Positions 1 to 63,953 of a DNA stretch of 63,953 bases are shown here, piece by piece; the first letter of the stretch is position 1; every line of letters starts with the position of its first letter. The position numbers and the translations under genes are program-made. Source of the stretch: Rubrobacter sp. (lineage in GTDB: Bacteria; Chloroflexota; Chloroflexia; Thermobaculales; Thermobaculaceae); contig JADDPP010000066.1 of the NCBI GenBank assembly GCA_016781845.1, positions 1-63,953 on the forward strand. Direction: 5' to 3'. The notes under the pieces are model-generated. The model saw only the letters and a program-made list of their open reading frames with translations, ran no database searches and was not told where the DNA came from.

Positions 1-61
1 AGCTCGCCGGGGCGTGACGTGGTAGACGCAACGCAGAGCAGCCTTACATGACCCTTCCCGG

Positions 62-1057
62 CTACGACTGGGTGTCTCTCGAGAGGGGCGGCGCGGGCTG
101 GGGATCCAGCGTGGGGCCGGGGCAGGTGGGGCCGTGGTCGGTCCAGTCCAGCCGGTCCATGCGCATCGTCCGGCCCGTGTGCTCGGGGTCCCACGCATGG
201 TAGATGATGTACTCCTGCACGCCGTCCGGCGCGAGCACGACGGAGGCGTGGCCGGGGCCGATTACCCTCCCTGGAGCAGTGCGCAGGAGCGTCGGCCCTT
301 CCCTGGCCGTCTCACGGTCGTAGGTGTACGGCCCCAACGGATGGTCTGCCACAACGTAGCTGACGCCGTAGTTGGGTTCGCGCCACGCGCCGCCGCTGTA
401 CAGGCAGTAGTAGCGCCCGTTGTGCTTGCGGACGAACGCGCCCTCGACGGTGTACCAGTCCCAGACGCGGTCGTACCAGAGCCGCTGCTTCTGGTAGAGC
501 TGCCACTCCGCATGCGCCCTCACGACGGTCCTGCGCTCCCCGGCCAGGCGGGTCATATCCACGAGCCGGTCCACGACGATGCCGGTGCCGACGCGTTGAT
601 GCTCTTCGTCAACCTCAAGGAAGTCGCGGCTATAGAAAAGGTACCATTGACCGTCATCGTCCTGGAACGGATGGGCGTCTATAGTGAAGGGGTCATCTGG
701 TGTGAGCACTCTGCCCTGATCCTCGAACGGTCCTGTGGGGTGTGGCGCGGTGGCGACGCGCAACTGGTGGCCCTGTCCTTCATCCCCGCCCGCAGAGTAG
801 TACATGTAGAACGTGCCTTCGTGGTGCGCCACCTCGGGCGCCCAGAGGCAGTCGAAGCCCTGCTCACGCGCCGTGAGCGCGTCCCCGAGGAGGCGCCAGT
901 TCACAAGGTCGGGCGAGTGCAGCACCGGCAGCGAACAGCCACCAAGCGGCACCGTGCCGTAGCCGTAGTACTCGCCGTCGTGTTTGAGAACGAATGGGTC
1001 GCCGAGATAGCCGGAATAGATGGGGTTGGTGTAGGTGCGCACGGTAGTTTCAGTCAT
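62..1057 (-). CDS. Glycoside hydrolase family 43-like protein (beta-xylosidase/arabinofuranosidase type)
   Basis: ORF 62..1336(-) trimmed to the ATG at 1055-1057. The product starts MTETTVRTYTNPIYSGYLGDPFVLKHDGEYYGYGT, a typical GH43 N-terminus, and WAPE and DAHPF-type propeller motifs follow. The 93 upstream codons are Arg/Cys-rich and look non-coding. Confidence 0.8.
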   Translation of the reverse strand: MTETTVRTYTNPIYSGYLGDPFVLKHDGEYYGYGTVPLGGCSLPVLHSPDLVNWRLLGDALTAREQGFDCLWAPEVAHHEGTFYMYYSAGGDEGQGHQLRVATAPHPTGPFEDQGRVLTPDDPFTIDAHPFQDDDGQWYLFYSRDFLEVDEEHQRVGTGIVVDRLVDMTRLAGERRTVVRAHAEWQLYQKQRLWYDRVWDWYTVEGAFVRKHNGRYYCLYSGGAWREPNYGVSYVVADHPLGPYTYDRETAREGPTLLRTAPGRVIGPGHASVVLAPDGVQEYIIYHAWDPEHTGRTMRMDRLDWTDHGPTCPGPTLDPQPAPPLSRDTQS

Positions 1058-1280
1058 AATAGGCAACAGCAATCCTGAACGTGAGTCTGATGTCCTGTTG
1101 AGGCTTTGTACGGTCGCTGGGCCCACCGCCCTTTGTGTTATGGGCGATACCCCGCGACACGGCAGTGTACTGCGCATACCTTGTGCCGGTAATAGCCTTC
1201 GAGTGCCTGCTATGCACGTTTGGGTACGGGGCCGATAGCAAGGGCGCGTGGATGTCACGCGGTTCTCGTATGAGGTGAGC

Positions 1281-2321
1281 ATGATCGTCAAACAGGCCAG
1301 GGATGCGGCGCGACGGTGGGTGAGGGAGGAGGCCAATGCGGTACCCGGCTTCCACGGAGCCTACTTCGCCGGCTCCGCGAACTGGCTTCCTGATGACGTC
1401 TCCCTTCCTGCAACGTCGGATCTGGACATCAACATGGTCGTGACCGGTTCCAATGCACCGAATAAGCGTGGCAAGTTCATCTATCGAGGCGTTCTCCTCG
1501 AAGTCACCTATCTGTCACTGGACCAACTGCGGTCGCCCGAGCTGGTCCTGAGCCACTACCACCTGGCCGGTGGTTTCAGGACACCGAGCGTCATTCTGGA
1601 CCCATCGGGGCAGCTGACCGAGCTCCAGGCGGCGGTGGCCCGCGGCTTCGCCAAGCGCCACTGGGTCAGCAGGCGATGCGCGCACGCCAGGGACCGGGTA
1701 TTGGAACAGCTTGCGGCCTTGAACGAGTCGGACCCCTTCTACGATCAGGTGCTCGGCTGGCTCTTCCCGACGGGTGTGACAACCCACGTGCTGCTCGTGG
1801 CCGGGCTGAGGAACCCGACGGTGCGGCAGAGGTACGTGGCAACGAGGGAGTTGCTGGCGGAGTATAGTCACCTGGACCTGTACGAGGCGCTATTGGAGGT
1901 GCTGGGGTGTGCCCGGATGAGCCCGGCGCGTGCCGAGCAGCACCTCGCCGTGCTTGCCGACGTGTTCGATGCCGCGAGTGCTGTGATCAGGACACCGTTC
2001 CCTTTCGCTTCGGACATCAGCCGTATCGCCCGCCCGGTCGCGATTGACGGTAGCGGGGAATTGATCGAGCGCGGCTTGCATCGCGAGGCCGTATTCTGGA
2101 TGGTTGCCACCTATTCCCGCTGCCAGAAGGTGCTCCATCACGATGCGCCGATGGAGGTGCGGGACAGGTTCGAGCCTGGCTATCGGCAACTGCTCGAGGA
2201 CCTCGGCATATCGTCGTTCGCAGACCTTCAGCGGCGCACCGAGCGGGTAGTGGGACTCCTTCCGCAGGTCTGGCAGGCGTCGGAAGCCATCATGACGACT
2301 AATCCGGAGATTGAAGATTAG
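1281..2321 (+). CDS. Pol-beta-fold nucleotidyltransferase-like protein
   Basis: ORF 1248..2321. The preferred ATG at 1281 is preceded by GAGGTGA. It carries the G-S-x(n)-SDLD-I motif (YFAGSANWLPDDVSLPATSDLDINMVV) typical of minimal or aminoglycoside-type nucleotidyltransferases, followed by a helical C-terminal domain. Confidence 0.5.
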   Translation: MIVKQARDAARRWVREEANAVPGFHGAYFAGSANWLPDDVSLPATSDLDINMVVTGSNAPNKRGKFIYRGVLLEVTYLSLDQLRSPELVLSHYHLAGGFRTPSVILDPSGQLTELQAAVARGFAKRHWVSRRCAHARDRVLEQLAALNESDPFYDQVLGWLFPTGVTTHVLLVAGLRNPTVRQRYVATRELLAEYSHLDLYEALLEVLGCARMSPARAEQHLAVLADVFDAASAVIRTPFPFASDISRIARPVAIDGSGELIERGLHREAVFWMVATYSRCQKVLHHDAPMEVRDRFEPGYRQLLEDLGISSFADLQRRTERVVGLLPQVWQASEAIMTTNPEIED

Positions 2322-2462
2322 CAGCTCTTGGGGCACCTGCAGCCGCGCCGGCTCCAGGTAGCCTGACCACAAGTGCGAACTGCTGCAGAAGGGCCTGGCA
2401 GCTCGCGACCGAAGGGCATAACAGGCTCCGAACTGCGCGGGCTATGAGGAGATGGCTGCGTA

Positions 2463-2486
2463 CAACCACGGGCTCCCTCGTGGTTG
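2463..2486. terminator. Hairpin between convergent genes (CAACCACG-8 nt-CGTGGTTG)
   Basis: Perfect 8-bp inverted repeat lying 50 nt past the tam stop and 140 nt past the upstream + gene stop. There is no U-tract. Confidence 0.25.
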
Positions 2487-2535
2487 CGCGCATGTCTTCC
2501 GCGCCCCTCTCCGTTGGCGACATACGCCCTGCGGG

Positions 2536-3321
2536 CTACCGCGCAGCCCAGAAGAGGATTCGCTTGAAGGGGTAGAAGAACGGGCGGGTGTCGTCGAGGT
2601 GGGGGAGGAGGCGAACGCGGTACTCCTGCAGGAAGCGGGCGAAGAGCTCCGCGGGCATTCGGCGCTGGTAGTCGGTCAGCAGGGTGCCCTTGACCCACTC
2701 AACGACATCCTCCCGCGAGGCCAGGTAGTGCGTGTACACTTGGAGGCGGACGTGCTGCTCGCGGTAGCCGAGGCCGTGAAGCAGGGTGGCGTATTGTTCT
2801 GGCGGGAGCACGGGCCTTCGGAGCACGTAGCCGCCGAGGGCGTCGCGGAACGGCGCCGCGCTTGCGACCTCCGCCGCAACCGTGTGCGTGGGGTAGTCGT
2901 AGTTGGCAGGTACCTGCACCGCGATCTGACCGTCCAGCGTAAGTGCATCGGTGAGGCGGGCAAGCAGTGGCTCGTGGTCCGGCACCCACTGTAGCGCGGC
3001 GTTGGAGAAGATGAGGTGGTATTTTCCGTCCTCCCTGCCGTCAGCGTTGAAGAGGGCGATATCGCCCGGCTCGAAGCGCAAGTCGCTGCGCTCGTATGCG
3101 TGGCTCTTCGCGAGCATCGTCTCGGAGTTATCCAGTCCGACGGTCTCGCAGGCGTCCATTTGGTCGTGGAGCTGGGCCGTTAGCTCCCCTGTGCCACATC
3201 CGAGGTCCACCACCCGCATCGAGGGATAGCGATGCACGAGGGCCAGGAGGTCGTGGAAGGGCTGGCTGCGCTCCGCCCCGAAGCGCGCGTACTGCTCGGG
3301 GTTCCATGTGCTTCGCATCAT
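2536..3321 (-). CDS. tam: Trans-aconitate 2-methyltransferase
   Basis: The N-terminus WNPEQYARFGAERSQPFHDLLALV, the SAM motif VVDLGCGTGELT and LIFSNAALQWVPDH are colinear with E. coli Tam as I remember it. Confidence 0.85.
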   Translation of the reverse strand: MMRSTWNPEQYARFGAERSQPFHDLLALVHRYPSMRVVDLGCGTGELTAQLHDQMDACETVGLDNSETMLAKSHAYERSDLRFEPGDIALFNADGREDGKYHLIFSNAALQWVPDHEPLLARLTDALTLDGQIAVQVPANYDYPTHTVAAEVASAAPFRDALGGYVLRRPVLPPEQYATLLHGLGYREQHVRLQVYTHYLASREDVVEWVKGTLLTDYQRRMPAELFARFLQEYRVRLLPHLDDTRPFFYPFKRILFWAAR

Positions 3322-3458
3322 CCTCCTCTTTGTCGTTCATAGCTGCTTGGGTCACATCATACATGTGTTGTAACCGATGTGGCAGATGATGGCAGTGGTT
3401 GTGCTCGTAGCAGGGGATGGGCAGACAGGTGTGACAAGGCGAAGCAGGGAGGGGAAGG

Positions 3459-3926
3459 ATGGAAGGAGCGAGTCCGCAGTTTGTGTGGCGAGGGAGGCTG
3501 CATCTGGGCGACGAGCCGGGGGTGTACGGCGATGCGTGCTACGCGGGCCTGAGCACGGACCTGCCGCTCACAGTCAGGGAGTTTGAGGAGAACCCTCCCG
3601 ACGCCGCTACCTTCGTGCTTCTTACAGAGGGCGGGAACGTTCACCCAGGATACCCGGGTCACAAGGTGGAGATCGTGTACTATGAGGAGACCGACCAACC
3701 CGCCCACTATCGCGAGCGCGTGCTGGCGGAGGGGCGGCTTCTCCCTGGACAGATGCAAGTGCGAACCGACCTCGGGCTGGTCACACCGCCGCCCCGGACC
3801 CCTCGATACATAAGCGTGCGGGTGCGCCTGGATACTTCAATGCCACCGGCGCTCTACGATGATTTCGTGCTTGTTGGCCTCTCCCTGCAGTCCACCAAGT
3901 ATTACGCCTCGTTCGGCTTCTATTAA
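3459..3926 (+). CDS. Hypothetical protein
   Basis: 155-aa ORF with balanced composition and a GGGAGG-type RBS upstream. It lies in a gap not covered by other genes. No family was recognised. Confidence 0.5.
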   Translation: MEGASPQFVWRGRLHLGDEPGVYGDACYAGLSTDLPLTVREFEENPPDAATFVLLTEGGNVHPGYPGHKVEIVYYEETDQPAHYRERVLAEGRLLPGQMQVRTDLGLVTPPPRTPRYISVRVRLDTSMPPALYDDFVLVGLSLQSTKYYASFGFY

Positions 3927-4121
3927 TCCGCTGGGCGCCTGCGGGTTGCTCTCCATATTAGTGGGAGCCCGTTAGCCAGACGGCCCTCGACGGGACTTCG
4001 GGCAGTGCTCAGACGGGTACTACATCGCCGGACAAAGCATCCCTTTGGGTCTTATCCCTGCGCGAGGTCCGCATTGGCACCAGTCCTGCCACTACGGGGG
4101 GGGAATAGGAGGAGGTTCACT

Positions 4122-4982
4122 TTGGCCGAGAACGAACTGGTGCTGCCGGCGGCGGATGTGGACGCGGACACCCGAAATGGCTCCATCTACTTTATAGGGA
4201 ACGCGACGACGCTGATACGGTACGCGGGTTTCACGATCCTCACCGATCCCAATTTTCTGCACAAGGGAGAGAAGGTGAGGCTGGGGTACGGGCTGCGCTC
4301 GACGCGGAGGTTCGACCCGGCCATGGAGATAGGGGATCTGCCGCCACTCGACCTCGTGGTGCTGTCGCACATGCACGAGGACCACTTTGACCGCGTGGCG
4401 GAGCGGGACCTCGACAGGAGCGTGCCGATAATCACCACACCACATGCCGCCGCCGCCCTGAAGAAGATGGGCTTCGCCTCGCCGCATGCGCTGCAGACAT
4501 GGGAGGCCATCTCAGTGGCGAAGGGGGGTGCGAGGCTGCGAGTGGTCTCGATGCCCGGAATCCACGGGCCGGCTGTTGTAGGCAGGCTGTTGCCGCCCGT
4601 GATGGGCAGCCTCCTTCAGTTCCAGACGAGGCCAGGCAAGATCGGCTTGCAACTCTACATAACGGGTGACACCCTGATACATAGCCAGCTGCGGGAAGTG
4701 CCGCGGGTGTACCCGGACATAGACCTGGCGCTCCTGCACCTGGGTGGGACGCGGGCACTTGGCATCATGGTCACGATGGACGGGAAGCAGGGCGTGGAGG
4801 CGATCAGGATACTCCAGCCGAAGACGGCGATACCGATACACTACAACGATTACACCGTGATGAAATCGCCTCTGGAGGACTTTCAGCGCGAAGTGAGGGC
4901 GGCAGGGCTGGAGGACAGGGTGCGGTATCTTGACCGAGGCGAGACGTACGACTTTGAGGTACCCGAGAGCCGGGCGAGGTAG
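4122..4982 (+). CDS. MBL-fold metallo-hydrolase
   Basis: ORF 4005..4982. An in-frame TTG at 4122 sits 6 nt after AGGAGGAGG. It has the metallo-beta-lactamase signature LSHMHEDHFD and later His/Asp ligand positions (LHLGG, PIHYND). Confidence 0.8.
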   Translation: MAENELVLPAADVDADTRNGSIYFIGNATTLIRYAGFTILTDPNFLHKGEKVRLGYGLRSTRRFDPAMEIGDLPPLDLVVLSHMHEDHFDRVAERDLDRSVPIITTPHAAAALKKMGFASPHALQTWEAISVAKGGARLRVVSMPGIHGPAVVGRLLPPVMGSLLQFQTRPGKIGLQLYITGDTLIHSQLREVPRVYPDIDLALLHLGGTRALGIMVTMDGKQGVEAIRILQPKTAIPIHYNDYTVMKSPLEDFQREVRAAGLEDRVRYLDRGETYDFEVPESRAR

Positions 4983-5123
4983 CTGTGCTGCAGATGTCTC
5001 GCCTGGTAGCCCGATGCACGGCATACACGGTCTACCTGTAGCCCAACGATCCTGTATGTGCAGTACTCCCTGCACTATTGTCTGAAGTAGCTCACAAGGG
5101 TATGGAACGTGAGTCTTACATCT

Positions 5124-5699
5124 CTATCGGGATGTATCTTCCGTTCGACCGAGCAGGGTATCAACCTTCAGCGTGAGCGAGGGCAATACTGTTGATTCGA
5201 GCGTTTGCCCTCGCCGGGCGCGTACTACCAGGCGATAACCACCTTCGGAGGGCTCACTGTGACGCTCGATCGCCCCGTCGGCCAGGTCCATAAGCCACGA
5301 TTCCGGGATGCCCGCCCGTGCGTACATCGGGATCTTCAGGTCCCGGTCGTACGAGACCGACATATCCGCTACCTCAATCAGGAGCAATACGTCCTCAGGT
5401 TTCGGCAGGTCGCCCGCGTAGTTGCGGGCGCGGATAACGGCCAAGTCCGGCTCCGGCTCCCCGTACTCGTCTATCCTGATCGGGTTCTGCACGCTCACGC
5501 GCACCTCCTCACCTAGCTGCCGCGTGAGCAGCCAGTTGAGCTCCGTAACACATGCTGCGTGCCTTCCACCTATAGGGCTCAACTGGATGATCTCCCCTCT
5601 GATGAGTTCCACGCGGTCGTCCTCTGTCAGGATGCCGGCATCCGCCATCCTGTGGTACTCGTCCACCGTGAACTGTTTCCGCGCAATCTCTGTAGCCAT
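5124..5699 (-). CDS. Uma2-family (DUF820) endonuclease
   Basis: ORF 5124..5846 trimmed to the ATG at 5699. The product starts MATEIARKQFTVDEYHRMADAGILTEDDRVELIRGEI and has a PD-(D/E)xK-like core EPDLAV...LLIEV. Confidence 0.8.
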   Translation of the reverse strand: MATEIARKQFTVDEYHRMADAGILTEDDRVELIRGEIIQLSPIGGRHAACVTELNWLLTRQLGEEVRVSVQNPIRIDEYGEPEPDLAVIRARNYAGDLPKPEDVLLLIEVADMSVSYDRDLKIPMYARAGIPESWLMDLADGAIERHSEPSEGGYRLVVRARRGQTLESTVLPSLTLKVDTLLGRTEDTSR

Positions 5700-6208
5700 C
5701 TGATCGCCTCCGGTGCTCTCGTCTGCGGTAGTAGTATCACCCCTACCAGGTGTGGTTCCTCGTGCCGACGACACCCCCGCAGCCGACGTCCTCCAGCGCC
5801 TGGCCAGGTTGAACCAGGACCTCAAGAAACGCTGACGCTGGGACAATTGCTGCGTCGAGAATCTCCCTTCCCGGTCCGGCCTTCCTCCCGCCCGTACCGG
5901 CCAGCACGCACAGGGGGCGGCATCGCCGTCTCCAGTATCTACTATCTACTGCACCATCCGCTCCACTCTCTCGCGCAGCAACTCCGGGTCGTCGAGCATC
6001 CCTCCCCCTCGGACACGTACTCTACGGTCATCGCCAGAATACTCCAGCGAGCCGCGGAACATGCGATAGTACGCGCCGACGCGGACCACTTGGGCTGTCC
6101 CATGTTCAGTGTGGACCGGGCCTTCGAGGGGCAGATTCTGAAGGTAGTGCGGTTTCTACAAGGGTAGCGTGGACGGCTACAGGAAGCCGCCCACGGATGT
6201 ACGAATCC

Positions 6209-8059
6209 TTACGTCAGCGTGGAGGAGTCAAGGATGCCGGGGGCAACCTGGAGGGCGCCCGTCTCCGCGTCGAGAAGGCCGTTGACCTCATCCTCGATGC
6301 TCGTAGCCTGGGTGTAGACGTCCCCGGCTATGGCGCGGAGCCGCAGCTCCCGCTTAAAGGCGCGGATGCGCTCCGTCTTAGCGGTCGTCTCCTCCGGCCC
6401 ACCGTACCACTCGAAGCCGAAGCCGCCCCACTCACTCACCAGTAGCGGCACCTGACCACGGTAGAAGAACGGGTCACCCACGACGAGTGGGTTGACGGCT
6501 ACCCCGTGGTTCTCGCCCTCCACGAGCCTGTCCAGTGTCCACCGCCACTGGTGTATGTCAGGGGTGTACAGGTGTGCGCTCAAAAGATGTGATTCGAGTC
6601 GGCCTTCGGTTGACACGTGATGCCAGCCGTCGTTGTCTACCACGAGGAGTTGCGGGTGGTTCACGCGCATGTAGTTGTACGTGCGGGCGATGTACGCGCG
6701 TGTGGCACGGCTGGTGGCGATGTCCTGCGCGCCCCAATCCTCGTTGTACAGGCTCAGAATGACGACCGATGGATGCGAGAGGAGGATGACGAGTAGGCGC
6801 TGCAGCTCCTCCCAGTGGTTCTCGCGGGAGCGCTGGCTCGAAGAGTGCGGGCTGGGCACCTCCACCCAGAGCAGCATGCCCATCTCGTCCGCGAGGTCGT
6901 AGATCCTTGGGTCTATACCAGCTATATGGACGCGGACGAGGTTGCAGCCCAGCTCTTTCATTGAGAGCATATGGGCGCGCATCTGCTCGTACGTGGCGGT
7001 GCCGGGCTGGTAGAGGATGCCGTCGAGGTAGATCGCCTCGTTGTTGAGGTAGATGCGCCTGCCGCGCGCCTCGATCTTTCGCAGCCCGAAGTGCGCCTCG
7101 ATCTGCGACACCGCCCCATCGGGGGAGGATAACTGTGCCACGAGATGGTACAGGGTCGGCTCCGAAGGTGACCACAGGTGCGCGTCGGGCAGCTCCAGCG
7201 TCACCCGTTGGCGCTTCTCCCCAACCTCCAGTGGCAGGGGGTACTCGGCTACAGTAACCGGGCCATCTTTGCCGGGTGGTGTCACGACGACTCGCAGCTC
7301 GTACAGACCACGGTCGTGAACTCGCGTTGTGAAGTTGAGCTCGACGAGCCCGTCCTCAATAGTGCTGATGACGCTGAGGCGAGAGCGGAGCCGGTTGCGC
7401 TCGACTGGCTCCAGCCAAACGCTGCGCACCGCGCCCGTGTACGTCTGGTACCAGATGCCGCCGCGCTTATACACGCGCGACTCCTGCTTGCCGCGTGGTA
7501 TCTCCGCGTCGAGCGAGTCCGCGATGCGGACGGTAAGGCGGTTGGTCTTTTCCAGGTACTCCGTAGGCAGCTCGTACGAGAACGATGTGTACTCACCGAC
7601 GTGAACTTCCTCGCCCTCTACGGTCCTGAGAGGGTGGCCGTTGAGCCACACGCGCGTTTCGTATCCGCACGCGCCGAAGGTGACCTGCGGGATGCGGTCA
7701 GGCGCCGCGACCCACCGCTCGGGTACCTGAAACTCGCGCTCGTACCAGGCAACCACACTATCCTGCCACGGGCGGCCCCTCTGTGTCGCAGCATCCCGGG
7801 CGGACTGAAGGTGCTCCTCGATGGAGCCCGGCCATTGTGCGACGCCGGTGAACCTGTGACCGAGATACCACTCCTCGTGCAGTCCGCGGTCTTCGGGATC
7901 GAACTCGAAGCGCCAGGTGCCGTCGAGCAACACGTATGCGTTGCGGCGGATGACGGAGCGCGGTAGCGGGTTGAGGAGCTCCCTTACGGCCTGCGCCTCT
8001 TCCGTGGCTCTTGTGAAGCCGTATTCAACGTCCGCCAATGGTGTCTCCAATCTCGGCAC
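6209..8059 (-). CDS. Glycoside hydrolase family 2 protein
   Basis: 616 aa with a GTG start. It has an N-terminal sugar-binding domain, an Ig-like middle, and a TIM barrel with YNEDWG (acid/base NE) and SEWGGFG (nucleophile E) motifs. Confidence 0.8.
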   Translation of the reverse strand: MPRLETPLADVEYGFTRATEEAQAVRELLNPLPRSVIRRNAYVLLDGTWRFEFDPEDRGLHEEWYLGHRFTGVAQWPGSIEEHLQSARDAATQRGRPWQDSVVAWYEREFQVPERWVAAPDRIPQVTFGACGYETRVWLNGHPLRTVEGEEVHVGEYTSFSYELPTEYLEKTNRLTVRIADSLDAEIPRGKQESRVYKRGGIWYQTYTGAVRSVWLEPVERNRLRSRLSVISTIEDGLVELNFTTRVHDRGLYELRVVVTPPGKDGPVTVAEYPLPLEVGEKRQRVTLELPDAHLWSPSEPTLYHLVAQLSSPDGAVSQIEAHFGLRKIEARGRRIYLNNEAIYLDGILYQPGTATYEQMRAHMLSMKELGCNLVRVHIAGIDPRIYDLADEMGMLLWVEVPSPHSSSQRSRENHWEELQRLLVILLSHPSVVILSLYNEDWGAQDIATSRATRAYIARTYNYMRVNHPQLLVVDNDGWHHVSTEGRLESHLLSAHLYTPDIHQWRWTLDRLVEGENHGVAVNPLVVGDPFFYRGQVPLLVSEWGGFGFEWYGGPEETTAKTERIRAFKRELRLRAIAGDVYTQATSIEDEVNGLLDAETGALQVAPGILDSSTLT

Positions 8060-8408
8060 TCAACAAGGGTAATCTGATCTCGCTTCTATACATATTCTAT
8101 ATTGTTCCACCCTTGCCGATAACTCGCAAGGCTGACGGAATAGCGAAAACGTAATGTATTCGTTGACAAACACGCAGTATGCACAGGCTTCGTCCTCCCC
8201 GAAGCACTCCGCGTGCCATGTTTATGTGGGGCGTGCGGGGTCGGTGAAGCGGCACGTCTGCCGGGTTGGTGCGCGGATTGCGTGTTGGGGGATATACAGC
8301 GGTTCACGTCGACCCGGCGAAGTCAGAGTTGTGCGGCGTGATCGCACTGACCGGCTCGCAGCTGTTGAACAGCGAGGCTGGCGGCTGCAGGTAGAGAGGA
8401 GTCAAGAG

Positions 8409-9653
8409 TTGGAAAACGGACAAGCAGACCTGGTGTGCGTGTCGCACCTGTATTGGGATTGGGTATGGCAGCGCCCGCAACACGCGCTGTCACGTCTCTC
8501 CCGGCATTATCCCGTGCTGTACGTCGAGGAGCCGCGTATCCAGATCGGTCCGGAGTTCGAGGGCTTCCGGGTGACGGAGACGCACCCGAACCTGCAGGTG
8601 GCGCAGCTCCTGTTCCGCAGCGGCCGTGAGAAGTTCTGGGAGCGGCTTGATGCGAGCCTTGACCGGATCCGGATGGTGGGCCATCCGTTTAAAGTTCGAG
8701 ATGACATCACGGAATCAAGCCTGATGTTCGAGAGCCCCGAGCAGCCCCGGTTGGAGCGCGAGGTGACGGAGTACGTCCGGCGCTGGCGGCGGGACGTGCC
8801 ACTCATACTGTGGCTCTACACCCCGGTGGTCGTAAAGTTCCTGGACCTGTTGCAGCCCGACCTTGTGGTGTACGACGTTATGGACGATCTGACCTCCTTC
8901 AAGTTCGCCCCCAAGCGGCTCAGGGATCAGGAGCAGGAGCTGCTGTCGCGCGCGGACCTCGTGTTCGGCGGTGGGCCGAGCCTGTACGAGAGCAAGAAGG
9001 GACGGCACGACGACCTGCACCTGTTCCCCAGCGGCGTCGAGCAGGAGCATTTCAGCCAGGCGTTGCGCGAGGATCTGCCCGTGCCGGAGGACGTGCGCGC
9101 TCTTGGTCGCCCGATCATCGGCTACTACGGCGTGGTGGACGAGCGGATAGACCTGGAGCTGCTGGCGAACGTGGCGGAAGCGCGGCCCGAGTGGAACCTT
9201 GTGATGATAGGTCCTACTCTCAAGATCGAGGAGCGTACCCTGCCGCGGCCAGGTAACATCCACTACCTCGGGAAGCGGGCGTACGCGCAGTTACCCGCGT
9301 ACCTCAAGGCGTTCGATGTTGCGATGATGCCGTTTGCGATCAATGAGTCCACCCGATCCATCAGCCCCACGAAGACGCTGGAGTATATGGCGGGCCAGAA
9401 GCCGATAGTTTCCACCCCCATCCGCGATGTTATCTCGCTGTATGGTGAGGTGGTGCGGATCGCGGAGGGTGCCGATGAGTTCGTACGGCAAGTGGAGGTG
9501 GCGCTTGCCGAGTCGGGCGAGGAGCGCGCGCGGAGGATCGAGAAAGGACGCGACCTTCTGGAGCGCTACTCGTGGGACACAATAGCCGACCAGATGCATA
9601 CGCTGATACAGGACAGGCTGGCGCGCAAGCTGGCCCTCAAGCCTCAGGCCTGA
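8409..9653 (+). CDS. Glycosyltransferase (GT-B, GT1/GT4-like C-terminal domain)
   Basis: ORF 8154..9653. I prefer the TTG at 8409, 7 nt after GAGAGGAG. The conserved N-terminus is VCVSHLYWDWVWQRPQH and the C-terminal E-x7-E-like region is SPTKTLEYMAGQKPIVS. The start is uncertain. Confidence 0.7.
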   Translation: MENGQADLVCVSHLYWDWVWQRPQHALSRLSRHYPVLYVEEPRIQIGPEFEGFRVTETHPNLQVAQLLFRSGREKFWERLDASLDRIRMVGHPFKVRDDITESSLMFESPEQPRLEREVTEYVRRWRRDVPLILWLYTPVVVKFLDLLQPDLVVYDVMDDLTSFKFAPKRLRDQEQELLSRADLVFGGGPSLYESKKGRHDDLHLFPSGVEQEHFSQALREDLPVPEDVRALGRPIIGYYGVVDERIDLELLANVAEARPEWNLVMIGPTLKIEERTLPRPGNIHYLGKRAYAQLPAYLKAFDVAMMPFAINESTRSISPTKTLEYMAGQKPIVSTPIRDVISLYGEVVRIAEGADEFVRQVEVALAESGEERARRIEKGRDLLERYSWDTIADQMHTLIQDRLARKLALKPQA

Positions 9654-10163
9654 GCAGATGCGGGCGGCCAAACCTCGCTGAATGAGTGGGTACGTACTCG
9701 GGTACACCCTGATGTCCGAAACCAGGCCCGGTCCCGTAGAGTAATCTGCTGGAGGCGAAGGACCAGGTGATCGCCTCGCTGCGCCGCAGGATCGAGAACC
9801 TCAAGCGCGAGCTCGCAGCCAAGGACGAAGTCATCCGCGAGAAGCAGCGGGAGATCAACCGCCTGTATGGGAAGCTTGCGAGCAGGGTTGGCTGACCGGC
9901 TACCAGCTCAGGAACGCTCGTTCTATGGGCCAGGAGCGCTACCCTCAGGCAGATCAATGCCTTACCGCTTTTCTCTCTATTAGAGGGCTGCTTCCTCCAC
10001 CCCTATGTGAAATGCAACCTTGTTGACCGCAATTGCTGCGGGCTCCTATGGGACTACGCCTCAATGCTGGAACCAGGCCCCAGTATGCACCGCCGGTCAG
10101 TCTAGTACGCCCTCCTGCTGGGTAGAATGGGGTGGTGACACCCCGAGTTGGGGTCTGTCTGTA

Positions 10164-10490
10164 TCAGTGGGCCACTCTCACGTGCTCGTTGCGCTGCTCC
10201 CGTTGATGGAACTGCGCACTGTAATACGGACATCGGAATGTCGCTCCTGCACCAGTTGCAGCAGCATCACCCGCCCCCACCAGCTGATCCACCTGGCTGG
10301 CCATCACGCTTAGCACCACCCTGCCACTGTCCACCTCTTCGATCGCCCCGAACGGCAGGCTCAGTTCGGGCTGCCCTCGGCGCTCGATGGTGAAGCTTGC
10401 AGCGTGAGTCTGCGTGACCTTACCCACCTCTGCACCATCGCATCCAACTACTGACATGCCAGTCTGCACAGCTGTGGAGTCAATGTTCAC
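10164..10490 (-). CDS. DUF2171/PRC-barrel-like small protein
   Basis: ORF 10164..10754 trimmed to the GTG at 10490, 8 nt after AGGAGG. The core MSVVGCDGAEVGKVTQ...LSLPFGAIEEVDSGRVVLSV matches the DUF2171 pattern as I remember it. Confidence 0.45.
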   Translation of the reverse strand: MNIDSTAVQTGMSVVGCDGAEVGKVTQTHAASFTIERRGQPELSLPFGAIEEVDSGRVVLSVMASQVDQLVGAGDAAATGAGATFRCPYYSAQFHQREQRNEHVRVAH

Positions 10491-10756
10491 CTGAACCACC
10501 TCCTGTGTCTGATGTTTACAGATGGCTCCAGTTCCCTGGTTACTGTCATCAAGATGGATGCCTACACATGCTCCATCACGTCCTCGTGCTTTTATGACTG
10601 AGGGGAATAGACCTGTCTTGCTTCCACAGTAGGATTGCAGTTCGGCTCCTTCAAGTAGCCTGGGATGCAGAGGCGCCCTGGCACTCGATGCGTGTCCATG
10701 CCGCATACGGCTTAAGGTCGTGCAGTAGCTAACTCTCACGCCACCCTCGGCCACCA

Positions 10757-13261
10757 GTGGTAGCGGGTGTGAGAGCCAGTCAGATTGGGGTCGTCGGCGA
10801 AGAGCTTGTTGGACGGCCCTTGTTGTTTAGCGGCCACAGCGATACCTGCACGCCGCCCTCTTTGCGGCGTCGAGTGGCTCGGGTTTACAATAGGAGTGTG
10901 ATCCCCCGTAGCTCACTCCGGCGGCGTACGGGACTGCTTGAGGCTCCCCTGCGAGCCCACGCCGACGCCCTCACTCTCGCCCTGATCGTCGCGCTCACGG
11001 TGCTCGCATGGCTACGGCTCATAATCGGGGGCACTATGGTCGGTCAGGACGCGGCCACCCAGTTCTACCCTTGGTTCTCCTACCTGGGCCAGGGGCTGCG
11101 CTCCGGCGGTATACCGGAGTGGAACCCGCACCAGTTCTCGGGCGCGCCGTTCGCCGCCGATCCCCAGAGCGGGTGGATGTACCTACCCGCCATGCTCCTG
11201 TTCACGATGCTGCCCTTCGAGGGGGCGGTAAAGGCGTACATGCTGATCCACCTGCTCCTTGGGGGGTTAGGCATGTACGCACTCGCGAGGGCGCTCGGCA
11301 TGGACACCATTGGAGCCCTGGTGGCGGCGGTTGGGTACGAGTACGCCGGCTTCCTGTACGGCCGCATACCCTGCTGCCCCAACCACAGCGGTATCATGAC
11401 TTGGCTCCCGATAACGATCCTCGGCGCGGAGATGGCGATCAGGAGCCAGGGGAGAGTGAGCAAATGCTTATGGTGGGGTCTATCAGGGCTCGCGCTAAGT
11501 CAGATCCTGGCGATCTGGTTGGGGCAGGGCTCGTACTACGCGCTCCTAGCGCTTGGGGGGTACGTCGCGTATCGCACAGTGCTTGCGCCTCCACAATCTC
11601 CCCGTGACTTCCGGGCACGTCTCACGGCGCTCGTGCTGCACGGCGGTGCCGTGCTTGTGTTCGGGTTCGGCCTGGCCGCAGCCGGCCTGCTCCCCCGCAT
11701 CGAGTACAACCTGCTCTCGAACCTGGCCGGGGGGTATTCAGGTACGGAGCAGGCTGTGATGGGTGGCTGGAGCGTGAAGAGTTGGGGCAACCTCCTCGTG
11801 CGAGACGTATGGTACGTCGGCGGTGCGACTCTCGCGCTGGCCTCCCTATCTGTGTTCATTGCGCGGGGGAGGCCAGCCGTCTGGTACTTCGCCCTTCTCT
11901 GCGCGGCGGCACTGCTGCTCGCTATCCAGATACCGACACCACTCCATCTGGTGCTATACCTCGTGCTGCCCGGATTCGAGCGGCTGCACCCGCACCTCCC
12001 CGAGCACGTGACTGTGTGGCTGTACCTTGGCGCCGCGCTCCTCGCAGGTACCACCGTGACCCACCTCGGACAGAGCGGGACGAACAGCAGGCGTGCAGTA
12101 TGGGTGCTTGCAGCGGGCGCGCTCCTGGCATCCGCCCTCGTCTTGATACTCCCAGTCACCCCGCTTGCTGCCGTGCCGCGGGCAGCGATAGTGGCGAGTG
12201 GGATGGCCCTGGCGCTCTCAGCCGTAGCGCTGGGCACTCGCCGACGCTGGCTCCTGAGAGCGCTCCTCCTGCTCCTGGTGTTCACCGACCTCTCCACTGC
12301 GGGTCCCTGGACTGTCCCTAGCAGGGCAGGGATAGTTCGTAAGGTAGATCTCCAAGGGTTCTATCAGTCCGGTGCTGTAGACGAGTTCTTGCAATCACGA
12401 TCCGAGGAGGGCCCGTTCCGCTTCGTCGGGTACTACCCGGAGATCGGTTTCCTGCACCCGCTGGCAGACGAGCTCCTCGCGGACAACCGGGCGACACCTC
12501 TGGGACTGGAGGACGTGCAGGGGTACAACCCGGTTCACTTGGCCCGTTACGATGAGTACGTGGCAGCGCTCAACAGACGCCCCCAGCGGTTGTATCGCCG
12601 CTCGTACGTGTATGAGCAAGGGTTGCGGTCCCCTCTTCTCGACTTGCTGAACGCGCGCTACCTGATCGTGCCATCGTCGCCGGACCGGCCGGCCCTGCGG
12701 CGGCTGCGCGGGATGTACCCCACCGTGTATAGAGACGGGTCTGTACTCGTGCTCAGGCGAATCGGGGCACTACCGCGGGCATGGATAGTACACTCTGCGC
12801 GGAGGGTGGAGCGTGGGCGGGCGCTGGAGCTGCTGTCGTCGGGCGTGGTGGACCCGAGAAGGACCGCGCTGCTCGAAGTGACTCCACCTGCCCTCGGCCA
12901 ACCAGTGGAGCCGGCGTCCGACCGAGCCTCGGTGGTCCTGTCCAGCGCCGACCGGATGCGTATCAGGACGGCGACGGACGCGCCAGGGTTGCTGGTGCTC
13001 AGTGAGATATACTACCCGGCCTGGAAGGCTTACGTCGATGACCAGCCAGCTCCACTACTGGTGACGGACCATGTCCTGCGGGCTGTGCCGGTGCCGGCTG
13101 GCGAGCATCTGGTCGAGCTACGCTACGAGTCTGCGGCGCTCAGAGTAGGGGTGTTCATTTCTATAGTCTTTTACGTGCTGCTTGTCGCGGTTGGGCTTGC
13201 AGCTGTACTGCGGCGATACCGAGCCCCGCCACCGTTGAGTGTCGAATCAGTGCCCGTCTGA
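10757..13261 (+). CDS. YfhO-family polytopic membrane protein (putative glycosyl-transfer/envelope assembly)
   Basis: 834-aa ORF with many TM segments. It carries the YfhO-like motif QFYPWFSYLGQGLRSGGIPEWNPHQFSGAPFAADPQSGWMYLP. The true start is uncertain; GTG 10874 is an alternative. Confidence 0.7.
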   Translation: MVAGVRASQIGVVGEELVGRPLLFSGHSDTCTPPSLRRRVARVYNRSVIPRSSLRRRTGLLEAPLRAHADALTLALIVALTVLAWLRLIIGGTMVGQDAATQFYPWFSYLGQGLRSGGIPEWNPHQFSGAPFAADPQSGWMYLPAMLLFTMLPFEGAVKAYMLIHLLLGGLGMYALARALGMDTIGALVAAVGYEYAGFLYGRIPCCPNHSGIMTWLPITILGAEMAIRSQGRVSKCLWWGLSGLALSQILAIWLGQGSYYALLALGGYVAYRTVLAPPQSPRDFRARLTALVLHGGAVLVFGFGLAAAGLLPRIEYNLLSNLAGGYSGTEQAVMGGWSVKSWGNLLVRDVWYVGGATLALASLSVFIARGRPAVWYFALLCAAALLLAIQIPTPLHLVLYLVLPGFERLHPHLPEHVTVWLYLGAALLAGTTVTHLGQSGTNSRRAVWVLAAGALLASALVLILPVTPLAAVPRAAIVASGMALALSAVALGTRRRWLLRALLLLLVFTDLSTAGPWTVPSRAGIVRKVDLQGFYQSGAVDEFLQSRSEEGPFRFVGYYPEIGFLHPLADELLADNRATPLGLEDVQGYNPVHLARYDEYVAALNRRPQRLYRRSYVYEQGLRSPLLDLLNARYLIVPSSPDRPALRRLRGMYPTVYRDGSVLVLRRIGALPRAWIVHSARRVERGRALELLSSGVVDPRRTALLEVTPPALGQPVEPASDRASVVLSSADRMRIRTATDAPGLLVLSEIYYPAWKAYVDDQPAPLLVTDHVLRAVPVPAGEHLVELRYESAALRVGVFISIVFYVLLVAVGLAAVLRRYRAPPPLSVESVPV

Positions 13262-13401
13262 GTCTGGATACACGAGAGCCGCGCGGGCTGCGCTGCGACT
13301 GCTGCAAGTGCAAGGTCAGGGCTGCATGCTCTCAGTTCGCAGGAATGACCCGGAAGTCGTACCACTTAACGCTAACGGTCAGTAGTCCGTCCTCGGATGT
13401 C

Positions 13402-14568
13402 CTACTCGTAAACCGCCTTGCCTACCTCGTTCTTCCTCACGTAGTCCCAGTCGATCTCCACGCCCAACCCTGGACCCTGAGGCACTGGCACATGGCCCCG
13501 CGCGTCAACAGCATCCAGCTCATCAGAGTACCCATCCTTGTATATCGGCGCCTCCTTGTGGGTTACCTTCGGATGCACCAGCCCGAGCTCGTAGTAATTG
13601 GTGTTCCGCAACGCTGCCATGCAATGCCGGTGGGCAGGCCCCGGTGCGTGGATCTCGCAGTCGAGCCCGAAGCCCTCCGCCGCGTGCGCTATCTTCATCA
13701 ACCCGGTGATGCCCCCATCGTAGTCGGCATCCGCGCGCACAAAGTCCGTCGCCTCAGCGAGTATCAGGTCGACGTGGGGCTCGAGTGCGCGGACGTGTTC
13801 TCCTATCAGGAGGGGTGTGCGGATCATCTGCCGCAGCTTGCGGTGCGCGAACCCCGAGACGCCCCCGTCTTTGAACGGGTCCTCGTACCACAGGAAGCTC
13901 GCCTCGTCACACGCGCGCCCGACCTTCAGCGCATCTGCGAACGTGTCGTACTCGCAGGCCGGGTCGATCATCAGGTCCATCCCATTACCGACCTGCTCCC
14001 GCACCGCCAGCACGTTGGCGATCTCGCGCTCAATCGGTCCCTTGCCCCAGCCGTGAATCTTGAACGCCGGGTAGCCCATCTGCTGGCACTGGAGTGCGAA
14101 CTCAGCGAATGCCTGCGGGCTGTCAAGCCCCCCTGCCTCGTCCCCGTGGAACGTGCTAGCGTACGCTGGCAGCGTCTCGCGGTAACCCCCCAACAGCTCG
14201 CATACGGGCACTCCGTACAGCTTGCCTGCGATGTCCCACAGCGCGATGTCGATCGGCCCCAGTCCGAAGCGATCGTGCTTGCGAAGCGCCCGCTTCAGGT
14301 CGTTGTAGATGCGCTCCCGCTGCAGTGGGTCCTTCCCTAGCAGGTACTGGGCAACCATCCCCACCTGGGCATAAGAGACGTCATTGCCACCGACGTACTC
14401 CCCCGTCATCCCGGCGTCGGTCTCGATAGTGAAGACGTAGCCTGTCATCCTCAGTCGGTTTCCGGGCTCGTACACGAGATTGAAGCCGTTGTGGTCGTAC
14501 CCCAGGTCGGTCAGGTCCCAGCCGTACTGATGCACAGTGAGGCGGGTGATGCGGAGCGCGGATTTCAT
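13402..14568 (-). CDS. Enolase-superfamily enzyme (mandelate racemase/muconate lactonizing family, sugar-acid dehydratase-like)
   Basis: 388 aa with a capping domain followed by a barrel. It has GPIDIALWDIAGK and later metal-ligand Asp/Glu positions (DPACEYD, WYEDPF, IGEH). Confidence 0.75.
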   Translation of the reverse strand: MKSALRITRLTVHQYGWDLTDLGYDHNGFNLVYEPGNRLRMTGYVFTIETDAGMTGEYVGGNDVSYAQVGMVAQYLLGKDPLQRERIYNDLKRALRKHDRFGLGPIDIALWDIAGKLYGVPVCELLGGYRETLPAYASTFHGDEAGGLDSPQAFAEFALQCQQMGYPAFKIHGWGKGPIEREIANVLAVREQVGNGMDLMIDPACEYDTFADALKVGRACDEASFLWYEDPFKDGGVSGFAHRKLRQMIRTPLLIGEHVRALEPHVDLILAEATDFVRADADYDGGITGLMKIAHAAEGFGLDCEIHAPGPAHRHCMAALRNTNYYELGLVHPKVTHKEAPIYKDGYSDELDAVDARGHVPVPQGPGLGVEIDWDYVRKNEVGKAVYE

Positions 14569-14928
14569 CCTGTCCTCTCCTTGTCTGCGTCAGGGCCGCA
14601 CGTGCGGCGCAGAGAAACCTCTGCAAGTGTCCTATATGGTTCTACAACCGCTGTCTCGACGAAGCCGGGTCAGGAGTTACAGGAATGGTTGGGAGTGACT
14701 GCATCAACCCTCCCCACTCATTACCGTCTTTCCAAGCAGGCCGCGGGAGGCGGAGTGTATCTACTGCTCGATAGTGCACGCGGGGGCGGACTACTTATCG
14801 AGCACGCCCCCATCCGGCTTGGGCCTACATCGGAACCAGCATACCACACTGCACACAGAGCATCTCATCGGTCACGTAGCTCGACCAGGGTGATGTAAGA
14901 GTCCCTCTCAGCACGCCATACACCTGTG

Positions 14929-14952
14929 GAGACGTAGCACATGCTACGTCTC
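14929..14952. repeat. REP-like palindrome, copy A (GAGACGTAGCA-CA-TGCTACGTCTC)
   Basis: 11-bp perfect inverted arms read directly from the sequence. The site is intergenic and belongs to a 5-copy family. Confidence 0.8.
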
Positions 14953-15035
14953 TGCGATCTCTCGGACACCTTTGCCGGCCAACATGATTCAAAAGTCGCC
15001 GTTGGTGGGGGTGGGCACGTTCGTAGACGGTACGC

Positions 15036-15066
15036 AGACGTTGCGCAGACATTGCGTGCAACGTCT
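15036..15066. repeat. REP-like palindrome, copy B (AGACGTTGC-13 nt-GCAACGTCT, loop holds a degenerate half-copy)
   Basis: 9-bp inverted arms. It sits about 85 nt from copy A in the same 820-nt gene-free gap. Confidence 0.7.
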
Positions 15067-15388
15067 CTACAGTCGTTTCACACTGCACACGCTGATGTAA
15101 CGGCTATACATCTGCCGGAAGTGGCGGGTGGAGGGCTCCGATGCCGACTGTGAGATCGCCCTGGTAGCTCGACTCCTGACTAGCTAGTTTTGGTGGAAGG
15201 TCCTGTTTCTGAGGCATGGGCCTCCAGTAACCCAGGGAAGTGCGTAGCTTCTCCAAGGCTACCGGGAACCAAACCACCTTCTTCGCGCCAGAAAGTAGCC
15301 GGCGATCACAGGTATTGCCCATTGACGGGAACCGGCCTCACTGCTACGCTGCGGCAGCAGGCAGTTGTACGAGGAGGAGAGTAGTTGA

Positions 15389-16504
15389 ATGCCACGTGAG
15401 CTGATAGCAGTCGCGCCCCGGACGCCGGTGCTGCGCGAGTACGACGAACCCCCTCTCGGTCCCACGCAAATACGCATCCGCACGGAGTTCGCCGCACCGA
15501 AACACGGCACGGAGTTGGTGGTCTACCGCGCGGAACCGGCGGCGAGCCGCCCGTATGACCGGGAGCTTGGCGCGGTAATGGCGCGACTGCCCGAGCGAGG
15601 TGCCGGCTCCTTCCCCATGCGACTAGGCAATATGGCAGTCGGCGTTGTGGCAGAGGTAGGCTCGGAAGTGTCACGGTTTCAGCCGGGCGACCGGGTGTTC
15701 GGCCACTTGCCGATCCGCGAGACGCATACGGTGGAGGAGACGCACGCCGACCGGATGCCCGAGGGATTGAGCGCGGAGGCGGCGGTGTGCCTCGATCCGG
15801 CGGTGATGATGATGGCGATGCGTGATGCCGACATCCGCCTCGGAGACCACGTTGCGGTGTTCGGGCTCGGCGCACTGGGGCTGATGGGCGTGCAGATGGC
15901 GCGAATAGCTGGAGCGGACAGGGTAATAGCGGTGGACCCGATCGCGCCCCGGCGAGAGCTTGCCCTCAGACTCGGCGCGGACGTGGTGTTGGACCCAGCG
16001 GCCGACGGCGCGGACGTGGGGCTGGCGATCCGGCGGCAAACCGGGGGGTTTTCATCTGCGGAACCGCTCCAGCGCACCAGGCTTCTGGGCGGCTACTGGG
16101 AGGCGCCATCGCAGACCGGGCAGCTGGGGGTGGACGTCGCGGTGGAGTCATCCGGTAGCATCCAGGCGTTGCACCACGCCATCCGCTCCACCCGCTTCGG
16201 CGGCACGGTCTGTGTCATCTCGTACTACGGGGGCGAGGCCGCGGGGCTGCGTCTGGGAGAGGAGTTCCACATCAACCGACTGAAGCTGGTTTCCGCGCGC
16301 GCCGAGAGCCTGCCCCTACGCGACGCTCCCGGCTGGAATCTGCGGCGGCTGGTGGAGGTGGCACTGGGGTGGCTGGCGAGCGGCAGGCTGCGCGCGGAAG
16401 GCATAGTGACACCGATTGTGCGCTTTGATGACGCTGCCGAGGCATACCGCGAGATCGACGAGCATCCTGAGCGCAGCATCAAGCTGGGCGTCCGGTTCGG
16501 GTGA
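15389..16504 (+). CDS. Medium-chain (zinc-type) alcohol/polyol dehydrogenase family protein
   Basis: 371 aa. The ATG lies after GAGGAGGAG. It has a GroES-like N-terminal domain and a Rossmann motif VFGLGALGLMGVQMA. Confidence 0.75.
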   Translation: MPRELIAVAPRTPVLREYDEPPLGPTQIRIRTEFAAPKHGTELVVYRAEPAASRPYDRELGAVMARLPERGAGSFPMRLGNMAVGVVAEVGSEVSRFQPGDRVFGHLPIRETHTVEETHADRMPEGLSAEAAVCLDPAVMMMAMRDADIRLGDHVAVFGLGALGLMGVQMARIAGADRVIAVDPIAPRRELALRLGADVVLDPAADGADVGLAIRRQTGGFSSAEPLQRTRLLGGYWEAPSQTGQLGVDVAVESSGSIQALHHAIRSTRFGGTVCVISYYGGEAAGLRLGEEFHINRLKLVSARAESLPLRDAPGWNLRRLVEVALGWLASGRLRAEGIVTPIVRFDDAAEAYREIDEHPERSIKLGVRFG

Positions 16505-16624
16505 ACAGCCTTCCTCCTCGCCGGATACGGGCCCTAAACCACGGGAGCCACGGCGGCATCGGCTGGCACAGAAGCGATAACTTTTGGTTACTCCTACACC
16601 TGATGGGCAGTCGGGCCGGAGACG

Positions 16625-17164
16625 TTACGAGCTTGGAGTAGTATCTGTATCGGCATTGATTGGCCTGAGCTCATCGCGGTACGTCCACTTTGACGGGTCC
16701 TGAAGCACCTGCCGCGCTTCCATCACGCGAGCGCCCGCGGCCACCAGGACGAGGACATCGCCTGACTCGTACCTCTCCTGACATCGCCGGGCCTCGTCAT
16801 CCGCAACACCCAACGCGCCGAGCGCTCCAGCGAGACTGGAGGCCCCTGTTTCCGCCACGGTTACGGCGAGTGGTCCGCCGATCAGGATGCCGACGTTTGG
16901 TACTATCAGTCCGGTCGTGCCAACGGAGATGCCCCCCGGCCCGGTGTGCTCCTCGCTCATGATAGCGCCGGGATCTTCGACCACACCAACTCCCGTGTCG
17001 CCCGTCGCCCGCTCCGCTATTCCCGTGTCATGCACAGCTATGCTGATATCCTCTGTACTGAAATTGGCATCGTGAAGCGCTCGCACCGCGGCCTCCGCAT
17101 CCAGGGGGTCGCCGAAGGTTTCAGCTACCAAGCCTCCCTGTTGCCGGTATCTATCAAGAGTCAT
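16625..17164 (-). CDS. General-stress-protein-like (YflT/GSP17M-type N-domain) Gly-rich protein
   Basis: 179 aa. The N-terminal pattern is FGDPLDAEAAVRALHDANFSTEDISIAV, followed by a Gly/Val-rich middle. Confidence 0.45.
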   Translation of the reverse strand: MTLDRYRQQGGLVAETFGDPLDAEAAVRALHDANFSTEDISIAVHDTGIAERATGDTGVGVVEDPGAIMSEEHTGPGGISVGTTGLIVPNVGILIGGPLAVTVAETGASSLAGALGALGVADDEARRCQERYESGDVLVLVAAGARVMEARQVLQDPSKWTYRDELRPINADTDTTPSS

Positions 17165-17505
17165 ATAAGTTACCCCACTACTAAGCGTTTACCATACGAC
17201 AACTGCTGCAAGCGCACGGCGCAACCGGTATGCCACGTAGCATTCGGATACGCTCCCCCCACGGAGGCGAGTTCGCGGCGTGGAACGGCATTCGCACGAA
17301 TGCTTGCGCATAAGTATGGTAGCTTCTCAGGAATCGCCAACCTGGAGCAGCGGATTCGACGCTTCGCTCAGAAGGACAGCCGGATGGCCTTCACATGGAA
17401 ACCATCTGACCCTCGACCTGATACCCTGTTAGATGCGTGTGCTAGTATTAGAACTGTGGCAGGGGCGACGGCACGCTGCGGGGTAGCCGAGCGTGGAGGG
17501 GACAC

Positions 17506-18453
17506 GTGCGTAACATCGCGATCTTCAGCGGCAGCGCGCATCCGGTACTCGCGAACGAGGTGTGCGCCAGCCTGGGTGCGAAGCTCTCGCCGACGACGAT
17601 TGAGCGTTACAGCAATGACTGCATCGGCGTGCAGTTGAACGACAATTGCCGCGAGAGCGACGTCTTTCTGGTCCAGCCGCTCGTGCCGCCGGTCCAGGAG
17701 CATCTGGCGGAGCTGCTGCTTATGCTCGACGCTGCTCGCGGCGCTTCCGCCGCACGCACCACGGCGGTTATCCCGTATTACGCTTACGCCCGGTCCGACA
17801 AGAAGGACGCTCCGCGCATCTCGATTGCTGGTCGCCTTGTGGCCGACCTGCTGGTAACCGCGGGCGCCAACCGGGTGCTGACGATGACTCTACACGCACC
17901 GCAGGTTCACGGTTTCTTCAGCGTTCCGGTGGATCACCTGAACGCGCTTGATGTGCTCGCGGGCCACTTCCGCGGTCGCAACCTGCACGACGCGGTGGTG
18001 GTATCGCCCGACCTTGGCAATGCCAAGTCCGCTTCGCAGTTCGCGCGGCTGCTCGACCTACCTGTAGCTGCTGGAAGAAAGCAGCGCATCAGCGACGAGG
18101 AGGTCGTGATTGACACTATCGTCGGGGACGTGGCGGGCAAGGACATCATACTGCTCGATGACGAGATCTCCAGCGGTGGAACAATCGTGGAGATGCTCAA
18201 GCTGCTGCGTGACCGAGGCGCGCGCCGGGTGTCGGTGGTCTGTACACACGGCCTCTTCACGAAGGGCGCACTGGAGCGGATCGGCGCGCAGCCCGAGGTC
18301 GAGGAGATAGTGAGTACAGACACGGTGCCGCTGTCTGTACAGAAGTACGTGCCAAACCTCCACGTCCTCTCCATCGCACCATTGCTGGCCGAGGCGATAC
18401 AGCGCATCCACAACGGGGAATCTGTCAGCAGCCTCTTTGTGGCGCACACGTAG
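17506..18453 (+). CDS. prs: Ribose-phosphate pyrophosphokinase
   Basis: GTG start. The N-terminus is IAIFSGSAHPVLANEVCASLG and the PRPP-binding loop is IILLDDEISSGGT. Confidence 0.92.
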   Translation: MRNIAIFSGSAHPVLANEVCASLGAKLSPTTIERYSNDCIGVQLNDNCRESDVFLVQPLVPPVQEHLAELLLMLDAARGASAARTTAVIPYYAYARSDKKDAPRISIAGRLVADLLVTAGANRVLTMTLHAPQVHGFFSVPVDHLNALDVLAGHFRGRNLHDAVVVSPDLGNAKSASQFARLLDLPVAAGRKQRISDEEVVIDTIVGDVAGKDIILLDDEISSGGTIVEMLKLLRDRGARRVSVVCTHGLFTKGALERIGAQPEVEEIVSTDTVPLSVQKYVPNLHVLSIAPLLAEAIQRIHNGESVSSLFVAHT

Positions 18454-18773
18454 CCCGCGTCAGACAGAGGGTTACGGACATCCATCGGACGCTGAGGTCA
18501 CGACCGCCCCTCATGGCACACGGCTCACACGAAATCCTGGTGAGCAGCCACTCACCGTGTCATTTCCCGATTGCGAGGAATCCGCACCTTGGGACCACAG
18601 ATTCCAAGCGAAGCGAAGACCGACACTCCTCTGGCCTGTACCCGGACTCCGTATCAGTGCCTGCATTGAGGCGGTTCAGCCGTCCTGGACTGGCACGTAG
18701 CACGGCCGCTCAGGGATGGCATCACCGCGAGAGGCGGGCAGATCCGGGGCGTTGCGATTGACCTGGTGTGCGG

Positions 18774-18795
18774 GAGACGTAGCACGCTACGTCTC
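18774..18795. repeat. REP-like palindrome, copy C (GAGACGTAGC-AC-GCTACGTCTC)
   Basis: 10-bp inverted arms lying between the convergent prs and GH172 genes. The flanks are TGTGCGGGAG... and ...TAC. Confidence 0.8.
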
Positions 18796-18811
18796 TACAT
18801 ACTTTGGGGTA

Positions 18812-19882
18812 CTACACCACTTCTAGCGCGTCGGCGTCTGGGGTCGGTGGTTTCGGTGAGGAGGTCTCCCGCTGGTACCAGAAGGCGGTAGAGGCGATGT
18901 CGTCCTGCAGCGGCAGGTAGCGTCCACCGGAGCGCCAGCCCAGCGCCTGGATCGTAACCCGCAGGTCCTGATGGAAGCGGATGGGGTCAGGGATGTGCCA
19001 GCGATACATGCCGAAGCGCTGCTGGCTGCGGTACTGCCCGTCCGGACGGATTATCTGGTTCAGGCCGAGGAACGGGGTTGTGTACGCGGTGTATCCCTGC
19101 CCCGGCACGTCGAAGTTCCACGCGCCGCCGAAGTAGTCCTCCGTGCCTGTGCCGCAGATGGTCGGAAACTCCGTGTCACCATCGAGGTAGAACTTGATCT
19201 CGCCCTCGCCCCACCAACCGTTGCTGTTCACCTGCCACGCCAGGTACGTCCCCACGTAGTGTCCGCTGCCCTGAATGCCCTGAAGCAGTGTGTGAACGTC
19301 CTTGTAAGGCAACGGGTTGCTGCGCCGCCACTGCGCGTGGAAGTAGGCCGCGTCCTCGGGCACCTCTGCCAGAGCGTACGTGACCTGGTAGTAGAGTACG
19401 ACTTCCTCGGTCGCGACGCTCTCTATGGTAATCCTTGCGGCTCGGCGGAAGGGCATCTCCCAGTAGGAGTTGAACCCGCCGTTGGGGGCGACGACCACGG
19501 GCACTGAACCGACGTGGCTGTACTCGCCCCAGCCGTTGCAGAAGAAGTCTCCCACAGGAACCTCGACAGCAGGAGCCTCGTCATCCTCCCAATAGAAGCG
19601 CAGGATCAGCCGACGCCAGTGGCGGACGTGAGTGGTGAGCCATATGTGCTGGATTGCGCCCTCGCCCCTGATGTCGGCCAGGGTTGCCACCTCGCCGGGT
19701 TGTATCCTGATGCTAGGGGATACCTTCCATCCTCGGCCGAGGTCGCGCGCGGCGGCGGCCCCGGTGCCCTCCGTCGCCATAGCTCCCCGCCCCTTCTCCC
19801 CCGTTGGGTTCTCCGCGCTGATGGATCGGGTCTGGGCCCCGGAGAGTCGGGACAGATGGCCTGAGCCGAAGACGATACTCAT
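18812..19882 (-). CDS. DUF2961 / glycoside hydrolase family 172-like protein
   Basis: 356 aa. The N-terminus is SRLSGAQTRSISAENPTGEKG and IQHIWLT plus a double jelly-roll pattern are characteristic of DUF2961. Confidence 0.75.
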   Translation of the reverse strand: MSIVFGSGHLSRLSGAQTRSISAENPTGEKGRGAMATEGTGAAAARDLGRGWKVSPSIRIQPGEVATLADIRGEGAIQHIWLTTHVRHWRRLILRFYWEDDEAPAVEVPVGDFFCNGWGEYSHVGSVPVVVAPNGGFNSYWEMPFRRAARITIESVATEEVVLYYQVTYALAEVPEDAAYFHAQWRRSNPLPYKDVHTLLQGIQGSGHYVGTYLAWQVNSNGWWGEGEIKFYLDGDTEFPTICGTGTEDYFGGAWNFDVPGQGYTAYTTPFLGLNQIIRPDGQYRSQQRFGMYRWHIPDPIRFHQDLRVTIQALGWRSGGRYLPLQDDIASTAFWYQRETSSPKPPTPDADALEVV

Positions 19883-20147
19883 GTGGGTGTGGACCTCCTG
19901 ATAGTTATGCTGTGACGTGATGCAGCTTTTCGTAGCGCCAGGTCATACAAATACGAAGAGCTGGTCACGCACTCTGTTATTTCGAGCCTGCAAGCAATTT
20001 CACACACTGTGCGAGAGCACCTGTCAGGATGGTAGGCGGTAAGCGTCCAACTTGACAAAGTACCCTCATCGAGTCGAGCGCCACCACCTGTCCGAATTAT
20101 TGCACAGTTCAGTAGAGGACGTACGGCGAAGCGGTTGAGCATTCAGC

Positions 20148-21449
20148 CTACAGTGGGTCGCGTACCAGGGGCAGAACGTACGAGCGGGGTCCGCCGCGCG
20201 CGCGGGAGAGCTCGGAACCGCGTATGGCGATGACGCACTTCTCGTGCTCGTCCGGGCCTCCAACCTTGCCTGAGAGTACTTCCTCGCCGTCGAGACAGGC
20301 GTACCCTCGGGACTCCAGTTCCTCGATAGTGCGCCCGGCGCTGCGGAACGTTATCACCTTTCCGGGGGCTACGGCGAGCGCGGACGCCCCACCCCACCAC
20401 TGCTCGCGGCGCTGCTCAAGTGGACTCGTCCCCCCGCAGCTCACCGGCTTTAGATGTACGCCGAGCGCTTCTCCCAGTGGGCCTAGCAACCCGGACGGGC
20501 GGATGAACTTCGGCGCGCCACCGGGCCGTAGCGTGAGCTGCAGGACATTGATGCTTTCCGGTCCGTTTCCAAGCACCGATGGTGGGAACACCAGGCACTC
20601 GTCGCGGCTGAGCATTGTGAACACGGTGTCGAGGTGCTCGACGGGCGAGGGCAGGCTGACGAGGAACACGTGAGTCTCCTGTGGCGCGTGTTCCTGTGTC
20701 CACTGCACGAGCTTCTCCACCGCCGCTGGACCCGTCCGTGGGCCCTGGCCCACGATGAGCACGTTCTCCCCCGCCTGCACGACGTTACCCCCGTCGAGCG
20801 AGTACAGCGGCCTCCCAGGCGCGTCTGGGTCGTCTACCATCCAGTTGAACCACCGCACCTTGCCCCGCAGGCGCGAGTGCTGCAACACGGCACGCCAGAG
20901 TAGGTTCTCCCGCCTGCGGACACGCTCAGAGCTCCATGCAACGAACATATCGTCGCCTGTGGTCGCGGCAAGGTCGCGCACAAGCATCAGGTTCGGCGCG
21001 GGCGGCAGATGATACAGCTCGGCACTCAGGAAGTCGCTGACCGAAGCCTCGGGGCGGACGACGTCTCCGTGTATGAGGCGGTCCGCGAGTGGCGCGACGC
21101 CTTCCTCGCCGAGTCTGCCCAACAGCCCCATGAGCCTCTCCTGCTGCCGAGCATCCAGCTCCTCAATCTGCGCGACCGTCTCGATTAGCAGCAGACGGTC
21201 CATCGAGTTGGCGCGCGCCAGGGCCTCCTCAAGCAGCTCCCGGAAGAACAGCACCTCCACCCCGAAGACATCGCGCAGCAGGGCTACGAGCGTGTCGTGC
21301 TCCCGGCGGGCGAGGCGGCCGTACAGGAGGTCGTCGAACCCGAACGTGTTCCGGTTCCTGGGTGAGACGTTGCTCAGCTCTGCGCCGGGGGTGTGTACGA
21401 CCGCCTTCCTGAGAATACCCGTCTCCGACCTGGCACGCGGCTGTTGCAC
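20148..21449 (-). CDS. Arginine deiminase-family protein with Ser at the expected nucleophile position
   Basis: SETGILRKAVVHTPG, FDDLLY and EHLDTVF are colinear with ADI. The C-terminal GGPRSYVLPLVRDPL aligns to the ADI motif [15 protein letters not shown]. The GTG start lies 3 nt after the argS stop. Confidence 0.8.
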   Translation of the reverse strand: MQQPRARSETGILRKAVVHTPGAELSNVSPRNRNTFGFDDLLYGRLARREHDTLVALLRDVFGVEVLFFRELLEEALARANSMDRLLLIETVAQIEELDARQQERLMGLLGRLGEEGVAPLADRLIHGDVVRPEASVSDFLSAELYHLPPAPNLMLVRDLAATTGDDMFVAWSSERVRRRENLLWRAVLQHSRLRGKVRWFNWMVDDPDAPGRPLYSLDGGNVVQAGENVLIVGQGPRTGPAAVEKLVQWTQEHAPQETHVFLVSLPSPVEHLDTVFTMLSRDECLVFPPSVLGNGPESINVLQLTLRPGGAPKFIRPSGLLGPLGEALGVHLKPVSCGGTSPLEQRREQWWGGASALAVAPGKVITFRSAGRTIEELESRGYACLDGEEVLSGKVGGPDEHEKCVIAIRGSELSRARGGPRSYVLPLVRDPL

Positions 21450-21452
21450 TGG

Positions 21453-23255
21453 CTACATTACGTCCGGGGCTACGATGCCCAGGAGGCCGAGCGCATTCGC
21501 GAGCGTGGTCTTCATAGCGTACACAAGCGCGAGCCGGAAGTTCCGCAGGTCCTCATCGTCGGCGCGCAGCACGGGCGAGTCGCGGTAGAAGTCCGCGAAG
21601 GCGCGGGCCAGGTCGTACGCATACGTGACGACGTAGAGCGGCTTGTACTCGCGAGCTGCACGGCCCACGGCATCTCCGAAGTTGCCTATCGCCTCGAGCA
21701 GGTCCGTTTCAACGCTCGCCAGGTCGGACGGCACTCGCAGGTTCTCCCAGTCTATCTCTGGCGCCTTGCGCAGGATGCTGCAAGCGCGGGCGTGAGCGTA
21801 CTGCACGTACGGCGCGCTGAAACCGTCGAAGTCCAGCGCCTCCTCACGGTTGAAGACGAGCACCTTCGTGTTGTCGCGGTCGAGCATTCCGAACTTCATC
21901 GCGCCGAAGCCGACGGCGCGCGCCACCTGCGCTTGTTGCGCAGGAGGCATCTCGGGATTCTTCTCACGCACGGTGGCAAGCGCGCGCTCCGTCATGTCGG
22001 CGCTGAACTCGTCGTAGATCACGACGTTGCCCTGGCGGGAAGACATGGGGCCGGTAGTGAGTACCACCGTCTCGTACGGCACGTGCCCGCTCTTCCTGGC
22101 CTGCTCGTAGCCCAGTAGCTCCAGCGTCTTGAATACCTGCTGGAAGTACAGCGTCTGGCGTACATCAACGACGTTCAGAGACCGCTCGATGGGGTAGTTA
22201 TCGAACTTGGCCCGTGTGAGGGCAAGCTCCTTCGTCTGGTAGAGCGGCGTGCCGTTGCTGCGCTGTAAAACGACTGTGCGGTACGTCTCCCTGTCTAGTC
22301 CGAGCTTGGCGTCAAGCCGCAGTATCGGCGCGCCCTCGTCTACCTCAGCGATCCCCTTATCCAGCAGCTCGCGCACGATCTCCTTGCCGGAATCCCCGAA
22401 CTGGCTCTCGTAGAACCATACATCGAACTCGACACCGAGAGTAGCGAAGAGGTTGTGAAGGTACTGAAGGCTGACCTCACGGGTGCGAGTCCACAGATCC
22501 ATCACCTCGGGGTCGCGCTGATCCCACCGCAGCTGGAGCTCCCTGTACTCGCGCTCATACTCTGGGTTCTCGGTTATGGCCTTGTTCGCCTCGACGTAGA
22601 TGTGCTCCCACCAGCCGCCGTCGTCCGCGCGCGGAGTCTCGCCCTGGTGCCACTTGCTGTATCCCCACAGCCACTTGAAGACCGCAGCGCCGGTATCACC
22701 GATGTACGTCGCGCGCAGAACGCTATAACCGTCGTGCCCCAGGATATTGCACAGGGCCTGGCCAAGGGCGATGTTGCGCAGGTGGCCGATATGGCCGGGC
22801 TTGTGCGTGTTGAGCTGCCCATACTCGACCATCAACGTCTCGTTCTTCGGCTCCCCCCTGCCGTAGTCCGGGCCCGCGTGGTGTACCGCTCGCAGCAGTC
22901 GGCTTGCGACATCCGCCGTGTCGAAGTACATGTTGACGTAGCCGTTCTGTGCCTGCACATCGGCGAACAGCCCACGACTTCGGAGGCTCGTCGCGACCTG
23001 CTCGGCGAGCCTCTGAGACCGTTCCTGCGCTCGCCTCTTGAGCAGCTCGCGGGCTTCCTTCTTGGAGAGTCCTTCGGGCACGGGCTCCTCCGCGCCATTC
23101 TTTCCCAGTTGCAGGCACACGGAGCTGGCCAGCCCCCACTGCCCGCTGAAGGGGATGCGGCGCAGGTCCAGGCGTTGCGGCGGTTCCGTACCAAGCTCCC
23201 TGAGTGACTCCACAAGCGCTGCACGCGCTTGCTGCTCGTCCTGATTGAGTACCAA
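21453..23255 (-). CDS. argS: Arginine--tRNA ligase
   Basis: 600 aa with a TTG start. It has the class I HIGH motif (PGHIGHLRN), an Add-1 N-domain and a DALR anticodon-binding C-terminus. Confidence 0.92.
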   Translation of the reverse strand: MVLNQDEQQARAALVESLRELGTEPPQRLDLRRIPFSGQWGLASSVCLQLGKNGAEEPVPEGLSKKEARELLKRRAQERSQRLAEQVATSLRSRGLFADVQAQNGYVNMYFDTADVASRLLRAVHHAGPDYGRGEPKNETLMVEYGQLNTHKPGHIGHLRNIALGQALCNILGHDGYSVLRATYIGDTGAAVFKWLWGYSKWHQGETPRADDGGWWEHIYVEANKAITENPEYEREYRELQLRWDQRDPEVMDLWTRTREVSLQYLHNLFATLGVEFDVWFYESQFGDSGKEIVRELLDKGIAEVDEGAPILRLDAKLGLDRETYRTVVLQRSNGTPLYQTKELALTRAKFDNYPIERSLNVVDVRQTLYFQQVFKTLELLGYEQARKSGHVPYETVVLTTGPMSSRQGNVVIYDEFSADMTERALATVREKNPEMPPAQQAQVARAVGFGAMKFGMLDRDNTKVLVFNREEALDFDGFSAPYVQYAHARACSILRKAPEIDWENLRVPSDLASVETDLLEAIGNFGDAVGRAAREYKPLYVVTYAYDLARAFADFYRDSPVLRADDEDLRNFRLALVYAMKTTLANALGLLGIVAPDVM

Positions 23256-23429
23256 CTACAAGCTCCAGCTAACTCAACATCTATGCATGCCCAGGCTGCG
23301 GTTCCAGCCGGGGGAAAGACACAACCGATTATAGGGCAACCACTCCGGCGCGCGGTAGCGGTCGCCTGGCGCGGAATCGTTTCGTCCTTTGACAATGGCT
23401 CCGCGGGGGCGCTATATTCGCGCTTGGTG

Positions 23430-24332
23430 ATGCAAAGAGAACACGAAGAAGCAGATGAGACTAGCACAGCTCAATTGCTCGAAAGTCGCGGCCTTGCGAG
23501 AGCCATGCGAGCGCAGCTAAAGACAAAGATTCGCTTGTTCGCACAGGAGCGGGGCTACGTGCCCGCGCTGCGGGTGCTCCTTGTAGGCGAGGAAGAAGAC
23601 TCGGTCTTATACGCCCAGAACATAGTGCGGTGGTTCTCCAACCTCGGGCTGCGGTCCTCTCTGGTTACCCTGCCGCACGACGCCAGGATTCAGCAGGTGA
23701 TGGCCGAGGTCTCTTTGGCGTCCACCGACCCCGACGTGCATGGACTCCTCGTGCAGATGCCGTTGCCCAGCCACCTGGATTATCACGAGGTTTTCTGTGC
23801 TCTCGATGCGCTCAAGGATGTCGAGGGGCTGCACCCTGAGAACATCGGCCTGCTGGCATCAGGTCAGCCACGCCTCGTGCCGTCCACACCGCTTGCAGGC
23901 ATGCGACTGCTGGATGAATACGAGGTACCTCTGGGCGGAGCTGAGGTTGTCATACTGGGCAGGAGCAACGTCGTCGGCAAGCCGCTCGCTCAGCTGATGC
24001 TCCAGCGCGATGCGTCCGTCACGCTCCTTCACAGTCGCTCGCGCGACCTGGTCGCGCACATACGCCGTGCGGATGTGGTGGCGGCTGCCGTGGGAAGGCC
24101 AAAGCTGGTAACCGGGGAGATGCTGAAGCCCGGCGCCGTGGTCCTTGACTTCGGGATAAACTTTGTCGGGGGGGCGCTTGTGGGGGACGTTGCTTTCGAT
24201 GGGGCGATTGCCAGGGCGGCGATGATAACGCCCGTGCCCGGTGGTATAGGGCCGCTCACAAATCTGATGCTGGCGGAGAACCTGTTGCTTGCCGCTACCC
24301 TTCAGGCGGACAGGGCTGACAAACTCTCCTAG
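23430..24332 (+). CDS. folD: Bifunctional methylenetetrahydrofolate dehydrogenase/methenyl-THF cyclohydrolase
   Basis: ORF 23229..24332 trimmed to the ATG at 23430. Motifs seen are VGEEEDSVLYAQN, LVQMPLP, ILGRSNVVGKPLAQLML and PVPGGIGPLT. Confidence 0.9.
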   Translation: MQREHEEADETSTAQLLESRGLARAMRAQLKTKIRLFAQERGYVPALRVLLVGEEEDSVLYAQNIVRWFSNLGLRSSLVTLPHDARIQQVMAEVSLASTDPDVHGLLVQMPLPSHLDYHEVFCALDALKDVEGLHPENIGLLASGQPRLVPSTPLAGMRLLDEYEVPLGGAEVVILGRSNVVGKPLAQLMLQRDASVTLLHSRSRDLVAHIRRADVVAAAVGRPKLVTGEMLKPGAVVLDFGINFVGGALVGDVAFDGAIARAAMITPVPGGIGPLTNLMLAENLLLAATLQADRADKLS

Positions 24333-24366
24333 CTCGCTCAGCTATCGAACGGCTGCCGCAGTCCCT

Positions 24367-24966
24367 TTAGCGCTCGTATAGACGGTGCATCTCAATGTAC
24401 TCTCGAACCGGTTCCGGTACGAGGTAACGTATCGGCAATCCCTCCCGTACCCGTTCGCGCAGGCTGGAGCTGCTTATCGGCAGGCTTGGCACGGGAACTA
24501 AGGTGTAGCGGCCCTGTACGCCCGGTAACTCTCGCTCCGTCCGCTCTACGTTGAGTCTTGCCCCCGACCTAATCAGGACGCCGAGATGGGCGAGTTCTGG
24601 CAGCCTCTCTGCCTGGTACCAGGTGGAGAGCACCGAGAACTCATCGGAACCCATCAGGAACACAAGGGAGTCGAGGCTTCGCTCCACTCGCAGCTGATCG
24701 AGCGTATCAACGGTGTACGAGGGCCCGGCCCGTCTGAGCTCGACGTCGCTGACCTCGAACGCGCGGTTATCCGCTACAGCCGCTCGCACCATCGCGATAC
24801 GGTGTGCGGCAGGCGTTATGGCCCGATGCCGCTTGTGAGGAGGATCGCCCACTGGGACCCATAACACGCGGTCCAGCCCAAGCCGGTAGCGCGCCTCCTC
24901 CGCTGCGGCGAGATGGCCGTGGTGGGGTGGGTCATAGGTGCCACCTAGTACGCCGAGGAGCGCCAT
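24367..24966 (-). CDS. nadD: Nicotinate-nucleotide adenylyltransferase
   Basis: GGTYDPPHHGHL (H/T-x-G-H) motif, 199 aa. Confidence 0.9.
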   Translation of the reverse strand: MALLGVLGGTYDPPHHGHLAAAEEARYRLGLDRVLWVPVGDPPHKRHRAITPAAHRIAMVRAAVADNRAFEVSDVELRRAGPSYTVDTLDQLRVERSLDSLVFLMGSDEFSVLSTWYQAERLPELAHLGVLIRSGARLNVERTERELPGVQGRYTLVPVPSLPISSSSLRERVREGLPIRYLVPEPVREYIEMHRLYER

Positions 24967-24968
24967 CC

Positions 24969-25772
24969 TTACGCCTCTTCTATCCTGGCGGTTACCGTCG
25001 CGCCCGGCACACGGCTCTCGATCTCCTCCACGAGCTCGGGTACAACCGTGCTCCGCTGTCGCGCGTGAAAGCGAAGCCGTAGAGTGGTCTTGTCTGCCTC
25101 GACACTCTCGACCAGTACCTCCGGCTCCGGCTCCGAAGCCACGTCAGCTCGGCCCTGGAGCATAGCGGCGAACGCCCCCAGGCCGTCCTTGCCCAGCTGG
25201 CGGTCCCCGCAGACGCTGATGGAGTACGCCTGCAGGTCTCCCAGCGAGCGGTTCGTGACGATATCGGTCATCAGGACGGAGTTGGGCACGATGATCTGCG
25301 CCCCGCTGGAGGTCCGCAGCAACGTCGTGCGAAGCTCTATCCCTTGAACCTCACCGGTGAGGTCGCGCAGGGCGATGCGGTCTCCGATGTTGAAAGGCTT
25401 CTCCAGAAGTACGTAGATACCCGCGACGAAGTTTCGCAGCACGTCCTGCAGGGCGAGGCTTATGGCCAGACCGGTGACACCGAGGGCGGTGACAACGGCC
25501 GTAAGGTTCACGCCCACAGCGGGGAGTATTGTGCCGACACCCAGGGCAATAACGCCGACGTACACGAGGTTAGATACCAGCGCCGCCACAGCGGGATCGC
25601 GCAGGGCCAGGGCGCCCGCGCCCGCGACCCGCTGCTTGATGCGCCTGGCGATGGCGAGCAGCGCGAGGATGAGCGTGAGCGCGACCGCCGCTCGGCCAGC
25701 GAAGTTCAGGAAGTCATCAATGCCTATATCCAAGCCAGAGTCCTTGCAGTGAGAGTCGTCGGAGACATGCAA
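24969..25772 (-). CDS. MscS-family mechanosensitive channel
   Basis: 267 aa with three N-terminal TM helices and the conserved LEKPFNIGDRI beta-domain motif. Confidence 0.85.
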   Translation of the reverse strand: MHVSDDSHCKDSGLDIGIDDFLNFAGRAAVALTLILALLAIARRIKQRVAGAGALALRDPAVAALVSNLVYVGVIALGVGTILPAVGVNLTAVVTALGVTGLAISLALQDVLRNFVAGIYVLLEKPFNIGDRIALRDLTGEVQGIELRTTLLRTSSGAQIIVPNSVLMTDIVTNRSLGDLQAYSISVCGDRQLGKDGLGAFAAMLQGRADVASEPEPEVLVESVEADKTTLRLRFHARQRSTVVPELVEEIESRVPGATVTARIEEA

Positions 25773-25873
25773 TCAGAGGCGGCGAAGTATAGCATGGCGA
25801 CGGCTTGCGGCACGACCATCGAGCAAAGGGCCGGACGCGCGTGCGTCCGGCCCCAGGTCATGTGTCAAAGCTA

Positions 25874-28339
25874 CTACGAGAGCAGGGCGGTCTTGCCGTT
25901 CTTGCTTGGCGTCTCGGTGTCTCGCTCTATGGTTGCCATGCTGGAAACGGTGTCCTTGCCTTTGAGGCTCATCATTGACACGCCCTGCGCGGCCCTGCCC
26001 TGCTTGCTGATGCTATTGGCGTTCAGGCGCACCACAAGACCCCCGGAGGACGCGACGAGGACATCGCAGCCTTCTGGGACTATCCGGGCTGCGGCCAGCC
26101 TGCCTGTCTTTTCGCCGAGCTTGAACGCGCGCACGCCACCGCCAGCTCGCCCCTGCACGGGGAACTCGGCGAGGGGCGTCCTCTTGCCGAAGCCCCGCTC
26201 GGTGATCATCAGCACGGACGCGCCGTCAGCGCCGAGCTCCATAGCGACGACGTGGTCGCCGTCGGCCAGCTTGACCGCGTTCACTCCCGCCGCCGGGCGA
26301 CCCATCGCCCTCACCTCCGTGGCGCGGAACCTGATACCCTGACCCGCTGCCGTCATCACCAGGATGTCGTCCGCATCCGAGGAGATGCGGACATCTGTCA
26401 TCTCATCGCCGGGTTCCAGCGTCATGGCGATCAGGCCGTTCGCGCGAACTGCCGCGAACTCGGAGAGCGCCGTGCGCTTGATCTTGCCGCCGCGCGTGAT
26501 AGAGGTGAGGTACCGGTTAGCATCGAACTTCTTGACCGCGAGCACCTGCGTCACGCGCTCCTTTGGCTCGATGCTTATGAGGTTTATAAGCGGAAGACCC
26601 TTCGCCGTACGGCCAGCGTCTGGTATCTCGTGTGCCTTGAGATGGAACACCTTACCACGGTTTGTGAAGAAGAGCAGGCTGTCGTGTGTGTTGCAGACGA
26701 GCATATGGTCAACGACGTCTGTGTCGCGAGTGCTCATACCAGTCACACCCCTGCCCCCGCGTCGCTGTGTACGGTACGTGTCGTGCGGCAATCGCTTGAT
26801 ATAGCCCCGGTCCGTGACGCTGACCGCAACCTCCATGTTGGGGATCAGGTCCTCATCGCTGATATCGCCCGTGGCATCATCCATGATGAGCGTGCGTCGC
26901 TCGTCACCGTACTTCTCCTTGAGGTCCTTCAGGTCGTCCTTGATTATGCGCAGGATCTTCGCGGGACTCGCCAGTATCCCCTCCAAGCGGGCAATCGTCT
27001 TGCGGACTTCCTCGAGCTCGTCCTCGATCCTGCGCCGCTCGAGCGCAGCCAGGCGGCGCAGCTGCAAATCGAGGATCGCCTGAGCCTGAATCTCGGTAAG
27101 CGAGAACGAGCGGCGCAGCTCCGTCTTGGCAGCGTCTGCGCTCTTCGCGTTGCGGATGGTGTTGATCACCGCGTCGAGGTTGTCGAGCGCGATCTTGAGT
27201 CCTTCCAGCACGTGCGCGCGCGCCTGCGCCTTGCGAAGCTCAAACTCCGTCCGCCTTCGTATCACGCTCTGACGATAGTCAATGTAGTGCTTCATCATTT
27301 GCTTGAGCGTGAGCATCCGGGGCACGGTGCCGTCCACGAGGGCGAGGGAGTTGACGCCGAAGGTGGTCTGCAGCGCGGTGTACTTGTAGAGCGCGTTCAG
27401 CGTCTTCTGGGGTTGCGCGTCGCGCTTGAGCTCGATGACGATGCGCATGCCTGTTCGGTCGGACTCGTCGCGCAGGTCGGAGATCCCGGCCAGCCGCTCC
27501 TCCTTGACGAGGTCCGCGATCTTCTCGATGAGGGCCGCCTTATTCACCTGGTACGGCAGCTCCGTGACGATGATCGCGTAGCGATTGCCGCGTATCTCCT
27601 CGATGTGCGACTTGGCTCGTACCACGACCTTGCCCTTGCCGGTGCCGTAGGCTGCGTTGATGCCCTCGCGACCGAGGATCACTCCACCTGTTGGAAAGTC
27701 GGGGCCGGGAACGATCTTGATCAGCTCGTCCGCAGTGGCCTCCGGGTTGTCAATCAGGTAGGCGATAGCGTCGCAGATCTCGTTCAGGTTGTGCGGCGGC
27801 AGGTTCGTGGCCATACCGACGGCGATTCCGGCAGAGCCGTTGATGAGCAGGTTGGGCAGCTTGCCCGGAAGAACGCTAGGCTCGCGGGCGGAGCCGTCGT
27901 AGTTATCTACGTAATCAACGGTTTCCTTGTCTATGTCCGCCAGCAGCTCCTCGGCTATCCTGGTCAGCTTCGCCTCCGTGTAGCGCATTGCCGCGGCGCT
28001 GTCGCCATCCACAGAGCCGAAGTTGCCCTGACCATCTACCAGCGGATAGCGCAGGCTGAAGTCCTGTGCCATGCGCACCAGCGCGTCGTACACGGAGCTC
28101 TCACCGTGTGGGTGGTACAGCTTGAGCACCTCACCAACGATACCGGCGCTCTTGCGGTACCGCGTGGCGGCGCCGAGACCGAGCTCGTGCATCGCGAACA
28201 GAGTCTTGCGGTGAACCGGCTTCAGGCCGTCGCGGATGTCGGGTAGCGCCCGTGCCACGATGACGCTCATAGAGTAATCGAGGTACGATGAGCGCATCTC
28301 CTCGTTAATGTCTCGTGGTCGGACTATCCCTATTTCCAT
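25874..28339 (-). CDS. gyrA: DNA gyrase subunit A
   Basis: ORF 25874..28378 trimmed to the ATG at 28339, 6 nt after AAGGAG. Motifs seen are [33 protein letters not shown] and the active-site region AAMRYTE. No gyrB is adjacent. Confidence 0.95.
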
Positions 28340-28503
28340 CAACAACTCCTTGCGGTAACGGCTCGCAACTCCAGGCAATTATTAGAGTTTCTTTGATAAA
28401 TTATACCGTTTTCGGGGTTCGGGACGCTAATGGCGACGCACGGAAAGCAAACGAAGGTATATAATTCCGACGGTCGAGTGTAAGCGCGACGAAAGGAAAC
28501 GGC

Positions 28504-29793
28504 ATGCCTGCTACTGTGATACTTGGGGGGCACTGGGGCGACGAGGGTAAGGGCAAAGTCATTGACTTGCTGGCCGCCAACTGCTCGTACAATGTGCGCT
28601 ACAGCGGCGGTGCGAACGCGGGGCACACCGTGGTGAACGAGCACGGGAGCTTCGCTCTTCATCAGGTGCCGAGTGGCGTGTTTCATCCCGGTGTTGTACC
28701 CATGCTTGCTGCAGGCGTCGTCGTTGATCCGCAGGCGCTTCTTGAGGAGATCGCCACCCTGCGGGCTCAGGGAGTATCGCTCGACCGGCTGCACGTGAGC
28801 GAGCGGGCACACCTTGTGATGCCGTATCACAAGGCGCTCGACACGGCGATGGAAGCGAGGAGAGGCGAGCGCCGTCTGGGTACGACTGGCAAGGGTATAG
28901 GCCCGGCGTATTCGGATAAGGCGGCGCGCGATGGTCTGCGCGTGGGCGATATGCTGGACCGCAAGCGATTCGCGGAGTTGGTGAGGCAGAGTGTCGAGGC
29001 CGCCAACAGGCAGCTCGTAGCTCTCTACGGCGCCGAGCCGGTAGATGCTGAGCACGTCCTCGATCAGAGCGAGGAGTGGGCCAGGCAGCTCGGTCCATAC
29101 ATCTGCGACGTGGAGCGGGAGCTGCGGTACGGGCTGTCTCGCGGGCAGATGGTGCTGCTGGAAGGCGCGCAGGGAGCGCTGCTGGATATAGACGCGGGAA
29201 GCTATCCTTACGTCACCAGCTCTTCCACCGGTGTTGCCGGGGCATGCGCCTCCGCGGGCATACCAGTGCAGTCGGTAGGCCCGGTTGTGGCGGCGCTACA
29301 CGCGTACATGACGCGAGTCGGCGAGGGTCCGTTCCCGACGGAGCAGGAGAATGGCATCGGGGAACATCTGCGCGTGGTAGGCAAGGAGTTCGGCACCACC
29401 ACCGGGCGAGCCCGGCGCTGTGGCTGGTTCGATGCTGCCGCGAGCCGGTACATCGTGGACCTCAATGGCGTTACTTCGCTCGCGATAACGAAGCTGGACA
29501 TCCTGGATGGACTGGACCCGCTCAAGCTGTGCGTCGGGTACGAGATAGACGGCAAGATTATAGACTATGTGCCTGCCCGTCCCGAGCTGCTGTTCCGGGC
29601 CGAACCCGTGTATGAGGAGCTGCCCGGCTGGCAGGGGCGCACCACACCGGCGAGGACGTGGGAGGAGCTGCCGGACGGGGCACGGGCATACGTCCGTCGC
29701 ATCGAGGAGTTGATGGGGGTGCCGGTATCTATCATCTCCGTAGGCCCGGCCCGCGACGAGACCATCATTCTCCGCGATCCGCTTTCGATGTAA
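28504..29793 (+). CDS. purA: Adenylosuccinate synthase
   Basis: P-loop GGHWGDEGKGKVIDLLA, plus TTGKGIGPAY and GTTTGR motifs. Confidence 0.95.
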   Translation: MPATVILGGHWGDEGKGKVIDLLAANCSYNVRYSGGANAGHTVVNEHGSFALHQVPSGVFHPGVVPMLAAGVVVDPQALLEEIATLRAQGVSLDRLHVSERAHLVMPYHKALDTAMEARRGERRLGTTGKGIGPAYSDKAARDGLRVGDMLDRKRFAELVRQSVEAANRQLVALYGAEPVDAEHVLDQSEEWARQLGPYICDVERELRYGLSRGQMVLLEGAQGALLDIDAGSYPYVTSSSTGVAGACASAGIPVQSVGPVVAALHAYMTRVGEGPFPTEQENGIGEHLRVVGKEFGTTTGRARRCGWFDAAASRYIVDLNGVTSLAITKLDILDGLDPLKLCVGYEIDGKIIDYVPARPELLFRAEPVYEELPGWQGRTTPARTWEELPDGARAYVRRIEELMGVPVSIISVGPARDETIILRDPLSM

Positions 29794-29842
29794 CAGGGGG
29801 CTTCCTCTCACCCTGGGCGAGGACTTTCGTACCGCGAGGAGC

Positions 29843-30988
29843 TCAGGCGTCGAACTCGTGCCGTGGGTCCCGGAACATCAGGTGCTCTACGGCGTCGGCA
29901 ACGCTCTTGCCTTCGAAGAGCACCTGGTACGTCTGCTCGGTTATCGGCATCTCGACGCCGTGGCGTGTGGCTAGCTCGCGGGCGACTCGGGTGGTCTCGA
30001 TGCCCTCCGCCACCTGGGGCGCCAGGCTGGCCCGCACCTCCTGAAGGGTGCGACCGCGCGCCAACTCCTCCCCGACGCGGCGATTGCGGCTGTTGGGGCT
30101 GCTGACAGTGGCGAGCAGGTCGCCGAGGCCCGTCAGCCCCGCGAACGTGAGTGGATGCGCGCCCGCGGCGACTCCCAGCCGCGCTATCTCCGCAAGGCCA
30201 CGTGTCACGAACGCTGCCTTGCCGTTCTCACCTGCTTCAAGCCCGTCAACCGCTCCTGCGCCTATGGCGATTACGTTCTTCAGTGCGCCACCGAGCTCCA
30301 CGCCTGTGACGTCCGAGTTCGCGTACACCCGAAACTGCGGGGTGTTGAGTGCCGGGAGAGCAATGGTGAGGGCGTCTGCGTTTTCGCTTGCAACCACGGC
30401 TGTGGCACGCTTGCCGGCGGCAATCTCCCGCGCCAGGTTGGGCCCGGACAGCGCGCCTACAGAGACACCAGCTGAGGACAGCTCCTGCTCGAGAACCTGT
30501 GTCATCCGGAGCAGCGAGCCGTGCTCCAGGCCCTTCGCGCCGCTAAGGACTACGTGCTTCGTGGACAGGTGACGCGCGAGCAGGCGGGCGTTGTCGCGGA
30601 TTCTGCTGCTAGGCACAAGAAGAATGACGATGCTTGCCTGAGCACACGCGGCTTCTGCGTCGTAACCCAGCCGCAGGTCCTGTGGGAACGGCACCCCGTC
30701 CAGGAACCGTCTGTTGGCGCGGTCCTGCTGCAGCCGCAGGAACTCCTCCTCGTCGCGGCACAGGAGCGAGACAGGCTTGTATCGCGCAAGCATGACCGCG
30801 AGCGCAGTGCCCCAGGAACCAGTGCCTACTACCAGTATCTCGTCTGTGCCTGCCGGCAACACTTCCTCCCCAGATGCGGCTGCGACAGCACGGATTATAA
30901 CGCAAGTCGGTGGCGCGTCCGCGAGCCGCGCTAAATCGAGAACCTTGGGGTGGGGGGGCTTATGCACCGCAGAGCCCGCGGAGGACAC
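29843..30988 (-). CDS. gpsA: NAD(P)H-dependent glycerol-3-phosphate dehydrogenase
   Basis: Dinucleotide fold ILVVGTGSWGTALAVMLA and the conserved LKNVIAIGAG. The ORF-track start at 30988 gives an unusually long N-extension. GTG 30862 or TTG 30859 next to GGGGAGGAA are alternative starts. Confidence 0.85.
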   Translation of the reverse strand: MSSAGSAVHKPPHPKVLDLARLADAPPTCVIIRAVAAASGEEVLPAGTDEILVVGTGSWGTALAVMLARYKPVSLLCRDEEEFLRLQQDRANRRFLDGVPFPQDLRLGYDAEAACAQASIVILLVPSSRIRDNARLLARHLSTKHVVLSGAKGLEHGSLLRMTQVLEQELSSAGVSVGALSGPNLAREIAAGKRATAVVASENADALTIALPALNTPQFRVYANSDVTGVELGGALKNVIAIGAGAVDGLEAGENGKAAFVTRGLAEIARLGVAAGAHPLTFAGLTGLGDLLATVSSPNSRNRRVGEELARGRTLQEVRASLAPQVAEGIETTRVARELATRHGVEMPITEQTYQVLFEGKSVADAVEHLMFRDPRHEFDA

Positions 30989-31038
30989 AGAGAAGTCACA
31001 CAGAGTATGGACGGATAATATGGCGGGTCAGAGCGAAG

Positions 31039-31063
31039 GGGGGCAGGTTTTACACCTGCCCCC
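31039..31063 (-). terminator. Strong hairpin after the SOS-box operon (GGGGGCAGG-7 nt-CCTGCCCCC)
   Basis: Perfect 9-bp GC-rich stem lying 37 nt past the stop of ORF 31100..31366(-). There is no clear U-tract, as in the other hairpins noted here. Confidence 0.4.
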
Positions 31064-31099
31064 GGACCCTGCGACGTCTGCACCTGTACCTGACGGGTG

Positions 31100-31366
31100 C
31101 TAGCTCGCCCGCCGAAGCCGCGCCTGGTCTTCGTACCGCGCGAGCTTGTCGCATGCCTGCTCGTACTGGTGCAGCAGGCGCAGCCAGAACTGCTCCCACT
31201 GCTCGACGTTCTCACCAGCCTGGCGCATCTGCTCTATCTGCCGGCTGCCAGTCTCCAGGCGGTCTACCAGCGTATTGCGCTGCGCGACGAGGTGAGATAT
31301 CTCATCCCGCTCGCGGGAAGTTCGACCCGATGGGGACGGCTGAACTGTCTTCTCAGGAATACTCAC
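31100..31366 (-). CDS. Small coiled-coil protein, second gene of the LexA-box operon
   Basis: 88 aa. The GTG start lies 6 nt after AGGAGG and 19 nt after the stop of the upstream gene. It is heptad-like and Gln/Glu/Arg-rich (LVDRLETGSRQIEQMRQAGENVEQWEQFWLRLLHQYEQ). Confidence 0.55.
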   Translation of the reverse strand: MSIPEKTVQPSPSGRTSRERDEISHLVAQRNTLVDRLETGSRQIEQMRQAGENVEQWEQFWLRLLHQYEQACDKLARYEDQARLRRAS

Positions 31367-31385
31367 GCCGGACCTCCTGCCGCAA

Positions 31386-32015
31386 CTACGCTACCTTGTC
31401 CTGCTTGAGCAGGTCAATGAACTGCGACGCCTCCCAGCGCGAGAGCTCCTGTGGCGCATAGCCGTAGATGTCCTTGCACTTGGCGTCGAGCTCGCCCTTG
31501 CTCAGGCCGAGGTTGCCCTGTCCGATCGCGTAAATGGCCTTGAGCTGCTTCTCGGTCGCGGAGCGCGGGCCAAGTCCACGTGGCTCCGGGTCCGAAGGCT
31601 CGAACTGGGTGACGTTTCCAACGGGGCGCGAGCTGTTGGCGTACATGTCGAGCGAAGAGGCTGGCGCAGGGGCGACAACATCATCCTCGCCACCGAGCTC
31701 CTCAAGGGCCGTGACGCCGATGTTCACCGCGTCGCGCAGGGCGCGCGCCTTGGCTCGGGTCTCCGCCATCCTGATCGTATGCTGCCTGATAAGAGGTGGC
31801 ACGTTCTCAGGGCTCGCGTCGCCGATCCCGGTGAAGCGCCCCTTCTCCGTGTCAACCGTCGCCTGCACGACCGCCACGTTTCCGTTCTCCGCGTTCGGAA
31901 GCTGGAGCAGCGTAGTACTTATCCCCTTGAGCCCCTGCGAGTGTGCCTCTTCAAGAAGACCCGCGTAAAGCACGAAGTGCTTGCCCTGCCGCTCTATTAT
32001 GAACTCTTTCTTCAC
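31386..32015 (-). CDS. Putative single-strand-annealing-like protein (Rad52/Sak-type core) with a C-terminal helical module
   Basis: 209 aa with a GTG start. The order is helix (YAGLLEEAHSQGL), three strands (ISTTLLQL / VAVVQATVDT / GRFTGIGDAS), then helix IRMAETRAKARALRDAVNIG, mirroring the Rad52/Sak/DdrA core (..SDALKRA..GIG). An acidic/Pro linker follows, then ATEKQLKAIYAIG...LSRWEASQFIDLLKQ. Confidence 0.6.
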   Translation of the reverse strand: MKKEFIIERQGKHFVLYAGLLEEAHSQGLKGISTTLLQLPNAENGNVAVVQATVDTEKGRFTGIGDASPENVPPLIRQHTIRMAETRAKARALRDAVNIGVTALEELGGEDDVVAPAPASSLDMYANSSRPVGNVTQFEPSDPEPRGLGPRSATEKQLKAIYAIGQGNLGLSKGELDAKCKDIYGYAPQELSRWEASQFIDLLKQDKVA

Positions 32016-32036
32016 CGCTCGTTACCTCACTACAAA

Positions 32037-32050
32037 AGAACAAATGTTCT
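32037..32050 (-). promoter_or_regulatory. LexA (SOS/Cheo) box AGAACATTTGTTCT
   Basis: Perfect 14-nt palindrome. GAACATTTGTTC differs at one central base from the Gram-positive consensus GAACATATGTTC. It starts 7 nt downstream of the -10 hexamer and ends 21 nt upstream of the GTG. Confidence 0.7.
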
Positions 32051-32057
32051 AATTGAC

Positions 32058-32086
32058 AGTATATAAGGCACAAGGTTCGATGTCAA
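32058..32086 (-). promoter_or_regulatory. Sigma70-type promoter TTGACA-17 nt-TATACT
   Basis: On the minus strand the -35 TTGACA is at 32086-32081, the spacer is exactly 17 nt, and the -10 TATACT is at 32063-32058. It sits in an AT-rich island in otherwise GC-rich DNA. Confidence 0.65.
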
Positions 32087-32176
32087 TTCGGGTTAAATGG
32101 CTATCGAGGTCGCCCACGTAGCGACGACCTGCGTGAGACGCGGGGCGTATAGCAGACAGGCGCTGCTACAGAGATG

Positions 32177-32893
32177 TCACTCGCCCTGAAAGAGGTAACC
32201 CACGCCCGGCACGGTCACCACATATCGCGGGTGCGACGGGTCGTCCTCGATGCGCTGTCGCAGATGAAAGATATGCGTCTTGACGAGGTTGGCGTCCGCC
32301 GCCGCGCTGTAGCCCCAAACGTTCTGCATCAGCATCTCGGTCGGCAGTACCTGCCCCTGGTTCGCCATCATATACCGCAGCAGCTCGAACTGGATGCGCG
32401 TGAGCCGGATAGGCTCTCCGTTGCGGCGCACCTCCATGTGGTCCGGGTCTATCTGAAATGGGCCGGAGTTCAGGTTGTCGCGTCTGTTGACCATCCCGTT
32501 CGAGCGACGGGCGAGAGCGCGCACGCGCGCTATCAGCTCCCTCGGCGAGTAAGGCTTCGTCACGTAATCGTCCGCGCCCAGCTCGAGTCCGAGCACTATG
32601 TTCTCGTCCTCGCCACGAGCGGTGAGCATGATGATGGGTATCGAGCTCTCGCTGCGAAGCCTGCGGCATACCTCGAAGCCGTCGAGCTCAGGCATTCCTA
32701 CGTCGAGCACCACAAGGTCTGGCCGTTCCGCGGCTACCTGGGCGAGCGCCTCGCGGCCGTCGCGAGCGGCTACTACCTCGAATCCCTCGCGCTGCAACGA
32801 ATACGCGAGGATGTCGAGCAGGTCCGTGTCATCGTCAGCGATCAGGACCTTCAGAGCCGGGGCCTCGTCTCTCTGCTTCGCTACTGACGCCAT
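32177..32893 (-). CDS. OmpR-family response regulator
   Basis: Receiver domain (VLIADDDTDLLD...LVVLDVGMPELDG) plus a winged-helix output domain (..LVKTHIFHLRQRIE..VTVPGVGY). Its start overlaps the kinase stop (ATGA). Confidence 0.9.
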   Translation of the reverse strand: MASVAKQRDEAPALKVLIADDDTDLLDILAYSLQREGFEVVAARDGREALAQVAAERPDLVVLDVGMPELDGFEVCRRLRSESSIPIIMLTARGEDENIVLGLELGADDYVTKPYSPRELIARVRALARRSNGMVNRRDNLNSGPFQIDPDHMEVRRNGEPIRLTRIQFELLRYMMANQGQVLPTEMLMQNVWGYSAAADANLVKTHIFHLRQRIEDDPSHPRYVVTVPGVGYLFQGE

Positions 32894-33987
32894 CAGGCGT
32901 GGCTTCCTTCTACAGGCAACGTAAACCAGAAAGCGGTGCTGCCGGGTTTGCTCATCAATCCCACCGTTCCGCCGTGCATTTCCACGATCTCTTTAACTAA
33001 CGCGAGGCCGAGCCCCGATCCGCCCTGCACGCCCTCTCCCGTGCTTCCACGGTAGAAGCGGTGGAACAGCCTGGCGTGCTCGTGCTCCGGGATACCCGGC
33101 CCTCGCTGGCGTACTGTGAAGCGTACCTGGGAGTCCTCACCGGACACGAGCAGTTGAATTGGCTCGTTCGGTTCGCCGTACCGGTTGGCGTTGGACAGCA
33201 GGTTCACCAGCACCCCGATGATGCGCTTTGAGTCTACTACAAGAGCCGGCACCTGCCCTATCAGTCGCATGTCGAGCCTCTGATTTTTGTTGCTCAACAG
33301 CGGCTGTACGAAGTCGGAGGCGTCTCTGATAAGGGAGTGTGCGCTGCTCGCTGACCTTCGGAGCTGGAACTTCCCGTTCTGCAGGTTTGCGGCGTCCAGC
33401 AGGTTGTTGACGAGCGCCTCCAGCCTCCGCGTGTTGCGGTGCAGCAAGCTTACCATCTTTCCCAGCTCCTCGGTCGGCATCGTCTCGTAGTCCTGCATTA
33501 CCAGCTCCATAGTTGCTGCCAGAGCGGTAAGGGGTGTGCGCAGGTCGTGGCTCACGTTTGCGAGGAAGTCAACGGCGCCGTGATCGTTCTGTTCCTCCTC
33601 GTGCAGGTACATCCGGTGAAGGCAGTACCGCGGGAGCCCCGGTCTGGCAAGCGGGAGAACACTCCACGTAGCGGTGCGCCTGCCCCCAAGCACGGTCAGG
33701 TACGCCGGAATCATTGCCTGTCCTTCGCAGCTGGAGAGGCACTCGTCGAGAGAGGCCAGCCATCCTGCTTGAGGTGAGAGAGGGCGCAGGAGCTGTATCA
33801 GGCCTGTGCCTCTATGATCCTCGGTCGCGCCGAGAACCGACCCCGCCAGCGCGTTGTACGCGCATATCTCGTCGCGCTTGCCGGTGAGGAGCGCCGGTCC
33901 ATCGAGCGCTGCGAGTACGTCGTGGATATTGGGCAGCAGCCCCGCGTGGGCCGACGTATCGGGCGTCGGCGCTTCATGTACGGACAT
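32893..33987 (-). CDS. Cytoplasmic sensor histidine kinase (PAS-like N-domain, HisKA, HATPase_c)
   Basis: H-box FLANVSHDLRTPLTAL, N-box LLSNANRY, G-boxes GSGLGLALV. No TM segment was seen. Confidence 0.88.
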   Translation of the reverse strand: MSVHEAPTPDTSAHAGLLPNIHDVLAALDGPALLTGKRDEICAYNALAGSVLGATEDHRGTGLIQLLRPLSPQAGWLASLDECLSSCEGQAMIPAYLTVLGGRRTATWSVLPLARPGLPRYCLHRMYLHEEEQNDHGAVDFLANVSHDLRTPLTALAATMELVMQDYETMPTEELGKMVSLLHRNTRRLEALVNNLLDAANLQNGKFQLRRSASSAHSLIRDASDFVQPLLSNKNQRLDMRLIGQVPALVVDSKRIIGVLVNLLSNANRYGEPNEPIQLLVSGEDSQVRFTVRQRGPGIPEHEHARLFHRFYRGSTGEGVQGGSGLGLALVKEIVEMHGGTVGLMSKPGSTAFWFTLPVEGSHA

Positions 33988-34296
33988 TACTTGCCTCCAG
34001 GAGTTCGCTTAGGCACGGGAGTGCTGACCGACTGCTCGCACAGCGGCGCATCTTGGGTCTATGCCAGGAGCGCACCATCGGTGCCCTCGTAGCCCCTCAG
34101 GTTGCTCAGCAGCGCATTCTATCATCCCGGCTGACCTGGGGCTAGTCTCGGACCACTGTCGAGGCGCTGCGGGCCTGGATGCTGCGGTCATGGTGCTGCA
34201 CCCCGTGTAAACGAACGCGCCCGCGTGTTTACAGACCCTGTCCACGAGGACAGCCGCGATGCAACCTTCGAGGTTGAGATTTAAGGAGGGTACACC

Positions 34297-37200
34297 GTGG
34301 CGGCCGAGTTTGTTCATCTCCACCTGCATAGCGACTACTCCCTACTGGACGGGCTGGGCAAGATCAAGAATTACGTTTCGATGGCGAAAGAGTATGGGAT
34401 GCCTGCGCTCGCGCTGAGCGACCACGGCGTGCTGTACGGCGCGTTCGACATGTACTCCATTGCGAAGAAGCAGGGCATCAAGCCGATTATCGGCTGCGAG
34501 ATGTACGTGGCCGCTCGCACCATGCACGACAAGCAGGGCAAGCTGGACTCGGAGTACTACCACCTGCTGGTGCTGGCGCGCGACTACGAGGGCTACCAGA
34601 ACCTCCTGAAGCTGGTGAGCCTCGCCCATATGGAAGGGTATTACTACAAGCCGCGTATAGACCACGACACGCTGGCGAGGCACTCCAAGGGGCTCATCGT
34701 CACCTCTGCGTGTCTCGGAGGCGAGGTATCCCAGTTGCTGCTGCGCGGCCACGACAAGGAGGCGCGCGAGAGAGCGGACAAGTACCGCTCGATAGTCGGG
34801 CGGGAAAACTACTTCATCGAGGTTCAGGATCACCCCATGGAGGAGCAGCAAGTTGCGAACCGCAAGCTGATCGAGCTCGCAAGTGATCTGGAGATACCAC
34901 TCGTTGCCACGTGTGATGTCCACTACCCGCGCAAGGAGGACGCGGAGATTCACGACGTCCTGCTCTGCGTCCAGACGGGGCGGATGGTCTCCGACGAGAA
35001 CCGTATGAGGATGAGCGCGGATAGCTTCTACCTGCGCTCCCCGCAGGAGATGGAAAGGTCGTTCGGGGAACTGCCGGAGGCACTATCGAACACCCTCGCC
35101 ATAGCCGAGATGTGCGATATCTCGATCCCGACCGGCAAGTGGATCCTGCCGCATTACGACGTGCCGGAGGGCCACACGCCTGAGACGTATCTGCGCGAGC
35201 TGTGCGAGCAGGGGCTGTCCCGTCGGTACGAGACGGTGACGCCAAAGATACGCGAGCGACTGGAATATGAGCTGGACATTATCGAGAAGAAGGGCTATCC
35301 AACATACATGCTCATCGTCCAGGACTTCGTGAACTGGGCGAGACAGCAGGAGATAGCGGTCACGAGCCGCGGCTCCGCGGCGGGAAGCCTCGTGTCATAC
35401 CTCATCAACATCACCAGTGCGGACCCGCTCGAGTATGACCTGCCTTTCGAGCGCTTCCTTACGGTACACCGCCCGAGCCCTCCAGACATAGACATGGACT
35501 TCGAGGACTCCCGGCGTGAGGAGGTCATCCAGTATGTGACGCGCAAGTACGGCCAGGATAAGGTGGCGCAGATCATCACCTTCGGAACGATGGAAGCACG
35601 CGCCGCCGTTCGGGATGTGGGCCGCGTGCTCGGGCTCTCCTACGGCGATTGCGACGCGGTGGCGAAGATGATCCAGCAGGGGAGTTCCCTCGCAGATACG
35701 CTCGACTCCTCTTCCGCGCTGCGGGAGTGGCGCGACCGTGACCCTCAGATACGCCGTCTGCTCGACTACGCCGCCCGGCTGGAAGGCGTCACCCGCCATG
35801 CTTCCACGCACGCCGCCGGAGTCATCATCTCGCGCGAGCCACTGATGAACTACGCGCCCGTGCAGAAGGAGGCGAGCGGGAACAAGCCGCTCATTCAGTA
35901 CAACATGACGGCGGCGGAGAGCATCGGCCTGCTGAAGATGGACTTTCTTGGCCTCGCCAACCTCTCCATCCTCGGCCGTGCCGTCAAGACAATCAAACAG
36001 ACCACGGGCCAGGACATTAATCTTGATATGCTGCCTCTCGACGACGCGACGACGTATGAGCTGCTCTCATCGGGTGAGACTACCGGGGTGTTCCAGCTGG
36101 AATCCGCAGGCATGCGCCGCTACATCAAGGACCTGAAGCCCACGAATATCCGCGACATCGCGGCGATGATCAGCCTGTACCGGCCAGGTCCAATGGATAT
36201 GATCCCGACGTACATCGAGCGCAAGCACGACACGTCCAAGGTAAGCTACCTGGTACCTCAGCTCGAAAGCATCCTCAAGAACTCGTTCGGCGTTCTGGTC
36301 TACCAGGACGATATCCTGCAACTCTCCATAGAGGTGGCGGGGTACACCTGGGAGGAAGCCGATAAGCTGCGCAAAGCCGTCGGCAAGAAGATCAAAGAGG
36401 AGCTCGACGCGCAACGCGAGAAGTTTGTTAAGGGTTGCCAGGCTCATGGAGGGCTGTCTGCCGCAAAAGCGAACGAGCTTTGGGAGTGGATGGAGCCGTT
36501 CGCCCGTTACGGCTTCGGAAAGGCCCACGCCGCGGCGTACGCTCTGGTCGCGTATCAGACGGCGTACCTCAAGGCTAACTACACGTCCGAGTACATGAGT
36601 GCGTTCCTCACAGTCGCCGTGGGCAACGCGGAGAAGATCGTCGCTGGTATCTCCGAGTGCAAGCGGATGGGTATTGATGTTTTGCCGCCGGACATCAACA
36701 GGAGTGAGGAGGGATTCGCGCTCGAGCCAGGTGAGCATGGCGAGGGCAAGCCAGTGCCTATCCGCTTCGGTCTGGGCGCTATCAAGAACGTTGGTTCTGG
36801 CCTCATTCAAGCGATCCTGAACGCGCGCGGGAAGCTGCCGGAGAAACAGTTCAAGTCCCTCGACCACCTGTGCCAGCAGGTTGACGGCAGACTCGTGAAC
36901 AAGCGCGTGCTGGAAAGCCTCATCAAGGCGGGCGCAATGGACGCGCTCGGCACCCGCGCACAGCTGCTGGCGGTGCTCGACGACGCCATGGCGATCGGAC
37001 AGCGGGCGCAGAAGGCGAGCGGCGCGGGACAGATGAGCCTGTTCGGCAGCTCTGCGGCGCATTCCGAGGACGTGTACGTGCCGAGCGTTATCCTGCCCGC
37101 CGTGCCGGATACCCCACGCGAGGAGCAGCTCTCCTGGGAGAAGGAGATGCTAGGACTCTACATAACAGAACACCCTCTAACCGCTGCTCTTGCAGGGAAC

Positions 37201-37863
37201 CGGTCGGAGAGGGTGTCGCTCATGGCTGAGGTGGGGAAAGAGCTGGTGGGACAGAGCGTGCAGGTCATCGGCATGCTAACCGGCACGAGGGTCCTCACAA
37301 CAAAGAAGAAGCAGAGCATGCTCGTCGGCAAGCTCGAAGACCTGACGGGCAGCATTGATCTGGTGGCTTTTCCCGAAAGCTATGAGAAGCATCGCGAGCT
37401 GCTGCGCGACGATGCCATACTGGAGATAGCTGGCAAGCTCGACGAGCGCAACGACAACCTGCAGCTGATCCTCGACTCTGCTCAACCGTACAGAACCCAG
37501 GAGGAAGACCAGGCGGAAGGGGCCGAGGGCGGGCCGCCCCCGGAGGAAGCCGAGCAGCGCGAGGACTGGGCGCCAGACGTTGACACACCACAGGAGCTAC
37601 GGGTGTTGTTGCCTGTCAGTGGCGACCTGGACGCGGACGTGGAGTTGATGCACGGCCTGTACAGGCTGCTCAAGCGGTATCCGGGACCGGACCGGGTCAC
37701 GCTTCAACTGTCCGTGGGGCAGCGCTCAGTGGTGATCGCGCCTCACAGCCTCGACGTTCGTTACTCCGCCGCGCTTCAGGCGGAACTGGAAGGGTTGCTT
37801 GGCGGCAGGCACTGGCGCGTGCTCGATCTCCCGCGCCCGGCTGGTCCCGACAAGGTGGCGTAG
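34297..37863 (+). CDS. dnaE: DNA polymerase III subunit alpha
   Basis: 1188 aa with a GTG start. The PHP N-terminus is FVHLHLHSDYSLLDG, followed by the polymerase core and an OB-fold near the C-terminus. Confidence 0.95.
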   Translation: MAAEFVHLHLHSDYSLLDGLGKIKNYVSMAKEYGMPALALSDHGVLYGAFDMYSIAKKQGIKPIIGCEMYVAARTMHDKQGKLDSEYYHLLVLARDYEGYQNLLKLVSLAHMEGYYYKPRIDHDTLARHSKGLIVTSACLGGEVSQLLLRGHDKEARERADKYRSIVGRENYFIEVQDHPMEEQQVANRKLIELASDLEIPLVATCDVHYPRKEDAEIHDVLLCVQTGRMVSDENRMRMSADSFYLRSPQEMERSFGELPEALSNTLAIAEMCDISIPTGKWILPHYDVPEGHTPETYLRELCEQGLSRRYETVTPKIRERLEYELDIIEKKGYPTYMLIVQDFVNWARQQEIAVTSRGSAAGSLVSYLINITSADPLEYDLPFERFLTVHRPSPPDIDMDFEDSRREEVIQYVTRKYGQDKVAQIITFGTMEARAAVRDVGRVLGLSYGDCDAVAKMIQQGSSLADTLDSSSALREWRDRDPQIRRLLDYAARLEGVTRHASTHAAGVIISREPLMNYAPVQKEASGNKPLIQYNMTAAESIGLLKMDFLGLANLSILGRAVKTIKQTTGQDINLDMLPLDDATTYELLSSGETTGVFQLESAGMRRYIKDLKPTNIRDIAAMISLYRPGPMDMIPTYIERKHDTSKVSYLVPQLESILKNSFGVLVYQDDILQLSIEVAGYTWEEADKLRKAVGKKIKEELDAQREKFVKGCQAHGGLSAAKANELWEWMEPFARYGFGKAHAAAYALVAYQTAYLKANYTSEYMSAFLTVAVGNAEKIVAGISECKRMGIDVLPPDINRSEEGFALEPGEHGEGKPVPIRFGLGAIKNVGSGLIQAILNARGKLPEKQFKSLDHLCQQVDGRLVNKRVLESLIKAGAMDALGTRAQLLAVLDDAMAIGQRAQKASGAGQMSLFGSSAAHSEDVYVPSVILPAVPDTPREEQLSWEKEMLGLYITEHPLTAALAGNRSERVSLMAEVGKELVGQSVQVIGMLTGTRVLTTKKKQSMLVGKLEDLTGSIDLVAFPESYEKHRELLRDDAILEIAGKLDERNDNLQLILDSAQPYRTQEEDQAEGAEGGPPPEEAEQREDWAPDVDTPQELRVLLPVSGDLDADVELMHGLYRLLKRYPGPDRVTLQLSVGQRSVVIAPHSLDVRYSAALQAELEGLLGGRHWRVLDLPRPAGPDKVA

Positions 37864-37885
37864 CGGGCTGGCCGCGGGCGGCGGC

Positions 37886-37942
37886 TGTGCGGGAGTTTCG
37901 AAGACGTAGCGTGCTACGTCTCTACGCATGTGCGGGAGTTTC
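37886..37942. repeat. REP-like palindrome, copy D (AGACGTAGC-GT-GCTACGTCT at 37902-37921) bracketed by direct repeat TGTGCGGGAGTTTC
   Basis: The 14-nt direct repeat is at 37886-37899 and 37929-37942. The palindrome lies between them, in the 79-nt gap between the dnaE and polX stops. Confidence 0.8.
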
Positions 37943-39682
37943 TCAGATCGCCGGTCGGTTGCGCTTCAGGCGCGGCAGGAGGTCGGCGAGGGGCAGGGTG
38001 GTCAACACCTGTTCCTTCCGAGCCAGCGCCCGTGTCGCTACCTGCGCGCCGTAGTAGACGTTTGCGAGACCTTCCGTGGAGTGGGCGTCGCTGCCGATGG
38101 TAAGCGTACAACCCGCGGCGAGGGCCGCGCGGGCATGGGAGTCGCGCAGGTCAAGCCGTGCGAGGTCGCCGTTGATCTCCAGAGCCGTGCCGGTGCGGGC
38201 CGCCTCGGAGTAGAGGGCGTCCATGTCGAAGTCACCACCAGCTCTGCCTCCAACGAGCCTCCCGGTGGGATGGGCGAGCACGTCAACCAGTGGGTGGCGT
38301 ATCGCAGCGAGCGCCCGGCTGGTGACGTGCTCGCGGCCTTTGCGCAGACCGCTATGGACCGAGGCCGTCACCACGTCAAGCCGAGCCAGCACCTCGTCAG
38401 GGTAGTCGAGCGAGCCGTCCCCCCGCACCTCCAGCTCTACGCCTTGCAGTATTCGGAAAGGAGCCAGCCTGTGGTTAAGAGCATCGATCTCCTCGCGCTG
38501 CCGCGCGAGCCGCTCCGCGCTCAGGCCGCCAGCGACCCCCAGGCTCACCGAATGGTCCGTGATGCAGATATACTCGTAGCCTCGCTCCCTCGCCGCGAGG
38601 GCCATCGCCTCGATCGTTCGTGTGCCGTCGCTCCAATCGGAGTGCATGTGCAGATCGCCCTGGAGCCACGAGACATCGAACGGGTCCGGCAGCCTCCCCT
38701 CCAGAGCAAGCTCTACCTCGCCAGCATCCTCGCGCATGGGAGGCGGTACGTATTGCATGCCTAGAAAGCCGTAGACCTGTTCCTCCGTGGCGCACCGCAC
38801 CAGCCTCCCATCAACCTCGAAGCCTCGCTCCGACAGCTTGACGCGCCTGTCCGCCGCCAGGCGCGCCAGGTGTTCGTTGTGCGCGACACTGCCCGTGGCC
38901 TGCTGCAGCAGGGAGCCGAAAGCCGCGTCCTCAGCGACGCAAAGCTCGGCTGTGTAACCGTTCTGCAGCTGCACCCGGCAGGAGTGTACGTTCGCCTCCA
39001 GCACCTTCGTGACCAGTGGCAGAGCGCAAAACGCCTCCAACACTCGTCTCCCGTCGTCCGCCGCGGCCACGAGGTTGATGTTGCCGACGAGGTCGCGAAA
39101 GCGGCGGGTGCTGCCCGCTATCTCGACCCGACGTGCATATGGACTTGCCTGCCGTACCAGCGCGGCCAGCTCCTGCGCGAGGGGGAGCGCCACTCCAAGC
39201 GGTATGCGTTCATCCGGCGCCTGCAGCGCGCGCAAGCCCTCCGCGATGCGTTGCGCCCCCCGCGGTCCCAGCCCCCCAACGCCTGCCAGGCGCCCATCTG
39301 CCACTGCCGTCCGGAGGTCCTCGAGGCTGCCGATGCCCAACTCTCTGTACAGCAGTCGGGCGCGCTTCGGTCCCACCTCGGGAACCTGAAGTAGCTCGGC
39401 GACTCCCGGAGGTATCTCCGCCTGCACCTCGTCGAGTAGACGGAAAGTGCCCGTGTCGAGCAAGTCTTCGATCTTCTGCGCTATGGCCTTGCCCACACCG
39501 GGCAGCTGCTCAAGCTCATGGCGGGAGCGAACGGCCGCGATTGGCTCGGGCAGTTGGGCGATGCTTTCGGCGGCGCGGCGGTACGCGGTCAGCTTGAAGG
39601 GGGCCTCGCCGCGGATCTCGAGCAAGTCCGCCAGGGAGCGGAACACGGCGGCTACTTCGCGATTGCTCGTCGGTTGAGTCAC
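37943..39682 (-). CDS. polX: DNA polymerase/3'-5' exonuclease PolX (Pol-beta-like domain plus PHP domain)
   Basis: ORF 37943..40270 trimmed to GTG 39682, 7 nt after GAGGA. It has the helix-hairpin-helix N-terminus NREVAAVFRSLADLLEIRGE..FKLTAYRRAA and the PHP motif GDLHMHSDWSDG. The 196 upstream codons are antisense to moxR. Confidence 0.88.
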   Translation of the reverse strand: MTQPTSNREVAAVFRSLADLLEIRGEAPFKLTAYRRAAESIAQLPEPIAAVRSRHELEQLPGVGKAIAQKIEDLLDTGTFRLLDEVQAEIPPGVAELLQVPEVGPKRARLLYRELGIGSLEDLRTAVADGRLAGVGGLGPRGAQRIAEGLRALQAPDERIPLGVALPLAQELAALVRQASPYARRVEIAGSTRRFRDLVGNINLVAAADDGRRVLEAFCALPLVTKVLEANVHSCRVQLQNGYTAELCVAEDAAFGSLLQQATGSVAHNEHLARLAADRRVKLSERGFEVDGRLVRCATEEQVYGFLGMQYVPPPMREDAGEVELALEGRLPDPFDVSWLQGDLHMHSDWSDGTRTIEAMALAARERGYEYICITDHSVSLGVAGGLSAERLARQREEIDALNHRLAPFRILQGVELEVRGDGSLDYPDEVLARLDVVTASVHSGLRKGREHVTSRALAAIRHPLVDVLAHPTGRLVGGRAGGDFDMDALYSEAARTGTALEINGDLARLDLRDSHARAALAAGCTLTIGSDAHSTEGLANVYYGAQVATRALARKEQVLTTLPLADLLPRLKRNRPAI

Positions 39683-39738
39683 GGATACATCCTCGCATGC
39701 CGCCCGCGGGCGGCCATTATGGTTAGCTGCTGTGGACG

Positions 39739-39747
39739 TGGTATAAT
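39739..39747 (+). promoter_or_regulatory. Candidate extended -10 element TGGTATAAT upstream of the MoxR operon
   Basis: Matches TGnTATAAT and lies 60 nt upstream of the TTG start at 39807. Confidence 0.35.
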
Positions 39748-39806
39748 ACCGCAACGCATTTTCCCACAGTCTACGTTCAGTTGGAGCATACACCAAGGAA
39801 ACTCGC

Positions 39807-40760
39807 TTGATCGATTTCGCAACCACGGCGCGGAAGGTAGCACAGAACGTCGAGCGGGTTATAATCGGCAAGCAGGCCGAGGTAGAGCTCGCTCTCATCG
39901 CGCTCCTGAGCAAGGGGCACATACTGTTAGAGGACGTGCCGGGCGTCGGGAAGACAGTGCTCGCCAAGTCACTCGCACGTTCTTTGGGAGTCAACTTCAA
40001 GCGCATCCAGTTCACGCCCGACCTGTTGCCCAGCGATGTCACGGGCGTATCCATCTTCAACCAGAAGACGGCCGAGTTCGAGTATCGTCCGGGGCCGCTG
40101 ATGGCCCAGGTGGTTCTCGCCGATGAGATCAACCGTGCTACTCCGAAGACGCAGTCCGCGCTTCTGGAGGCGATGGAGGAGCAGCAGGTAACAGTTGATG
40201 GCGCTTCATACCCGTTGCCCCAGCCGTTCCTCGTGCTCGCTACAGAGAACCCTATCGAGTACGAGGGCACGTTCCCACTGCCAGAAGCGCAGCTCGACCG
40301 ATTCCTGATTCGGCTATCGCTGGGTTACCCCGACAAGCAGGATGAGATAAGCATCCTCGAGACGCAGCACGACGTTCATCCGCTGGAGAGACTCGGACAG
40401 GTGGTGGACGCGGCGGAGTTTGCCGAGGCGCAGGACGTCGTCCGGCAGATATACGTGGACCGGCTCGTCAGCGAGTACATCGTGAGCATAACAACCGCAA
40501 CTCGCGAGCACGACGATGTCTATCTCGGCGCCAGCCCCAGAGGCTCGCTCGGCGTGTACAGGGCAGCCCAGGCGCGGGCAGCGGTGCACGGACGGGACTA
40601 CGTGACCCCGGACGACGTAAAGGCGGTGGCGGTAGCCGTGCTGTCGCACCGGCTCATCCTCACGGCCTCCGCGAGGATGCGGCAGGTGAGCACGGAGTCC
40701 GTGTTGTCCAACATATTGGCTCGCGTGGCCGTTCCCGGCGCACGTGCTGTGGCTCGGTAA
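39807..40760 (+). CDS. MoxR-family AAA+ ATPase
   Basis: Walker [10 protein letters not shown], Walker [10 protein letters not shown], and the MoxR-typical [26 protein letters not shown]. Confidence 0.92.
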
Positions 40761-40775
40761 GGACAGGGTACCTTC

Positions 40776-42041
40776 GTGAAGCCCGCAGCCGTCCTCGGAC
40801 TCGCCCTGCTGATCTTCATCTTCGCCGTAAGCACTGGCTGGCGCTTGCTGTTTCACCTCGGGTGGCTGATCGTGCTTGTGGTGCTGTTCAGCTATTTGTG
40901 GACGAGGTTCGCCTTCCATGGCCTGCGAGTGTTGCGAGAGACACCTCAGGGACGAGTCCAGGTGGGGGAGGCGCTTCGCGAGCGGCTCGGACTGCGCAAC
41001 CAGTCGGTACTGCCGAAGCTCTGGCTCGAAGTGCAAGATGGCGGCAACCTGCCTGGCCGCAGCTCTGGGAACGTTGTGAGCATCGGCCCGTCCTCGGACA
41101 AGCGATGGCGGCGCAAGACCATCTGTTCCCAACGGGGACAGTACACGCTCGGACCGCTGACCATCACTTCCTCCGACCCGTTCGGTCTCTTCACCCGCTC
41201 GGTCGAGGCCGGGCCGCGACGGGAGTTCATCGTCTATCCCCAGGTGGTGCCGCTGACTGACTTCTCCCTGCCTGCCATGGAGCTGCCCGGCGGCAACGTG
41301 GCGCAGCGCCGCAGCTACAACGCCACCCCCACCGTATCTACCATCCGTGAGTACGTTCCCGGTGATAGCCTCAGTACCGTTAGCTGGAAGGCGACGGCGC
41401 GCAACCAGAAGCTGATGGTCAAGGAGTTCGAGCTCGACCCGGTAGCGGATGTGTGGATCGTGCTCGACCTGGACCATCGGCTACACACGGAGCGAGCGGC
41501 ACTAGACCGGGAGCTGCCCGCGGACCCGGAGCGCCAGTACCTTAACTCCACGGTCGAGTACGCTGTCGCCACGGCTGCGTCGGTTGCCTCCTGGATGCTG
41601 GAGAAGGACCGCAGCGTTGGCCTTATAGCCTGGGGGCAGGAGAAGCAGATAGTGCCGCCTGATCGCGGCACGAGGCAGTTGTGGAAGATACTGGAGCTTC
41701 TGGCGGTGGTGGAGCCGGCGCACGCGCCGCCACTGCGCGAGGTTCTGCTGAGCTACCAGTCGTTCTTCGCAGGAAACCACTCGCTCTTCATTATCACTCC
41801 GGATACGAGCGGCTCGTGGCACCCCGCGCTCGACCTCACAGGTGGTCGCACCCTGCCCGTCACCGCCATGTACATTGACGCGCTCTCGTTCGATAACCGT
41901 ATGCCGCGCCTGCTGCCGCAGCAGGACCACCGCCGTGCGCGCTTCTACTCTTACACCCTGCGGAACGGCGACGACTTGCGAGATGCTTTCGCGCGCGGCC
42001 GCACGACAGGCCAGGCTCGACAGATGGAGATAGCCAGATGA
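40776..42041 (+). CDS. DUF58 domain protein (MoxR-associated, vWA-like)
   Basis: N-terminal TM pair, with REYVPGDSLSTVSWKATARNQKLMVKEFE as the DUF58 signature. It follows moxR by 15 nt. Confidence 0.85.
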   Translation: MKPAAVLGLALLIFIFAVSTGWRLLFHLGWLIVLVVLFSYLWTRFAFHGLRVLRETPQGRVQVGEALRERLGLRNQSVLPKLWLEVQDGGNLPGRSSGNVVSIGPSSDKRWRRKTICSQRGQYTLGPLTITSSDPFGLFTRSVEAGPRREFIVYPQVVPLTDFSLPAMELPGGNVAQRRSYNATPTVSTIREYVPGDSLSTVSWKATARNQKLMVKEFELDPVADVWIVLDLDHRLHTERAALDRELPADPERQYLNSTVEYAVATAASVASWMLEKDRSVGLIAWGQEKQIVPPDRGTRQLWKILELLAVVEPAHAPPLREVLLSYQSFFAGNHSLFIITPDTSGSWHPALDLTGGRTLPVTAMYIDALSFDNRMPRLLPQQDHRRARFYSYTLRNGDDLRDAFARGRTTGQARQMEIAR

Positions 42042-44698
42042 GAAGATACCTCGACGCAAACAATGCTGTTACCGCAGTGCTACTGCTGGTGATGGTGGGT
42101 AGCCTTGCACGCTCGATCGAGCAGGGACGCTGGACGGACGGCCTCGACGTGCTGTTCCCCATCGCAGTGCTCGGAGTGCTCGTTGGTGTGCTTCTCGCTG
42201 GCAGCAACCTGGGCACCGTCCGGGCACACCTTGTCGGAGTCCTGGCGGGCCTGCTCGTCGTTACGTGGCAGACCGGCAGTCTCCTGCCTGCTGAGGCACT
42301 CGAGAACGGCAACAGGTTCGGCGTTGTGTGGGCGCGCTTCCGGGAGTGGCTCTCGGTGGTGATTGAGGGAGGGGCCAGCTACGACCAGCTGCTCTTCGTC
42401 TTCACTATGGGCGCTATCATCTGGTTCTTGGCGTACAACGGGGCGTGGTTCGTTCTGCGTTATGGCTGGGTATGGTGGGCTCTGCTGCCTACCGGGCTCG
42501 TGATGCTCGTGAACCTGGGCTACACCATCCGGCCGAACACGAGGCCGTTCGTGCTGTTCCTGCTCGCCTCCATGCTGCTGATGATACACACCCACCTCGC
42601 TCAAAGGCGTGCTCGCTGGGAGCAGGAAGGACTCGGGTACGAGGGGGGAATGCTGCCCAAGTTCCTCATGCTGGGAAGCGTGCTCTCGCTCGTCCTGCTC
42701 GCGCTTGCGTGGCAGGGACCGAGCCGTGGTCTGACGCGCACAGCGAGGGCGATCTTCGCTCAGGTGGAGCGTCCGTGGGAGCGCGTGCAGGACCGGTGGG
42801 AGAACGCATTCGCGTTCCTGTACCCTTCATCCGGAGGAGGCGGTCGCAGGAGCGGAATCGGTGGGGGCTTCACCAGCTTCAGCGACAACTTCGAGCTTGG
42901 CGGCCCGCTGCGGCTGGGCACTCGGACCGTCTTTACCGCGGAGGGTGAGCCTCGGCAGTACTGGCGCGGGGTCGTGTACGACGAGTACACCGGCCGGGGC
43001 TGGGGTGTCGGCGGCGGGCCTGAGGTATATCCTCCTGTGCAGCCCGTTCAAGGCAAACAGCTGGACCAGCGTGTGGCCCAGACGAAGCTGCCGAAGGGCG
43101 TGTACAAGGTTGACCAGGCGGTGACTGTCGTGCTCCCGGTCGGCACGAGTGTTTTCGCGGCCGACACCCCCGTGCGGTTCGACCGCCCCTCGCAGTGGCA
43201 ACTCAGCCCGGTGCTTCGCCAGCAGACGATGCGCCTTGACGAGGAACTGCCCGCGTCCACGGCGGTGGACAGAAAGCGCGCGTATGAGCTGAATGAGCTA
43301 CGACGGCTGATACAGGCTATAGGGCCGCAGCGGGTGCGGCAGGCATCTCTCGATGGAGGAGTCGAAGTCACGCCGCGGGTGCGCAGCGTTCCAGCTATCA
43401 ACAGACGCGGTGATGTTACAACCCCTGCTCCCGAAGCTACCCCGGCCCTGGATGAGGCGGAAGCCCGCCAGTCCGAGGAGCGCCTTACGGATGAGCTCAT
43501 AGCGCTCAATCGCAGGGGTATTCAGGCTAGCTTCCGATATCAGAGGGGCGCAGCTCCGGTCATACGATACGCTTACTACGAGGCGAACCAGCACGACCTG
43601 CAAGTGGTGACGGCGCAGCAGGCGGCCCGCAAGGGTGAGACGTACAAGGTGACATCGTTTGTCCCCAATCCTACGGACGAGCAGTTGAACGCCGAGCGCC
43701 GCCCAGTGCCTGAGTGGGTGCGGGATCGCTACCTGGAAACGGGATCTCTGCCAGAGCGGGTGCGAGCTAGGGCGCTGGAACTGACACAAGGGGCGAAGAC
43801 TACGCACGAGAAGGCACAGGCGATCGAGCTGTACCTGCGCAGTCTGAAGTACAAGGAGAATATGCCCCTCACCCCGCCCGGCCGTGATTTCGTGGACTAC
43901 TTCCTTTTCGACAGGAAGGAAGGATACTGCACCTCGTTCGCCTCGGCGATGGCGGTAATGCTGCGCTCCCTCGATGTGCCGGCGAGGGTGGTCACCGGCT
44001 TCGCGCCGGGTAAGTACGATACCAGGTTAGGTAGGTACGTCGTCACCGAGGCGCAGGCGCACATGTGGCCGCAGGTGTATTATCCGACGTACGGCTGGGT
44101 GAACTACGAGCCGACGCCGATACGCGACCTTGTCAGCCGCACCGAAGGCGTCGGAGGAGGGGCCTACAACCCTGGCATAGCTGCCGGAACCCGCCCCGGA
44201 GACGACCTGCTGCAGAAGAACCTTGACGGAAATACGATGGGCGGCAGCATTGGGGCTGCCGGGTCTTCGAGGCTGCCCGCGCCCGTCCGGTTCGTACTGA
44301 CGATCCTGCTCCTAATGGCGGTCCTCGCCGTGCTCGCACTGCTTGCGTATTTCATCTCGCTCGTCCGCCTGCGTGGTCTGCGAGGGGCGAGGAGGCAGTA
44401 CGCGAAGCTGCTGCAGGTGGGGAGCGTCCTCGGCGTTCGCCCCGCCCTGAGCCATACACCAGCAGAGCACAGTGCGCGGCTCGAAACGGCGATGCCAGGA
44501 GCGCGAAGCTCCGTACGGGAGATAACGAGCCGCTACGTGAGTGAGGTGTTCGGAAGGCAGACCCGAGATCACTCCGACCTGGACGGGGAGTGGAAGGCTG
44601 TCGCTACGCAGGCGGCGCGCGTCGCTCCCGGCAGGGTCGTCTCTGCTATCCGCGGGCTGCGTGGTAGTGTGTTTCTGGGGCGGCTGAGGCGAGGGTAG
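42038..44698 (+). CDS. Transglutaminase-like membrane protein (TgpA/DUF3488-type)
   Basis: About six N-terminal TM helices. The transglutaminase core is EGYCTSFASAMAVMLRSLDVPARVVTGF ... AHMWPQVY. Its start overlaps the DUF58 stop (ATGA). Confidence 0.85.
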   Translation: MRRYLDANNAVTAVLLLVMVGSLARSIEQGRWTDGLDVLFPIAVLGVLVGVLLAGSNLGTVRAHLVGVLAGLLVVTWQTGSLLPAEALENGNRFGVVWARFREWLSVVIEGGASYDQLLFVFTMGAIIWFLAYNGAWFVLRYGWVWWALLPTGLVMLVNLGYTIRPNTRPFVLFLLASMLLMIHTHLAQRRARWEQEGLGYEGGMLPKFLMLGSVLSLVLLALAWQGPSRGLTRTARAIFAQVERPWERVQDRWENAFAFLYPSSGGGGRRSGIGGGFTSFSDNFELGGPLRLGTRTVFTAEGEPRQYWRGVVYDEYTGRGWGVGGGPEVYPPVQPVQGKQLDQRVAQTKLPKGVYKVDQAVTVVLPVGTSVFAADTPVRFDRPSQWQLSPVLRQQTMRLDEELPASTAVDRKRAYELNELRRLIQAIGPQRVRQASLDGGVEVTPRVRSVPAINRRGDVTTPAPEATPALDEAEARQSEERLTDELIALNRRGIQASFRYQRGAAPVIRYAYYEANQHDLQVVTAQQAARKGETYKVTSFVPNPTDEQLNAERRPVPEWVRDRYLETGSLPERVRARALELTQGAKTTHEKAQAIELYLRSLKYKENMPLTPPGRDFVDYFLFDRKEGYCTSFASAMAVMLRSLDVPARVVTGFAPGKYDTRLGRYVVTEAQAHMWPQVYYPTYGWVNYEPTPIRDLVSRTEGVGGGAYNPGIAAGTRPGDDLLQKNLDGNTMGGSIGAAGSSRLPAPVRFVLTILLLMAVLAVLALLAYFISLVRLRGLRGARRQYAKLLQVGSVLGVRPALSHTPAEHSARLETAMPGARSSVREITSRYVSEVFGRQTRDHSDLDGEWKAVATQAARVAPGRVVSAIRGLRGSVFLGRLRRG

Positions 44699-44853
44699 AG
44701 TCTGTCACCGAGCGTGATACCTGCTACACCTGCTACAGGTAAAGGCTGACAGTATGAGTGGCTGCTCATCTGCTGGAAACCGGCATTGAGCCTGGCACAG
44801 GCATATTCCTGCCTCTCCGTCCAGCCTCTGCGTCAGATCCGTCCCCTGGGCTG

Positions 44854-44880
44854 GCTGCTGCCCCCAACCACGGCAGCAGC
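44854..44880. terminator. Hairpin between convergent genes (GCTGCTGCC-9 nt-GGCAGCAGC)
   Basis: Perfect 9-bp stem lying 43 nt past the stop of the minus-strand small gene and 156 nt past the transglutaminase stop. Confidence 0.3.
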
Positions 44881-44922
44881 ACCGCCAGGGGTTGGTTGAG
44901 GTACGCTGTGCGGAGAGCATCG

Positions 44923-45252
44923 CTACCGCTTCTTGCGATCGCGCTCCTTGTAGAACTTCTTGGGCTTCGGGATAGGGCGGGACTCGAATGCCTCGCGCTC
45001 CCTGGCGTTCTGCTCCCGAACGCCCTCCAGTTCTTCCTCAAGCCCCACGAGGTCGTTATAGATCGTCGTGTCCTTCGCTGCCTCAGGCGCGCGCATCAGC
45101 CGCTGCAGCACCCGTAGCTGCGAGGTGTACTCGTTGCCACCCATCTGCTGAGCCAGCGTGATGTACCGGTCGAGCATCGCCACGGTCTGCGGCTTTGCCC
45201 GTCGCTCGATCAGCCGCTGCTGAAGCCGCACCATGTTCTCCGCTATGTTCAT
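44923..45252 (-). CDS. Hypothetical small helical protein with Lys/Arg-rich tail
   Basis: ORF 44923..45312 trimmed to the ATG at 45252, 8 nt after GGGAGG. The product is 109 aa. No family was recognised. Confidence 0.45.
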   Translation of the reverse strand: MNIAENMVRLQQRLIERRAKPQTVAMLDRYITLAQQMGGNEYTSQLRVLQRLMRAPEAAKDTTIYNDLVGLEEELEGVREQNAREREAFESRPIPKPKKFYKERDRKKR

Positions 45253-45592
45253 CGTGCCCGCCTCCCTCGCCATGCCGCCACAAGCGGCACGGTAACGAGG
45301 GTATTGTACCACTCACCGAGACAAGCGGATCGAAGGCGAGTCTGAACGCGCTGTCACCTTACTCCCGTGAGGTTCACGCTCCGGAGAGGTGCGGCCACGC
45401 TGACATCTACCGGATCGGGCCAGACTTTAGAGCGCAAGTGGAGCGGCATGGATCGGTCGAAGGCGAGCGGGTCTGTCAGGAAACCGTCATCCAACTGTAA
45501 GGGGATTTTCATGTATCCCTCAGAAGAGCCTCTTATACTGACCGAAACGGAGTGGTCCACAACGGAGTCTTCGCCCGTCAAGGAGGCGCAAA

Positions 45593-45955
45593 ATGACGGA
45601 GTACAGCGCGTCGGTCATGCAGCGGATACGTAAGGGCCTCATGGAGGTGAAGTCGTCGGACAACGTTAATCTCGGGACTGTAACGGAGATATGGCCGGGC
45701 TCAGATCCCGAGAGCGCCACCGACCCGTGGGATGACCAAAGCTGCTCTCAGTTGGAGGTGTGGTATCACGGCCACATTCACAGAAGGCTATACATCCCGT
45801 GCGGCTGGATAGCACAGGTGTCCGGCAACTGCGTAAGCCTCAAGGTGGACGCAAGGACCGCCGAGACGATGGGCTGGTCCATCAGGCCAGACTGGATAAT
45901 GGATGATGGGAGATCGTTCCCACGGGATCTGCGCTCGTACGTCATCGTGGGCTAA
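45593..45955 (+). CDS. DUF2171/PRC-barrel-like small protein
   Basis: The ATG lies 7 nt after AAGGAGG. The pattern MEVKSSDNVNLGTVTEIW ... LYIPCGWIAQVSGNCVSLKV is DUF2171-like and paralogous in pattern to 10164..10490. Confidence 0.5.
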   Translation: MTEYSASVMQRIRKGLMEVKSSDNVNLGTVTEIWPGSDPESATDPWDDQSCSQLEVWYHGHIHRRLYIPCGWIAQVSGNCVSLKVDARTAETMGWSIRPDWIMDDGRSFPRDLRSYVIVG

Positions 45956-48249
45956 GCCTGAGCATGTTCGCCGCGCACCCGCCGCGGCCAGGGTCCTCCC
46001 TTTGTTTGTTGGGGAGCCTCGTACAGCACCGAGTCGCCGCTCCTGGACACGGGCGTGAGTACGCCCTCAAAGGGGTCGCGGACTGTGATACTCCTTTCCG
46101 CCTGCATCTCGCGCTCGAGATCTCCGTAGTACACGTACTTCACCGCGTAGCGCTCCAGCAGAGCGCGAGCCTCCTCAGCGTTATCGGGGTCGTATATGGA
46201 CGCCACGTCTTCGCTTCGTGAGGCGATCTCCCTGAGTAGTTCCGGCTGACCAAGTCGCCACTGCTGCTCGTGGCCCGCCCACCCGAGTACGGTGGGGCGA
46301 CCGGCGTACGTCGCGAGTCGGGCGTACAGGCTGTACTGGCCGCCCGTCGCCTCCAGGACGACATCACTGGGCCGCGTGTTTTTCCGTAGCCACTCGACGA
46401 TCTTATATGCGTCCCTGTCGTCATCGCGCAGAAATGCCGACGCATCGAGTCCGTTGTAGCCGCCCGCCGAGCGTTCCCTGACTCCCGCATACGGGTACGC
46501 GAGCGACAGTAGCAAGACCGTGACGACCACCGGTGTAGCAAGTCTTATCTTGTGGCCACCCGTGACGTGGAGAGAGAGGTGGTCGAGAGCACCGAGTAGC
46601 AGGACGGCGTAGGATATTCCGAGTAGCTGCCACGCCTGGTAGTAGAGCTTGAAGACCGTGTTCATCCGGTCGTCAAACACGTCTCGTAAAAAGAGTATCT
46701 CCGGAAGCAGCACGAGTGTCCAGCCGACACCGGAGAGCAGAAAGCCCCACCGTAGCGAGATGGACGGCAGGCACCAGGCGTTGTGAAGGCAGAGGACTAT
46801 CACTGGTGCAAGCAGGAGGAGCACAGGCGCATCGAGTAAAGCGGCCGGGACGAGAGCCGCAGCCGCTACGGCCGCACTCGCCGCCCAACCGTTCGGTCCT
46901 GCGGCCCGCGCAGTTGCGAGCAGTGCCAGCACGAGCAGGAGCACGTGAACGCCCCACACGCCCAGGAACTCCGAGACCTCCGAGTGGTCCCACCACACAA
47001 CCCCTAGGTAGCGGCCGAGCGTCGCGAGGAGCGGTACGGAGGCGACCCATTCGGGTAGTTCCGCACTATGGTGCACGGGCGCCTCGAAGCTCGCCAGGAA
47101 GGGCATCGCCGCCAGAGCCGCCGCGAGCAGGAGGGGTAAAGGTACGAGCAGTGCCATGCGAAGTCGTTCGCGCAGCCGCCCGCTCTGCGCGCCAACCACG
47201 GGGGATGCGACCGCGAGCGCCGCGACGACGGGCACATCCCAGCTGTTCGTCATGTATAACCAGCCGACTATCACCCCAGCCGTCACCGCTCCCACGAGCA
47301 ACTGTACTCGGGGCCGCCGCATGTACAGGGCGAGGGCGAGAGAGGCGCTTACACCGAGCGTGAACAGGGGCATCGCCATTACGTGCGGGTGAAGGTCGCC
47401 GAGCAGGAAGCTGAAGGCGGGAAACTCGCTGATGGGCTCGCTGGGGCTCGGCCTGCCCGGTATGGTATCAGCCACGACGCGACTGGGCCCCCACCAGTCG
47501 AAGCCGCGCTGCTCGCGCCATGCACGCCACCACTCGAAGGTGCCGGCCGGGTTCCCGATGAACAGTACCAGAAGCGGCGCGAGGAGCGCGCCCAGCAGGC
47601 GGGGGGCGCGTGCGGGACTGCCAGCAGCGACCGCGTTGTAGCCAACGCCTGCCAGGGTAACGAGGCTTACGGCCCAGGTGGTTGCGAGGGCGAGGTTGAA
47701 GGCGATGGCGGGAGGCACGCCGGAGAGCCGCGCGAGAAAAGCGTGCAGGTAGAAGCCGAAGTAGTAGTAGTTCGTTGTGTGCCCGGAAAGCCACAGGTCC
47801 GGCGGTGGCATGTAGCGGGCGGAGTAGGCGGCCTGCAGGTACATGTACTCCATTGGCTTCTCGGTGCCGCTGGCCTCGGGCATGTGCGCGCGCAGCAGGA
47901 GGAGGGCCAGGAAGGCGAGAAGGAATGCCGCCTCGACCGCCACTACATATCCGGTTAGCTCCCGAAAAAAGACCAACCAGGCCCTAAGATAGCCGCCCTT
48001 GTGCATCAGCAGCATTGACACGGATACGAGAGCCAGGGCGAGCACGGCCAGCCTGCTGGATGACCCGCCGAACGGGGCCAGCCCGAAGGAGGCGGCGAGC
48101 CAGGCGAGCCACCCCGCCGTGATCCACCCGAAAGCCTTCGACAGCGCGTAGCCGCGGTCGGGGAGGGATCGGAACAGCAGCCCGCACAGCGGCAGCGATA
48201 CCAGAGTCATCAGTTCCAGCCACAGCCACCACCGCAGTGCCTCAGCCAC
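45952..48249 (-). CDS. Chlor_Arch_YYY / DUF2298 polytopic membrane protein
   Basis: 765 aa and highly hydrophobic. It carries GTEKPMEYMYLQ...GHTTNYYYFGFYLHAF (YYYxG motif) and a soluble C-terminal domain. The GTG start overlaps the upstream stop by 8 nt. Confidence 0.8.
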   Translation of the reverse strand: MAEALRWWLWLELMTLVSLPLCGLLFRSLPDRGYALSKAFGWITAGWLAWLAASFGLAPFGGSSSRLAVLALALVSVSMLLMHKGGYLRAWLVFFRELTGYVVAVEAAFLLAFLALLLLRAHMPEASGTEKPMEYMYLQAAYSARYMPPPDLWLSGHTTNYYYFGFYLHAFLARLSGVPPAIAFNLALATTWAVSLVTLAGVGYNAVAAGSPARAPRLLGALLAPLLVLFIGNPAGTFEWWRAWREQRGFDWWGPSRVVADTIPGRPSPSEPISEFPAFSFLLGDLHPHVMAMPLFTLGVSASLALALYMRRPRVQLLVGAVTAGVIVGWLYMTNSWDVPVVAALAVASPVVGAQSGRLRERLRMALLVPLPLLLAAALAAMPFLASFEAPVHHSAELPEWVASVPLLATLGRYLGVVWWDHSEVSEFLGVWGVHVLLLVLALLATARAAGPNGWAASAAVAAAALVPAALLDAPVLLLLAPVIVLCLHNAWCLPSISLRWGFLLSGVGWTLVLLPEILFLRDVFDDRMNTVFKLYYQAWQLLGISYAVLLLGALDHLSLHVTGGHKIRLATPVVVTVLLLSLAYPYAGVRERSAGGYNGLDASAFLRDDDRDAYKIVEWLRKNTRPSDVVLEATGGQYSLYARLATYAGRPTVLGWAGHEQQWRLGQPELLREIASRSEDVASIYDPDNAEEARALLERYAVKYVYYGDLEREMQAERSITVRDPFEGVLTPVSRSGDSVLYEAPQQTKGGPWPRRVRGEHAQA

Positions 48250-51200
48250 CTGGCGTCACCTGGGCGCTGATATCGTCCATGTTACCCCACTGCCAGGAGG
48301 GCAGAACCTCGTACACTGTCACACCGGAGTTCCGGTACGCCACTCGCAGCGTGCGGTCCACCATCCGGTCAAACTTCGCCAGCCCTCGCGCAGATGCGTA
48401 CCGTACCACCGGCTCGCCCCTCGCTGGGTCGCCGAACTCGTGCAGCCGCTCTACTGGCCCAACGTAAACGTACCTCACGCCGTATCGCTCGATCACTTCG
48501 AGAGCTCTCCGCGTGTCGGGCGAGTTGTACAGGTCGCGAATTGCCGCGTGACGCTCCGACACCTCATCAGGGTACCGCTGCTGCGCCTCGTGGTTATCCC
48601 AGCCTACAAGGGTAGGCAGGCCGGTGAACATGGATACGCGTCCGCCGTTCCCACGGTACGGTCCGATGCTCGCCTCGACTATGGTCTCAGGTCGCCTCAC
48701 GTTCTCTCGCAGCCAGCGAATGGCTGCATAGTCCTCCGAGTAACGCTCCTCCATGCCCGACACGTTCTGCAGCGTAGCTGTCTCAAGAAACAACTCCCCA
48801 TCCAGGGTGAGGCCGCGCGGAGGCTCTGGGAACCGCTGCTGCAGCCGCGTGGCCGTACCGTAAACGGGGTAGACCAGGGATGCGGAGAGTAGCACGACGA
48901 GGAGCGCGAGCGGGAGGGCGCGGCCCAGCCGGCTATGGGCGATGGTGACCGCGAGCCACGCCAGCCCGGCGCAGCCTAGAGCCAGCAGTATCCAGCTCTG
49001 CAGACCAAACTTGAATACCGTGTTCATCCTGTACGCCGTGCTGCCCTCCAGGAAGTCCTTGAGATACAGCACCTCGATTCCCGTCCAGACCAGGAGGCCG
49101 CCAGCTGCGAGTCCACTCCACGTGAGCGCCACCGCGGACCGCCTGTTCGACCACGTCGCGTTCAGCAGGAGCCCGAGGAGGGTCACCAACAGGCCGAGCA
49201 CTGGACGGTCAAGGGCGAGCGCGATGCCGAGGCCGGCTAACCCGGCCACCGCGGCCACGAGGCGCGCCTTCCTGCCGCCCATCCACGCGCGCGCCGCTCC
49301 GTACCAAGCGGCCAGGAAGAGGAAGAGTCCCAGCATATTCAGGTAGACAGGCAGACCCGTGGGGTCCTTCACGACGCCTATCTCACCGTAGAAGCTCTTG
49401 AAGAACACGAAGAAAGGGAGGTAGGCGGCGGCTGCGACCGCCCCAAGCAGCAGGCCCGATAGCGCGAGCCGCGGCAGGGCAGCGAGCCGGCCAGTGTTGC
49501 AGAGCCAGTACACCCCCAACGCGAGGCCGAACATCCCTCCGTACGTCGGCACATCCCAGGGGTTGGTGACTGCGAGAGCGCCGACGAGCAAGCCAGCGAC
49601 TCCCGTGAGGAGGTATGTCGCGCGTGGCCGAACGCCTTCCCTGTACGTCACCACGTAGGCGCCGAGCAGCAGGAGAGAGAGGCCCAGTGGCATGCTGATC
49701 ATGTGTGCGTGAAGGTCGCCGTACAGAAAGGTAAAGAAGGGGAACTCGTGGATGAAGCCGCCTGGCTGGCCTATGTTCAGCCGTGAGCTGCGCCAGAAGT
49801 CGAAGCTCTGCCAGAGTGGTCCGCTCCTGTCACCCCTGAGGACTTCAACGGCCTGTACGATGCCGTCAAGGTTCCCGATTAGCAGCACGAATGCGAGTGA
49901 GATACCACCCACCACCACCGCCGCAGCCCTTCCCGCGCGCCACGCTACCGTGTAGCCAACCGCCGCGGCGAGCGTTCCGGTAAGCGCCCAGACGGTGGCC
50001 ACCGACAGGTTGAAGCCGTACTGGGGACCAACCATACTGAGACGCATGAGGGAAGCCACGATCCATTGGCCGAAGTAGTAGTAGTTGATGTAGCCGCCCG
50101 CGAACCACGGGTCATACGGCGGCAACTCCGAGCTACGCAGGATACCGTTGATGAACGCGAGCTCCATCGGCTTCTCGCCCCCGAAATACGGTTGCCAGAG
50201 GTCGGGGTTAGCGGCCCTCAGCAGCGCGCCCGCGGCGAAGAGCGCGAGGAACAGGGCCTCAAAGCCAAGCATCGCCTGCCACGCGAATCGAGCATCCCTG
50301 GACACCGCGCGCCGCCGCACGAGCGCCGCGATACCCGCCGACCACGCGAGAAGCACGGCCACGAGCCAGACGGTGCCCTGGCCGGCGGGTAGCAGCCCCA
50401 GCGCCGGGAGCAGCCACGCAAGCCACGAGAGCAGAACGACACCGAGCAGCTTGGCAAGCGTCCACCCGCGATCTGGAAGCGCCCGCAGCAGACCACCGAG
50501 CAGCAGCCACGCGGCGAGCCCCAGGACTTCGAGCGCGAGAAGCCAGGCCATGGTTGCGGTCCAGCCGGTGCTCGCGGACCCCCCAAAGTACGGCAAACCA
50601 GTCGCTGCGGCGTCGCGCCTGGGTGGGAGCAACAGGCTCTTCTCGACAGAGCCGTGTCGCTCGGGGGAGTAAGGGGCGGCGAGCGCGTCGACGAACAGGG
50701 CGTCGTACTCCCAATCCTCCAGGTTGCGTTCCTTTTTGAACACCACCGTAGTCGGGTGATCGTACACTGCCACGTTGTCGTCCGCACCTTGGGCCGGAAC
50801 GTTCAGTGTCCCCAGTCCGGGTCCGTCGTCGAACCTCGCGACCTCGCGGAACCCCAACCGCTCCTCGAAGAGCAGCTCGTAATAACGGATGGCGACCGCG
50901 TAGCGCCACGGGGAGCGGGGTATGGAGTCCGACAGTCTGTTCGTAGCCAGGACGATGTAGTCCGAGCTCCGCGCAGCCTCTTGCACCTGAGCTAGCTTCT
51001 GTTCCGGCGCCAAATCATCGTACATGGCGATCTGGTGATACTTGTACACACCCCGGTCCTCTCCCGGCAGGGCGAGAGGCAGCGGGTCATCCCAGTGCTC
51101 GTGGCCGACTGTGGCGCCGGCTGGAACGTTGTTGTACAGCCATTCCGAAGCCTGTATATAGTTGTGCGGGCGGGTGTAGATGCGACTCCACGCCAATACC

Positions 51201-52522
51201 CAGAATGCAGATCCGAGAAGCACAGCTCCCATCGCGAGACGTGGGATGAGAATCGGGTGCAAAGAACTGAAGGTGCGGCCCTCGTTCCTCAACCTTTGCC
51301 TGGTTTCGTGCCAGTGCCATAGAAGTGCCGCGCCCATTAGCAATAGTGCCGGGCTGATTGGAATCATGTACCGGAGCCACTTTGCCTCCAGCATCAGTAT
51401 CGAGAGGGTATACGGCGCTATCCACGCAAGCAGCAGGGCGTACCGCCAGTCGCGTCGGCGCGCCGTCCGGTAGACGCCCCAGAGCAGTCCCGCAGCAGTC
51501 AGGAGTCCGAGGGGTATTCCTGCGCCCCAGCGCACATACTGAGACAGGTGATACCAGCCTGGTATCGTGCCGACGTATTGCCTTGTGTACGGCACATCTA
51601 TGATGCCACGTTGAATCTGGCTCTCAGCGTTGATGTTAGCGAGGTAAGTCCGCAGGTCGAGCACAGCGTACGGCTCCCACAGCGCCCAGGCCAGAACCGA
51701 CACGATGCCCGCGAAGAGGGCTATCCGCACTCCGCGCACGAGCCGAGGCGCCCAGCCGCGCGGCGTATCGCTACCCGTCCTGTTATTCGGACCCGAGGCT
51801 GCCCCTACCGTCAGCAGCACCAGACCTGCGGGCACGAACGCTGCAGCACTCGGCTTCGTGGCGACCGCGAGGCCGAGCAGTAGCCCTGCGTAGAGAACGG
51901 CCCGCCCGTTCCTGTCCTGCAGCGCGCGCACTATCTGCAGCAGCGCGGCGGTGAGGAACATCGTCATTACAGGCTCGGCGACGTAGAAGTGGCTGAACTG
52001 CACCTGAAGGACGGTGAGCGCGGAGAGCGCCGCGGCGAGCAGCCCGGCGCCTGCGCCGAACAGCCGTCTGCCAAGCAGGAAGATACACGCGACGGTGAGC
52101 AGGTCGGCGAGCGCCGCGAGGGGACGCGCCACCCTGTATATAGCCGTCCAGTTCGCATACTCCTCGCCGAAGGCGACAGAGATGAGGTTGGAGGCACCCT
52201 TGAGCACGTACGGGAGCAGCGTACCGTAGGAGTAGCTCAGGTGCTGCCCATTCTCCGCCAGCCGCCTGGGGTTCATAGAACTACTGTCCGCCTGGAGGAG
52301 GGCGCTCGTGGAGGAGGGCCAGTGCAGGCGGTTCATCGCGACATCTATGATGTGGCGCTCGTCGGGATGAAGGTAATAGCCACCGTCCCAACCGACCCCA
52401 AGCAGGCGCGGCACTGCGGCGAGCGTGAGAATGAGCGCAAGCAGCAGCCAGACGGTGCGCGCGGAGACCTCCCTGCAGGATGTCTGCTGGGGTGCATGTT
52501 GGGGAGAAGCCTGTACAAACAT
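48242..52522 (-). CDS. Fusion membrane protein: GT-C/PMT_2 (family 39)-like N-terminal half plus Chlor_Arch_YYY/DUF2298 C-terminal half
   Basis: 1426 aa. The N-terminal part has a first-loop HPDERH motif and about 12 TM segments. The second part has GGEKPMELAFING...GGYINYYYFGQWIVASL. Its C-terminal soluble domain is paralogous to that of the downstream gene. Confidence 0.75.
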   Translation of the reverse strand: MFVQASPQHAPQQTSCREVSARTVWLLLALILTLAAVPRLLGVGWDGGYYLHPDERHIIDVAMNRLHWPSSTSALLQADSSSMNPRRLAENGQHLSYSYGTLLPYVLKGASNLISVAFGEEYANWTAIYRVARPLAALADLLTVACIFLLGRRLFGAGAGLLAAALSALTVLQVQFSHFYVAEPVMTMFLTAALLQIVRALQDRNGRAVLYAGLLLGLAVATKPSAAAFVPAGLVLLTVGAASGPNNRTGSDTPRGWAPRLVRGVRIALFAGIVSVLAWALWEPYAVLDLRTYLANINAESQIQRGIIDVPYTRQYVGTIPGWYHLSQYVRWGAGIPLGLLTAAGLLWGVYRTARRRDWRYALLLAWIAPYTLSILMLEAKWLRYMIPISPALLLMGAALLWHWHETRQRLRNEGRTFSSLHPILIPRLAMGAVLLGSAFWVLAWSRIYTRPHNYIQASEWLYNNVPAGATVGHEHWDDPLPLALPGEDRGVYKYHQIAMYDDLAPEQKLAQVQEAARSSDYIVLATNRLSDSIPRSPWRYAVAIRYYELLFEERLGFREVARFDDGPGLGTLNVPAQGADDNVAVYDHPTTVVFKKERNLEDWEYDALFVDALAAPYSPERHGSVEKSLLLPPRRDAAATGLPYFGGSASTGWTATMAWLLALEVLGLAAWLLLGGLLRALPDRGWTLAKLLGVVLLSWLAWLLPALGLLPAGQGTVWLVAVLLAWSAGIAALVRRRAVSRDARFAWQAMLGFEALFLALFAAGALLRAANPDLWQPYFGGEKPMELAFINGILRSSELPPYDPWFAGGYINYYYFGQWIVASLMRLSMVGPQYGFNLSVATVWALTGTLAAAVGYTVAWRAGRAAAVVVGGISLAFVLLIGNLDGIVQAVEVLRGDRSGPLWQSFDFWRSSRLNIGQPGGFIHEFPFFTFLYGDLHAHMISMPLGLSLLLLGAYVVTYREGVRPRATYLLTGVAGLLVGALAVTNPWDVPTYGGMFGLALGVYWLCNTGRLAALPRLALSGLLLGAVAAAAYLPFFVFFKSFYGEIGVVKDPTGLPVYLNMLGLFLFLAAWYGAARAWMGGRKARLVAAVAGLAGLGIALALDRPVLGLLVTLLGLLLNATWSNRRSAVALTWSGLAAGGLLVWTGIEVLYLKDFLEGSTAYRMNTVFKFGLQSWILLALGCAGLAWLAVTIAHSRLGRALPLALLVVLLSASLVYPVYGTATRLQQRFPEPPRGLTLDGELFLETATLQNVSGMEERYSEDYAAIRWLRENVRRPETIVEASIGPYRGNGGRVSMFTGLPTLVGWDNHEAQQRYPDEVSERHAAIRDLYNSPDTRRALEVIERYGVRYVYVGPVERLHEFGDPARGEPVVRYASARGLAKFDRMVDRTLRVAYRNSGVTVYEVLPSWQWGNMDDISAQVTPGG

Positions 52523-52549
52523 CTATTCGACATTGTAGCATGTGCCGTT

Positions 52550-53512
52550 ATGGTCAACCCCTTGCGCGTGCTCTTCTTCGGCACCTCACACTTCGCCGTC
52601 CCAACGCTGCGATGCCTCTCAGAGTCCGGGCACGAGCTTCTGGCAGTGTACACCCAGCCTGACCGCCCGGCCGGCCGCGGTCGCAAGCTTCGCCCTTCGC
52701 CGGTCGCCATGGCCGCGCGCGAGCTTGGTTTGCCCGTGGAGCAGCCGGAGAGGGGACGGAAAGCCGAGGTGGTGGAGCGGTTGCGAGGATATGCGCCAGA
52801 TGTCGTCGTTCTCGCCGCATACGGACTGCTTATACCCCAGGCTGCGCTCGATGTCCCACCTCTGGGCTGGCTGAACGTGCATCCGTCACTGCTGCCGCTC
52901 TACCGGGGTGCGTCCCCGGTAGTTGCGCCCATCCTTCAAGGAGACACTGAGACCGGGGTGACGATCTTCCTCATGCGTGCCGGCCTCGATAACGGTCCGG
53001 TGTTGAGCCAGACGCGCACTCCCATAGGCGCTGATGAGACAGCCGGGGAGCTGGAGGCACGGCTCGCACGGCTCGGGGCCTCGCAGCTGGTCGAGACGTT
53101 GTCCGCCTGGTCGAAGGGCGAGCTAGAGCCTAAGGAGCAGGATTATGATCGAGCGACGTACGCTCCGAAGCTGACTAAGGAAGAGGCGCTGCTCGACTGG
53201 TCCGACTCGGCGGAGCAGCTCGCGCGTCGGGTGCGCGCGTACAACCCCTGGCCGGTAGCCTACACCTACTGGCAGGGCGAGCGGCTGCGCATCTTGCGTG
53301 GGGAACCGGTTGACGGGGAGGCGGGCCATGAGCCGGGAGAGGTATACCTTCTTGCCTCGAATCGCCTACCCGTCGTCGCCTGCGGGGAGGGAGCGCTCGC
53401 GTTGAGGGAGGTGCAGCTCGCGGGCGCGAGGGCGGTGGACGGCACGTCGTTCGTGGCTGGCCACGCGGGCTTCGTGGGGGCGCGCCTGGGCTCGGCAGGT
53501 GAGCCTGGCTGA
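52550..53512 (+). CDS. fmt: Methionyl-tRNA formyltransferase
   Basis: ORF 51989..53512 trimmed to the ATG at 52550. Motifs seen are RVLFFGTSHFAVPTL, YTQPDRPAGRGRKLRPSPV and NVHPSLLPLYRG. Confidence 0.92.
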   Translation: MVNPLRVLFFGTSHFAVPTLRCLSESGHELLAVYTQPDRPAGRGRKLRPSPVAMAARELGLPVEQPERGRKAEVVERLRGYAPDVVVLAAYGLLIPQAALDVPPLGWLNVHPSLLPLYRGASPVVAPILQGDTETGVTIFLMRAGLDNGPVLSQTRTPIGADETAGELEARLARLGASQLVETLSAWSKGELEPKEQDYDRATYAPKLTKEEALLDWSDSAEQLARRVRAYNPWPVAYTYWQGERLRILRGEPVDGEAGHEPGEVYLLASNRLPVVACGEGALALREVQLAGARAVDGTSFVAGHAGFVGARLGSAGEPG

Positions 53513-53920
53513 GTACGACTGGTTGCCCCTGATGTAAATGGTCCGAACAGATGCTGCCGATGTCCATTGCTCTGCCAGAGGCAGCTCCGGTTAGCCAGGT
53601 CGTCAGGAAACTGTTAGCTGATTGTCAGCTAATGTTCAGGAAACTCCTCAGTGCAATACCTACAATCATGGTGTTGGCCTTACACGCCTTCATAGGTGGG
53701 TGAAGCGCGAATCAGTTGCTGCACATGGCCCTCATGATACTCCCCACTCTGTTCGGTCTGATGTCTAGCTGTCAGAATCCGCGTTCCAGTGCAGGCATCG
53801 TGACAAGGGGGATGAGGACGCAGGCATGTAGAGTCTGGAACGTCTTCACGCGTCCCATCTGCCGGCTCGCCTTGCTCCTCGCATCAGGCGGCATCGTAAC
53901 CACGAAAGGGGACATAGACC

Positions 53921-55249
53921 ATGAAGTGGAGTACAGTTCTGCGAGTGATTCTCATGCTGGCGCTGGTCTCCGGGGGAATGTTCGCCAGTCAGCGATCCCT
54001 CGACGCGAACGGGACGCCCTTCGAGGTGTGGGCCGTGGACCAGTCCGGCACGGCGGGCAAGCTGTACGTCTACGAAGGTGAGGAGCTTCAGAATGATGCG
54101 GCAGCGGCGGCGCCCGAGGTCTTCGACTTTGGCGGAGCTGTGGCGTCTCTCTGCCTGCAGCAGACGGGCTCGGCTCCGGTGAGGTCCCATATGCTTACGT
54201 TCAATCCCGCCCACACTCACGCCATCCTCTCGTATGTGGCGACGGGGCATGTGGTTTTCCTGGATGCCGCGACCCGCACGCCGCTCACATGCGTGGACGT
54301 AGGGACGCAGGCTCACGCCGCCTTTCCCTCCCCCGATGGCAGCTACGTAGTGGTTGCCAACCAGAACGGCAAGCTCCTGCAGAGGATAACTACGGACTAT
54401 GGGGCCAACACCTTCACGCTCGACGGAAGCGCCACGCTGAACTTGGCCACGTGCATCACCCCGAGCGGCGCGCCTTGCCAAGCACCTGGCGTGCGCCCGG
54501 ACAACGCCCCGATCTGCCCGGTGCTCGACTCCACCAGCCGATTAGTGTTCACGACGCTCCGCGGTGGTGGCATGTTCGTGGTGGATGGCACCACTACTCC
54601 CATGAGCATTATCGCCGAGTACGACACCTCGACCGTTCAGCCTGAGGGCTGCGGCGGCGTCGAGAGGGATGGGAGGCTGTACATCAACTCCGGCAACGCC
54701 AATCCCCCGGCATCTTACCTCTACTCCTTCCCGCTCGCTGGCCTGTCGGGCTCCGGCCCATACCCGCCGAACACACCCGCGCCGACAGTCGTCTTCTCCC
54801 AGACCGGTGGCGATTACAACACTCACGGCCTGGCGCTGAACAGGGCGATGCAGGGACGCTACCTGTGGACCGCCGATCGGTTCGCCAACACAATGGAGGT
54901 GGTGGATACCACCACCGACACCCTTGTAAGCACATTCAGCCTGGTCACCAGGCACAGCTCTGATCCGGCGCCCGATCTGATTGCGGTCGCGCCCGACGGA
55001 GGGTACGCGTTCGCGTCGTTGCGCGGCCCCTGCCCGCTAACCGCCAACTCCACCGCCACGAACAACGCCGTCGGATCCACGCCGGGTGTGGGAGTGATCG
55101 CGATACAGGAGGCCGGGCTGCGCGGCAAGCTCGTCGCTGTCGCACCTATCACGAATCCAAGCGCTCCGTTCACGTGCAGCACGGTAGGGGGCTCTCCAAC
55201 GCTAACCGAGAGGGCAGATGTCCACGGCATAGCTGTGAGGCTGAAGTAG
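53921..55249 (+). CDS. Secreted beta-propeller repeat protein (YVTN/YncE-like)
   Basis: Signal peptide MKWSTVLRVILMLALVSGGMFA. It has repeated strand patterns (FSPDGSYVVVANQNG, VAPDGGYAFASL) and several Cys pairs. Confidence 0.6.
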   Translation: MKWSTVLRVILMLALVSGGMFASQRSLDANGTPFEVWAVDQSGTAGKLYVYEGEELQNDAAAAAPEVFDFGGAVASLCLQQTGSAPVRSHMLTFNPAHTHAILSYVATGHVVFLDAATRTPLTCVDVGTQAHAAFPSPDGSYVVVANQNGKLLQRITTDYGANTFTLDGSATLNLATCITPSGAPCQAPGVRPDNAPICPVLDSTSRLVFTTLRGGGMFVVDGTTTPMSIIAEYDTSTVQPEGCGGVERDGRLYINSGNANPPASYLYSFPLAGLSGSGPYPPNTPAPTVVFSQTGGDYNTHGLALNRAMQGRYLWTADRFANTMEVVDTTTDTLVSTFSLVTRHSSDPAPDLIAVAPDGGYAFASLRGPCPLTANSTATNNAVGSTPGVGVIAIQEAGLRGKLVAVAPITNPSAPFTCSTVGGSPTLTERADVHGIAVRLK

Positions 55250-55382
55250 CCTGGGGCCGCAGGCTGGGAACAGCCATACACAGACGGTCAGCTCACGGTG
55301 TGTCAGGACCGTCAGGGTCATATCAAAGTCGGAGTCCATCGCGTAGACTCGCGCCGAGAACCACCAAGTAGGGGGGCACGCG

Positions 55383-55463
55383 ATGGACGAGAGTCAGTAT
55401 AAGACCGTGCTGGAGGCGTTGGGGGAGGTGCCCGACCCGAGGAAGCGGAGAGGGGGCAGATAG
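55383..55463 (+). pseudogene. Remnant of an ISAs1-type transposase N-terminus (26 codons, premature stop)
   Basis: MDESQYKTVLEALGEVPDPRKRRGGR* resembles the L..VPDPR..RG.R start of the DDE_Tnp_1-associated domain. No DDE domain follows. Confidence 0.35.
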
Positions 55464-55820
55464 TCGCTGGATAGCGAGGGAGCTCGCGGACAAGCTCAAA
55501 GAGCTACTGGCGGTGCTGGGTGCAGGTCCAGTTGCATCAGTAGTAAACCTTGATGAGGGCTGGGACTATACCGGCGGGTTCCCTCTCAGCCTGTATGTGC
55601 TTTCTGATTTACGCTCCCTCAGCTACTGCCTCCGCACCTCCTTCTGGCCGCGCATCACGCTGCCCACCTCCTGTCTCGCCGTCTCGTCCAGCGTCCCCCT
55701 CTGTTGATCCCGACGCTACGAGTAGTCGCGGCTGCGCCCCGTTCGCTCATCCCACAGCTCGGCAGGTGCAGGCGTGCGACGCGGATGGTGCCCTGTGCTC
55801 CAAGAGGGAGAATGGGTGTA

Positions 55821-55842
55821 GAGACGTTGCACGCAACGTCTC
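55821..55842. repeat. REP-like palindrome, copy E (GAGACGTTGC-AC-GCAACGTCTC)
   Basis: 10-bp inverted arms with flanks GTA... and ...CGCAGC. It lies about 90 nt upstream of the giant ORF. Confidence 0.8.
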
Positions 55843-55929
55843 CGCAGCGTATCCCCATCCTTCACGATAGATTGTGGTGCAATGGGTGCAATGCGATCCC
55901 TATGCAAGCAGGCTTTACTCTGATATGAT

Positions 55930-58900
55930 TTGCGGCCAGTTACGCCTCCCTGTGCGTGTGTTCCGCGCGTGTGGCAAAGTGAGGTCACCGGCCCCCCTAC
56001 GCCGGTGGGAAAGGCCTACCAGTTGGCTCGCACTCAGCTATGGTGCGTCCTGTTTCTGCTGCTCGCGCTCGTATCCGGCAGCATAGCCCTCGCTACCGAT
56101 GAACGTCCCTGTGACGGCCCCCCTAACCTGGTTGCGAACTGCGGCTTCGAGCAGGGCAAGGCAAGCCGGCGCCTGAATCCCAACTCCACTGGCCCCTTCG
56201 AGATTGTGGAGGATGGTGCACGTAGCGGCGCGAAAGCTGCCGCGTTGTCCGCGGAGCAGTATACGGAGATAAGGCAGCTACTCAATATCTCTCCGCAGGG
56301 CAAGTACCGGTTGTCCGGGTACTTGCTGTGGACAGACCCTGAATACGAGAAGGCTGGCATCGGTATACGCTTCGGAATGCCGATCGGTTCCGCTCATGAT
56401 GTGGAGCTAGCCAACCAGTCCGAGAAATGGGAGCGGCTCGAATCCCGATGGCTGTCAGCGGGAGGCGCTACGGAAGCCGTCGTCTACCTGCGTGTGCAGG
56501 CGAACGGCAAGCTGCCCGACCAGCCCGTGCTCTTCGATGACATCGTATTGGAAGAGCAGCTACCGCCCCCGCCAACTGTCGAGCCCACGCGCGCTATTAC
56601 ACCTGGTCCCACGGTTACTGTTGCCCCGACCCACACACCCATCCCCACCAGCTCGCCTACTGCCGAGCCGACGAGCACGCCAACCCCCGAACCGACCAGG
56701 ACTCCGACCCCGCAACCCACTGATACACCCCCGCCCTCGCCAACCCCGCCGCCTGAGAGGGTGAGTATTGCCGAGGCCCGCACGCGCGATGGCGGGGAGC
56801 CTGTTTCGGTACGAGGCATCATCACTGCCCCTGCCCATACGTTGGGAGCGAAGAGGCTGTACGTGCAGGATGACAGCGGGGGCATCCTCGTCATGGTGCC
56901 GCAGGGCTCGCAGACTTATGAGGTCGGCCGGGTCGTGGAGGTGACGGGTATCCCTGGAAGCTACTTCGGGGAGCGCGCGATACGCACCCAGGTGGATGGG
57001 GGTGGAGTCACGGCCCGCGGCGCCGAGCCAGAGCCGGAGCCACGGGAGATTGCAAGCGGGGATGTGGGACCGGAGACGGAGGGGTCGCTCGTCCGTATCG
57101 AAGGCACGGTTGCCGCCGTGGCGAAGCCGAACGTGCGTGTGGACGATGGCAGCGGCGAGGCGCGCGTGAGGGTCGCGGGGAGCACCGACATCGTATGGCC
57201 TTCACCCCGAAAACATGACCAGTTGACCGCAGTTGGCATCGTTAGCTCGTTCAATGGCAGCTACCGGCCGATGCCCCGATACGACCGCGACCTCGTCGTT
57301 GTTCGGCACGAGCCGCCACCCACTCCAACACAGGAGCCGAGCGCTACCCCGACTCCTGAGCCGCCGCCCCCCCTGGTAAGCATCTCCGCTGCGCGGGCAG
57401 ACAACACGCGGGGTGTTGTCAGGATACGGGGTAGCGTCACCGCGCCAGCGCACCTGCTCGGAAAGAGACGGCTGTACATTCAGGACGGGGCGGCGGGCAT
57501 ACTCGTGGTGGTGCCGGAGGGCGAGGGTGGGGCGCTGCGGCCGGGCTCTATGGTAGAGGTCACCGGCAAGCCGGGTACTTACTTCGGCGAGCGTGCGCTG
57601 CGCGATGGTCGGGACGTTACGCTGCTAGCGACACGGGCGCCACCGACCCCGAGGAAGCTGAGCACCGGGCACATTGGCGTGGCAACGGAAGGGCTGCTCG
57701 TTGAAGTGCGCGGCCCGGTAACGCAGGTCGCGAAGCCGAGCGTCAGGCTCAACGACGGGTCCGGAGAGGCTCGGATACGGATTTCCCCCACCACCGGCTT
57801 GGCCTGGCCCTCGCCGCGCAAGCACGATACGCTCACGGCGGTCGGTGTAGTAAGCTCCTTCAACGGCCATTACAGAGTCCTACCCCGCTACAGAACTGAC
57901 CTGAGACTCGTGCGCCACGTCCCGCCTGAACCACTGCCCCGCGACGCGACGGTTGGGCAGGCGAGGGCCGCCAGCGAGCGTGAGTTGCTGCGTGTTCAGG
58001 GGGTAGTTACCGCTCCGCCCGGCCCTCTTGGAGAGGCGCGCTTCTGGCTGCAGGACGCGACCGGGGGTATCCTCGTAACCGGGGCGCGGAGCCAGGCGCT
58101 AAAGAGCGGAGACCGGGTGCGCGTGACGGGAGAGTCGGGCGCGGCGTACGGGGAGCGGCTGCTTCGGCTCAAGCGCGTGGAGCGGCTTGGTAGCGGGCCG
58201 GAGCCGCGACCGGTATCCGTAGCCCTGGCGCGCGTCGGAGCGCGGACAGAGGGCTTGCTCGTCGCGGTCGAGGGGCCAGTGGCGGAGTCAGCGTGGCCGA
58301 GCGTCTACATCGGTAGTCCTGACAGCCCGGTGCGTGTGTACGCCAGGGAGAGCACCGGCCTGGGCAATCCGCGCGCCCGCCGCGGAGACTCTCTGCACGC
58401 CGTGGGCATCGTGAGCGGATACCGGGGCAAGTACAGGGTGCTTCCCTTCCGAGAGACGCACTTGCGCCTCACGCGGCACGGTGGGGATGACGGTGACGAC
58501 GGTGGGGACACGACCGATGGCACCGCGCCCAAGACATGGCGCGATGTGAGCCTCCACGAGGTCGCCAGGCTCACCGTTGGCACCCGCGTGCGCTTCGAGG
58601 CACAGGTGACAGCGCCACCAGGAGTGCTCGGGGATGCGCGCGCGTACGTGGGCGCCTCCGGGGCTGGCATAGCACTGCATTCGCCAAAGGGGGGATATCC
58701 GCGCCTCTCGGAGGGTGACTGGGTGCGCGTCCGAGGCGAGCTCGACACGTACCACGGCGAGCGAATCATACGTCTGAAGGGCTCGGACGTGCTCCGTCTG
58801 GGCGCCGGTGAGCTGTTGCGTCCGGTCTCAACGGGCACCGGTTCCGTGGGGGCATCTCTGCAGGGGCAACTCGTGAGGGTGCGCGCGCCCATTACGCGCA

Positions 58901-60504
58901 GACAGTGGCCCACGCTGCAACTGGACGACGGTACGGGACAGACGCGCGTCCGTGTGATGGAGAGCACCGCTATACCACGGGTGGCGGGGGGCAGGGGCGA
59001 TACCGCGAACGTCGTGGGTATTGTCAGCCAGTGGGACGGCAGGTATCGCTTACTTCCCCGGTACCCCTCTGACCTCCTGATAGAACCTGCGGAGCCCGGG
59101 CCCGTAACAGGTGGCGACGAGCCACCTCCTGGAGACGCTTCGCGTGAGACGTGGCTCGATGTTTCGCTTGCGGAGGTGCGGGCGCTGCCAGCGGGTACGC
59201 GGGTGCGCTTCGAGGCACAGATAACGGCCCCGCCCGGCGTGCTCGGAGACACCCGCGCGTACGTGGGCACCTCCGACGCGGGCCTCGCGCTGCACCTGAC
59301 GGAGGGCGGTTACCCATCGCTGCAGGAGGGTGACCGGGTCCGGGTGCGTGGGAAGCTGGATACCTTTCACGGGGAGAGGATACTCCGCCTTGCGAAGGGG
59401 GCGGACGTGGAGTGGCTCGGCCCGGGCGTAGCCCTACAACCACGAGCGGCCGTAACAGGCGAATTGGGGGCTCACCTGGAGGGGCGACTGGTTGCGGTTG
59501 TCGCGCGCATCAAGCAGCGGCAGTGGCCGACACTGTACGTGGACGATGGCTCCGGTGAGGCGAGGGTACGCATCCTGGATGACACCGGAATCCCCAAGCT
59601 CGACGGCGGCGCGGGCGACGTGGTGTCAGCAACGGGCATAGTCAGCCAGTGGGATGGCAGGTACAGGCTTCTGCCGCGCTACGGGGCCGACATTCTAGCC
59701 ACGGCGCAGGTCGGCGGTGGTGCGGGAGAGGACACTGATGGGGACACCCACGCTGGAACTCCCGGTACTCCTGACACTGTAGAGCCTTCTTATCGCGATG
59801 TGACGCTTGCCCATTCCCGCACACTCCCTCTTGGCATGAAGGTACGTTTCGAGGCACGGGTGACCGCTCCCCCCAGCGTGCTGGGCGAGGCGCGCGCCTA
59901 CGTGGGTGACGAGATGACGGGCATCGCCTTGCATCTTCCAAGCGGGGGTTATCCATCGCTGACCGAGGGAGACAGAGTGCGCGTCCAGGGCGAGCTCGAC
60001 ACGTACCATGGGGAACGCATCGTTCGGCTGGAGAGCGGGGCAGATGTCTTCTGGCTGGAGTCGGGGACGCCGGTGCCGGCCCTAGCGGTACAGACCGGGG
60101 CCATCGGAGCGGGGACCGAGGGGCGACTCGTGACCGTGCAGGCCCCCATCGCCCAGCGGCAGTGGCCCACCTTGCGTATAGATGATGGAACTGGGGAGGC
60201 GCGGGTCAGGGTGGTGGACACGACGGGCATCCCGAAGCTCCGCGGAAGCAGGGGCGATGTGGCGGTCGTCACCGGTCTCGTAAGCCAGTGGGATGGTCGC
60301 TGGCGGGTACTGCCGCGCTGGCCTCGCGACATCGAGATAGCAGTCATAGCCACGGTCCCACGCAGCGGAGCTGGCGGTAAGAATTACAGCCGCCACGTGG
60401 CTGGATCGTGTCCGGACGCGCAAGTGCTTCCCAAACACTGGCAGTTCCGGTTCTATGGAGATGGGGAGGGTGTGTTGAGCTCGCACCGTGGAAGGGGGGA
60501 GTAG
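55930..60504 (+). CDS. Giant secreted repeat protein: CBM4/9-like jelly-roll, Pro/Thr linker, six tandem double OB-fold-like modules
   Basis: A single 1524-codon frame. The signal-like segment is KAYQLARTQLWCVLFLLLALVSGSIALA, so the real start is probably GTG 56005 or 55969. The CBM pattern runs NLVANCGFEQG...FDDIVLEE. The six modules are at 56761-57309, 57376-57918, 57946-58479, 58546-59082, 59161-59700 and 59800-60342. Confidence 0.8.
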   Translation: MRPVTPPCACVPRVWQSEVTGPPTPVGKAYQLARTQLWCVLFLLLALVSGSIALATDERPCDGPPNLVANCGFEQGKASRRLNPNSTGPFEIVEDGARSGAKAAALSAEQYTEIRQLLNISPQGKYRLSGYLLWTDPEYEKAGIGIRFGMPIGSAHDVELANQSEKWERLESRWLSAGGATEAVVYLRVQANGKLPDQPVLFDDIVLEEQLPPPPTVEPTRAITPGPTVTVAPTHTPIPTSSPTAEPTSTPTPEPTRTPTPQPTDTPPPSPTPPPERVSIAEARTRDGGEPVSVRGIITAPAHTLGAKRLYVQDDSGGILVMVPQGSQTYEVGRVVEVTGIPGSYFGERAIRTQVDGGGVTARGAEPEPEPREIASGDVGPETEGSLVRIEGTVAAVAKPNVRVDDGSGEARVRVAGSTDIVWPSPRKHDQLTAVGIVSSFNGSYRPMPRYDRDLVVVRHEPPPTPTQEPSATPTPEPPPPLVSISAARADNTRGVVRIRGSVTAPAHLLGKRRLYIQDGAAGILVVVPEGEGGALRPGSMVEVTGKPGTYFGERALRDGRDVTLLATRAPPTPRKLSTGHIGVATEGLLVEVRGPVTQVAKPSVRLNDGSGEARIRISPTTGLAWPSPRKHDTLTAVGVVSSFNGHYRVLPRYRTDLRLVRHVPPEPLPRDATVGQARAASERELLRVQGVVTAPPGPLGEARFWLQDATGGILVTGARSQALKSGDRVRVTGESGAAYGERLLRLKRVERLGSGPEPRPVSVALARVGARTEGLLVAVEGPVAESAWPSVYIGSPDSPVRVYARESTGLGNPRARRGDSLHAVGIVSGYRGKYRVLPFRETHLRLTRHGGDDGDDGGDTTDGTAPKTWRDVSLHEVARLTVGTRVRFEAQVTAPPGVLGDARAYVGASGAGIALHSPKGGYPRLSEGDWVRVRGELDTYHGERIIRLKGSDVLRLGAGELLRPVSTGTGSVGASLQGQLVRVRAPITRRQWPTLQLDDGTGQTRVRVMESTAIPRVAGGRGDTANVVGIVSQWDGRYRLLPRYPSDLLIEPAEPGPVTGGDEPPPGDASRETWLDVSLAEVRALPAGTRVRFEAQITAPPGVLGDTRAYVGTSDAGLALHLTEGGYPSLQEGDRVRVRGKLDTFHGERILRLAKGADVEWLGPGVALQPRAAVTGELGAHLEGRLVAVVARIKQRQWPTLYVDDGSGEARVRILDDTGIPKLDGGAGDVVSATGIVSQWDGRYRLLPRYGADILATAQVGGGAGEDTDGDTHAGTPGTPDTVEPSYRDVTLAHSRTLPLGMKVRFEARVTAPPSVLGEARAYVGDEMTGIALHLPSGGYPSLTEGDRVRVQGELDTYHGERIVRLESGADVFWLESGTPVPALAVQTGAIGAGTEGRLVTVQAPIAQRQWPTLRIDDGTGEARVRVVDTTGIPKLRGSRGDVAVVTGLVSQWDGRWRVLPRWPRDIEIAVIATVPRSGAGGKNYSRHVAGSCPDAQVLPKHWQFRFYGDGEGVLSSHRGRGE

Positions 60505-61557
60505 GTGGACAGAGTAGACGGCAGGTCGCTGCTTGAGGAGGAGATATACAGCCAGCCGGAGGTTGTCGCGCGGTTGCTGGAGCGCGAGACTGCGCACGCG
60601 GGCCAGATCGTTTGCCAGTTACCGGACTTTGAGTACATCCAGATAGCGGCACGGGGCACCTCCGACTACGCGGCGACATACGCCACGTACGCCTTGGCGT
60701 CGCTCGCTGGCTACCCGGTATCGCTGGCGACACCCTCGCTCCACACGATATATCACGCTCCACCCAGACTGAGGGGTGCGCTGGTGGTAGGCATCTCCCA
60801 GTCGGGGCAGTCTCCCGATATAGTAGCGGTGGTTGAGGAGGGCAGACGGCAGGGGCGGCCGACGCTCGCCATTACAAACGATGGCTCCTCGCCGCTCGCC
60901 GCCGCTGCGGATCATGTCATCGAGCTGCATGCGGGACCGGAGCGTAGCGTTGCCGCGACGAAGACGTACACGGCCCAGCTCGCGGTGCTGGCGCTCCTCG
61001 CTGCAACATGGAATGGGGACAGCCAGAAGCTCGCGGCGCTGCAGGGCATGCCGGAGGCGATAGCGAAAACCCTGGCCGGCGCGGGGGCGACGGTCTCGCA
61101 GAGGGCCGAGCGCTACCGGTACATGAGGCAGTGCGTAGTGATCGGTCGTGGATACAACTACGCCACTGCATTTGAGCTCGCGCTGAAGCTCAAGGAGTTG
61201 GACTACGTGATGAGCACCGCGTACTCGTCGGCGGACTTTCGCCATGGGCCTATCGCCACCGTCGAGGAAGACCTGCCGGTGATTCTCGTCATGCCCGCTG
61301 GAGCGGTCCTTGAAGACATGCTAGGCATGGCTAAGGACCTGCGGGAGCGCGGTGCAGAGTTGATAGCCATCTCCGACGCCGAGGAGGCGCGCCCGCTCGC
61401 GAGGACCCTGCTGCCGCTCGCTGCACCCTCGCCCGAGTGGCTCAGCCCAATTACCGCGATACTGCCGGGACAGCTGCTTGCGCTGCACCTGGCACTGGCG
61501 AAGGGGCTGGACCCCGACACGCCGCGCGGCCTCCAGAAGGTAACGCGCACGTACTGA
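60505..61557 (+). CDS. Double-SIS-domain sugar-phosphate isomerase/deaminase (GlmS C-terminal / NagB-II / FrlB-like)
   Basis: N-terminus LLEEEIYSQPEVVARLL, with SIS motifs IAARGTSDYAA and GISQSGQSPDIV, then a second SIS domain. The GTG start directly abuts the TAG of the giant gene. Confidence 0.75.
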   Translation: MDRVDGRSLLEEEIYSQPEVVARLLERETAHAGQIVCQLPDFEYIQIAARGTSDYAATYATYALASLAGYPVSLATPSLHTIYHAPPRLRGALVVGISQSGQSPDIVAVVEEGRRQGRPTLAITNDGSSPLAAAADHVIELHAGPERSVAATKTYTAQLAVLALLAATWNGDSQKLAALQGMPEAIAKTLAGAGATVSQRAERYRYMRQCVVIGRGYNYATAFELALKLKELDYVMSTAYSSADFRHGPIATVEEDLPVILVMPAGAVLEDMLGMAKDLRERGAELIAISDAEEARPLARTLLPLAAPSPEWLSPITAILPGQLLALHLALAKGLDPDTPRGLQKVTRTY

Positions 61558-61596
61558 GCCCAAATTTGGTCTTCCAGCAGGTGAGGTCCGTAGGAG

Positions 61597-62748
61597 GTGT
61601 CTGTGCATACCGGGCTTGAGGTGTTGCTCTCCGAAGGTCTCCCAGAGATGACCGGTAAACGGGTAGGGCTGGTCACGAACCACACCGGGGTGGATAGCCG
61701 GTTCCGCAGCACGGCGGACCTTCTCCACGCTTCGGACCAGTTTCGGCTGGTTGCGCTGTTTGGGCCGGAGCACGGGGTGCGGGGCGAGGCCCAGGCGGGC
61801 GTGGAGGTGGGTGCTTCCGTGGACGGGCGCACGGGGCTTCTGGTGTACAGCCTGTACGGCGAGACCCGCCGACCGACCCCCGCGATGCTGGAGAGAATGG
61901 ACGCCTTGCTCTTTGACATTCAGGACGTAGGAGTCCGTTACGCCACCTACATCTCGACCATGTCCCTCGTGCAGGAAGCCTGCGCGGAAGCCGGGATACC
62001 CCTCGTCCTTCTCGACCGCCCCAACCCCATCTCTGGCGTTCACATCGAGGGACCCTCACTCAACCCCGCCTTCGCGTCGTTTGTCGGGGCACACCCCATC
62101 CCGGTGCGACATGGCTTGACGTGCGGTGAGCTCGCGCGGCTGTTCGCGGCGGAGAGGGGATGGCCGACGCCCACGGTCGTGCCAATGCAGGGATGGCGGC
62201 GCGACCAGTGGTACGATGAGACCGGGCTGCCGTGGGTCCAGCCCACGCCCAACCTGCCGACGCTCGACTCACTGACGCTGTACCCCGGTATGTGCTTGAT
62301 CGAGGGCACAAATGTATCAGAAGGACGTGGAACGACGCGACCGTTCGAGCTCGTCGGAGCGCCATGGCTCGACCCGTTCGAGCTCGCTGCGGAGTTGGAG
62401 CGACGCACTCTTCCAGGGTTCGCGTTCCGACCGGCATACTTCACGCCTACCTACTCAAAGCACGCCGGCTTCTCGTGCAGGGGCGTACAGGCATACGTCA
62501 CCGACCGCAGCGAGGTCCGCCCAGTGGAGTTGGGCGTCCACCTGCTGCACGCAATCCGGGAGCTGGCCCCGGAGGAGTTCGCCTGGCGCTCGGGGCACGA
62601 CGGCAGCTTCTTCGTGGACCTCCTGTACGGAAGCGACAAGCTGCGCCGCATGCTGGACGGTGGAGCAGGTGTGGCGGAGATCACCGCAGACTGGAGGGAG
62701 GAGACTTCCGGGTTCAGGGAGCGACGCGACCCGTTTCTCCTATATTGA
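61597..62748 (+). CDS. DUF1343 protein (NamZ/YbbC-type exo-beta-N-acetylmuramidase family)
   Basis: TGKRVGLVTNHTGV, LFGPEHG and ALLFDIQDVGVRYATYISTM are characteristic of DUF1343. The second GTG at 61603, 5 nt after AGGAGG, may be the true start. Confidence 0.75.
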   Translation: MSVHTGLEVLLSEGLPEMTGKRVGLVTNHTGVDSRFRSTADLLHASDQFRLVALFGPEHGVRGEAQAGVEVGASVDGRTGLLVYSLYGETRRPTPAMLERMDALLFDIQDVGVRYATYISTMSLVQEACAEAGIPLVLLDRPNPISGVHIEGPSLNPAFASFVGAHPIPVRHGLTCGELARLFAAERGWPTPTVVPMQGWRRDQWYDETGLPWVQPTPNLPTLDSLTLYPGMCLIEGTNVSEGRGTTRPFELVGAPWLDPFELAAELERRTLPGFAFRPAYFTPTYSKHAGFSCRGVQAYVTDRSEVRPVELGVHLLHAIRELAPEEFAWRSGHDGSFFVDLLYGSDKLRRMLDGGAGVAEITADWREETSGFRERRDPFLLY

Positions 62749-62968
62749 GCGAGGACAGTTGCCGCTTCCCTACGTCGCAGCCGAGGCGCGTCCGGCGCAC
62801 TGCAGTGGGCTAACCAGGGCATACCGTCCGGGGAGTTCTCAGCGGGAGTACCCCAGCCGGTGTTTAGCCGAGGGCTCCACAAAGACCAGAATCCGGCGAT
62901 AAAGCGGCATGCCCGGTGCTTGCCGTAGAGGTTTCATACTGCCACCTGGAATGACCGTCTTCCAGGCG

Positions 62969-63721
62969 TTATGCGGAGAGCTCATCACTCGCCTGCGCCG
63001 TGACGCCGAGAACCTCGAGGTGCTGCGGTATCGCCTGTTGGACGTGCTCGTCCCAGTACTCCCACGTATGGGCGCCGGGGTGTTCAGCGTACTCGTGCGG
63101 GTAGTTGAGCTTCTGCAGGTGGTCATGGAAGGCTCGGTTGTGCTCGATCAGGAAATCCTCCGTGCCGCAGTCGAGCGAGAGGCGCGGGCGCGTGGGGGCC
63201 TTGACCGCCTCGGCGGCTATGGCATAGATGTCGAAGTGGTCGAGCTCCTCCGCTGTCATGTCCGGGAATCGCTCTCTCAGTGCAGGTCGGTCGGGGATGA
63301 AGCTGCTGTGCGCCCATATAGAGGCAAAGCGGTGGGGGTACTTGAGTCCGAGGCGGAGCGCACCGAAGCCGCCCATCGAGAGGCCGCCTATCGCCCAGGG
63401 GCCGGGTCGCACAGGGCAGAGCGCGGAGCAGGTGGGAAGCAGATCCTCCATCAGGAAGTCCTCGTACCGCTCCCGAGGACCGCGGTTGCCCCACAGGCTG
63501 AGGCCGCCATCGGGCATGATGGCGATAAGCGGCTTGTTATCGAGGTAGACGGCCAGCTTCGAGCGGGTGATCCAGGCCGAGTGGTCATCTGTCGCGCCGT
63601 GTAGCTGCAGAAGGGCCGGGTACGGTGGCGGGCCGGCTTCCTGAGGATCGGGCAGGCTGAAGCTGAAGGTAATGTGCCGCCCCAGTGCGCGGCTGCGGGT
63701 CTGCATCTGTCCGATGTTCAT
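62969..63721 (-). CDS. Esterase-family alpha/beta hydrolase (esterase D / putative esterase type)
   Basis: 250 aa. It has LLQLHGATDDHSAW and the nucleophile elbow GLSMGGFGAL. Confidence 0.75.
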   Translation of the reverse strand: MNIGQMQTRSRALGRHITFSFSLPDPQEAGPPPYPALLQLHGATDDHSAWITRSKLAVYLDNKPLIAIMPDGGLSLWGNRGPRERYEDFLMEDLLPTCSALCPVRPGPWAIGGLSMGGFGALRLGLKYPHRFASIWAHSSFIPDRPALRERFPDMTAEELDHFDIYAIAAEAVKAPTRPRLSLDCGTEDFLIEHNRAFHDHLQKLNYPHEYAEHPGAHTWEYWDEHVQQAIPQHLEVLGVTAQASDELSA

Positions 63722-63953
63722 GGTAGTAGGCTCCTGGGGTTCTGCCTGCTGGTCTATTCAGTTCGTATCCTCGCGGTCCATGCTGAATATGGAGGGGCGG
63801 GAAGGAAGAAGCGTTTGCCTGGCTGGTTTCAGGCTTGTCCGCTGGGCCCGATCAGAGCGTGCGGTATTCGCGGCTGAGGATGAGAGTGTACGCAAGCCTG
63901 CGGCCAGGGATGGCTCTATCGGCGTGGGGCGAGAGATGTGCTTCGTACGCCCA

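What the first reader, a model, noticed from the sequence alone, without database searches (positions are those of the whole stretch)
31039..32086. Two-gene operon behind a textbook promoter and LexA box, encoding a Rad52/Sak-like annealing-protein candidate outside any prophage
Seen in sequence, on the minus strand. The promoter is TTGACA-17 nt-TATACT. Seven nt further on is the perfect palindrome AGAACATTTGTTCT, and then the GTG start of a 209-aa ORF. An 88-aa coiled-coil ORF follows 19 nt later with its own AGGAGG. A 9-bp GC hairpin at 31039-31063 closes the unit. Established knowledge: GAAC-N4-GTTC (Cheo box, consensus CGAACATATGTTCG) is the LexA operator of Gram-positive bacteria and, as I recall, of green non-sulfur bacteria. 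A box over the transcription start site implies SOS repression. Inference: the N-terminal 100 aa of the first protein has the order helix, beta, beta, beta, long basic helix (IRMAETRAKARALRDAVNIG). This is the order of the Rad52/Sak/DdrA single-strand-annealing core (..SDALKRA..GIG). The flanking genes are housekeeping (gpsA, a two-component system, dnaE) and there are no phage genes. So this looks like a chromosomal, damage-inducible recombination or repair module with an uncharacterised small partner.
Basis: partly seen in the sequence, partly recalled or inferred. Interest (0 to 1): 0.65.

Follow-up and report, generated by a model that had tools for sequence, protein, structure and literature searches.

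The report
SOS-controlled host Rad52-like annealing protein gene
A soil Chloroflexota chromosome carries an unannotated gene for a Rad52-like DNA strand-annealing protein, of a type normally seen in phages, behind a strong promoter blocked by a LexA-type DNA-damage operator; the gene and its operator are conserved across the phylum, so this looks like an unrecognised bacterial repair function.

Summary
On the minus strand there is a TTGACA-17-TATACT promoter. Seven nt downstream is the 14-bp palindrome AGAACATTTGTTCT. A 209-aa ORF and an 88-aa ORF follow, then a 10-bp GC hairpin.

ORF1 matches no Pfam or NCBIfam family. It belongs to a large family named only 'hypothetical protein' where a name was seen (3,462 clusters at 50% identity). 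Members occur in Chloroflexota, Rubrobacterales and a few phages.

An AlphaFold model gives a hairpin-helix-three-strand-long-helix N-domain, a disordered linker and a C-terminal three-helix bundle. The best solved-structure match is human Rad52. The C-domain superposes on the Red-beta C-terminal domain. Nearly all named viral matches are annealing proteins. In two phages the homologue sits directly after a Mu Gam gene, and in one it is followed by SSB.

The operator is a strong phylogenetic footprint. 18 of 34 Chloroflexota orthologues have an exact GAAC-N4-GTTC upstream, and 29 of 34 have one with at most one mismatch. Background is 0.002 and 0.06 per 160 nt. None of 38 viral copies has the box.

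Flanks are housekeeping genes and are syntenic across species. ORF2 is restricted to one clade and is not a general partner. LexA binding, damage induction and annealing activity remain untested.

The parts
32058..32086 (-). Sigma-70-type promoter: TTGACA (32086-32081), 17-nt spacer, TATACT (32063-32058). A TCGAAC half-site follows the -35 directly (32080-32075).
   Evidence: Sequence. Promoter scan 11 of 12, 1 found against 0.3 expected. Equivalent TTGAC-N17-TAnnnT promoters lie upstream of many Chloroflexota orthologues.
32037..32050 (.). Perfect 14-bp palindrome AGAACATTTGTTCT. It is a Cheo-type (GAAC-N4-GTTC) putative LexA operator that starts 7 nt after the -10, so it covers the expected transcription start.
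   Evidence: An exact core is present upstream of 18 of 34 Chloroflexota orthologues, and a core with at most 1 mismatch upstream of 29 of 34. Background in the same loci is 0.0023 and 0.064 per 160 nt. It is absent upstream of 38 viral homologues.
31692..32015 (-). ORF1 N-terminal domain (aa 1-108): beta-hairpin, helix, three strands, long basic helix (invariant R82, E85-T-R-A-K-A-R-A92, R94, D95). Putative Rad52-type ssDNA-annealing core.
   Evidence: Alignment A1. AlphaFold model with block means of 90-98 for residues 21-90 and lower values (62-83) at both ends of the domain. Foldseek top PDB hit Rad52 5jrb at E 8.5e-4, plus Sak 8qe9 and Mgm101 9yi7. Viral annealing-protein hits.
31569..31691 (-). 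ORF1 linker (aa 109-149): variable in length and sequence, predicted disordered.
   Evidence: pLDDT below 50 for residues 102-149. The alignment is gappy here.
31386..31568 (-). ORF1 C-terminal three-helix bundle (aa 150-209, plus stop). Resembles the Red-beta C-terminal domain. Putative docking module for SSB or a nuclease.
   Evidence: pLDDT 93-97 for residues 151-200 and 88 for the last block. Foldseek against Red-beta C-terminal domain entries 6m9k and 8tg7: TM 0.66-0.72, rmsd 1.8-2.2 A. Weak DUF3072 hits in 10 of 53 family members.
31100..31366 (-). ORF2, an 88-aa protein that reads as helical (two-helix hairpin; no structure was predicted) with its own AGGAGG (31378-31373), 19 nt after ORF1. 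A clade-restricted accessory gene of unknown role.
   Evidence: 11 clusters, all 88-89 aa, at least 64% identical. Conserved full-length alignment A4. Present downstream of ORF1 only in L001-L005 and L068.
31039..31063 (-). GC-rich hairpin (10-bp stem, 5-nt loop) 36 nt after the ORF2 stop. Probable transcript end, with no U tract.
   Evidence: Fold gives -29.9 kcal/mol, z -4.5. The terminator scan did not call it because it lacks a T run.

Best explanation
ORF1 encodes a host-chromosomal single-strand annealing protein of the Rad52/Sak/Erf/RecT (dsRBD-like) superfamily. It belongs to a sequence family that is not yet annotated.

The N-terminal domain (aa 1-108) would oligomerise and bind resected ssDNA along the invariant basic helix (R82, R87, K89, R91, R94) and the hairpin arginine R9. 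It would then pair complementary strands. A flexible linker tethers a three-helix bundle resembling the Red-beta C-terminal domain. By analogy, that bundle docks onto the SSB C-terminal tail or a resection nuclease.

Transcription starts from a near-consensus sigma-70 promoter. A GAAC-N4-GTTC operator covers the start site. LexA is proposed to sit there in undamaged cells. After DNA damage, RecA-stimulated LexA self-cleavage would release the ORF1-ORF2 transcript, which ends at the GC hairpin. [quoted passage not shown] This would be useful in desiccation- and radiation-exposed soil bacteria.

Shown: the sequence features, family conservation, fold similarity, phage synteny, operator conservation and non-prophage context.

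Inferred: LexA as the binding protein, damage induction, oligomerisation, annealing, and the role of the C-domain.

ORF2 is a fast-evolving, clade-specific accessory with no assigned role.
For: **Fold**
- The AlphaFold model has two confident domains.
- Among 350,542 PDB chains the best Foldseek match is human Rad52 (5jrb, E 8.5e-4, probability 1.00). Also listed are 5xrz and 8rjw (Rad52), 8qe9 (phage 80-alpha Sak) and 9yi7 (Mgm101).
- The C-domain superposes on Red-beta C-terminal domain entries 6m9k and 8tg7 at 1.8-2.2 A.
- 57 viral models match at E < 1e-3. Of the 50 listed, the named matches are ten annealing-protein names (RecT x3, Sak3 x2, Rad52 x2, ERF x2 and one generic 'DNA single-strand annealing protein') and one exonuclease VIII PDDEXK-domain protein.

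**Phage homologues and synteny**
- Sequence homologues in phages occupy the annealing-protein slot. In Paenibacillus phage API480 the order is Mu Gam (PF07352, 1.7e-24), then the homologue, then SSB.
- In viral contig L090, Mu Gam (9.7e-32) lies directly upstream.
- Phage phiT1 gp34 is annotated 'DNA repair and recombination protein'.
- PMC8093625 describes gam-erf-ssb as the usual module. It also places Erf, Sak3, Rad52 and RecT in the dsRBD-like fold clan, which explains the dsRBD hits.

**Operator**
- Exact and near-exact boxes are strongly enriched upstream of Chloroflexota orthologues. Most lie just after a -10 hexamer.
- Across all loci held at that point (L001-L088, roughly 0.8 Mb) nearly all exact boxes are at this gene.
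- 0 of 38 viral copies have the box.
- GAAC-N4-GTTC is the established LexA motif of Firmicutes and Actinobacteria (PMC3323433, PMC3091678). From my own memory, it is also the motif in Dehalococcoides.

**Context**
- Neighbours are housekeeping genes.
- The same gene order holds in L083 at 64% protein identity.
- Other orthologues sit in unrelated housekeeping contexts.
- GC content is native.
- There are no hits to defence-system models.
Against: - No sequence-level link to any recognised annealing-protein family. ORF1 hits no Pfam family at E <= 1. Ten divergent phage members hit none of the annealing-protein families either.
- hhalign against human RAD52 is not significant.
- A profile search of PDB sequences finds nothing relevant.
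- Whole-chain TM-scores to Rad52 are low (0.25-0.41). Small dsRBD, Rv1738 and HPF domains superpose on the core about as well, so the fold alone is not specific.
- An N-domain-only model was poor (pLDDT 53) and its fold search was uninformative.
- No lexA or recA was available from this or a related Chloroflexota genome, so I could not show that the same box marks known SOS genes.
- Rubrobacter orthologues use a different palindrome, so LexA control is not universal in the family.
- No nuclease or SSB gene is adjacent in host loci.
Confidence: 0.6

Rival explanations
1. ORF1 is a damage-inducible nucleic-acid-binding protein with the dsRBD-like fold, but it does not anneal strands. It could protect DNA ends as reported for Deinococcus DdrA, bind RNA or ribosomes like HPF or Rv1738-type proteins, or modulate RecA or SSB.
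For: dsRBD, Rv1738/Rv2632c and HPF domains match the N-domain core with TM 0.5-0.7 and rmsd 3-5 A. There is no sequence membership in any annealing-protein family. No exonuclease partner is encoded nearby.
Against: Named viral structural matches are almost all annealing proteins and extend over both domains. Phage homologues sit between Gam and SSB. The C-domain resembles the Red-beta C-terminal domain. Rad52 is the top PDB hit.
Confidence: 0.2
2. The palindrome is the operator of a repressor other than LexA, or a structural element. In that case the operon is regulated but not by DNA damage.
For: No lexA gene or second SOS promoter could be examined. Operator variants occur (GATC, GTAC and GCAC half-sites). 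Rubrobacter orthologues are apparently controlled by a different palindrome shared with an adjacent wHTH gene.
Against: The site matches the experimentally established Gram-positive LexA motif exactly (PMC3323433, PMC3091678). It keeps that form across much of a phylum. It is also present upstream of the homologue in a phage of a Bacillaceae host, a group in which this motif is the known LexA box. No local regulator gene accompanies the Chloroflexota loci.
Confidence: 0.12
3. The two genes are a decayed prophage or mobile-element remnant with no host function, and the box is a leftover phage regulatory site.
For: The family has phage members. ORF2 is a narrow-range small gene.
Against: There are no phage genes in the flanks. 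Gene order is conserved with a 64%-identical orthologue. 334 species genomes encode a relative. The N-domain is under strong purifying selection, with 45 invariant positions over the whole protein in 53 sequences, 39 of them in the N-domain. GC content is native. Viral copies lack the box.
Confidence: 0.05

Closest known systems
Rad52 N-terminal domain and phage Sak/Sak3/Erf annealing proteins (Pfam clan DSRM: PF04098, PF06378, PF04404, PF03837)
   Same: The predicted topology is the same: hairpin, helix, three strands, and a long helix carrying conserved basic residues. Rad52 is the best PDB match. Named viral matches are these families. Phage homologues occupy the Gam-X-SSB slot.
   Different: No detectable sequence similarity to any of the four Pfam families. 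Most members are host-chromosomal and appear vertically inherited rather than phage-borne.
DdrA of Deinococcus radiodurans (host-encoded, damage-induced Rad52 homologue; PMC515370)
   Same: A bacterial chromosomal Rad52-like protein placed under a DNA-damage regulon in stress-tolerant bacteria.
   Different: ORF1 does not match the Rad52 family model PF04098. That DdrA itself falls under that model is my recollection; PMC515370 says only that it is a Rad52 homologue. DdrA is controlled by the Deinococcus radiation/desiccation response rather than by a LexA box (own knowledge). The R. radiotolerans genome paper reports ddrA-D as absent from that genome (PMC4148983), yet Rubrobacter species carry the present family.
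Red-beta of phage lambda (C-terminal domain, PDB 6m9k and 8tg7)
   Same: A two-domain layout: annealing core, linker, small three-helix C-terminal domain. The C-domains superpose at 1.8-2.2 A with TM 0.66-0.72. In Red-beta that domain binds lambda exonuclease and the SSB C-terminal peptide (PDB entry titles).
   Different: Sequence identity is only about 21% and the Foldseek E-value about 0.1. No exonuclease gene is adjacent. The interaction partner here is unknown.
Cheo-box LexA regulon of Gram-positive bacteria
   Same: A GAAC-N4-GTTC palindrome overlapping the promoter, conserved in orthologous promoters.
   Different: The flanking bases are A/T (AGAAC...GTTCT) rather than C/G. The regulated gene, an annealing protein, is not part of the classical core set (recA, uvrA, ssb, ruvC as listed in PMC3091678).

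Membership tests
Rad52-superfamily single-strand annealing proteins | Core fold: beta-hairpin, helix, three-stranded sheet, long helix with conserved basic residues | tested here: met
   AlphaFold model elements: E6-9, E12-15, H17-26, E31-38, E48-56, E59-67, H74-107. Block means are 90-98 for residues 21-90. Invariant residues R9, R82, R87, K89, R91, R94.
Rad52-superfamily single-strand annealing proteins | Closest structural relatives are known annealing proteins | tested here: met
   Top PDB hit is Rad52 at E 8.5e-4, with Sak and Mgm101 also listed. 57 viral hits at E < 1e-3, whose named members are annealing proteins. Caveat: whole-chain TM is 0.25-0.41, and dsRBD or HPF domains fit the core about equally well.
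Rad52-superfamily single-strand annealing proteins | Sequence match to a family model (PF04098 Rad52_Rad22, PF04404 Erf, PF06378 Sak3, PF03837 RecT) | tested here: not met
   ORF1 has 0 Pfam families at E <= 1. The 53 members of alignment A1 have none of these at E <= 0.1. Ten divergent phage members have none at E <= 1. hhalign against human RAD52 gives probability 0.1.
Rad52-superfamily single-strand annealing proteins | Ring or filament oligomer; ssDNA binding and annealing activity | not testable with these tools
   No multimer prediction or biochemistry was available.
Rad52-superfamily single-strand annealing proteins | In phages, placement in a recombination module (Gam, exonuclease or SSB neighbours) | tested here: met
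   API480: Mu Gam, homologue, SSB. L090: Mu Gam directly upstream. Only 2 of about 40 viral loci were shown to have this arrangement.
LexA (SOS) regulon, Cheo-box type | GAAC-N4-GTTC palindrome overlapping the promoter or start site | tested here: met
   Site at 32037-32050, starting 7 nt after the -10.
LexA (SOS) regulon, Cheo-box type | Operator conserved in orthologous promoters | tested here: met
   18 of 34 exact and 29 of 34 with at most 1 mismatch, against background of 0.0023 and 0.064 per 160 nt. 0 of 38 viral copies.
LexA (SOS) regulon, Cheo-box type | The same box upstream of lexA, recA or uvrA in the same genome, and a lexA gene present | not testable with these tools
   No lexA or recA in the window or in any Chloroflexota locus held.
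LexA (SOS) regulon, Cheo-box type | LexA binding and induction by DNA damage | not testable with these tools
   Needs EMSA and expression data.
Red-beta C-terminal domain | Three-helix bundle at the C-terminus of an annealing protein that binds exonuclease or the SSB tail | tested here: inconclusive
   TM 0.66-0.72 and rmsd 1.8-2.2 A, but E about 0.1 and 21% identity. Binding is untested.
Prophage or mobile element | Flanking phage or mobility genes, atypical composition, patchy location | tested here: not met
   Housekeeping flanks. Synteny with L083. Native GC content.

The most novel reading that the evidence does not exclude
This is a vertically inherited bacterial 'Rad52' that forms a core part of the DNA-damage response in two stress-tolerant lineages. 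In Chloroflexota it is wired to LexA. In Rubrobacter, where at least one strain lacks LexA, it is wired to a dedicated STAS-like/winged-helix regulator through a different palindrome. It would provide strand-annealing repair of double-strand breaks, much as DdrA and DdrB do in Deinococcus. The phage copies would be offshoots of, or donors to, the same family.
Probability: 0.35. Interest if true: 0.75.

Novelty: new variant of a known kind. Interest (0 to 1): 0.6.

Why it matters
Annealing proteins of the Rad52 type are regarded as eukaryotic or phage proteins, and Deinococcus DdrA is the main host-encoded bacterial exception.

This is a large family that carries only 'hypothetical protein' names. 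It is conserved in the chromosomes of Chloroflexota and Rubrobacterales. In Chloroflexota it sits behind a conserved LexA-type operator. If the reading is right, it adds a strand-annealing arm to the SOS response of a major soil phylum.

It would also offer a candidate explanation for part of the desiccation and radiation tolerance of these groups. The Rubrobacter radiotolerans genome paper reported that no DdrA-like genes were found there (PMC4148983).

Finally, the family is a new source of compact annealing proteins for recombineering in high-GC or thermophilic hosts.

Tried and rejected
- **Sequence searches for ORF1.** Pfam, NCBIfam and PADLOC gave nothing. PHROGs gave only an unnamed family, phrog_22961.
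- **PDB sequence searches.** Neither the single sequence nor the profile gave a relevant hit.
- **hhalign.** The N-domain profile against human RAD52 was not significant. I checked that my recalled RAD52 sequence is correct.
- **N-domain-only model.** The AlphaFold model had pLDDT 53, so its Foldseek search is uninformative.
- **Transitive link through divergent phage members.** None reached a known annealing-protein Pfam family.
- **Positive control for LexA.**
  - tblastn with B. subtilis LexA and E. coli RecA found only a LexA-like gene in one Rubrobacteraceae locus.
  - Walking out of the window by exact-protein look-up failed twice.
  - I could not retrieve the Dehalococcoides LexA paper.
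- **Other GAAC-N4-GTTC sites.** The sites in the window (9912, 36786) and in L022 lie between convergent genes or inside coding regions, and I judged them chance.
- **ORF2 as a conserved partner.** Rejected: it occurs in 6 of the 127 loci then held, and in none of the other Chloroflexota loci.
- **SSB adjacency in host loci.** None found.
- **Literature.** I found no paper describing this family or any Rubrobacter damage transcriptome.
Full report
**1. Observation**

- TTGACA lies at 32086-32081, followed by a 17-nt spacer and TATACT at 32063-32058. The promoter scan scores this 11 of 12. It is the only site in the region, where 0.3 are expected by chance.
- Seven nucleotides downstream lies the perfect 14-bp palindrome AGAACATTTGTTCT (32050-32037).
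- GAGG (32028-32025) precedes the GTG start of a 209-aa ORF (31386-32015).
- Nineteen nucleotides after its stop, AGGAGG and GTG open an 88-aa ORF (31100-31366).
- Thirty-six nucleotides after that stop is a 10-bp GC stem with a 5-nt loop (31063-31039). Its free energy is -29.9 kcal/mol with z = -4.5, and it has no U tract.

The core GAAC-N4-GTTC occurs three times in the window against 0.85 expected. One of the other two sites lies between convergent genes. The other is inside dnaE and is not conserved in a syntenic relative. Only the site at 32037 looks meaningful.

**2. Context**

Pfam confirms the neighbours. On one side are GpsA, PurA and GyrA. On the other are an OmpR-type response regulator, a histidine kinase and DnaE.

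A relative whose protein is 64% identical has the same gene order: PolX, DnaE, sigma factor, kinase, regulator, ORF1 homologue, GpsA, PurA, GyrA. It lacks ORF2. Other orthologues sit among unrelated housekeeping genes. GC content is uniform across the locus. No phage or mobility genes are present, so this is not a prophage.

**3. The ORF1 family**

ORF1 hits no Pfam or NCBIfam model, and only an unnamed PHROG. It is nevertheless a member of a large family.
- 5,695 proteins match in the word-indexed search.
- 3,462 clusters at 50% identity match an N-domain profile.
- 334 species genomes encode a relative. The best 80 are Chloroflexota (Chloroflexia, Thermobaculum, Dehalococcoidia) and Rubrobacterales, including cultured Rubrobacter taiwanensis.
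- Where sources give a name it is 'hypothetical protein', apart from one evidently spurious IMG label on the R. taiwanensis protein.

The alignment shows three parts.
- The N-domain (aa 1-108) is very conserved, with an invariant stretch R-x-x-ETRAKARA-x-RD-x-x-N-x-G.
- The linker is variable.
- The C-domain of about 55 residues is conserved and weakly resembles DUF3072.

**4. Fold**

With the 53-sequence alignment, AlphaFold gives two confident domains separated by a disordered linker. Block means are 90-98 for residues 21-90 and 93-97 for residues 151-200.
- N-domain: beta-hairpin, helix, three strands and a 34-residue helix.
- C-domain: a three-helix bundle.

Foldseek against the PDB ranks human Rad52 first (5jrb, E 8.5e-4). 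It also lists two further Rad52 entries, the phage 80-alpha Sak protein and yeast Mgm101. The C-domain superposes on the Red-beta C-terminal domain at 1.8-2.2 A.

Against predicted viral structures there are 57 matches below 1e-3. Every named one is an annealing protein (Sak3, ERF, RecT, Rad52) apart from one exonuclease VIII PDDEXK-domain protein.

The PDB list also contains dsRBD, Rv1738 and HPF domains with good local superposition. This is expected, because Erf, Sak3, Rad52 and RecT are classified in the dsRBD-like fold clan (PMC8093625). It also means the fold by itself is not specific.

By eye, ORF1 aligns with Rad52 element by element:
- GKHFVLYAGLLEEAH with GQKVCYIEGHRVINLA;
- GRFTGIGDASPEN with GSYHEDVGYGVSEG;
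- RMAETRAKARALRDAVNIG with [20 protein letters not shown].

This is not statistically significant. By sequence, the family is distinct from all recognised annealing-protein families.

**5. Phage relatives**

Four phage records (three distinct phages) and 39 viral contigs encode homologues.
- In Paenibacillus phage API480 the homologue lies between a Mu Gam-like gene (1.7e-24) and SSB.
- In viral contig L090 a Mu Gam gene (9.7e-32) ends one base before it.
- Phage phiT1 annotates it as a DNA repair and recombination protein within the replication module.

Gam-annealase-SSB is the usual arrangement for Erf and Sak4 modules (PMC8093625).

Phage versions keep the N-domain but swap the C-terminal module. 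Some have the Red-beta-like bundle and others have zinc ribbons. This fits an annealing core joined to exchangeable partner-docking tails.

Together with the fold, this makes the annealing-protein assignment the best-supported reading. I put it at about 0.75.

**6. The operator**

I examined the 160 nt upstream of 34 Chloroflexota orthologues.
- 18 carry an exact GAAC-N4-GTTC, and 29 carry one with at most one mismatch.
- In the remaining 284 kb of the same loci the rates are 0.0023 and 0.064 per 160 nt.
- Four of the five without a match have CGCAC-N4-GTGC-type palindromes at the same place, just after a -10 hexamer; the fifth (L012) has none.
- Across all loci held at that point, nearly all exact boxes are at this gene.
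- None of 38 viral copies has a box within 300 nt. The box is therefore a property of the chromosomal promoters, not of the gene's 5' end.

GAAC-N4-GTTC is the experimentally established LexA motif of Firmicutes and Actinobacteria (PMC3323433, PMC3091678). From memory, I believe it was also shown for Dehalococcoides, but I could not retrieve that paper.

The homologue in phiT1, a phage of a Bacillaceae host, also has a perfect core box 144 nt upstream.

The gap in this argument is that no lexA or recA gene was available from any Chloroflexota sequence in hand. LexA as the binding protein therefore remains an inference. I put it at about 0.75-0.8.

**7. Rubrobacter**

The Rubrobacter orthologues lack the Cheo box. 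Instead the palindrome CTCACT-N5-CAGTGA appears twice per locus.
- One copy is upstream of the ORF1 homologue.
- The other is upstream of the adjacent gene, which encodes a STAS-like (DUF4325) plus MarR-type winged-helix protein. That gene is itself preceded by an HATPase/STAS protein.

R. radiotolerans RSPS-4 has no lexA, and its genome paper reported ddrA-D as absent (PMC4148983). The same gene therefore seems to be held under tight control by a different, local regulator where LexA is dispensable. This supports the idea that its expression must be conditional. It also shows that LexA control is lineage-specific.

**8. ORF2**

ORF2 is a real gene. There are 11 clusters, all 88-89 aa, with invariant residues spread along both putative helices.

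It occurs only downstream of ORF1 in the window's clade and, as the C-terminal part of a 140-aa protein, in one more distant Chloroflexia locus. It is absent from the syntenic L083. It has no family or defence-system match.

I treat it as a clade-specific accessory of unknown role. It could modulate the annealing protein, or it could be an unrelated SOS function.

**9. Verdict**

The most likely mechanism is a LexA-repressed, damage-induced, host-encoded annealing protein of the Rad52 superfamily, with a Red-beta-like docking domain. Confidence in the compound claim is about 0.6.

The main rivals are:
- a non-annealing role for the same fold (0.2);
- a non-LexA repressor (0.12);
- a phage remnant (0.05).

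The closest known systems are Rad52, Sak and Erf proteins (same fold, different sequence family). Deinococcus DdrA follows the same logic of a host-encoded, damage-induced Rad52-like protein, but in a different family and regulon.

I rate it a new variant of a known kind, with moderately high interest.

Noticed in passing
L040 4306-4322 and 4930-4946; the same pair in about 40 Rubrobacterales loci (e.g. L023 4942 and 4338): Rubrobacter orthologues carry a different palindrome, CTCACT-N5-CAGTGA, twice. One copy is upstream of the ORF1 homologue. The other is upstream of the adjacent DUF4325 (STAS-like) plus MarR-type wHTH gene, which is preceded by an HATPase_c+STAS protein. This looks like a dedicated regulator that replaces LexA.
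   Followed up: partly
L009, L014, L031, L051 (CGCAC-N4-GTGC); L008, L011, L015, L020 (GATC-N4-GTTC); L018, L058 (GTAC-N4-GTTC), all just after the -10: The operator half-site varies systematically between Chloroflexota lineages while keeping its position. This suggests co-evolution with the repressor's recognition helix. The GTAC form resembles the cyanobacterial LexA box.
   Followed up: no
window 36785-36798: A second perfect AGAAC-N4-GTTCT 14-mer lies inside the dnaE coding region. It is absent from the syntenic dnaE in L083, so it is probably chance.
   Followed up: partly
window 32075-32080: A TCGAAC half-site directly follows the -35 hexamer and is conserved in L001-L004. It may be a third LexA half-site or simply conserved spacer.
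   Followed up: no
L087 4848-4859 (Rossellomorea phage phiT1): A perfect GAAC-N4-GTTC box lies 144 nt upstream of the phage homologue gp34, between it and a transcriptional regulator gene. None of the 38 IMG/VR viral homologues has such a box.
   Followed up: partly
L091, L092, L114, L118, L122 (C-terminal CxxC...C tails); L117 (N-terminal SWIM finger); L090, L123 (Red-beta-like tail): Phage members of the family keep the N-domain but exchange the terminal modules.
   Followed up: partly
L004, L038, L077: Contigs labelled Rubrobacter sp., delta proteobacterium and Proteobacteria carry loci typical of the other clade (Chloroflexota-type for L004 and L077, Rubrobacter-type for L038). These are probably MAG binning errors.
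   Followed up: no
L065 1663-2253: A LexA-like gene (30% identity to B. subtilis LexA) lies 2.7 kb upstream of the ORF1 homologue in one Rubrobacteraceae chromosome. Its own upstream region has an AAACATGTGTTT palindrome, not the CTCACT motif.
   Followed up: no

Follow-up and report, generated by a model that had tools for sequence, protein, structure and literature searches.

The reading frame reported in the initial annotation is real and unbroken, and it encodes a large secreted protein. From its N-terminus, the protein carries a predicted signal peptide, a predicted beta-jelly-roll head, and then, behind a Pro/Thr linker, six modules of around 185 aa, and profile comparisons identify the module as a divergent form of the Pfam DUF5689 (PF18942) domain. 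On balance, we lean towards the view that the protein is a Sec-exported, non-enzymatic, multivalent extracellular binder and that its ligand is most likely nucleic acid, because DUF5689 domains elsewhere are tied to the handling of DNA outside the cell.

The gene and its six modules

The window (the whole stretch of 63,953 nucleotides of DNA that was analysed) contains an uninterrupted ORF of 1524 codons plus a stop at 55930..60504 on the + strand. The best matches of the GyrA protein of the window, at 57% identity, were found in Chloroflexota MAGs, so that the window can be placed at the phylum level only. Translation probably begins with the TTG of codon 32, at 56023, and codons 1-31 (from 55930) are probably an untranslated 5' extension. 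From this TTG the protein reads M-ARTQ-LWCVLFLLLALVSGSIALA, with an AXA site before TDE, that is, a Sec-type signal as read from the sequence, and the sister proteins P0002, P0003, and P0121 begin at the position equivalent to codon 32. Export of the six-module protein by the Sec pathway is predicted. The features of the gene are as follows.

56023..56094, + strand: TTG start and predicted Sec-type signal peptide MARTQLWCVLFLLLALVSGSIALA, with AXA cleavage before TDE (from the sequence and the sister starts)
56095..56559, + strand: head domain, aa 56-210, predicted beta-jelly-roll CBM-like fold (AF2, Foldseek)
56560..56754, + strand: Pro/Thr-rich linker, aa 211-275, with a 24-nt TRF period at 56647-56711
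56758..57315, + strand: module 1 (M1), DUF5689-like double OB, aa 277-462, net charge about -3 to -4
57373..57924, + strand: module 2 (M2), aa 482-665, strongly basic, net charge +13, pI 11.3
57943..58482, + strand: module 3 (M3), aa 672-851, basic, net charge +10, pI 10.9, of a distinct type and orthologous to M3 of P0003
58543..59097, + strand: module 4 (M4), aa 872-1056, basic, net charge +5 to +7
59158..59715, + strand: module 5 (M5), aa 1077-1262, near neutral, used for the AF2 model
59797..60354, + strand: module 6 (M6), aa 1290-1475, near neutral, orthologous by position to the final module in P0002 and in P0003
60355..60378, + strand: C-terminal motif VPRSGAGG, conserved in three sisters
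60379..60504, + strand: C-terminal tail and stop, the last 42 residues being non-conserved and non-hydrophobic

Module boundaries were found using motif anchors, MAFFT, and HMMs. Full-length matches to an HMM made from non-query modules only were obtained for each of the six (140-177 bits, E 1e-45 to 1e-56). The six modules and the open frame of the initial annotation both stand. The linkers between the modules are Pro/Thr- or Gly/Asp-rich. At the amino-acid level M1 and M2 are 56% identical, and M4, M5, and M6 are 59-63% identical, with 34-42% identity between the groups; at the nucleotide level the identity among modules reaches a maximum of about 60-72%. The query modules are positional orthologues of the sister modules (58-65% identity) and are of three types, most duplications being older than the clade. 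The two waves of tandem duplication suggested from the DNA alone are therefore too simple a history, and the near-identical nucleotide runs reported for M4 to M6 were found in M4 and M5, but the exact runs quoted are absent from M6.

Tandem Repeats Finder, run on positions 55500-61000, returned only the 24-nt period of the Pro/Thr linker; the modules have diverged too far from one another to register as a repeat. In a self-BLASTP of the protein, only the identity match was observed. The initial annotation had named a broken frame or an assembly artefact as what could undo it. The frame is intact, and we rejected the artefact as unlikely because the identical protein was predicted from 6 contigs, among them contigs of two separate NCBI assemblies (GCA_016782175.1 and GCA_017884185.1), and the modules differ at the nucleotide level.

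The head was modelled by AF2 with moderate confidence (pLDDT 69.9, pTM 0.68). The model was built on an alignment of three sequences, because the head, searched by itself, retrieved no homologue and not even the query. Foldseek matched the model to CBM16 (2zew, TM 0.66/0.71), CBM22 (4xup, 0.63), and a porphyran CBM (8xmz, 0.62/0.69), and also to CBM61 and CBM4. The predicted fold and size are those of the type B jelly-roll CBMs (CBM4/9/16/22/61), but there is no significant sequence match to them; the query head did not match Pfam even at E 0.1, and the head of P0002 scored 25.7 bits on PF02018 (CBM_4_9), for which the cutoff is 25.9. As far as the model indicates, the head is a CBM-like jelly-roll fold, in agreement with the CBM-like head noticed initially.

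At the other end of the protein, the VPRSGAGG motif is represented in the sisters by MPRTGGGG, MPRTGGGA, and VPETGGGG. It resembles the motif of LPXTG sortase substrates, but VPRSGAGG is not followed by a TM helix. No hydrophobic segment was found in the query C-terminus (best Kyte-Doolittle value 0.75). A C-terminal TM helix hidden by a frameshift was rejected, since all three frames after 60330 are without a hydrophobic segment. A C-terminal anchor, made of a TM helix and an Arg cluster behind it, is absent in the query (P0001), P0002, and P0003.

Family, fold, and charge of the module

To place the module, the six query modules were compared by hhalign with a reference alignment of 12 bona fide DUF5689 modules, 11 of which pass PF18942 individually. 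The two aligned end to end over 179 columns with a probability of 99.6% (E 2e-23), and the coordinates of the module HMM are the same stretches as those of PF18942. Against PF18942 the query scored 24.4 bits, below the gathering threshold of 28.6, the match covering positions 42-96 of the profile only. Two of the sisters exceeded this threshold, P0003 with 29.7 bits and P0121 with 44.3. The query also matched positions 30-113 of the 546 positions of NF033681 (ExeM/NucH) in three stretches with an E of 3e-15, and 13 of the 48 family modules matched this model; the whole query reached 56 bits on it, against a cutoff of 300. These matches, which involve at least half A of the module, relate it to at least the first OB in the OB region of ExeM/NucH, and they bear out the link that had been drawn to the ExeM/NucH and YhcR nucleases. 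No catalytic domain was detected when the query was scanned against Pfam and NCBIfam, and no match to EEP (PF03372), to the lamin-tail domain (PF00932), or, by Pfam, to HIN (PF02760) was observed. Together with the lack of a hydrophobic helix at the C-terminus, this supports the earlier description of a protein that has neither an enzyme domain nor an anchor.

The AF2 model of module 5 (pLDDT 97.3, pTM 0.91) consists of two packed OB barrels of five to six strands, in agreement with the double OB folds initially read from the sequence. When this model was searched against the PDB with Foldseek, the top matches were all tandem-OB nucleic-acid binders: Teb1-AB (E 6e-6) and dozens of HIN-200 domains, including the p202-dsDNA structure 4jbm and AIM2, with further matches to POT1, Deinococcus/Thermus SSB, and RPA70-AB. 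The HIN-200 domains (AIM2, IFI16, p202, p204, and MNDA) are, like the query module, tandem OB pairs of ~190 aa, and they matched with a Foldseek probability of 1.0 and E values of 1e-5 to 1e-4. However, the identity in the structural alignments is 7-14%, no sequence relationship is detectable, so that the likeness is structural only, and the TM-scores (about 0.4) range from about 0.36 to 0.43 only, because the inter-barrel geometry differs, which counts against DNA binding. HIN-200 domains are found in intracellular innate-immune proteins and bind the dsDNA backbone non-specifically. In searches of the PDB sequences, the six-module profile gave nothing significant, and a 48-sequence module profile gave weak matches only, mostly to OB folds and in both halves (YgiW, RPA, the AspRS N-domain, RMI2, and STN1). 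PF01336 was matched by 29 of the 48 family modules, and some family modules also match BOF/YgiW-type periplasmic OB models. To our knowledge, periplasmic OB folds of this type are not established nucleic-acid binders, which again counts against DNA binding.

The charge of the modules was surveyed over the family as well. In the query, M2-M4 are consecutive and basic, and M1, M5, and M6 are neutral or acidic. Over 688 family modules the median net charge is 0 and 37% are at or below -5, so that charge is not conserved, and in T9SS-type arrays it falls to between -17 and -26 per module. The electrostatic argument for DNA binding is weakened by this survey. The near-invariant residues of the family, mostly Gly plus Asp/Glu and one Arg, look structural and not DNA-contacting.

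Characterized proteins with related modules have been linked to the handling of DNA outside the cell. In ExeM, the region of two OB folds is essential for nuclease activity (PMC6085458). The N-terminal OB region of ExeM/NucH (Xds) and of B. subtilis YhcR is of the same type as that of the query, but in the query the OB unit is amplified six-fold and there is no EEP, SNase, or 5'-nucleotidase domain. DdbD, a DUF5689 protein of B. thetaiotaomicron, is predicted to bind DNA as the lid of a TonB-dependent transporter, and its locus is required for the depletion of exogenous DNA in Bacteroides (PMC12478041, PNAS 2025); its DNA binding is deduced from the structure, the model resembling p202/4JBM (PMC12478041), so that the likeness to the p202 HIN domain (4jbm) appears both in the DdbD paper and in our Foldseek search. 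In Riemerella (R. anatipestifer), the DUF5689 protein RA0C_RS04920 was found to be essential for natural transformation in a 2021 transposon screen (PMC8459023). DdbD and RA0C_RS04920 resemble the query in having a module of ~190-217 aa that is homologous end to end, in being secreted or surface-exposed, and in having no catalytic residues. DdbD has been described as a DUF5689 protein and nothing more, and it belongs to a nuclease-rich operon of a diderm Bacteroidota, where a TonB-dependent transporter is its partner. The query differs in being a Chloroflexota protein that carries the module six times behind a CBM-like head, with neither a transporter nor a nuclease encoded next to it.

Relatives and genomic neighbourhood

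The module profile matched 19,591 protein clusters, and the query, with its six modules, was the top-scoring array among a library of 1.84 billion representatives. We found 132 homologues, with whole-protein E values down to 1e-49. A lamin-tail domain was present in 109 and a C-terminal TM plus RRRR anchor in 98 of the best 120 of these 132, and none of the 120 harbors a nuclease domain. The close relatives are mostly Chloroflexota "lamin tail domain-containing proteins" (Limnocylindria/Anaerolineae), composed of a signal, a lamin-tail domain, a Pro/Thr linker, 2-3 double-OB modules, and a C-terminal TM plus RRRR. Their lamin-tail domain and GG-TM-RRRR tail mirror the ends of ExeM, and, as Mans et al. 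are cited in PMC6085458, a role of the lamin-tail domain in membrane or envelope targeting has been proposed. The query shares with these proteins the homologous modules, the signal peptide, the Pro/Thr linkers, the lack of a nuclease, and the phylum, but it has no lamin-tail domain or TM anchor, carries a CBM-like head, and has six modules instead of the usual 2-3. In the sisters P0002, P0003, and P0121 the lamin-tail domain is present, and the query linker (aa 211-275) occupies its site. Six-module proteins were also found elsewhere (P0188 and P0220), and P0210, a fusion in which four modules share the chain with a T9SS tail and a PLD-like domain of the nuclease type, is, less certainly, another nucleic-acid-related context. 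A whole-protein search of the genome contigs did not return any relative. The query is an extreme variant of a known but uncharacterised array family; the initial annotation had not recognised its architecture as a described family, but the ~190-aa module corresponds to DUF5689 and nuclease-free arrays of it are common.

The genes near the query gene encode a formyltransferase, a secreted YVTN propeller that resembles an S-layer protein, a SIS protein, NamZ, and two DUF2298 proteins, one of them with a PMT_2 glycosyltransferase-like domain; NamZ and SIS are muropeptide recycling genes. No nuclease, transporter, or competence gene adjoins the query gene, which counts against nucleic-acid capture, and specifically no TonB-dependent outer-membrane transporter or secreted nuclease gene is found there. 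A function based on the operon was rejected, the context of the query not being kept in P0002. In three genomes of Limnocylindria, the homologue gene adjoins a nucleoside phosphorylase gene, which speaks for a nucleic-acid ligand. An Rfam scan of the window returned 0 families.

Possible functions of the array

We infer a nucleic-acid ligand, a tether to glycan, and a physiological role in the following way. Each of the six DUF5689-type units would be a rigid HIN-like pair of OB barrels, and the DUF5689 domain would be the substrate-recognition part of extracellular DNA-handling systems, as in ExeM/NucH, DdbD, and the Riemerella protein. Carried on flexible linkers, the six modules could together grip a long polymer with high avidity, and this polymer would most likely be DNA or RNA outside the cell. 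The CBM-like head may tether the protein to a glycan of its own envelope, to matrix polysaccharide, or to an environmental particle; it sits at the lamin-tail position of the relatives and may replace their C-terminal membrane anchor. In this way the cell would likely catch extracellular DNA or keep it at its surface, where enzymes from other loci would scavenge it or take it up, or where it would help to hold the matrix together. More tentatively, Chloroflexota could have a multivalent "DNA fishing line" free of enzymes, with this protein as its prototype, in which glycan-tethered modules pass DNA to separate nucleases or uptake machinery.

A second explanation, possible though we doubt it, is that the protein is a structural protein of the envelope or matrix, or an adhesin, and that its OB modules bind a ligand other than nucleic acid, such as a glycan of the cell wall or S-layer, an anionic polymer of the wall, or some other protein. 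The DUF5689 array would then be a spacer or a stalk-and-adhesion device, and its association with nucleases would reflect surface display. The unconstrained charge of the modules, with many very acidic family members, fits this explanation, as do the BOF/YgiW-type models matched by some modules, the membrane-anchored lamin-tail surface proteins among the relatives, the fold of the head, and the abundance of envelope functions in the neighbourhood (DUF2298, PMT_2, YVTN propeller, NamZ, and SIS). However, the known contexts of the module are nucleic-acid-related (ExeM/NucH, DdbD, Riemerella, and less certainly the PLD-like fusion), its structural neighbours are nucleic-acid binders, and M2-M4 are strongly basic, three in succession.

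It is unlikely that the protein is the non-catalytic targeting or processivity subunit of a separately encoded secreted nuclease or phosphatase, like an ExeM/NucH split in two genes, which would be a special case of nucleic-acid capture with an obligatory enzyme partner. The need of ExeM for its OB region, the match of at least half A to the N-terminal part of the ExeM/NucH model, and the occurrence of PLD-like fusions are in line with such a subunit, but a nuclease gene adjoining the query gene was not found in the 64-kb window and the best 120 of the 132 homologues are all nuclease-free. It is very improbable that the gene is a decaying, non-functional remnant that has lost its lamin-tail domain and anchor and ends in a junk tail: the query is indeed without the domain that all three sisters have and the anchor of most homologues, and its final 42 residues are unconserved, but a 4.5 kb frame is open in a 64% GC genome, all six modules give full-length, high-scoring matches and are positional orthologues of the sister modules, the sequence is identical across independent assemblies, and the missing anchor is typical of the whole clade and hence no lesion, all four members being without it and having the C-terminal motif in common.

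Extracellular DNA is a major pool of phosphorus, nitrogen, and carbon in soils, sediments, and fresh water; it also serves as the substrate for natural transformation and forms part of biofilm matrices, and, as far as we know, the proteins that first bind it are known in a few model bacteria only. The genetic link between DUF5689 and DNA uptake is recent and was made in Bacteroidota, and nuclease-free module arrays are very common in Chloroflexota such as the Limnocylindria. The basic modules M2-M4 are suited to a direct binding test. If DNA binding were refuted, the OB pair would be a general extracellular binding scaffold. If DNA binding is true, it would give a function to a very large family known at the DUF level and a clue to DNA foraging or uptake by abundant uncultured Chloroflexota. 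Should the "fishing line" hold, thousands of nuclease-free lamin-tail/DUF5689 arrays would be an unrecognised class of extracellular DNA receptors in abundant soil and freshwater lineages, a counterpart, in monoderm or atypical envelopes, of the DdbD lid of Bacteroidota.

The six-module frame and its history

The gene at 55930-60504 (+) is a single frame of 1524 codons, and the window sequence confirms the initial annotation in that it has no interruption. The TTG listed as its start probably lies too far upstream. Translation from the TTG at codon 32 (56023) yields M-ARTQ, a 19-residue hydrophobic core, and then a cleavage site between ALA and TD. Because the three sister proteins (P0002, P0003, and P0121) also begin at the equivalent position, inspection of this signal-like N-terminus makes export via Sec likely.

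The motifs GER...R and YR.LPRY each occur six times along the protein, and its alignment resolves six modules of ~185 aa apiece (M1 to M6, from N- to C-terminus). An HMM built from other organisms' modules only matched all six over their full length (140-177 bits, E 1e-45 to 1e-56), a result that is far above chance and bears out the six tandem modules first proposed. At the amino acid level M1 and M2 are 56% identical, M4-M6 are mutually 59-63% identical, and identity across groups is 34-42%. Nucleotide identity between modules is at most about 60%, with 72% in the best 197-nt stretch. The near-identical nucleotide runs described for modules 4-6 were found in M4 and M5 and are absent from M6; lineage-specific duplication looks confined to M4/M5. 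Since the module tree separates three types (M1/M2, M3, and M4-M6), which have orthologues at matching positions in the sisters, it indicates that the array is old and maintained. An artefact of repeat collapse or expansion is unlikely, given that the identical protein was called on six contigs, two separate NCBI assemblies among them, and that the module copies are diverged to this degree.

Double OB folds of the DUF5689 type

Pfam gave only weak OB-fold matches to the whole protein, in sum (PF01336, 62 bits, plus RMI2, DUF4131, and DUF5689). The NCBIfam ExeM/NucH nuclease model matched at positions 30-113 of 546 only; the suggested link to nuclease-associated OB folds is correct. The AlphaFold2 model of M5, computed from a 48-sequence module alignment, consists of two beta-barrels packed as one rigid unit (pLDDT 97.3, pTM 0.91). 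When this model was compared with the PDB by Foldseek, the top matches were exclusively tandem-OB nucleic-acid binders (E 6e-6 to 1e-3, TM ~0.36-0.43): Teb1-AB, POT1, Deinococcus/Thermus SSB, RPA70-AB, and many HIN-200 domains (p202, p204, AIM2, IFI16, and MNDA), several of the latter in dsDNA-bound form. Model and matches together confirm the double-OB reading; as modelled, the OB fold is clear and the inter-barrel geometry is the module's own.

Several multi-module proteins from outside the clade of the query give strong, repeated matches to the 217-position Pfam model DUF5689 (PF18942). Of these, P0212 has five stretches (191 bits), P0210 has four (187 bits) together with a PLD-like domain and a T9SS (Por secretion) tail, and P0259 has five plus a lamin-tail domain. 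The module coordinates from the HMM coincide with the PF18942 stretches of proteins of this type. In hhalign the six modules aligned end to end with 12 DUF5689-type modules (probability 99.6%, E 2e-23, 179 columns), 11 of which individually pass PF18942. The whole protein scores 24.4 bits on PF18942, just below the 28.6 cutoff, which the sisters P0003 and P0121 exceed. From the coinciding coordinates, the end-to-end alignment, and the scores of the sisters, we identify the architecture as a divergent six-fold DUF5689 array and not as an unrecognised fold family; the earlier view that it was undescribed does not hold at the domain or family level.

The papers found to mention DUF5689 concern extracellular DNA (PMC12478041, PMC8459023). 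B. thetaiotaomicron needs its ddbABCDEF locus to deplete exogenous DNA, and the DUF5689 protein of that locus, DdbD, has been proposed to form the lid that binds substrate on the TonB-dependent transporter DdbC (PMC12478041). The AlphaFold model of DdbD, a predicted binder, resembles the p202 HIN domain with dsDNA (PDB 4JBM) (PMC12478041), a structure that is also among the M5 matches. Natural transformation of R. anatipestifer requires the DUF5689 protein RA0C_RS04920 (PMC8459023). In Shewanella ExeM the "YhcR-like" two-OB region is essential for nuclease activity and the lamin-tail domain is dispensable (PMC6085458).

Relatives, head, and C-terminus

A search of 5.8 billion proteins returned 132 homologues, mainly "lamin tail domain-containing proteins" of Limnocylindria and Anaerolineae with two to three modules, three being commonest. 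Among the 120 listed, PF00932 is present in 109, a nuclease domain in none, and a C-terminal hydrophobic helix in 98, mostly followed by an Arg cluster, the same tail type as the GG-TM-RRRR of ExeM. The module profile, run against 1.84 billion cluster representatives, gave 19,591 matches at E<=1e-3, 10,379 at E<=1e-10, and 1,920 at E<=1e-30, with the query on top (1132 bits). Six modules per protein are rare and not unique, since 3 of the best 261 proteins have them, P0188 and P0220 being the others.

Table. Modules per protein among the best 261 proteins of the profile search
1 module: 17 proteins
2 modules: 85 proteins
3 modules: 148 proteins
4 modules: 1 protein
5 modules: 7 proteins
6 modules: 3 proteins

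The clade of the query comprises the three sisters, P0121 coming from a later search. All three have a signal, a CBM-like head, a lamin-tail domain, five modules, and a [MV]P[RE][TS]GGGG end with no transmembrane helix; the query differs in the missing lamin-tail domain and the added sixth module. Particular to it is the combination of CBM-like head, six modules, no lamin-tail domain, and no anchor.

Lamin-tail domain and C-terminal motif in the clade
P0002, aa ~205-303: lamin-tail domain
P0003, aa ~214-297: lamin-tail domain
P0121, aa 229-325: lamin-tail domain
Query, 56560-56754: 65-aa Pro/Thr linker at the same place
Query, 60355-60378 (+): [MV]P[RE][TS]GGGG, common to all four members

No lamin-tail domain was detected in the query, consistent with its loss by deletion between flanking Pro/Thr linkers. 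The head (aa 56-210, 56095-56559) was modelled by AlphaFold2 as all-beta with moderate confidence (pLDDT 69.9, pTM 0.68, three-sequence input), and its best structural matches are jelly-roll CBMs: CBM16 (TM 0.66/0.71), CBM22, a porphyran-binding CBM, CBM61, and CBM4. These agree with the CBM-like jelly roll of the initial annotation. The head has no Pfam match of its own, and that of P0002 is borderline on CBM_4_9 (25.7 bits, cutoff 25.9). A word-indexed search with the head alone returned 0 matches and missed the query's own entry, so that the empty result reflects a limit of the tool and says nothing about homologues. Neither Pfam nor NCBIfam revealed a catalytic domain, and no C-terminal hydrophobic helix is encoded in any frame, so the protein does lack an enzyme domain and a recognisable anchor, as proposed. 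The LPXTG-like C-terminal motif has no transmembrane helix after it in any frame and could serve as a sorting or processing signal that is degenerate or unrecognised.

Surroundings and proposed function

The window is ordinary chromosome (DnaE, GyrA, ArgRS, and PolX are present), and its GyrA best matches Limnocylindria-like MAGs (57% identity), which places it in Chloroflexota. At 40776-44698 (+) a DUF58 gene precedes one for an 886-aa transglutaminase-like protein, which looks like the usual, ordinary MoxR/DUF58/transglutaminase cluster type.

Genes around the query gene
45952-48249 (-): giant DUF2298 membrane protein, adjoining a second DUF2298 gene
48242-52522 (-): second giant DUF2298 membrane protein, also with a PMT_2 (protein O-mannosyltransferase-like) domain
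53921-55249 (+): secreted-type 442-aa ORF directly upstream, with a signal peptide, beta-propeller-like
60505-61557 (+): SIS-domain gene, immediately downstream
61597-62748 (+): NamZ gene (PF07075, formerly DUF1343; exo-MurNAc'ase), after the SIS-domain gene

We propose that the product, exported via Sec, is a multivalent binder with no enzyme part. On flexible linkers, its six rigid tandem-OB units would bind a long polymer, for which extracellular nucleic acid is the likeliest candidate, and the CBM-like head, at the site of the relatives' lamin-tail domain, would tether the string to a glycan and perhaps do the job of their membrane anchor. That the ligand is extracellular nucleic acid is a prediction we lean towards by a little. 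In its favour, M2 (+13), M3 (+10), and M4 (+5 to +7) are strongly basic (pI 10.5-11.3). In three Limnocylindria genomes a homologue lies directly upstream of a nucleoside phosphorylase gene; this lends weak support, because the three share broad synteny (L084, L085, and L086, ~2400-11900, in the order DnaE, opposite-strand small ORF, lamin-tail/double-OB gene, the phosphorylase PNP_UDP_1, DUF5679, GAPDH, PGK, enolase). Against it, module charge is unconstrained in the family (median 0, 37% of modules <= -5; extremely acidic, with a net charge of -17 to -26 per module, in P0188, P0210, and P0212, DUF5689 arrays of Bacteroidota or T9SS type), the residues conserved in the module look structural, and no nuclease, transporter, or competence gene was found neighbouring the gene.

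The main rival, which we hold to be rather unlikely, is an envelope or adhesin role in which the OB modules have a non-nucleic-acid ligand. It draws on the envelope-rich neighbourhood, with two DUF2298 genes, the propeller, SIS, and NamZ. The propeller ORF belongs to no Pfam family and significantly matches nothing but the YVTN propeller from a surface-layer protein of Methanosarcina (1L0Q, E 4e-7); it may be a further envelope or surface protein. Long Pro/Thr linkers, which the query carries, are typical O-glycosylation sites, and the PMT_2-bearing gene lies 3.4 kb away; a functional link between the two is speculative. The Riemerella transformation screen that yielded the DUF5689 gene also yielded a DUF1343 gene (PMC8459023), and the presence of NamZ here is probably a coincidence. 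Minor alternatives are that the gene is decaying or that its product is a targeting subunit of a split nuclease.

With its combination of parts the protein stands at the far end of a very large family of putative binders, and it offers a clean test case on the question whether arrays of DUF5689 act as extracellular DNA receptors.
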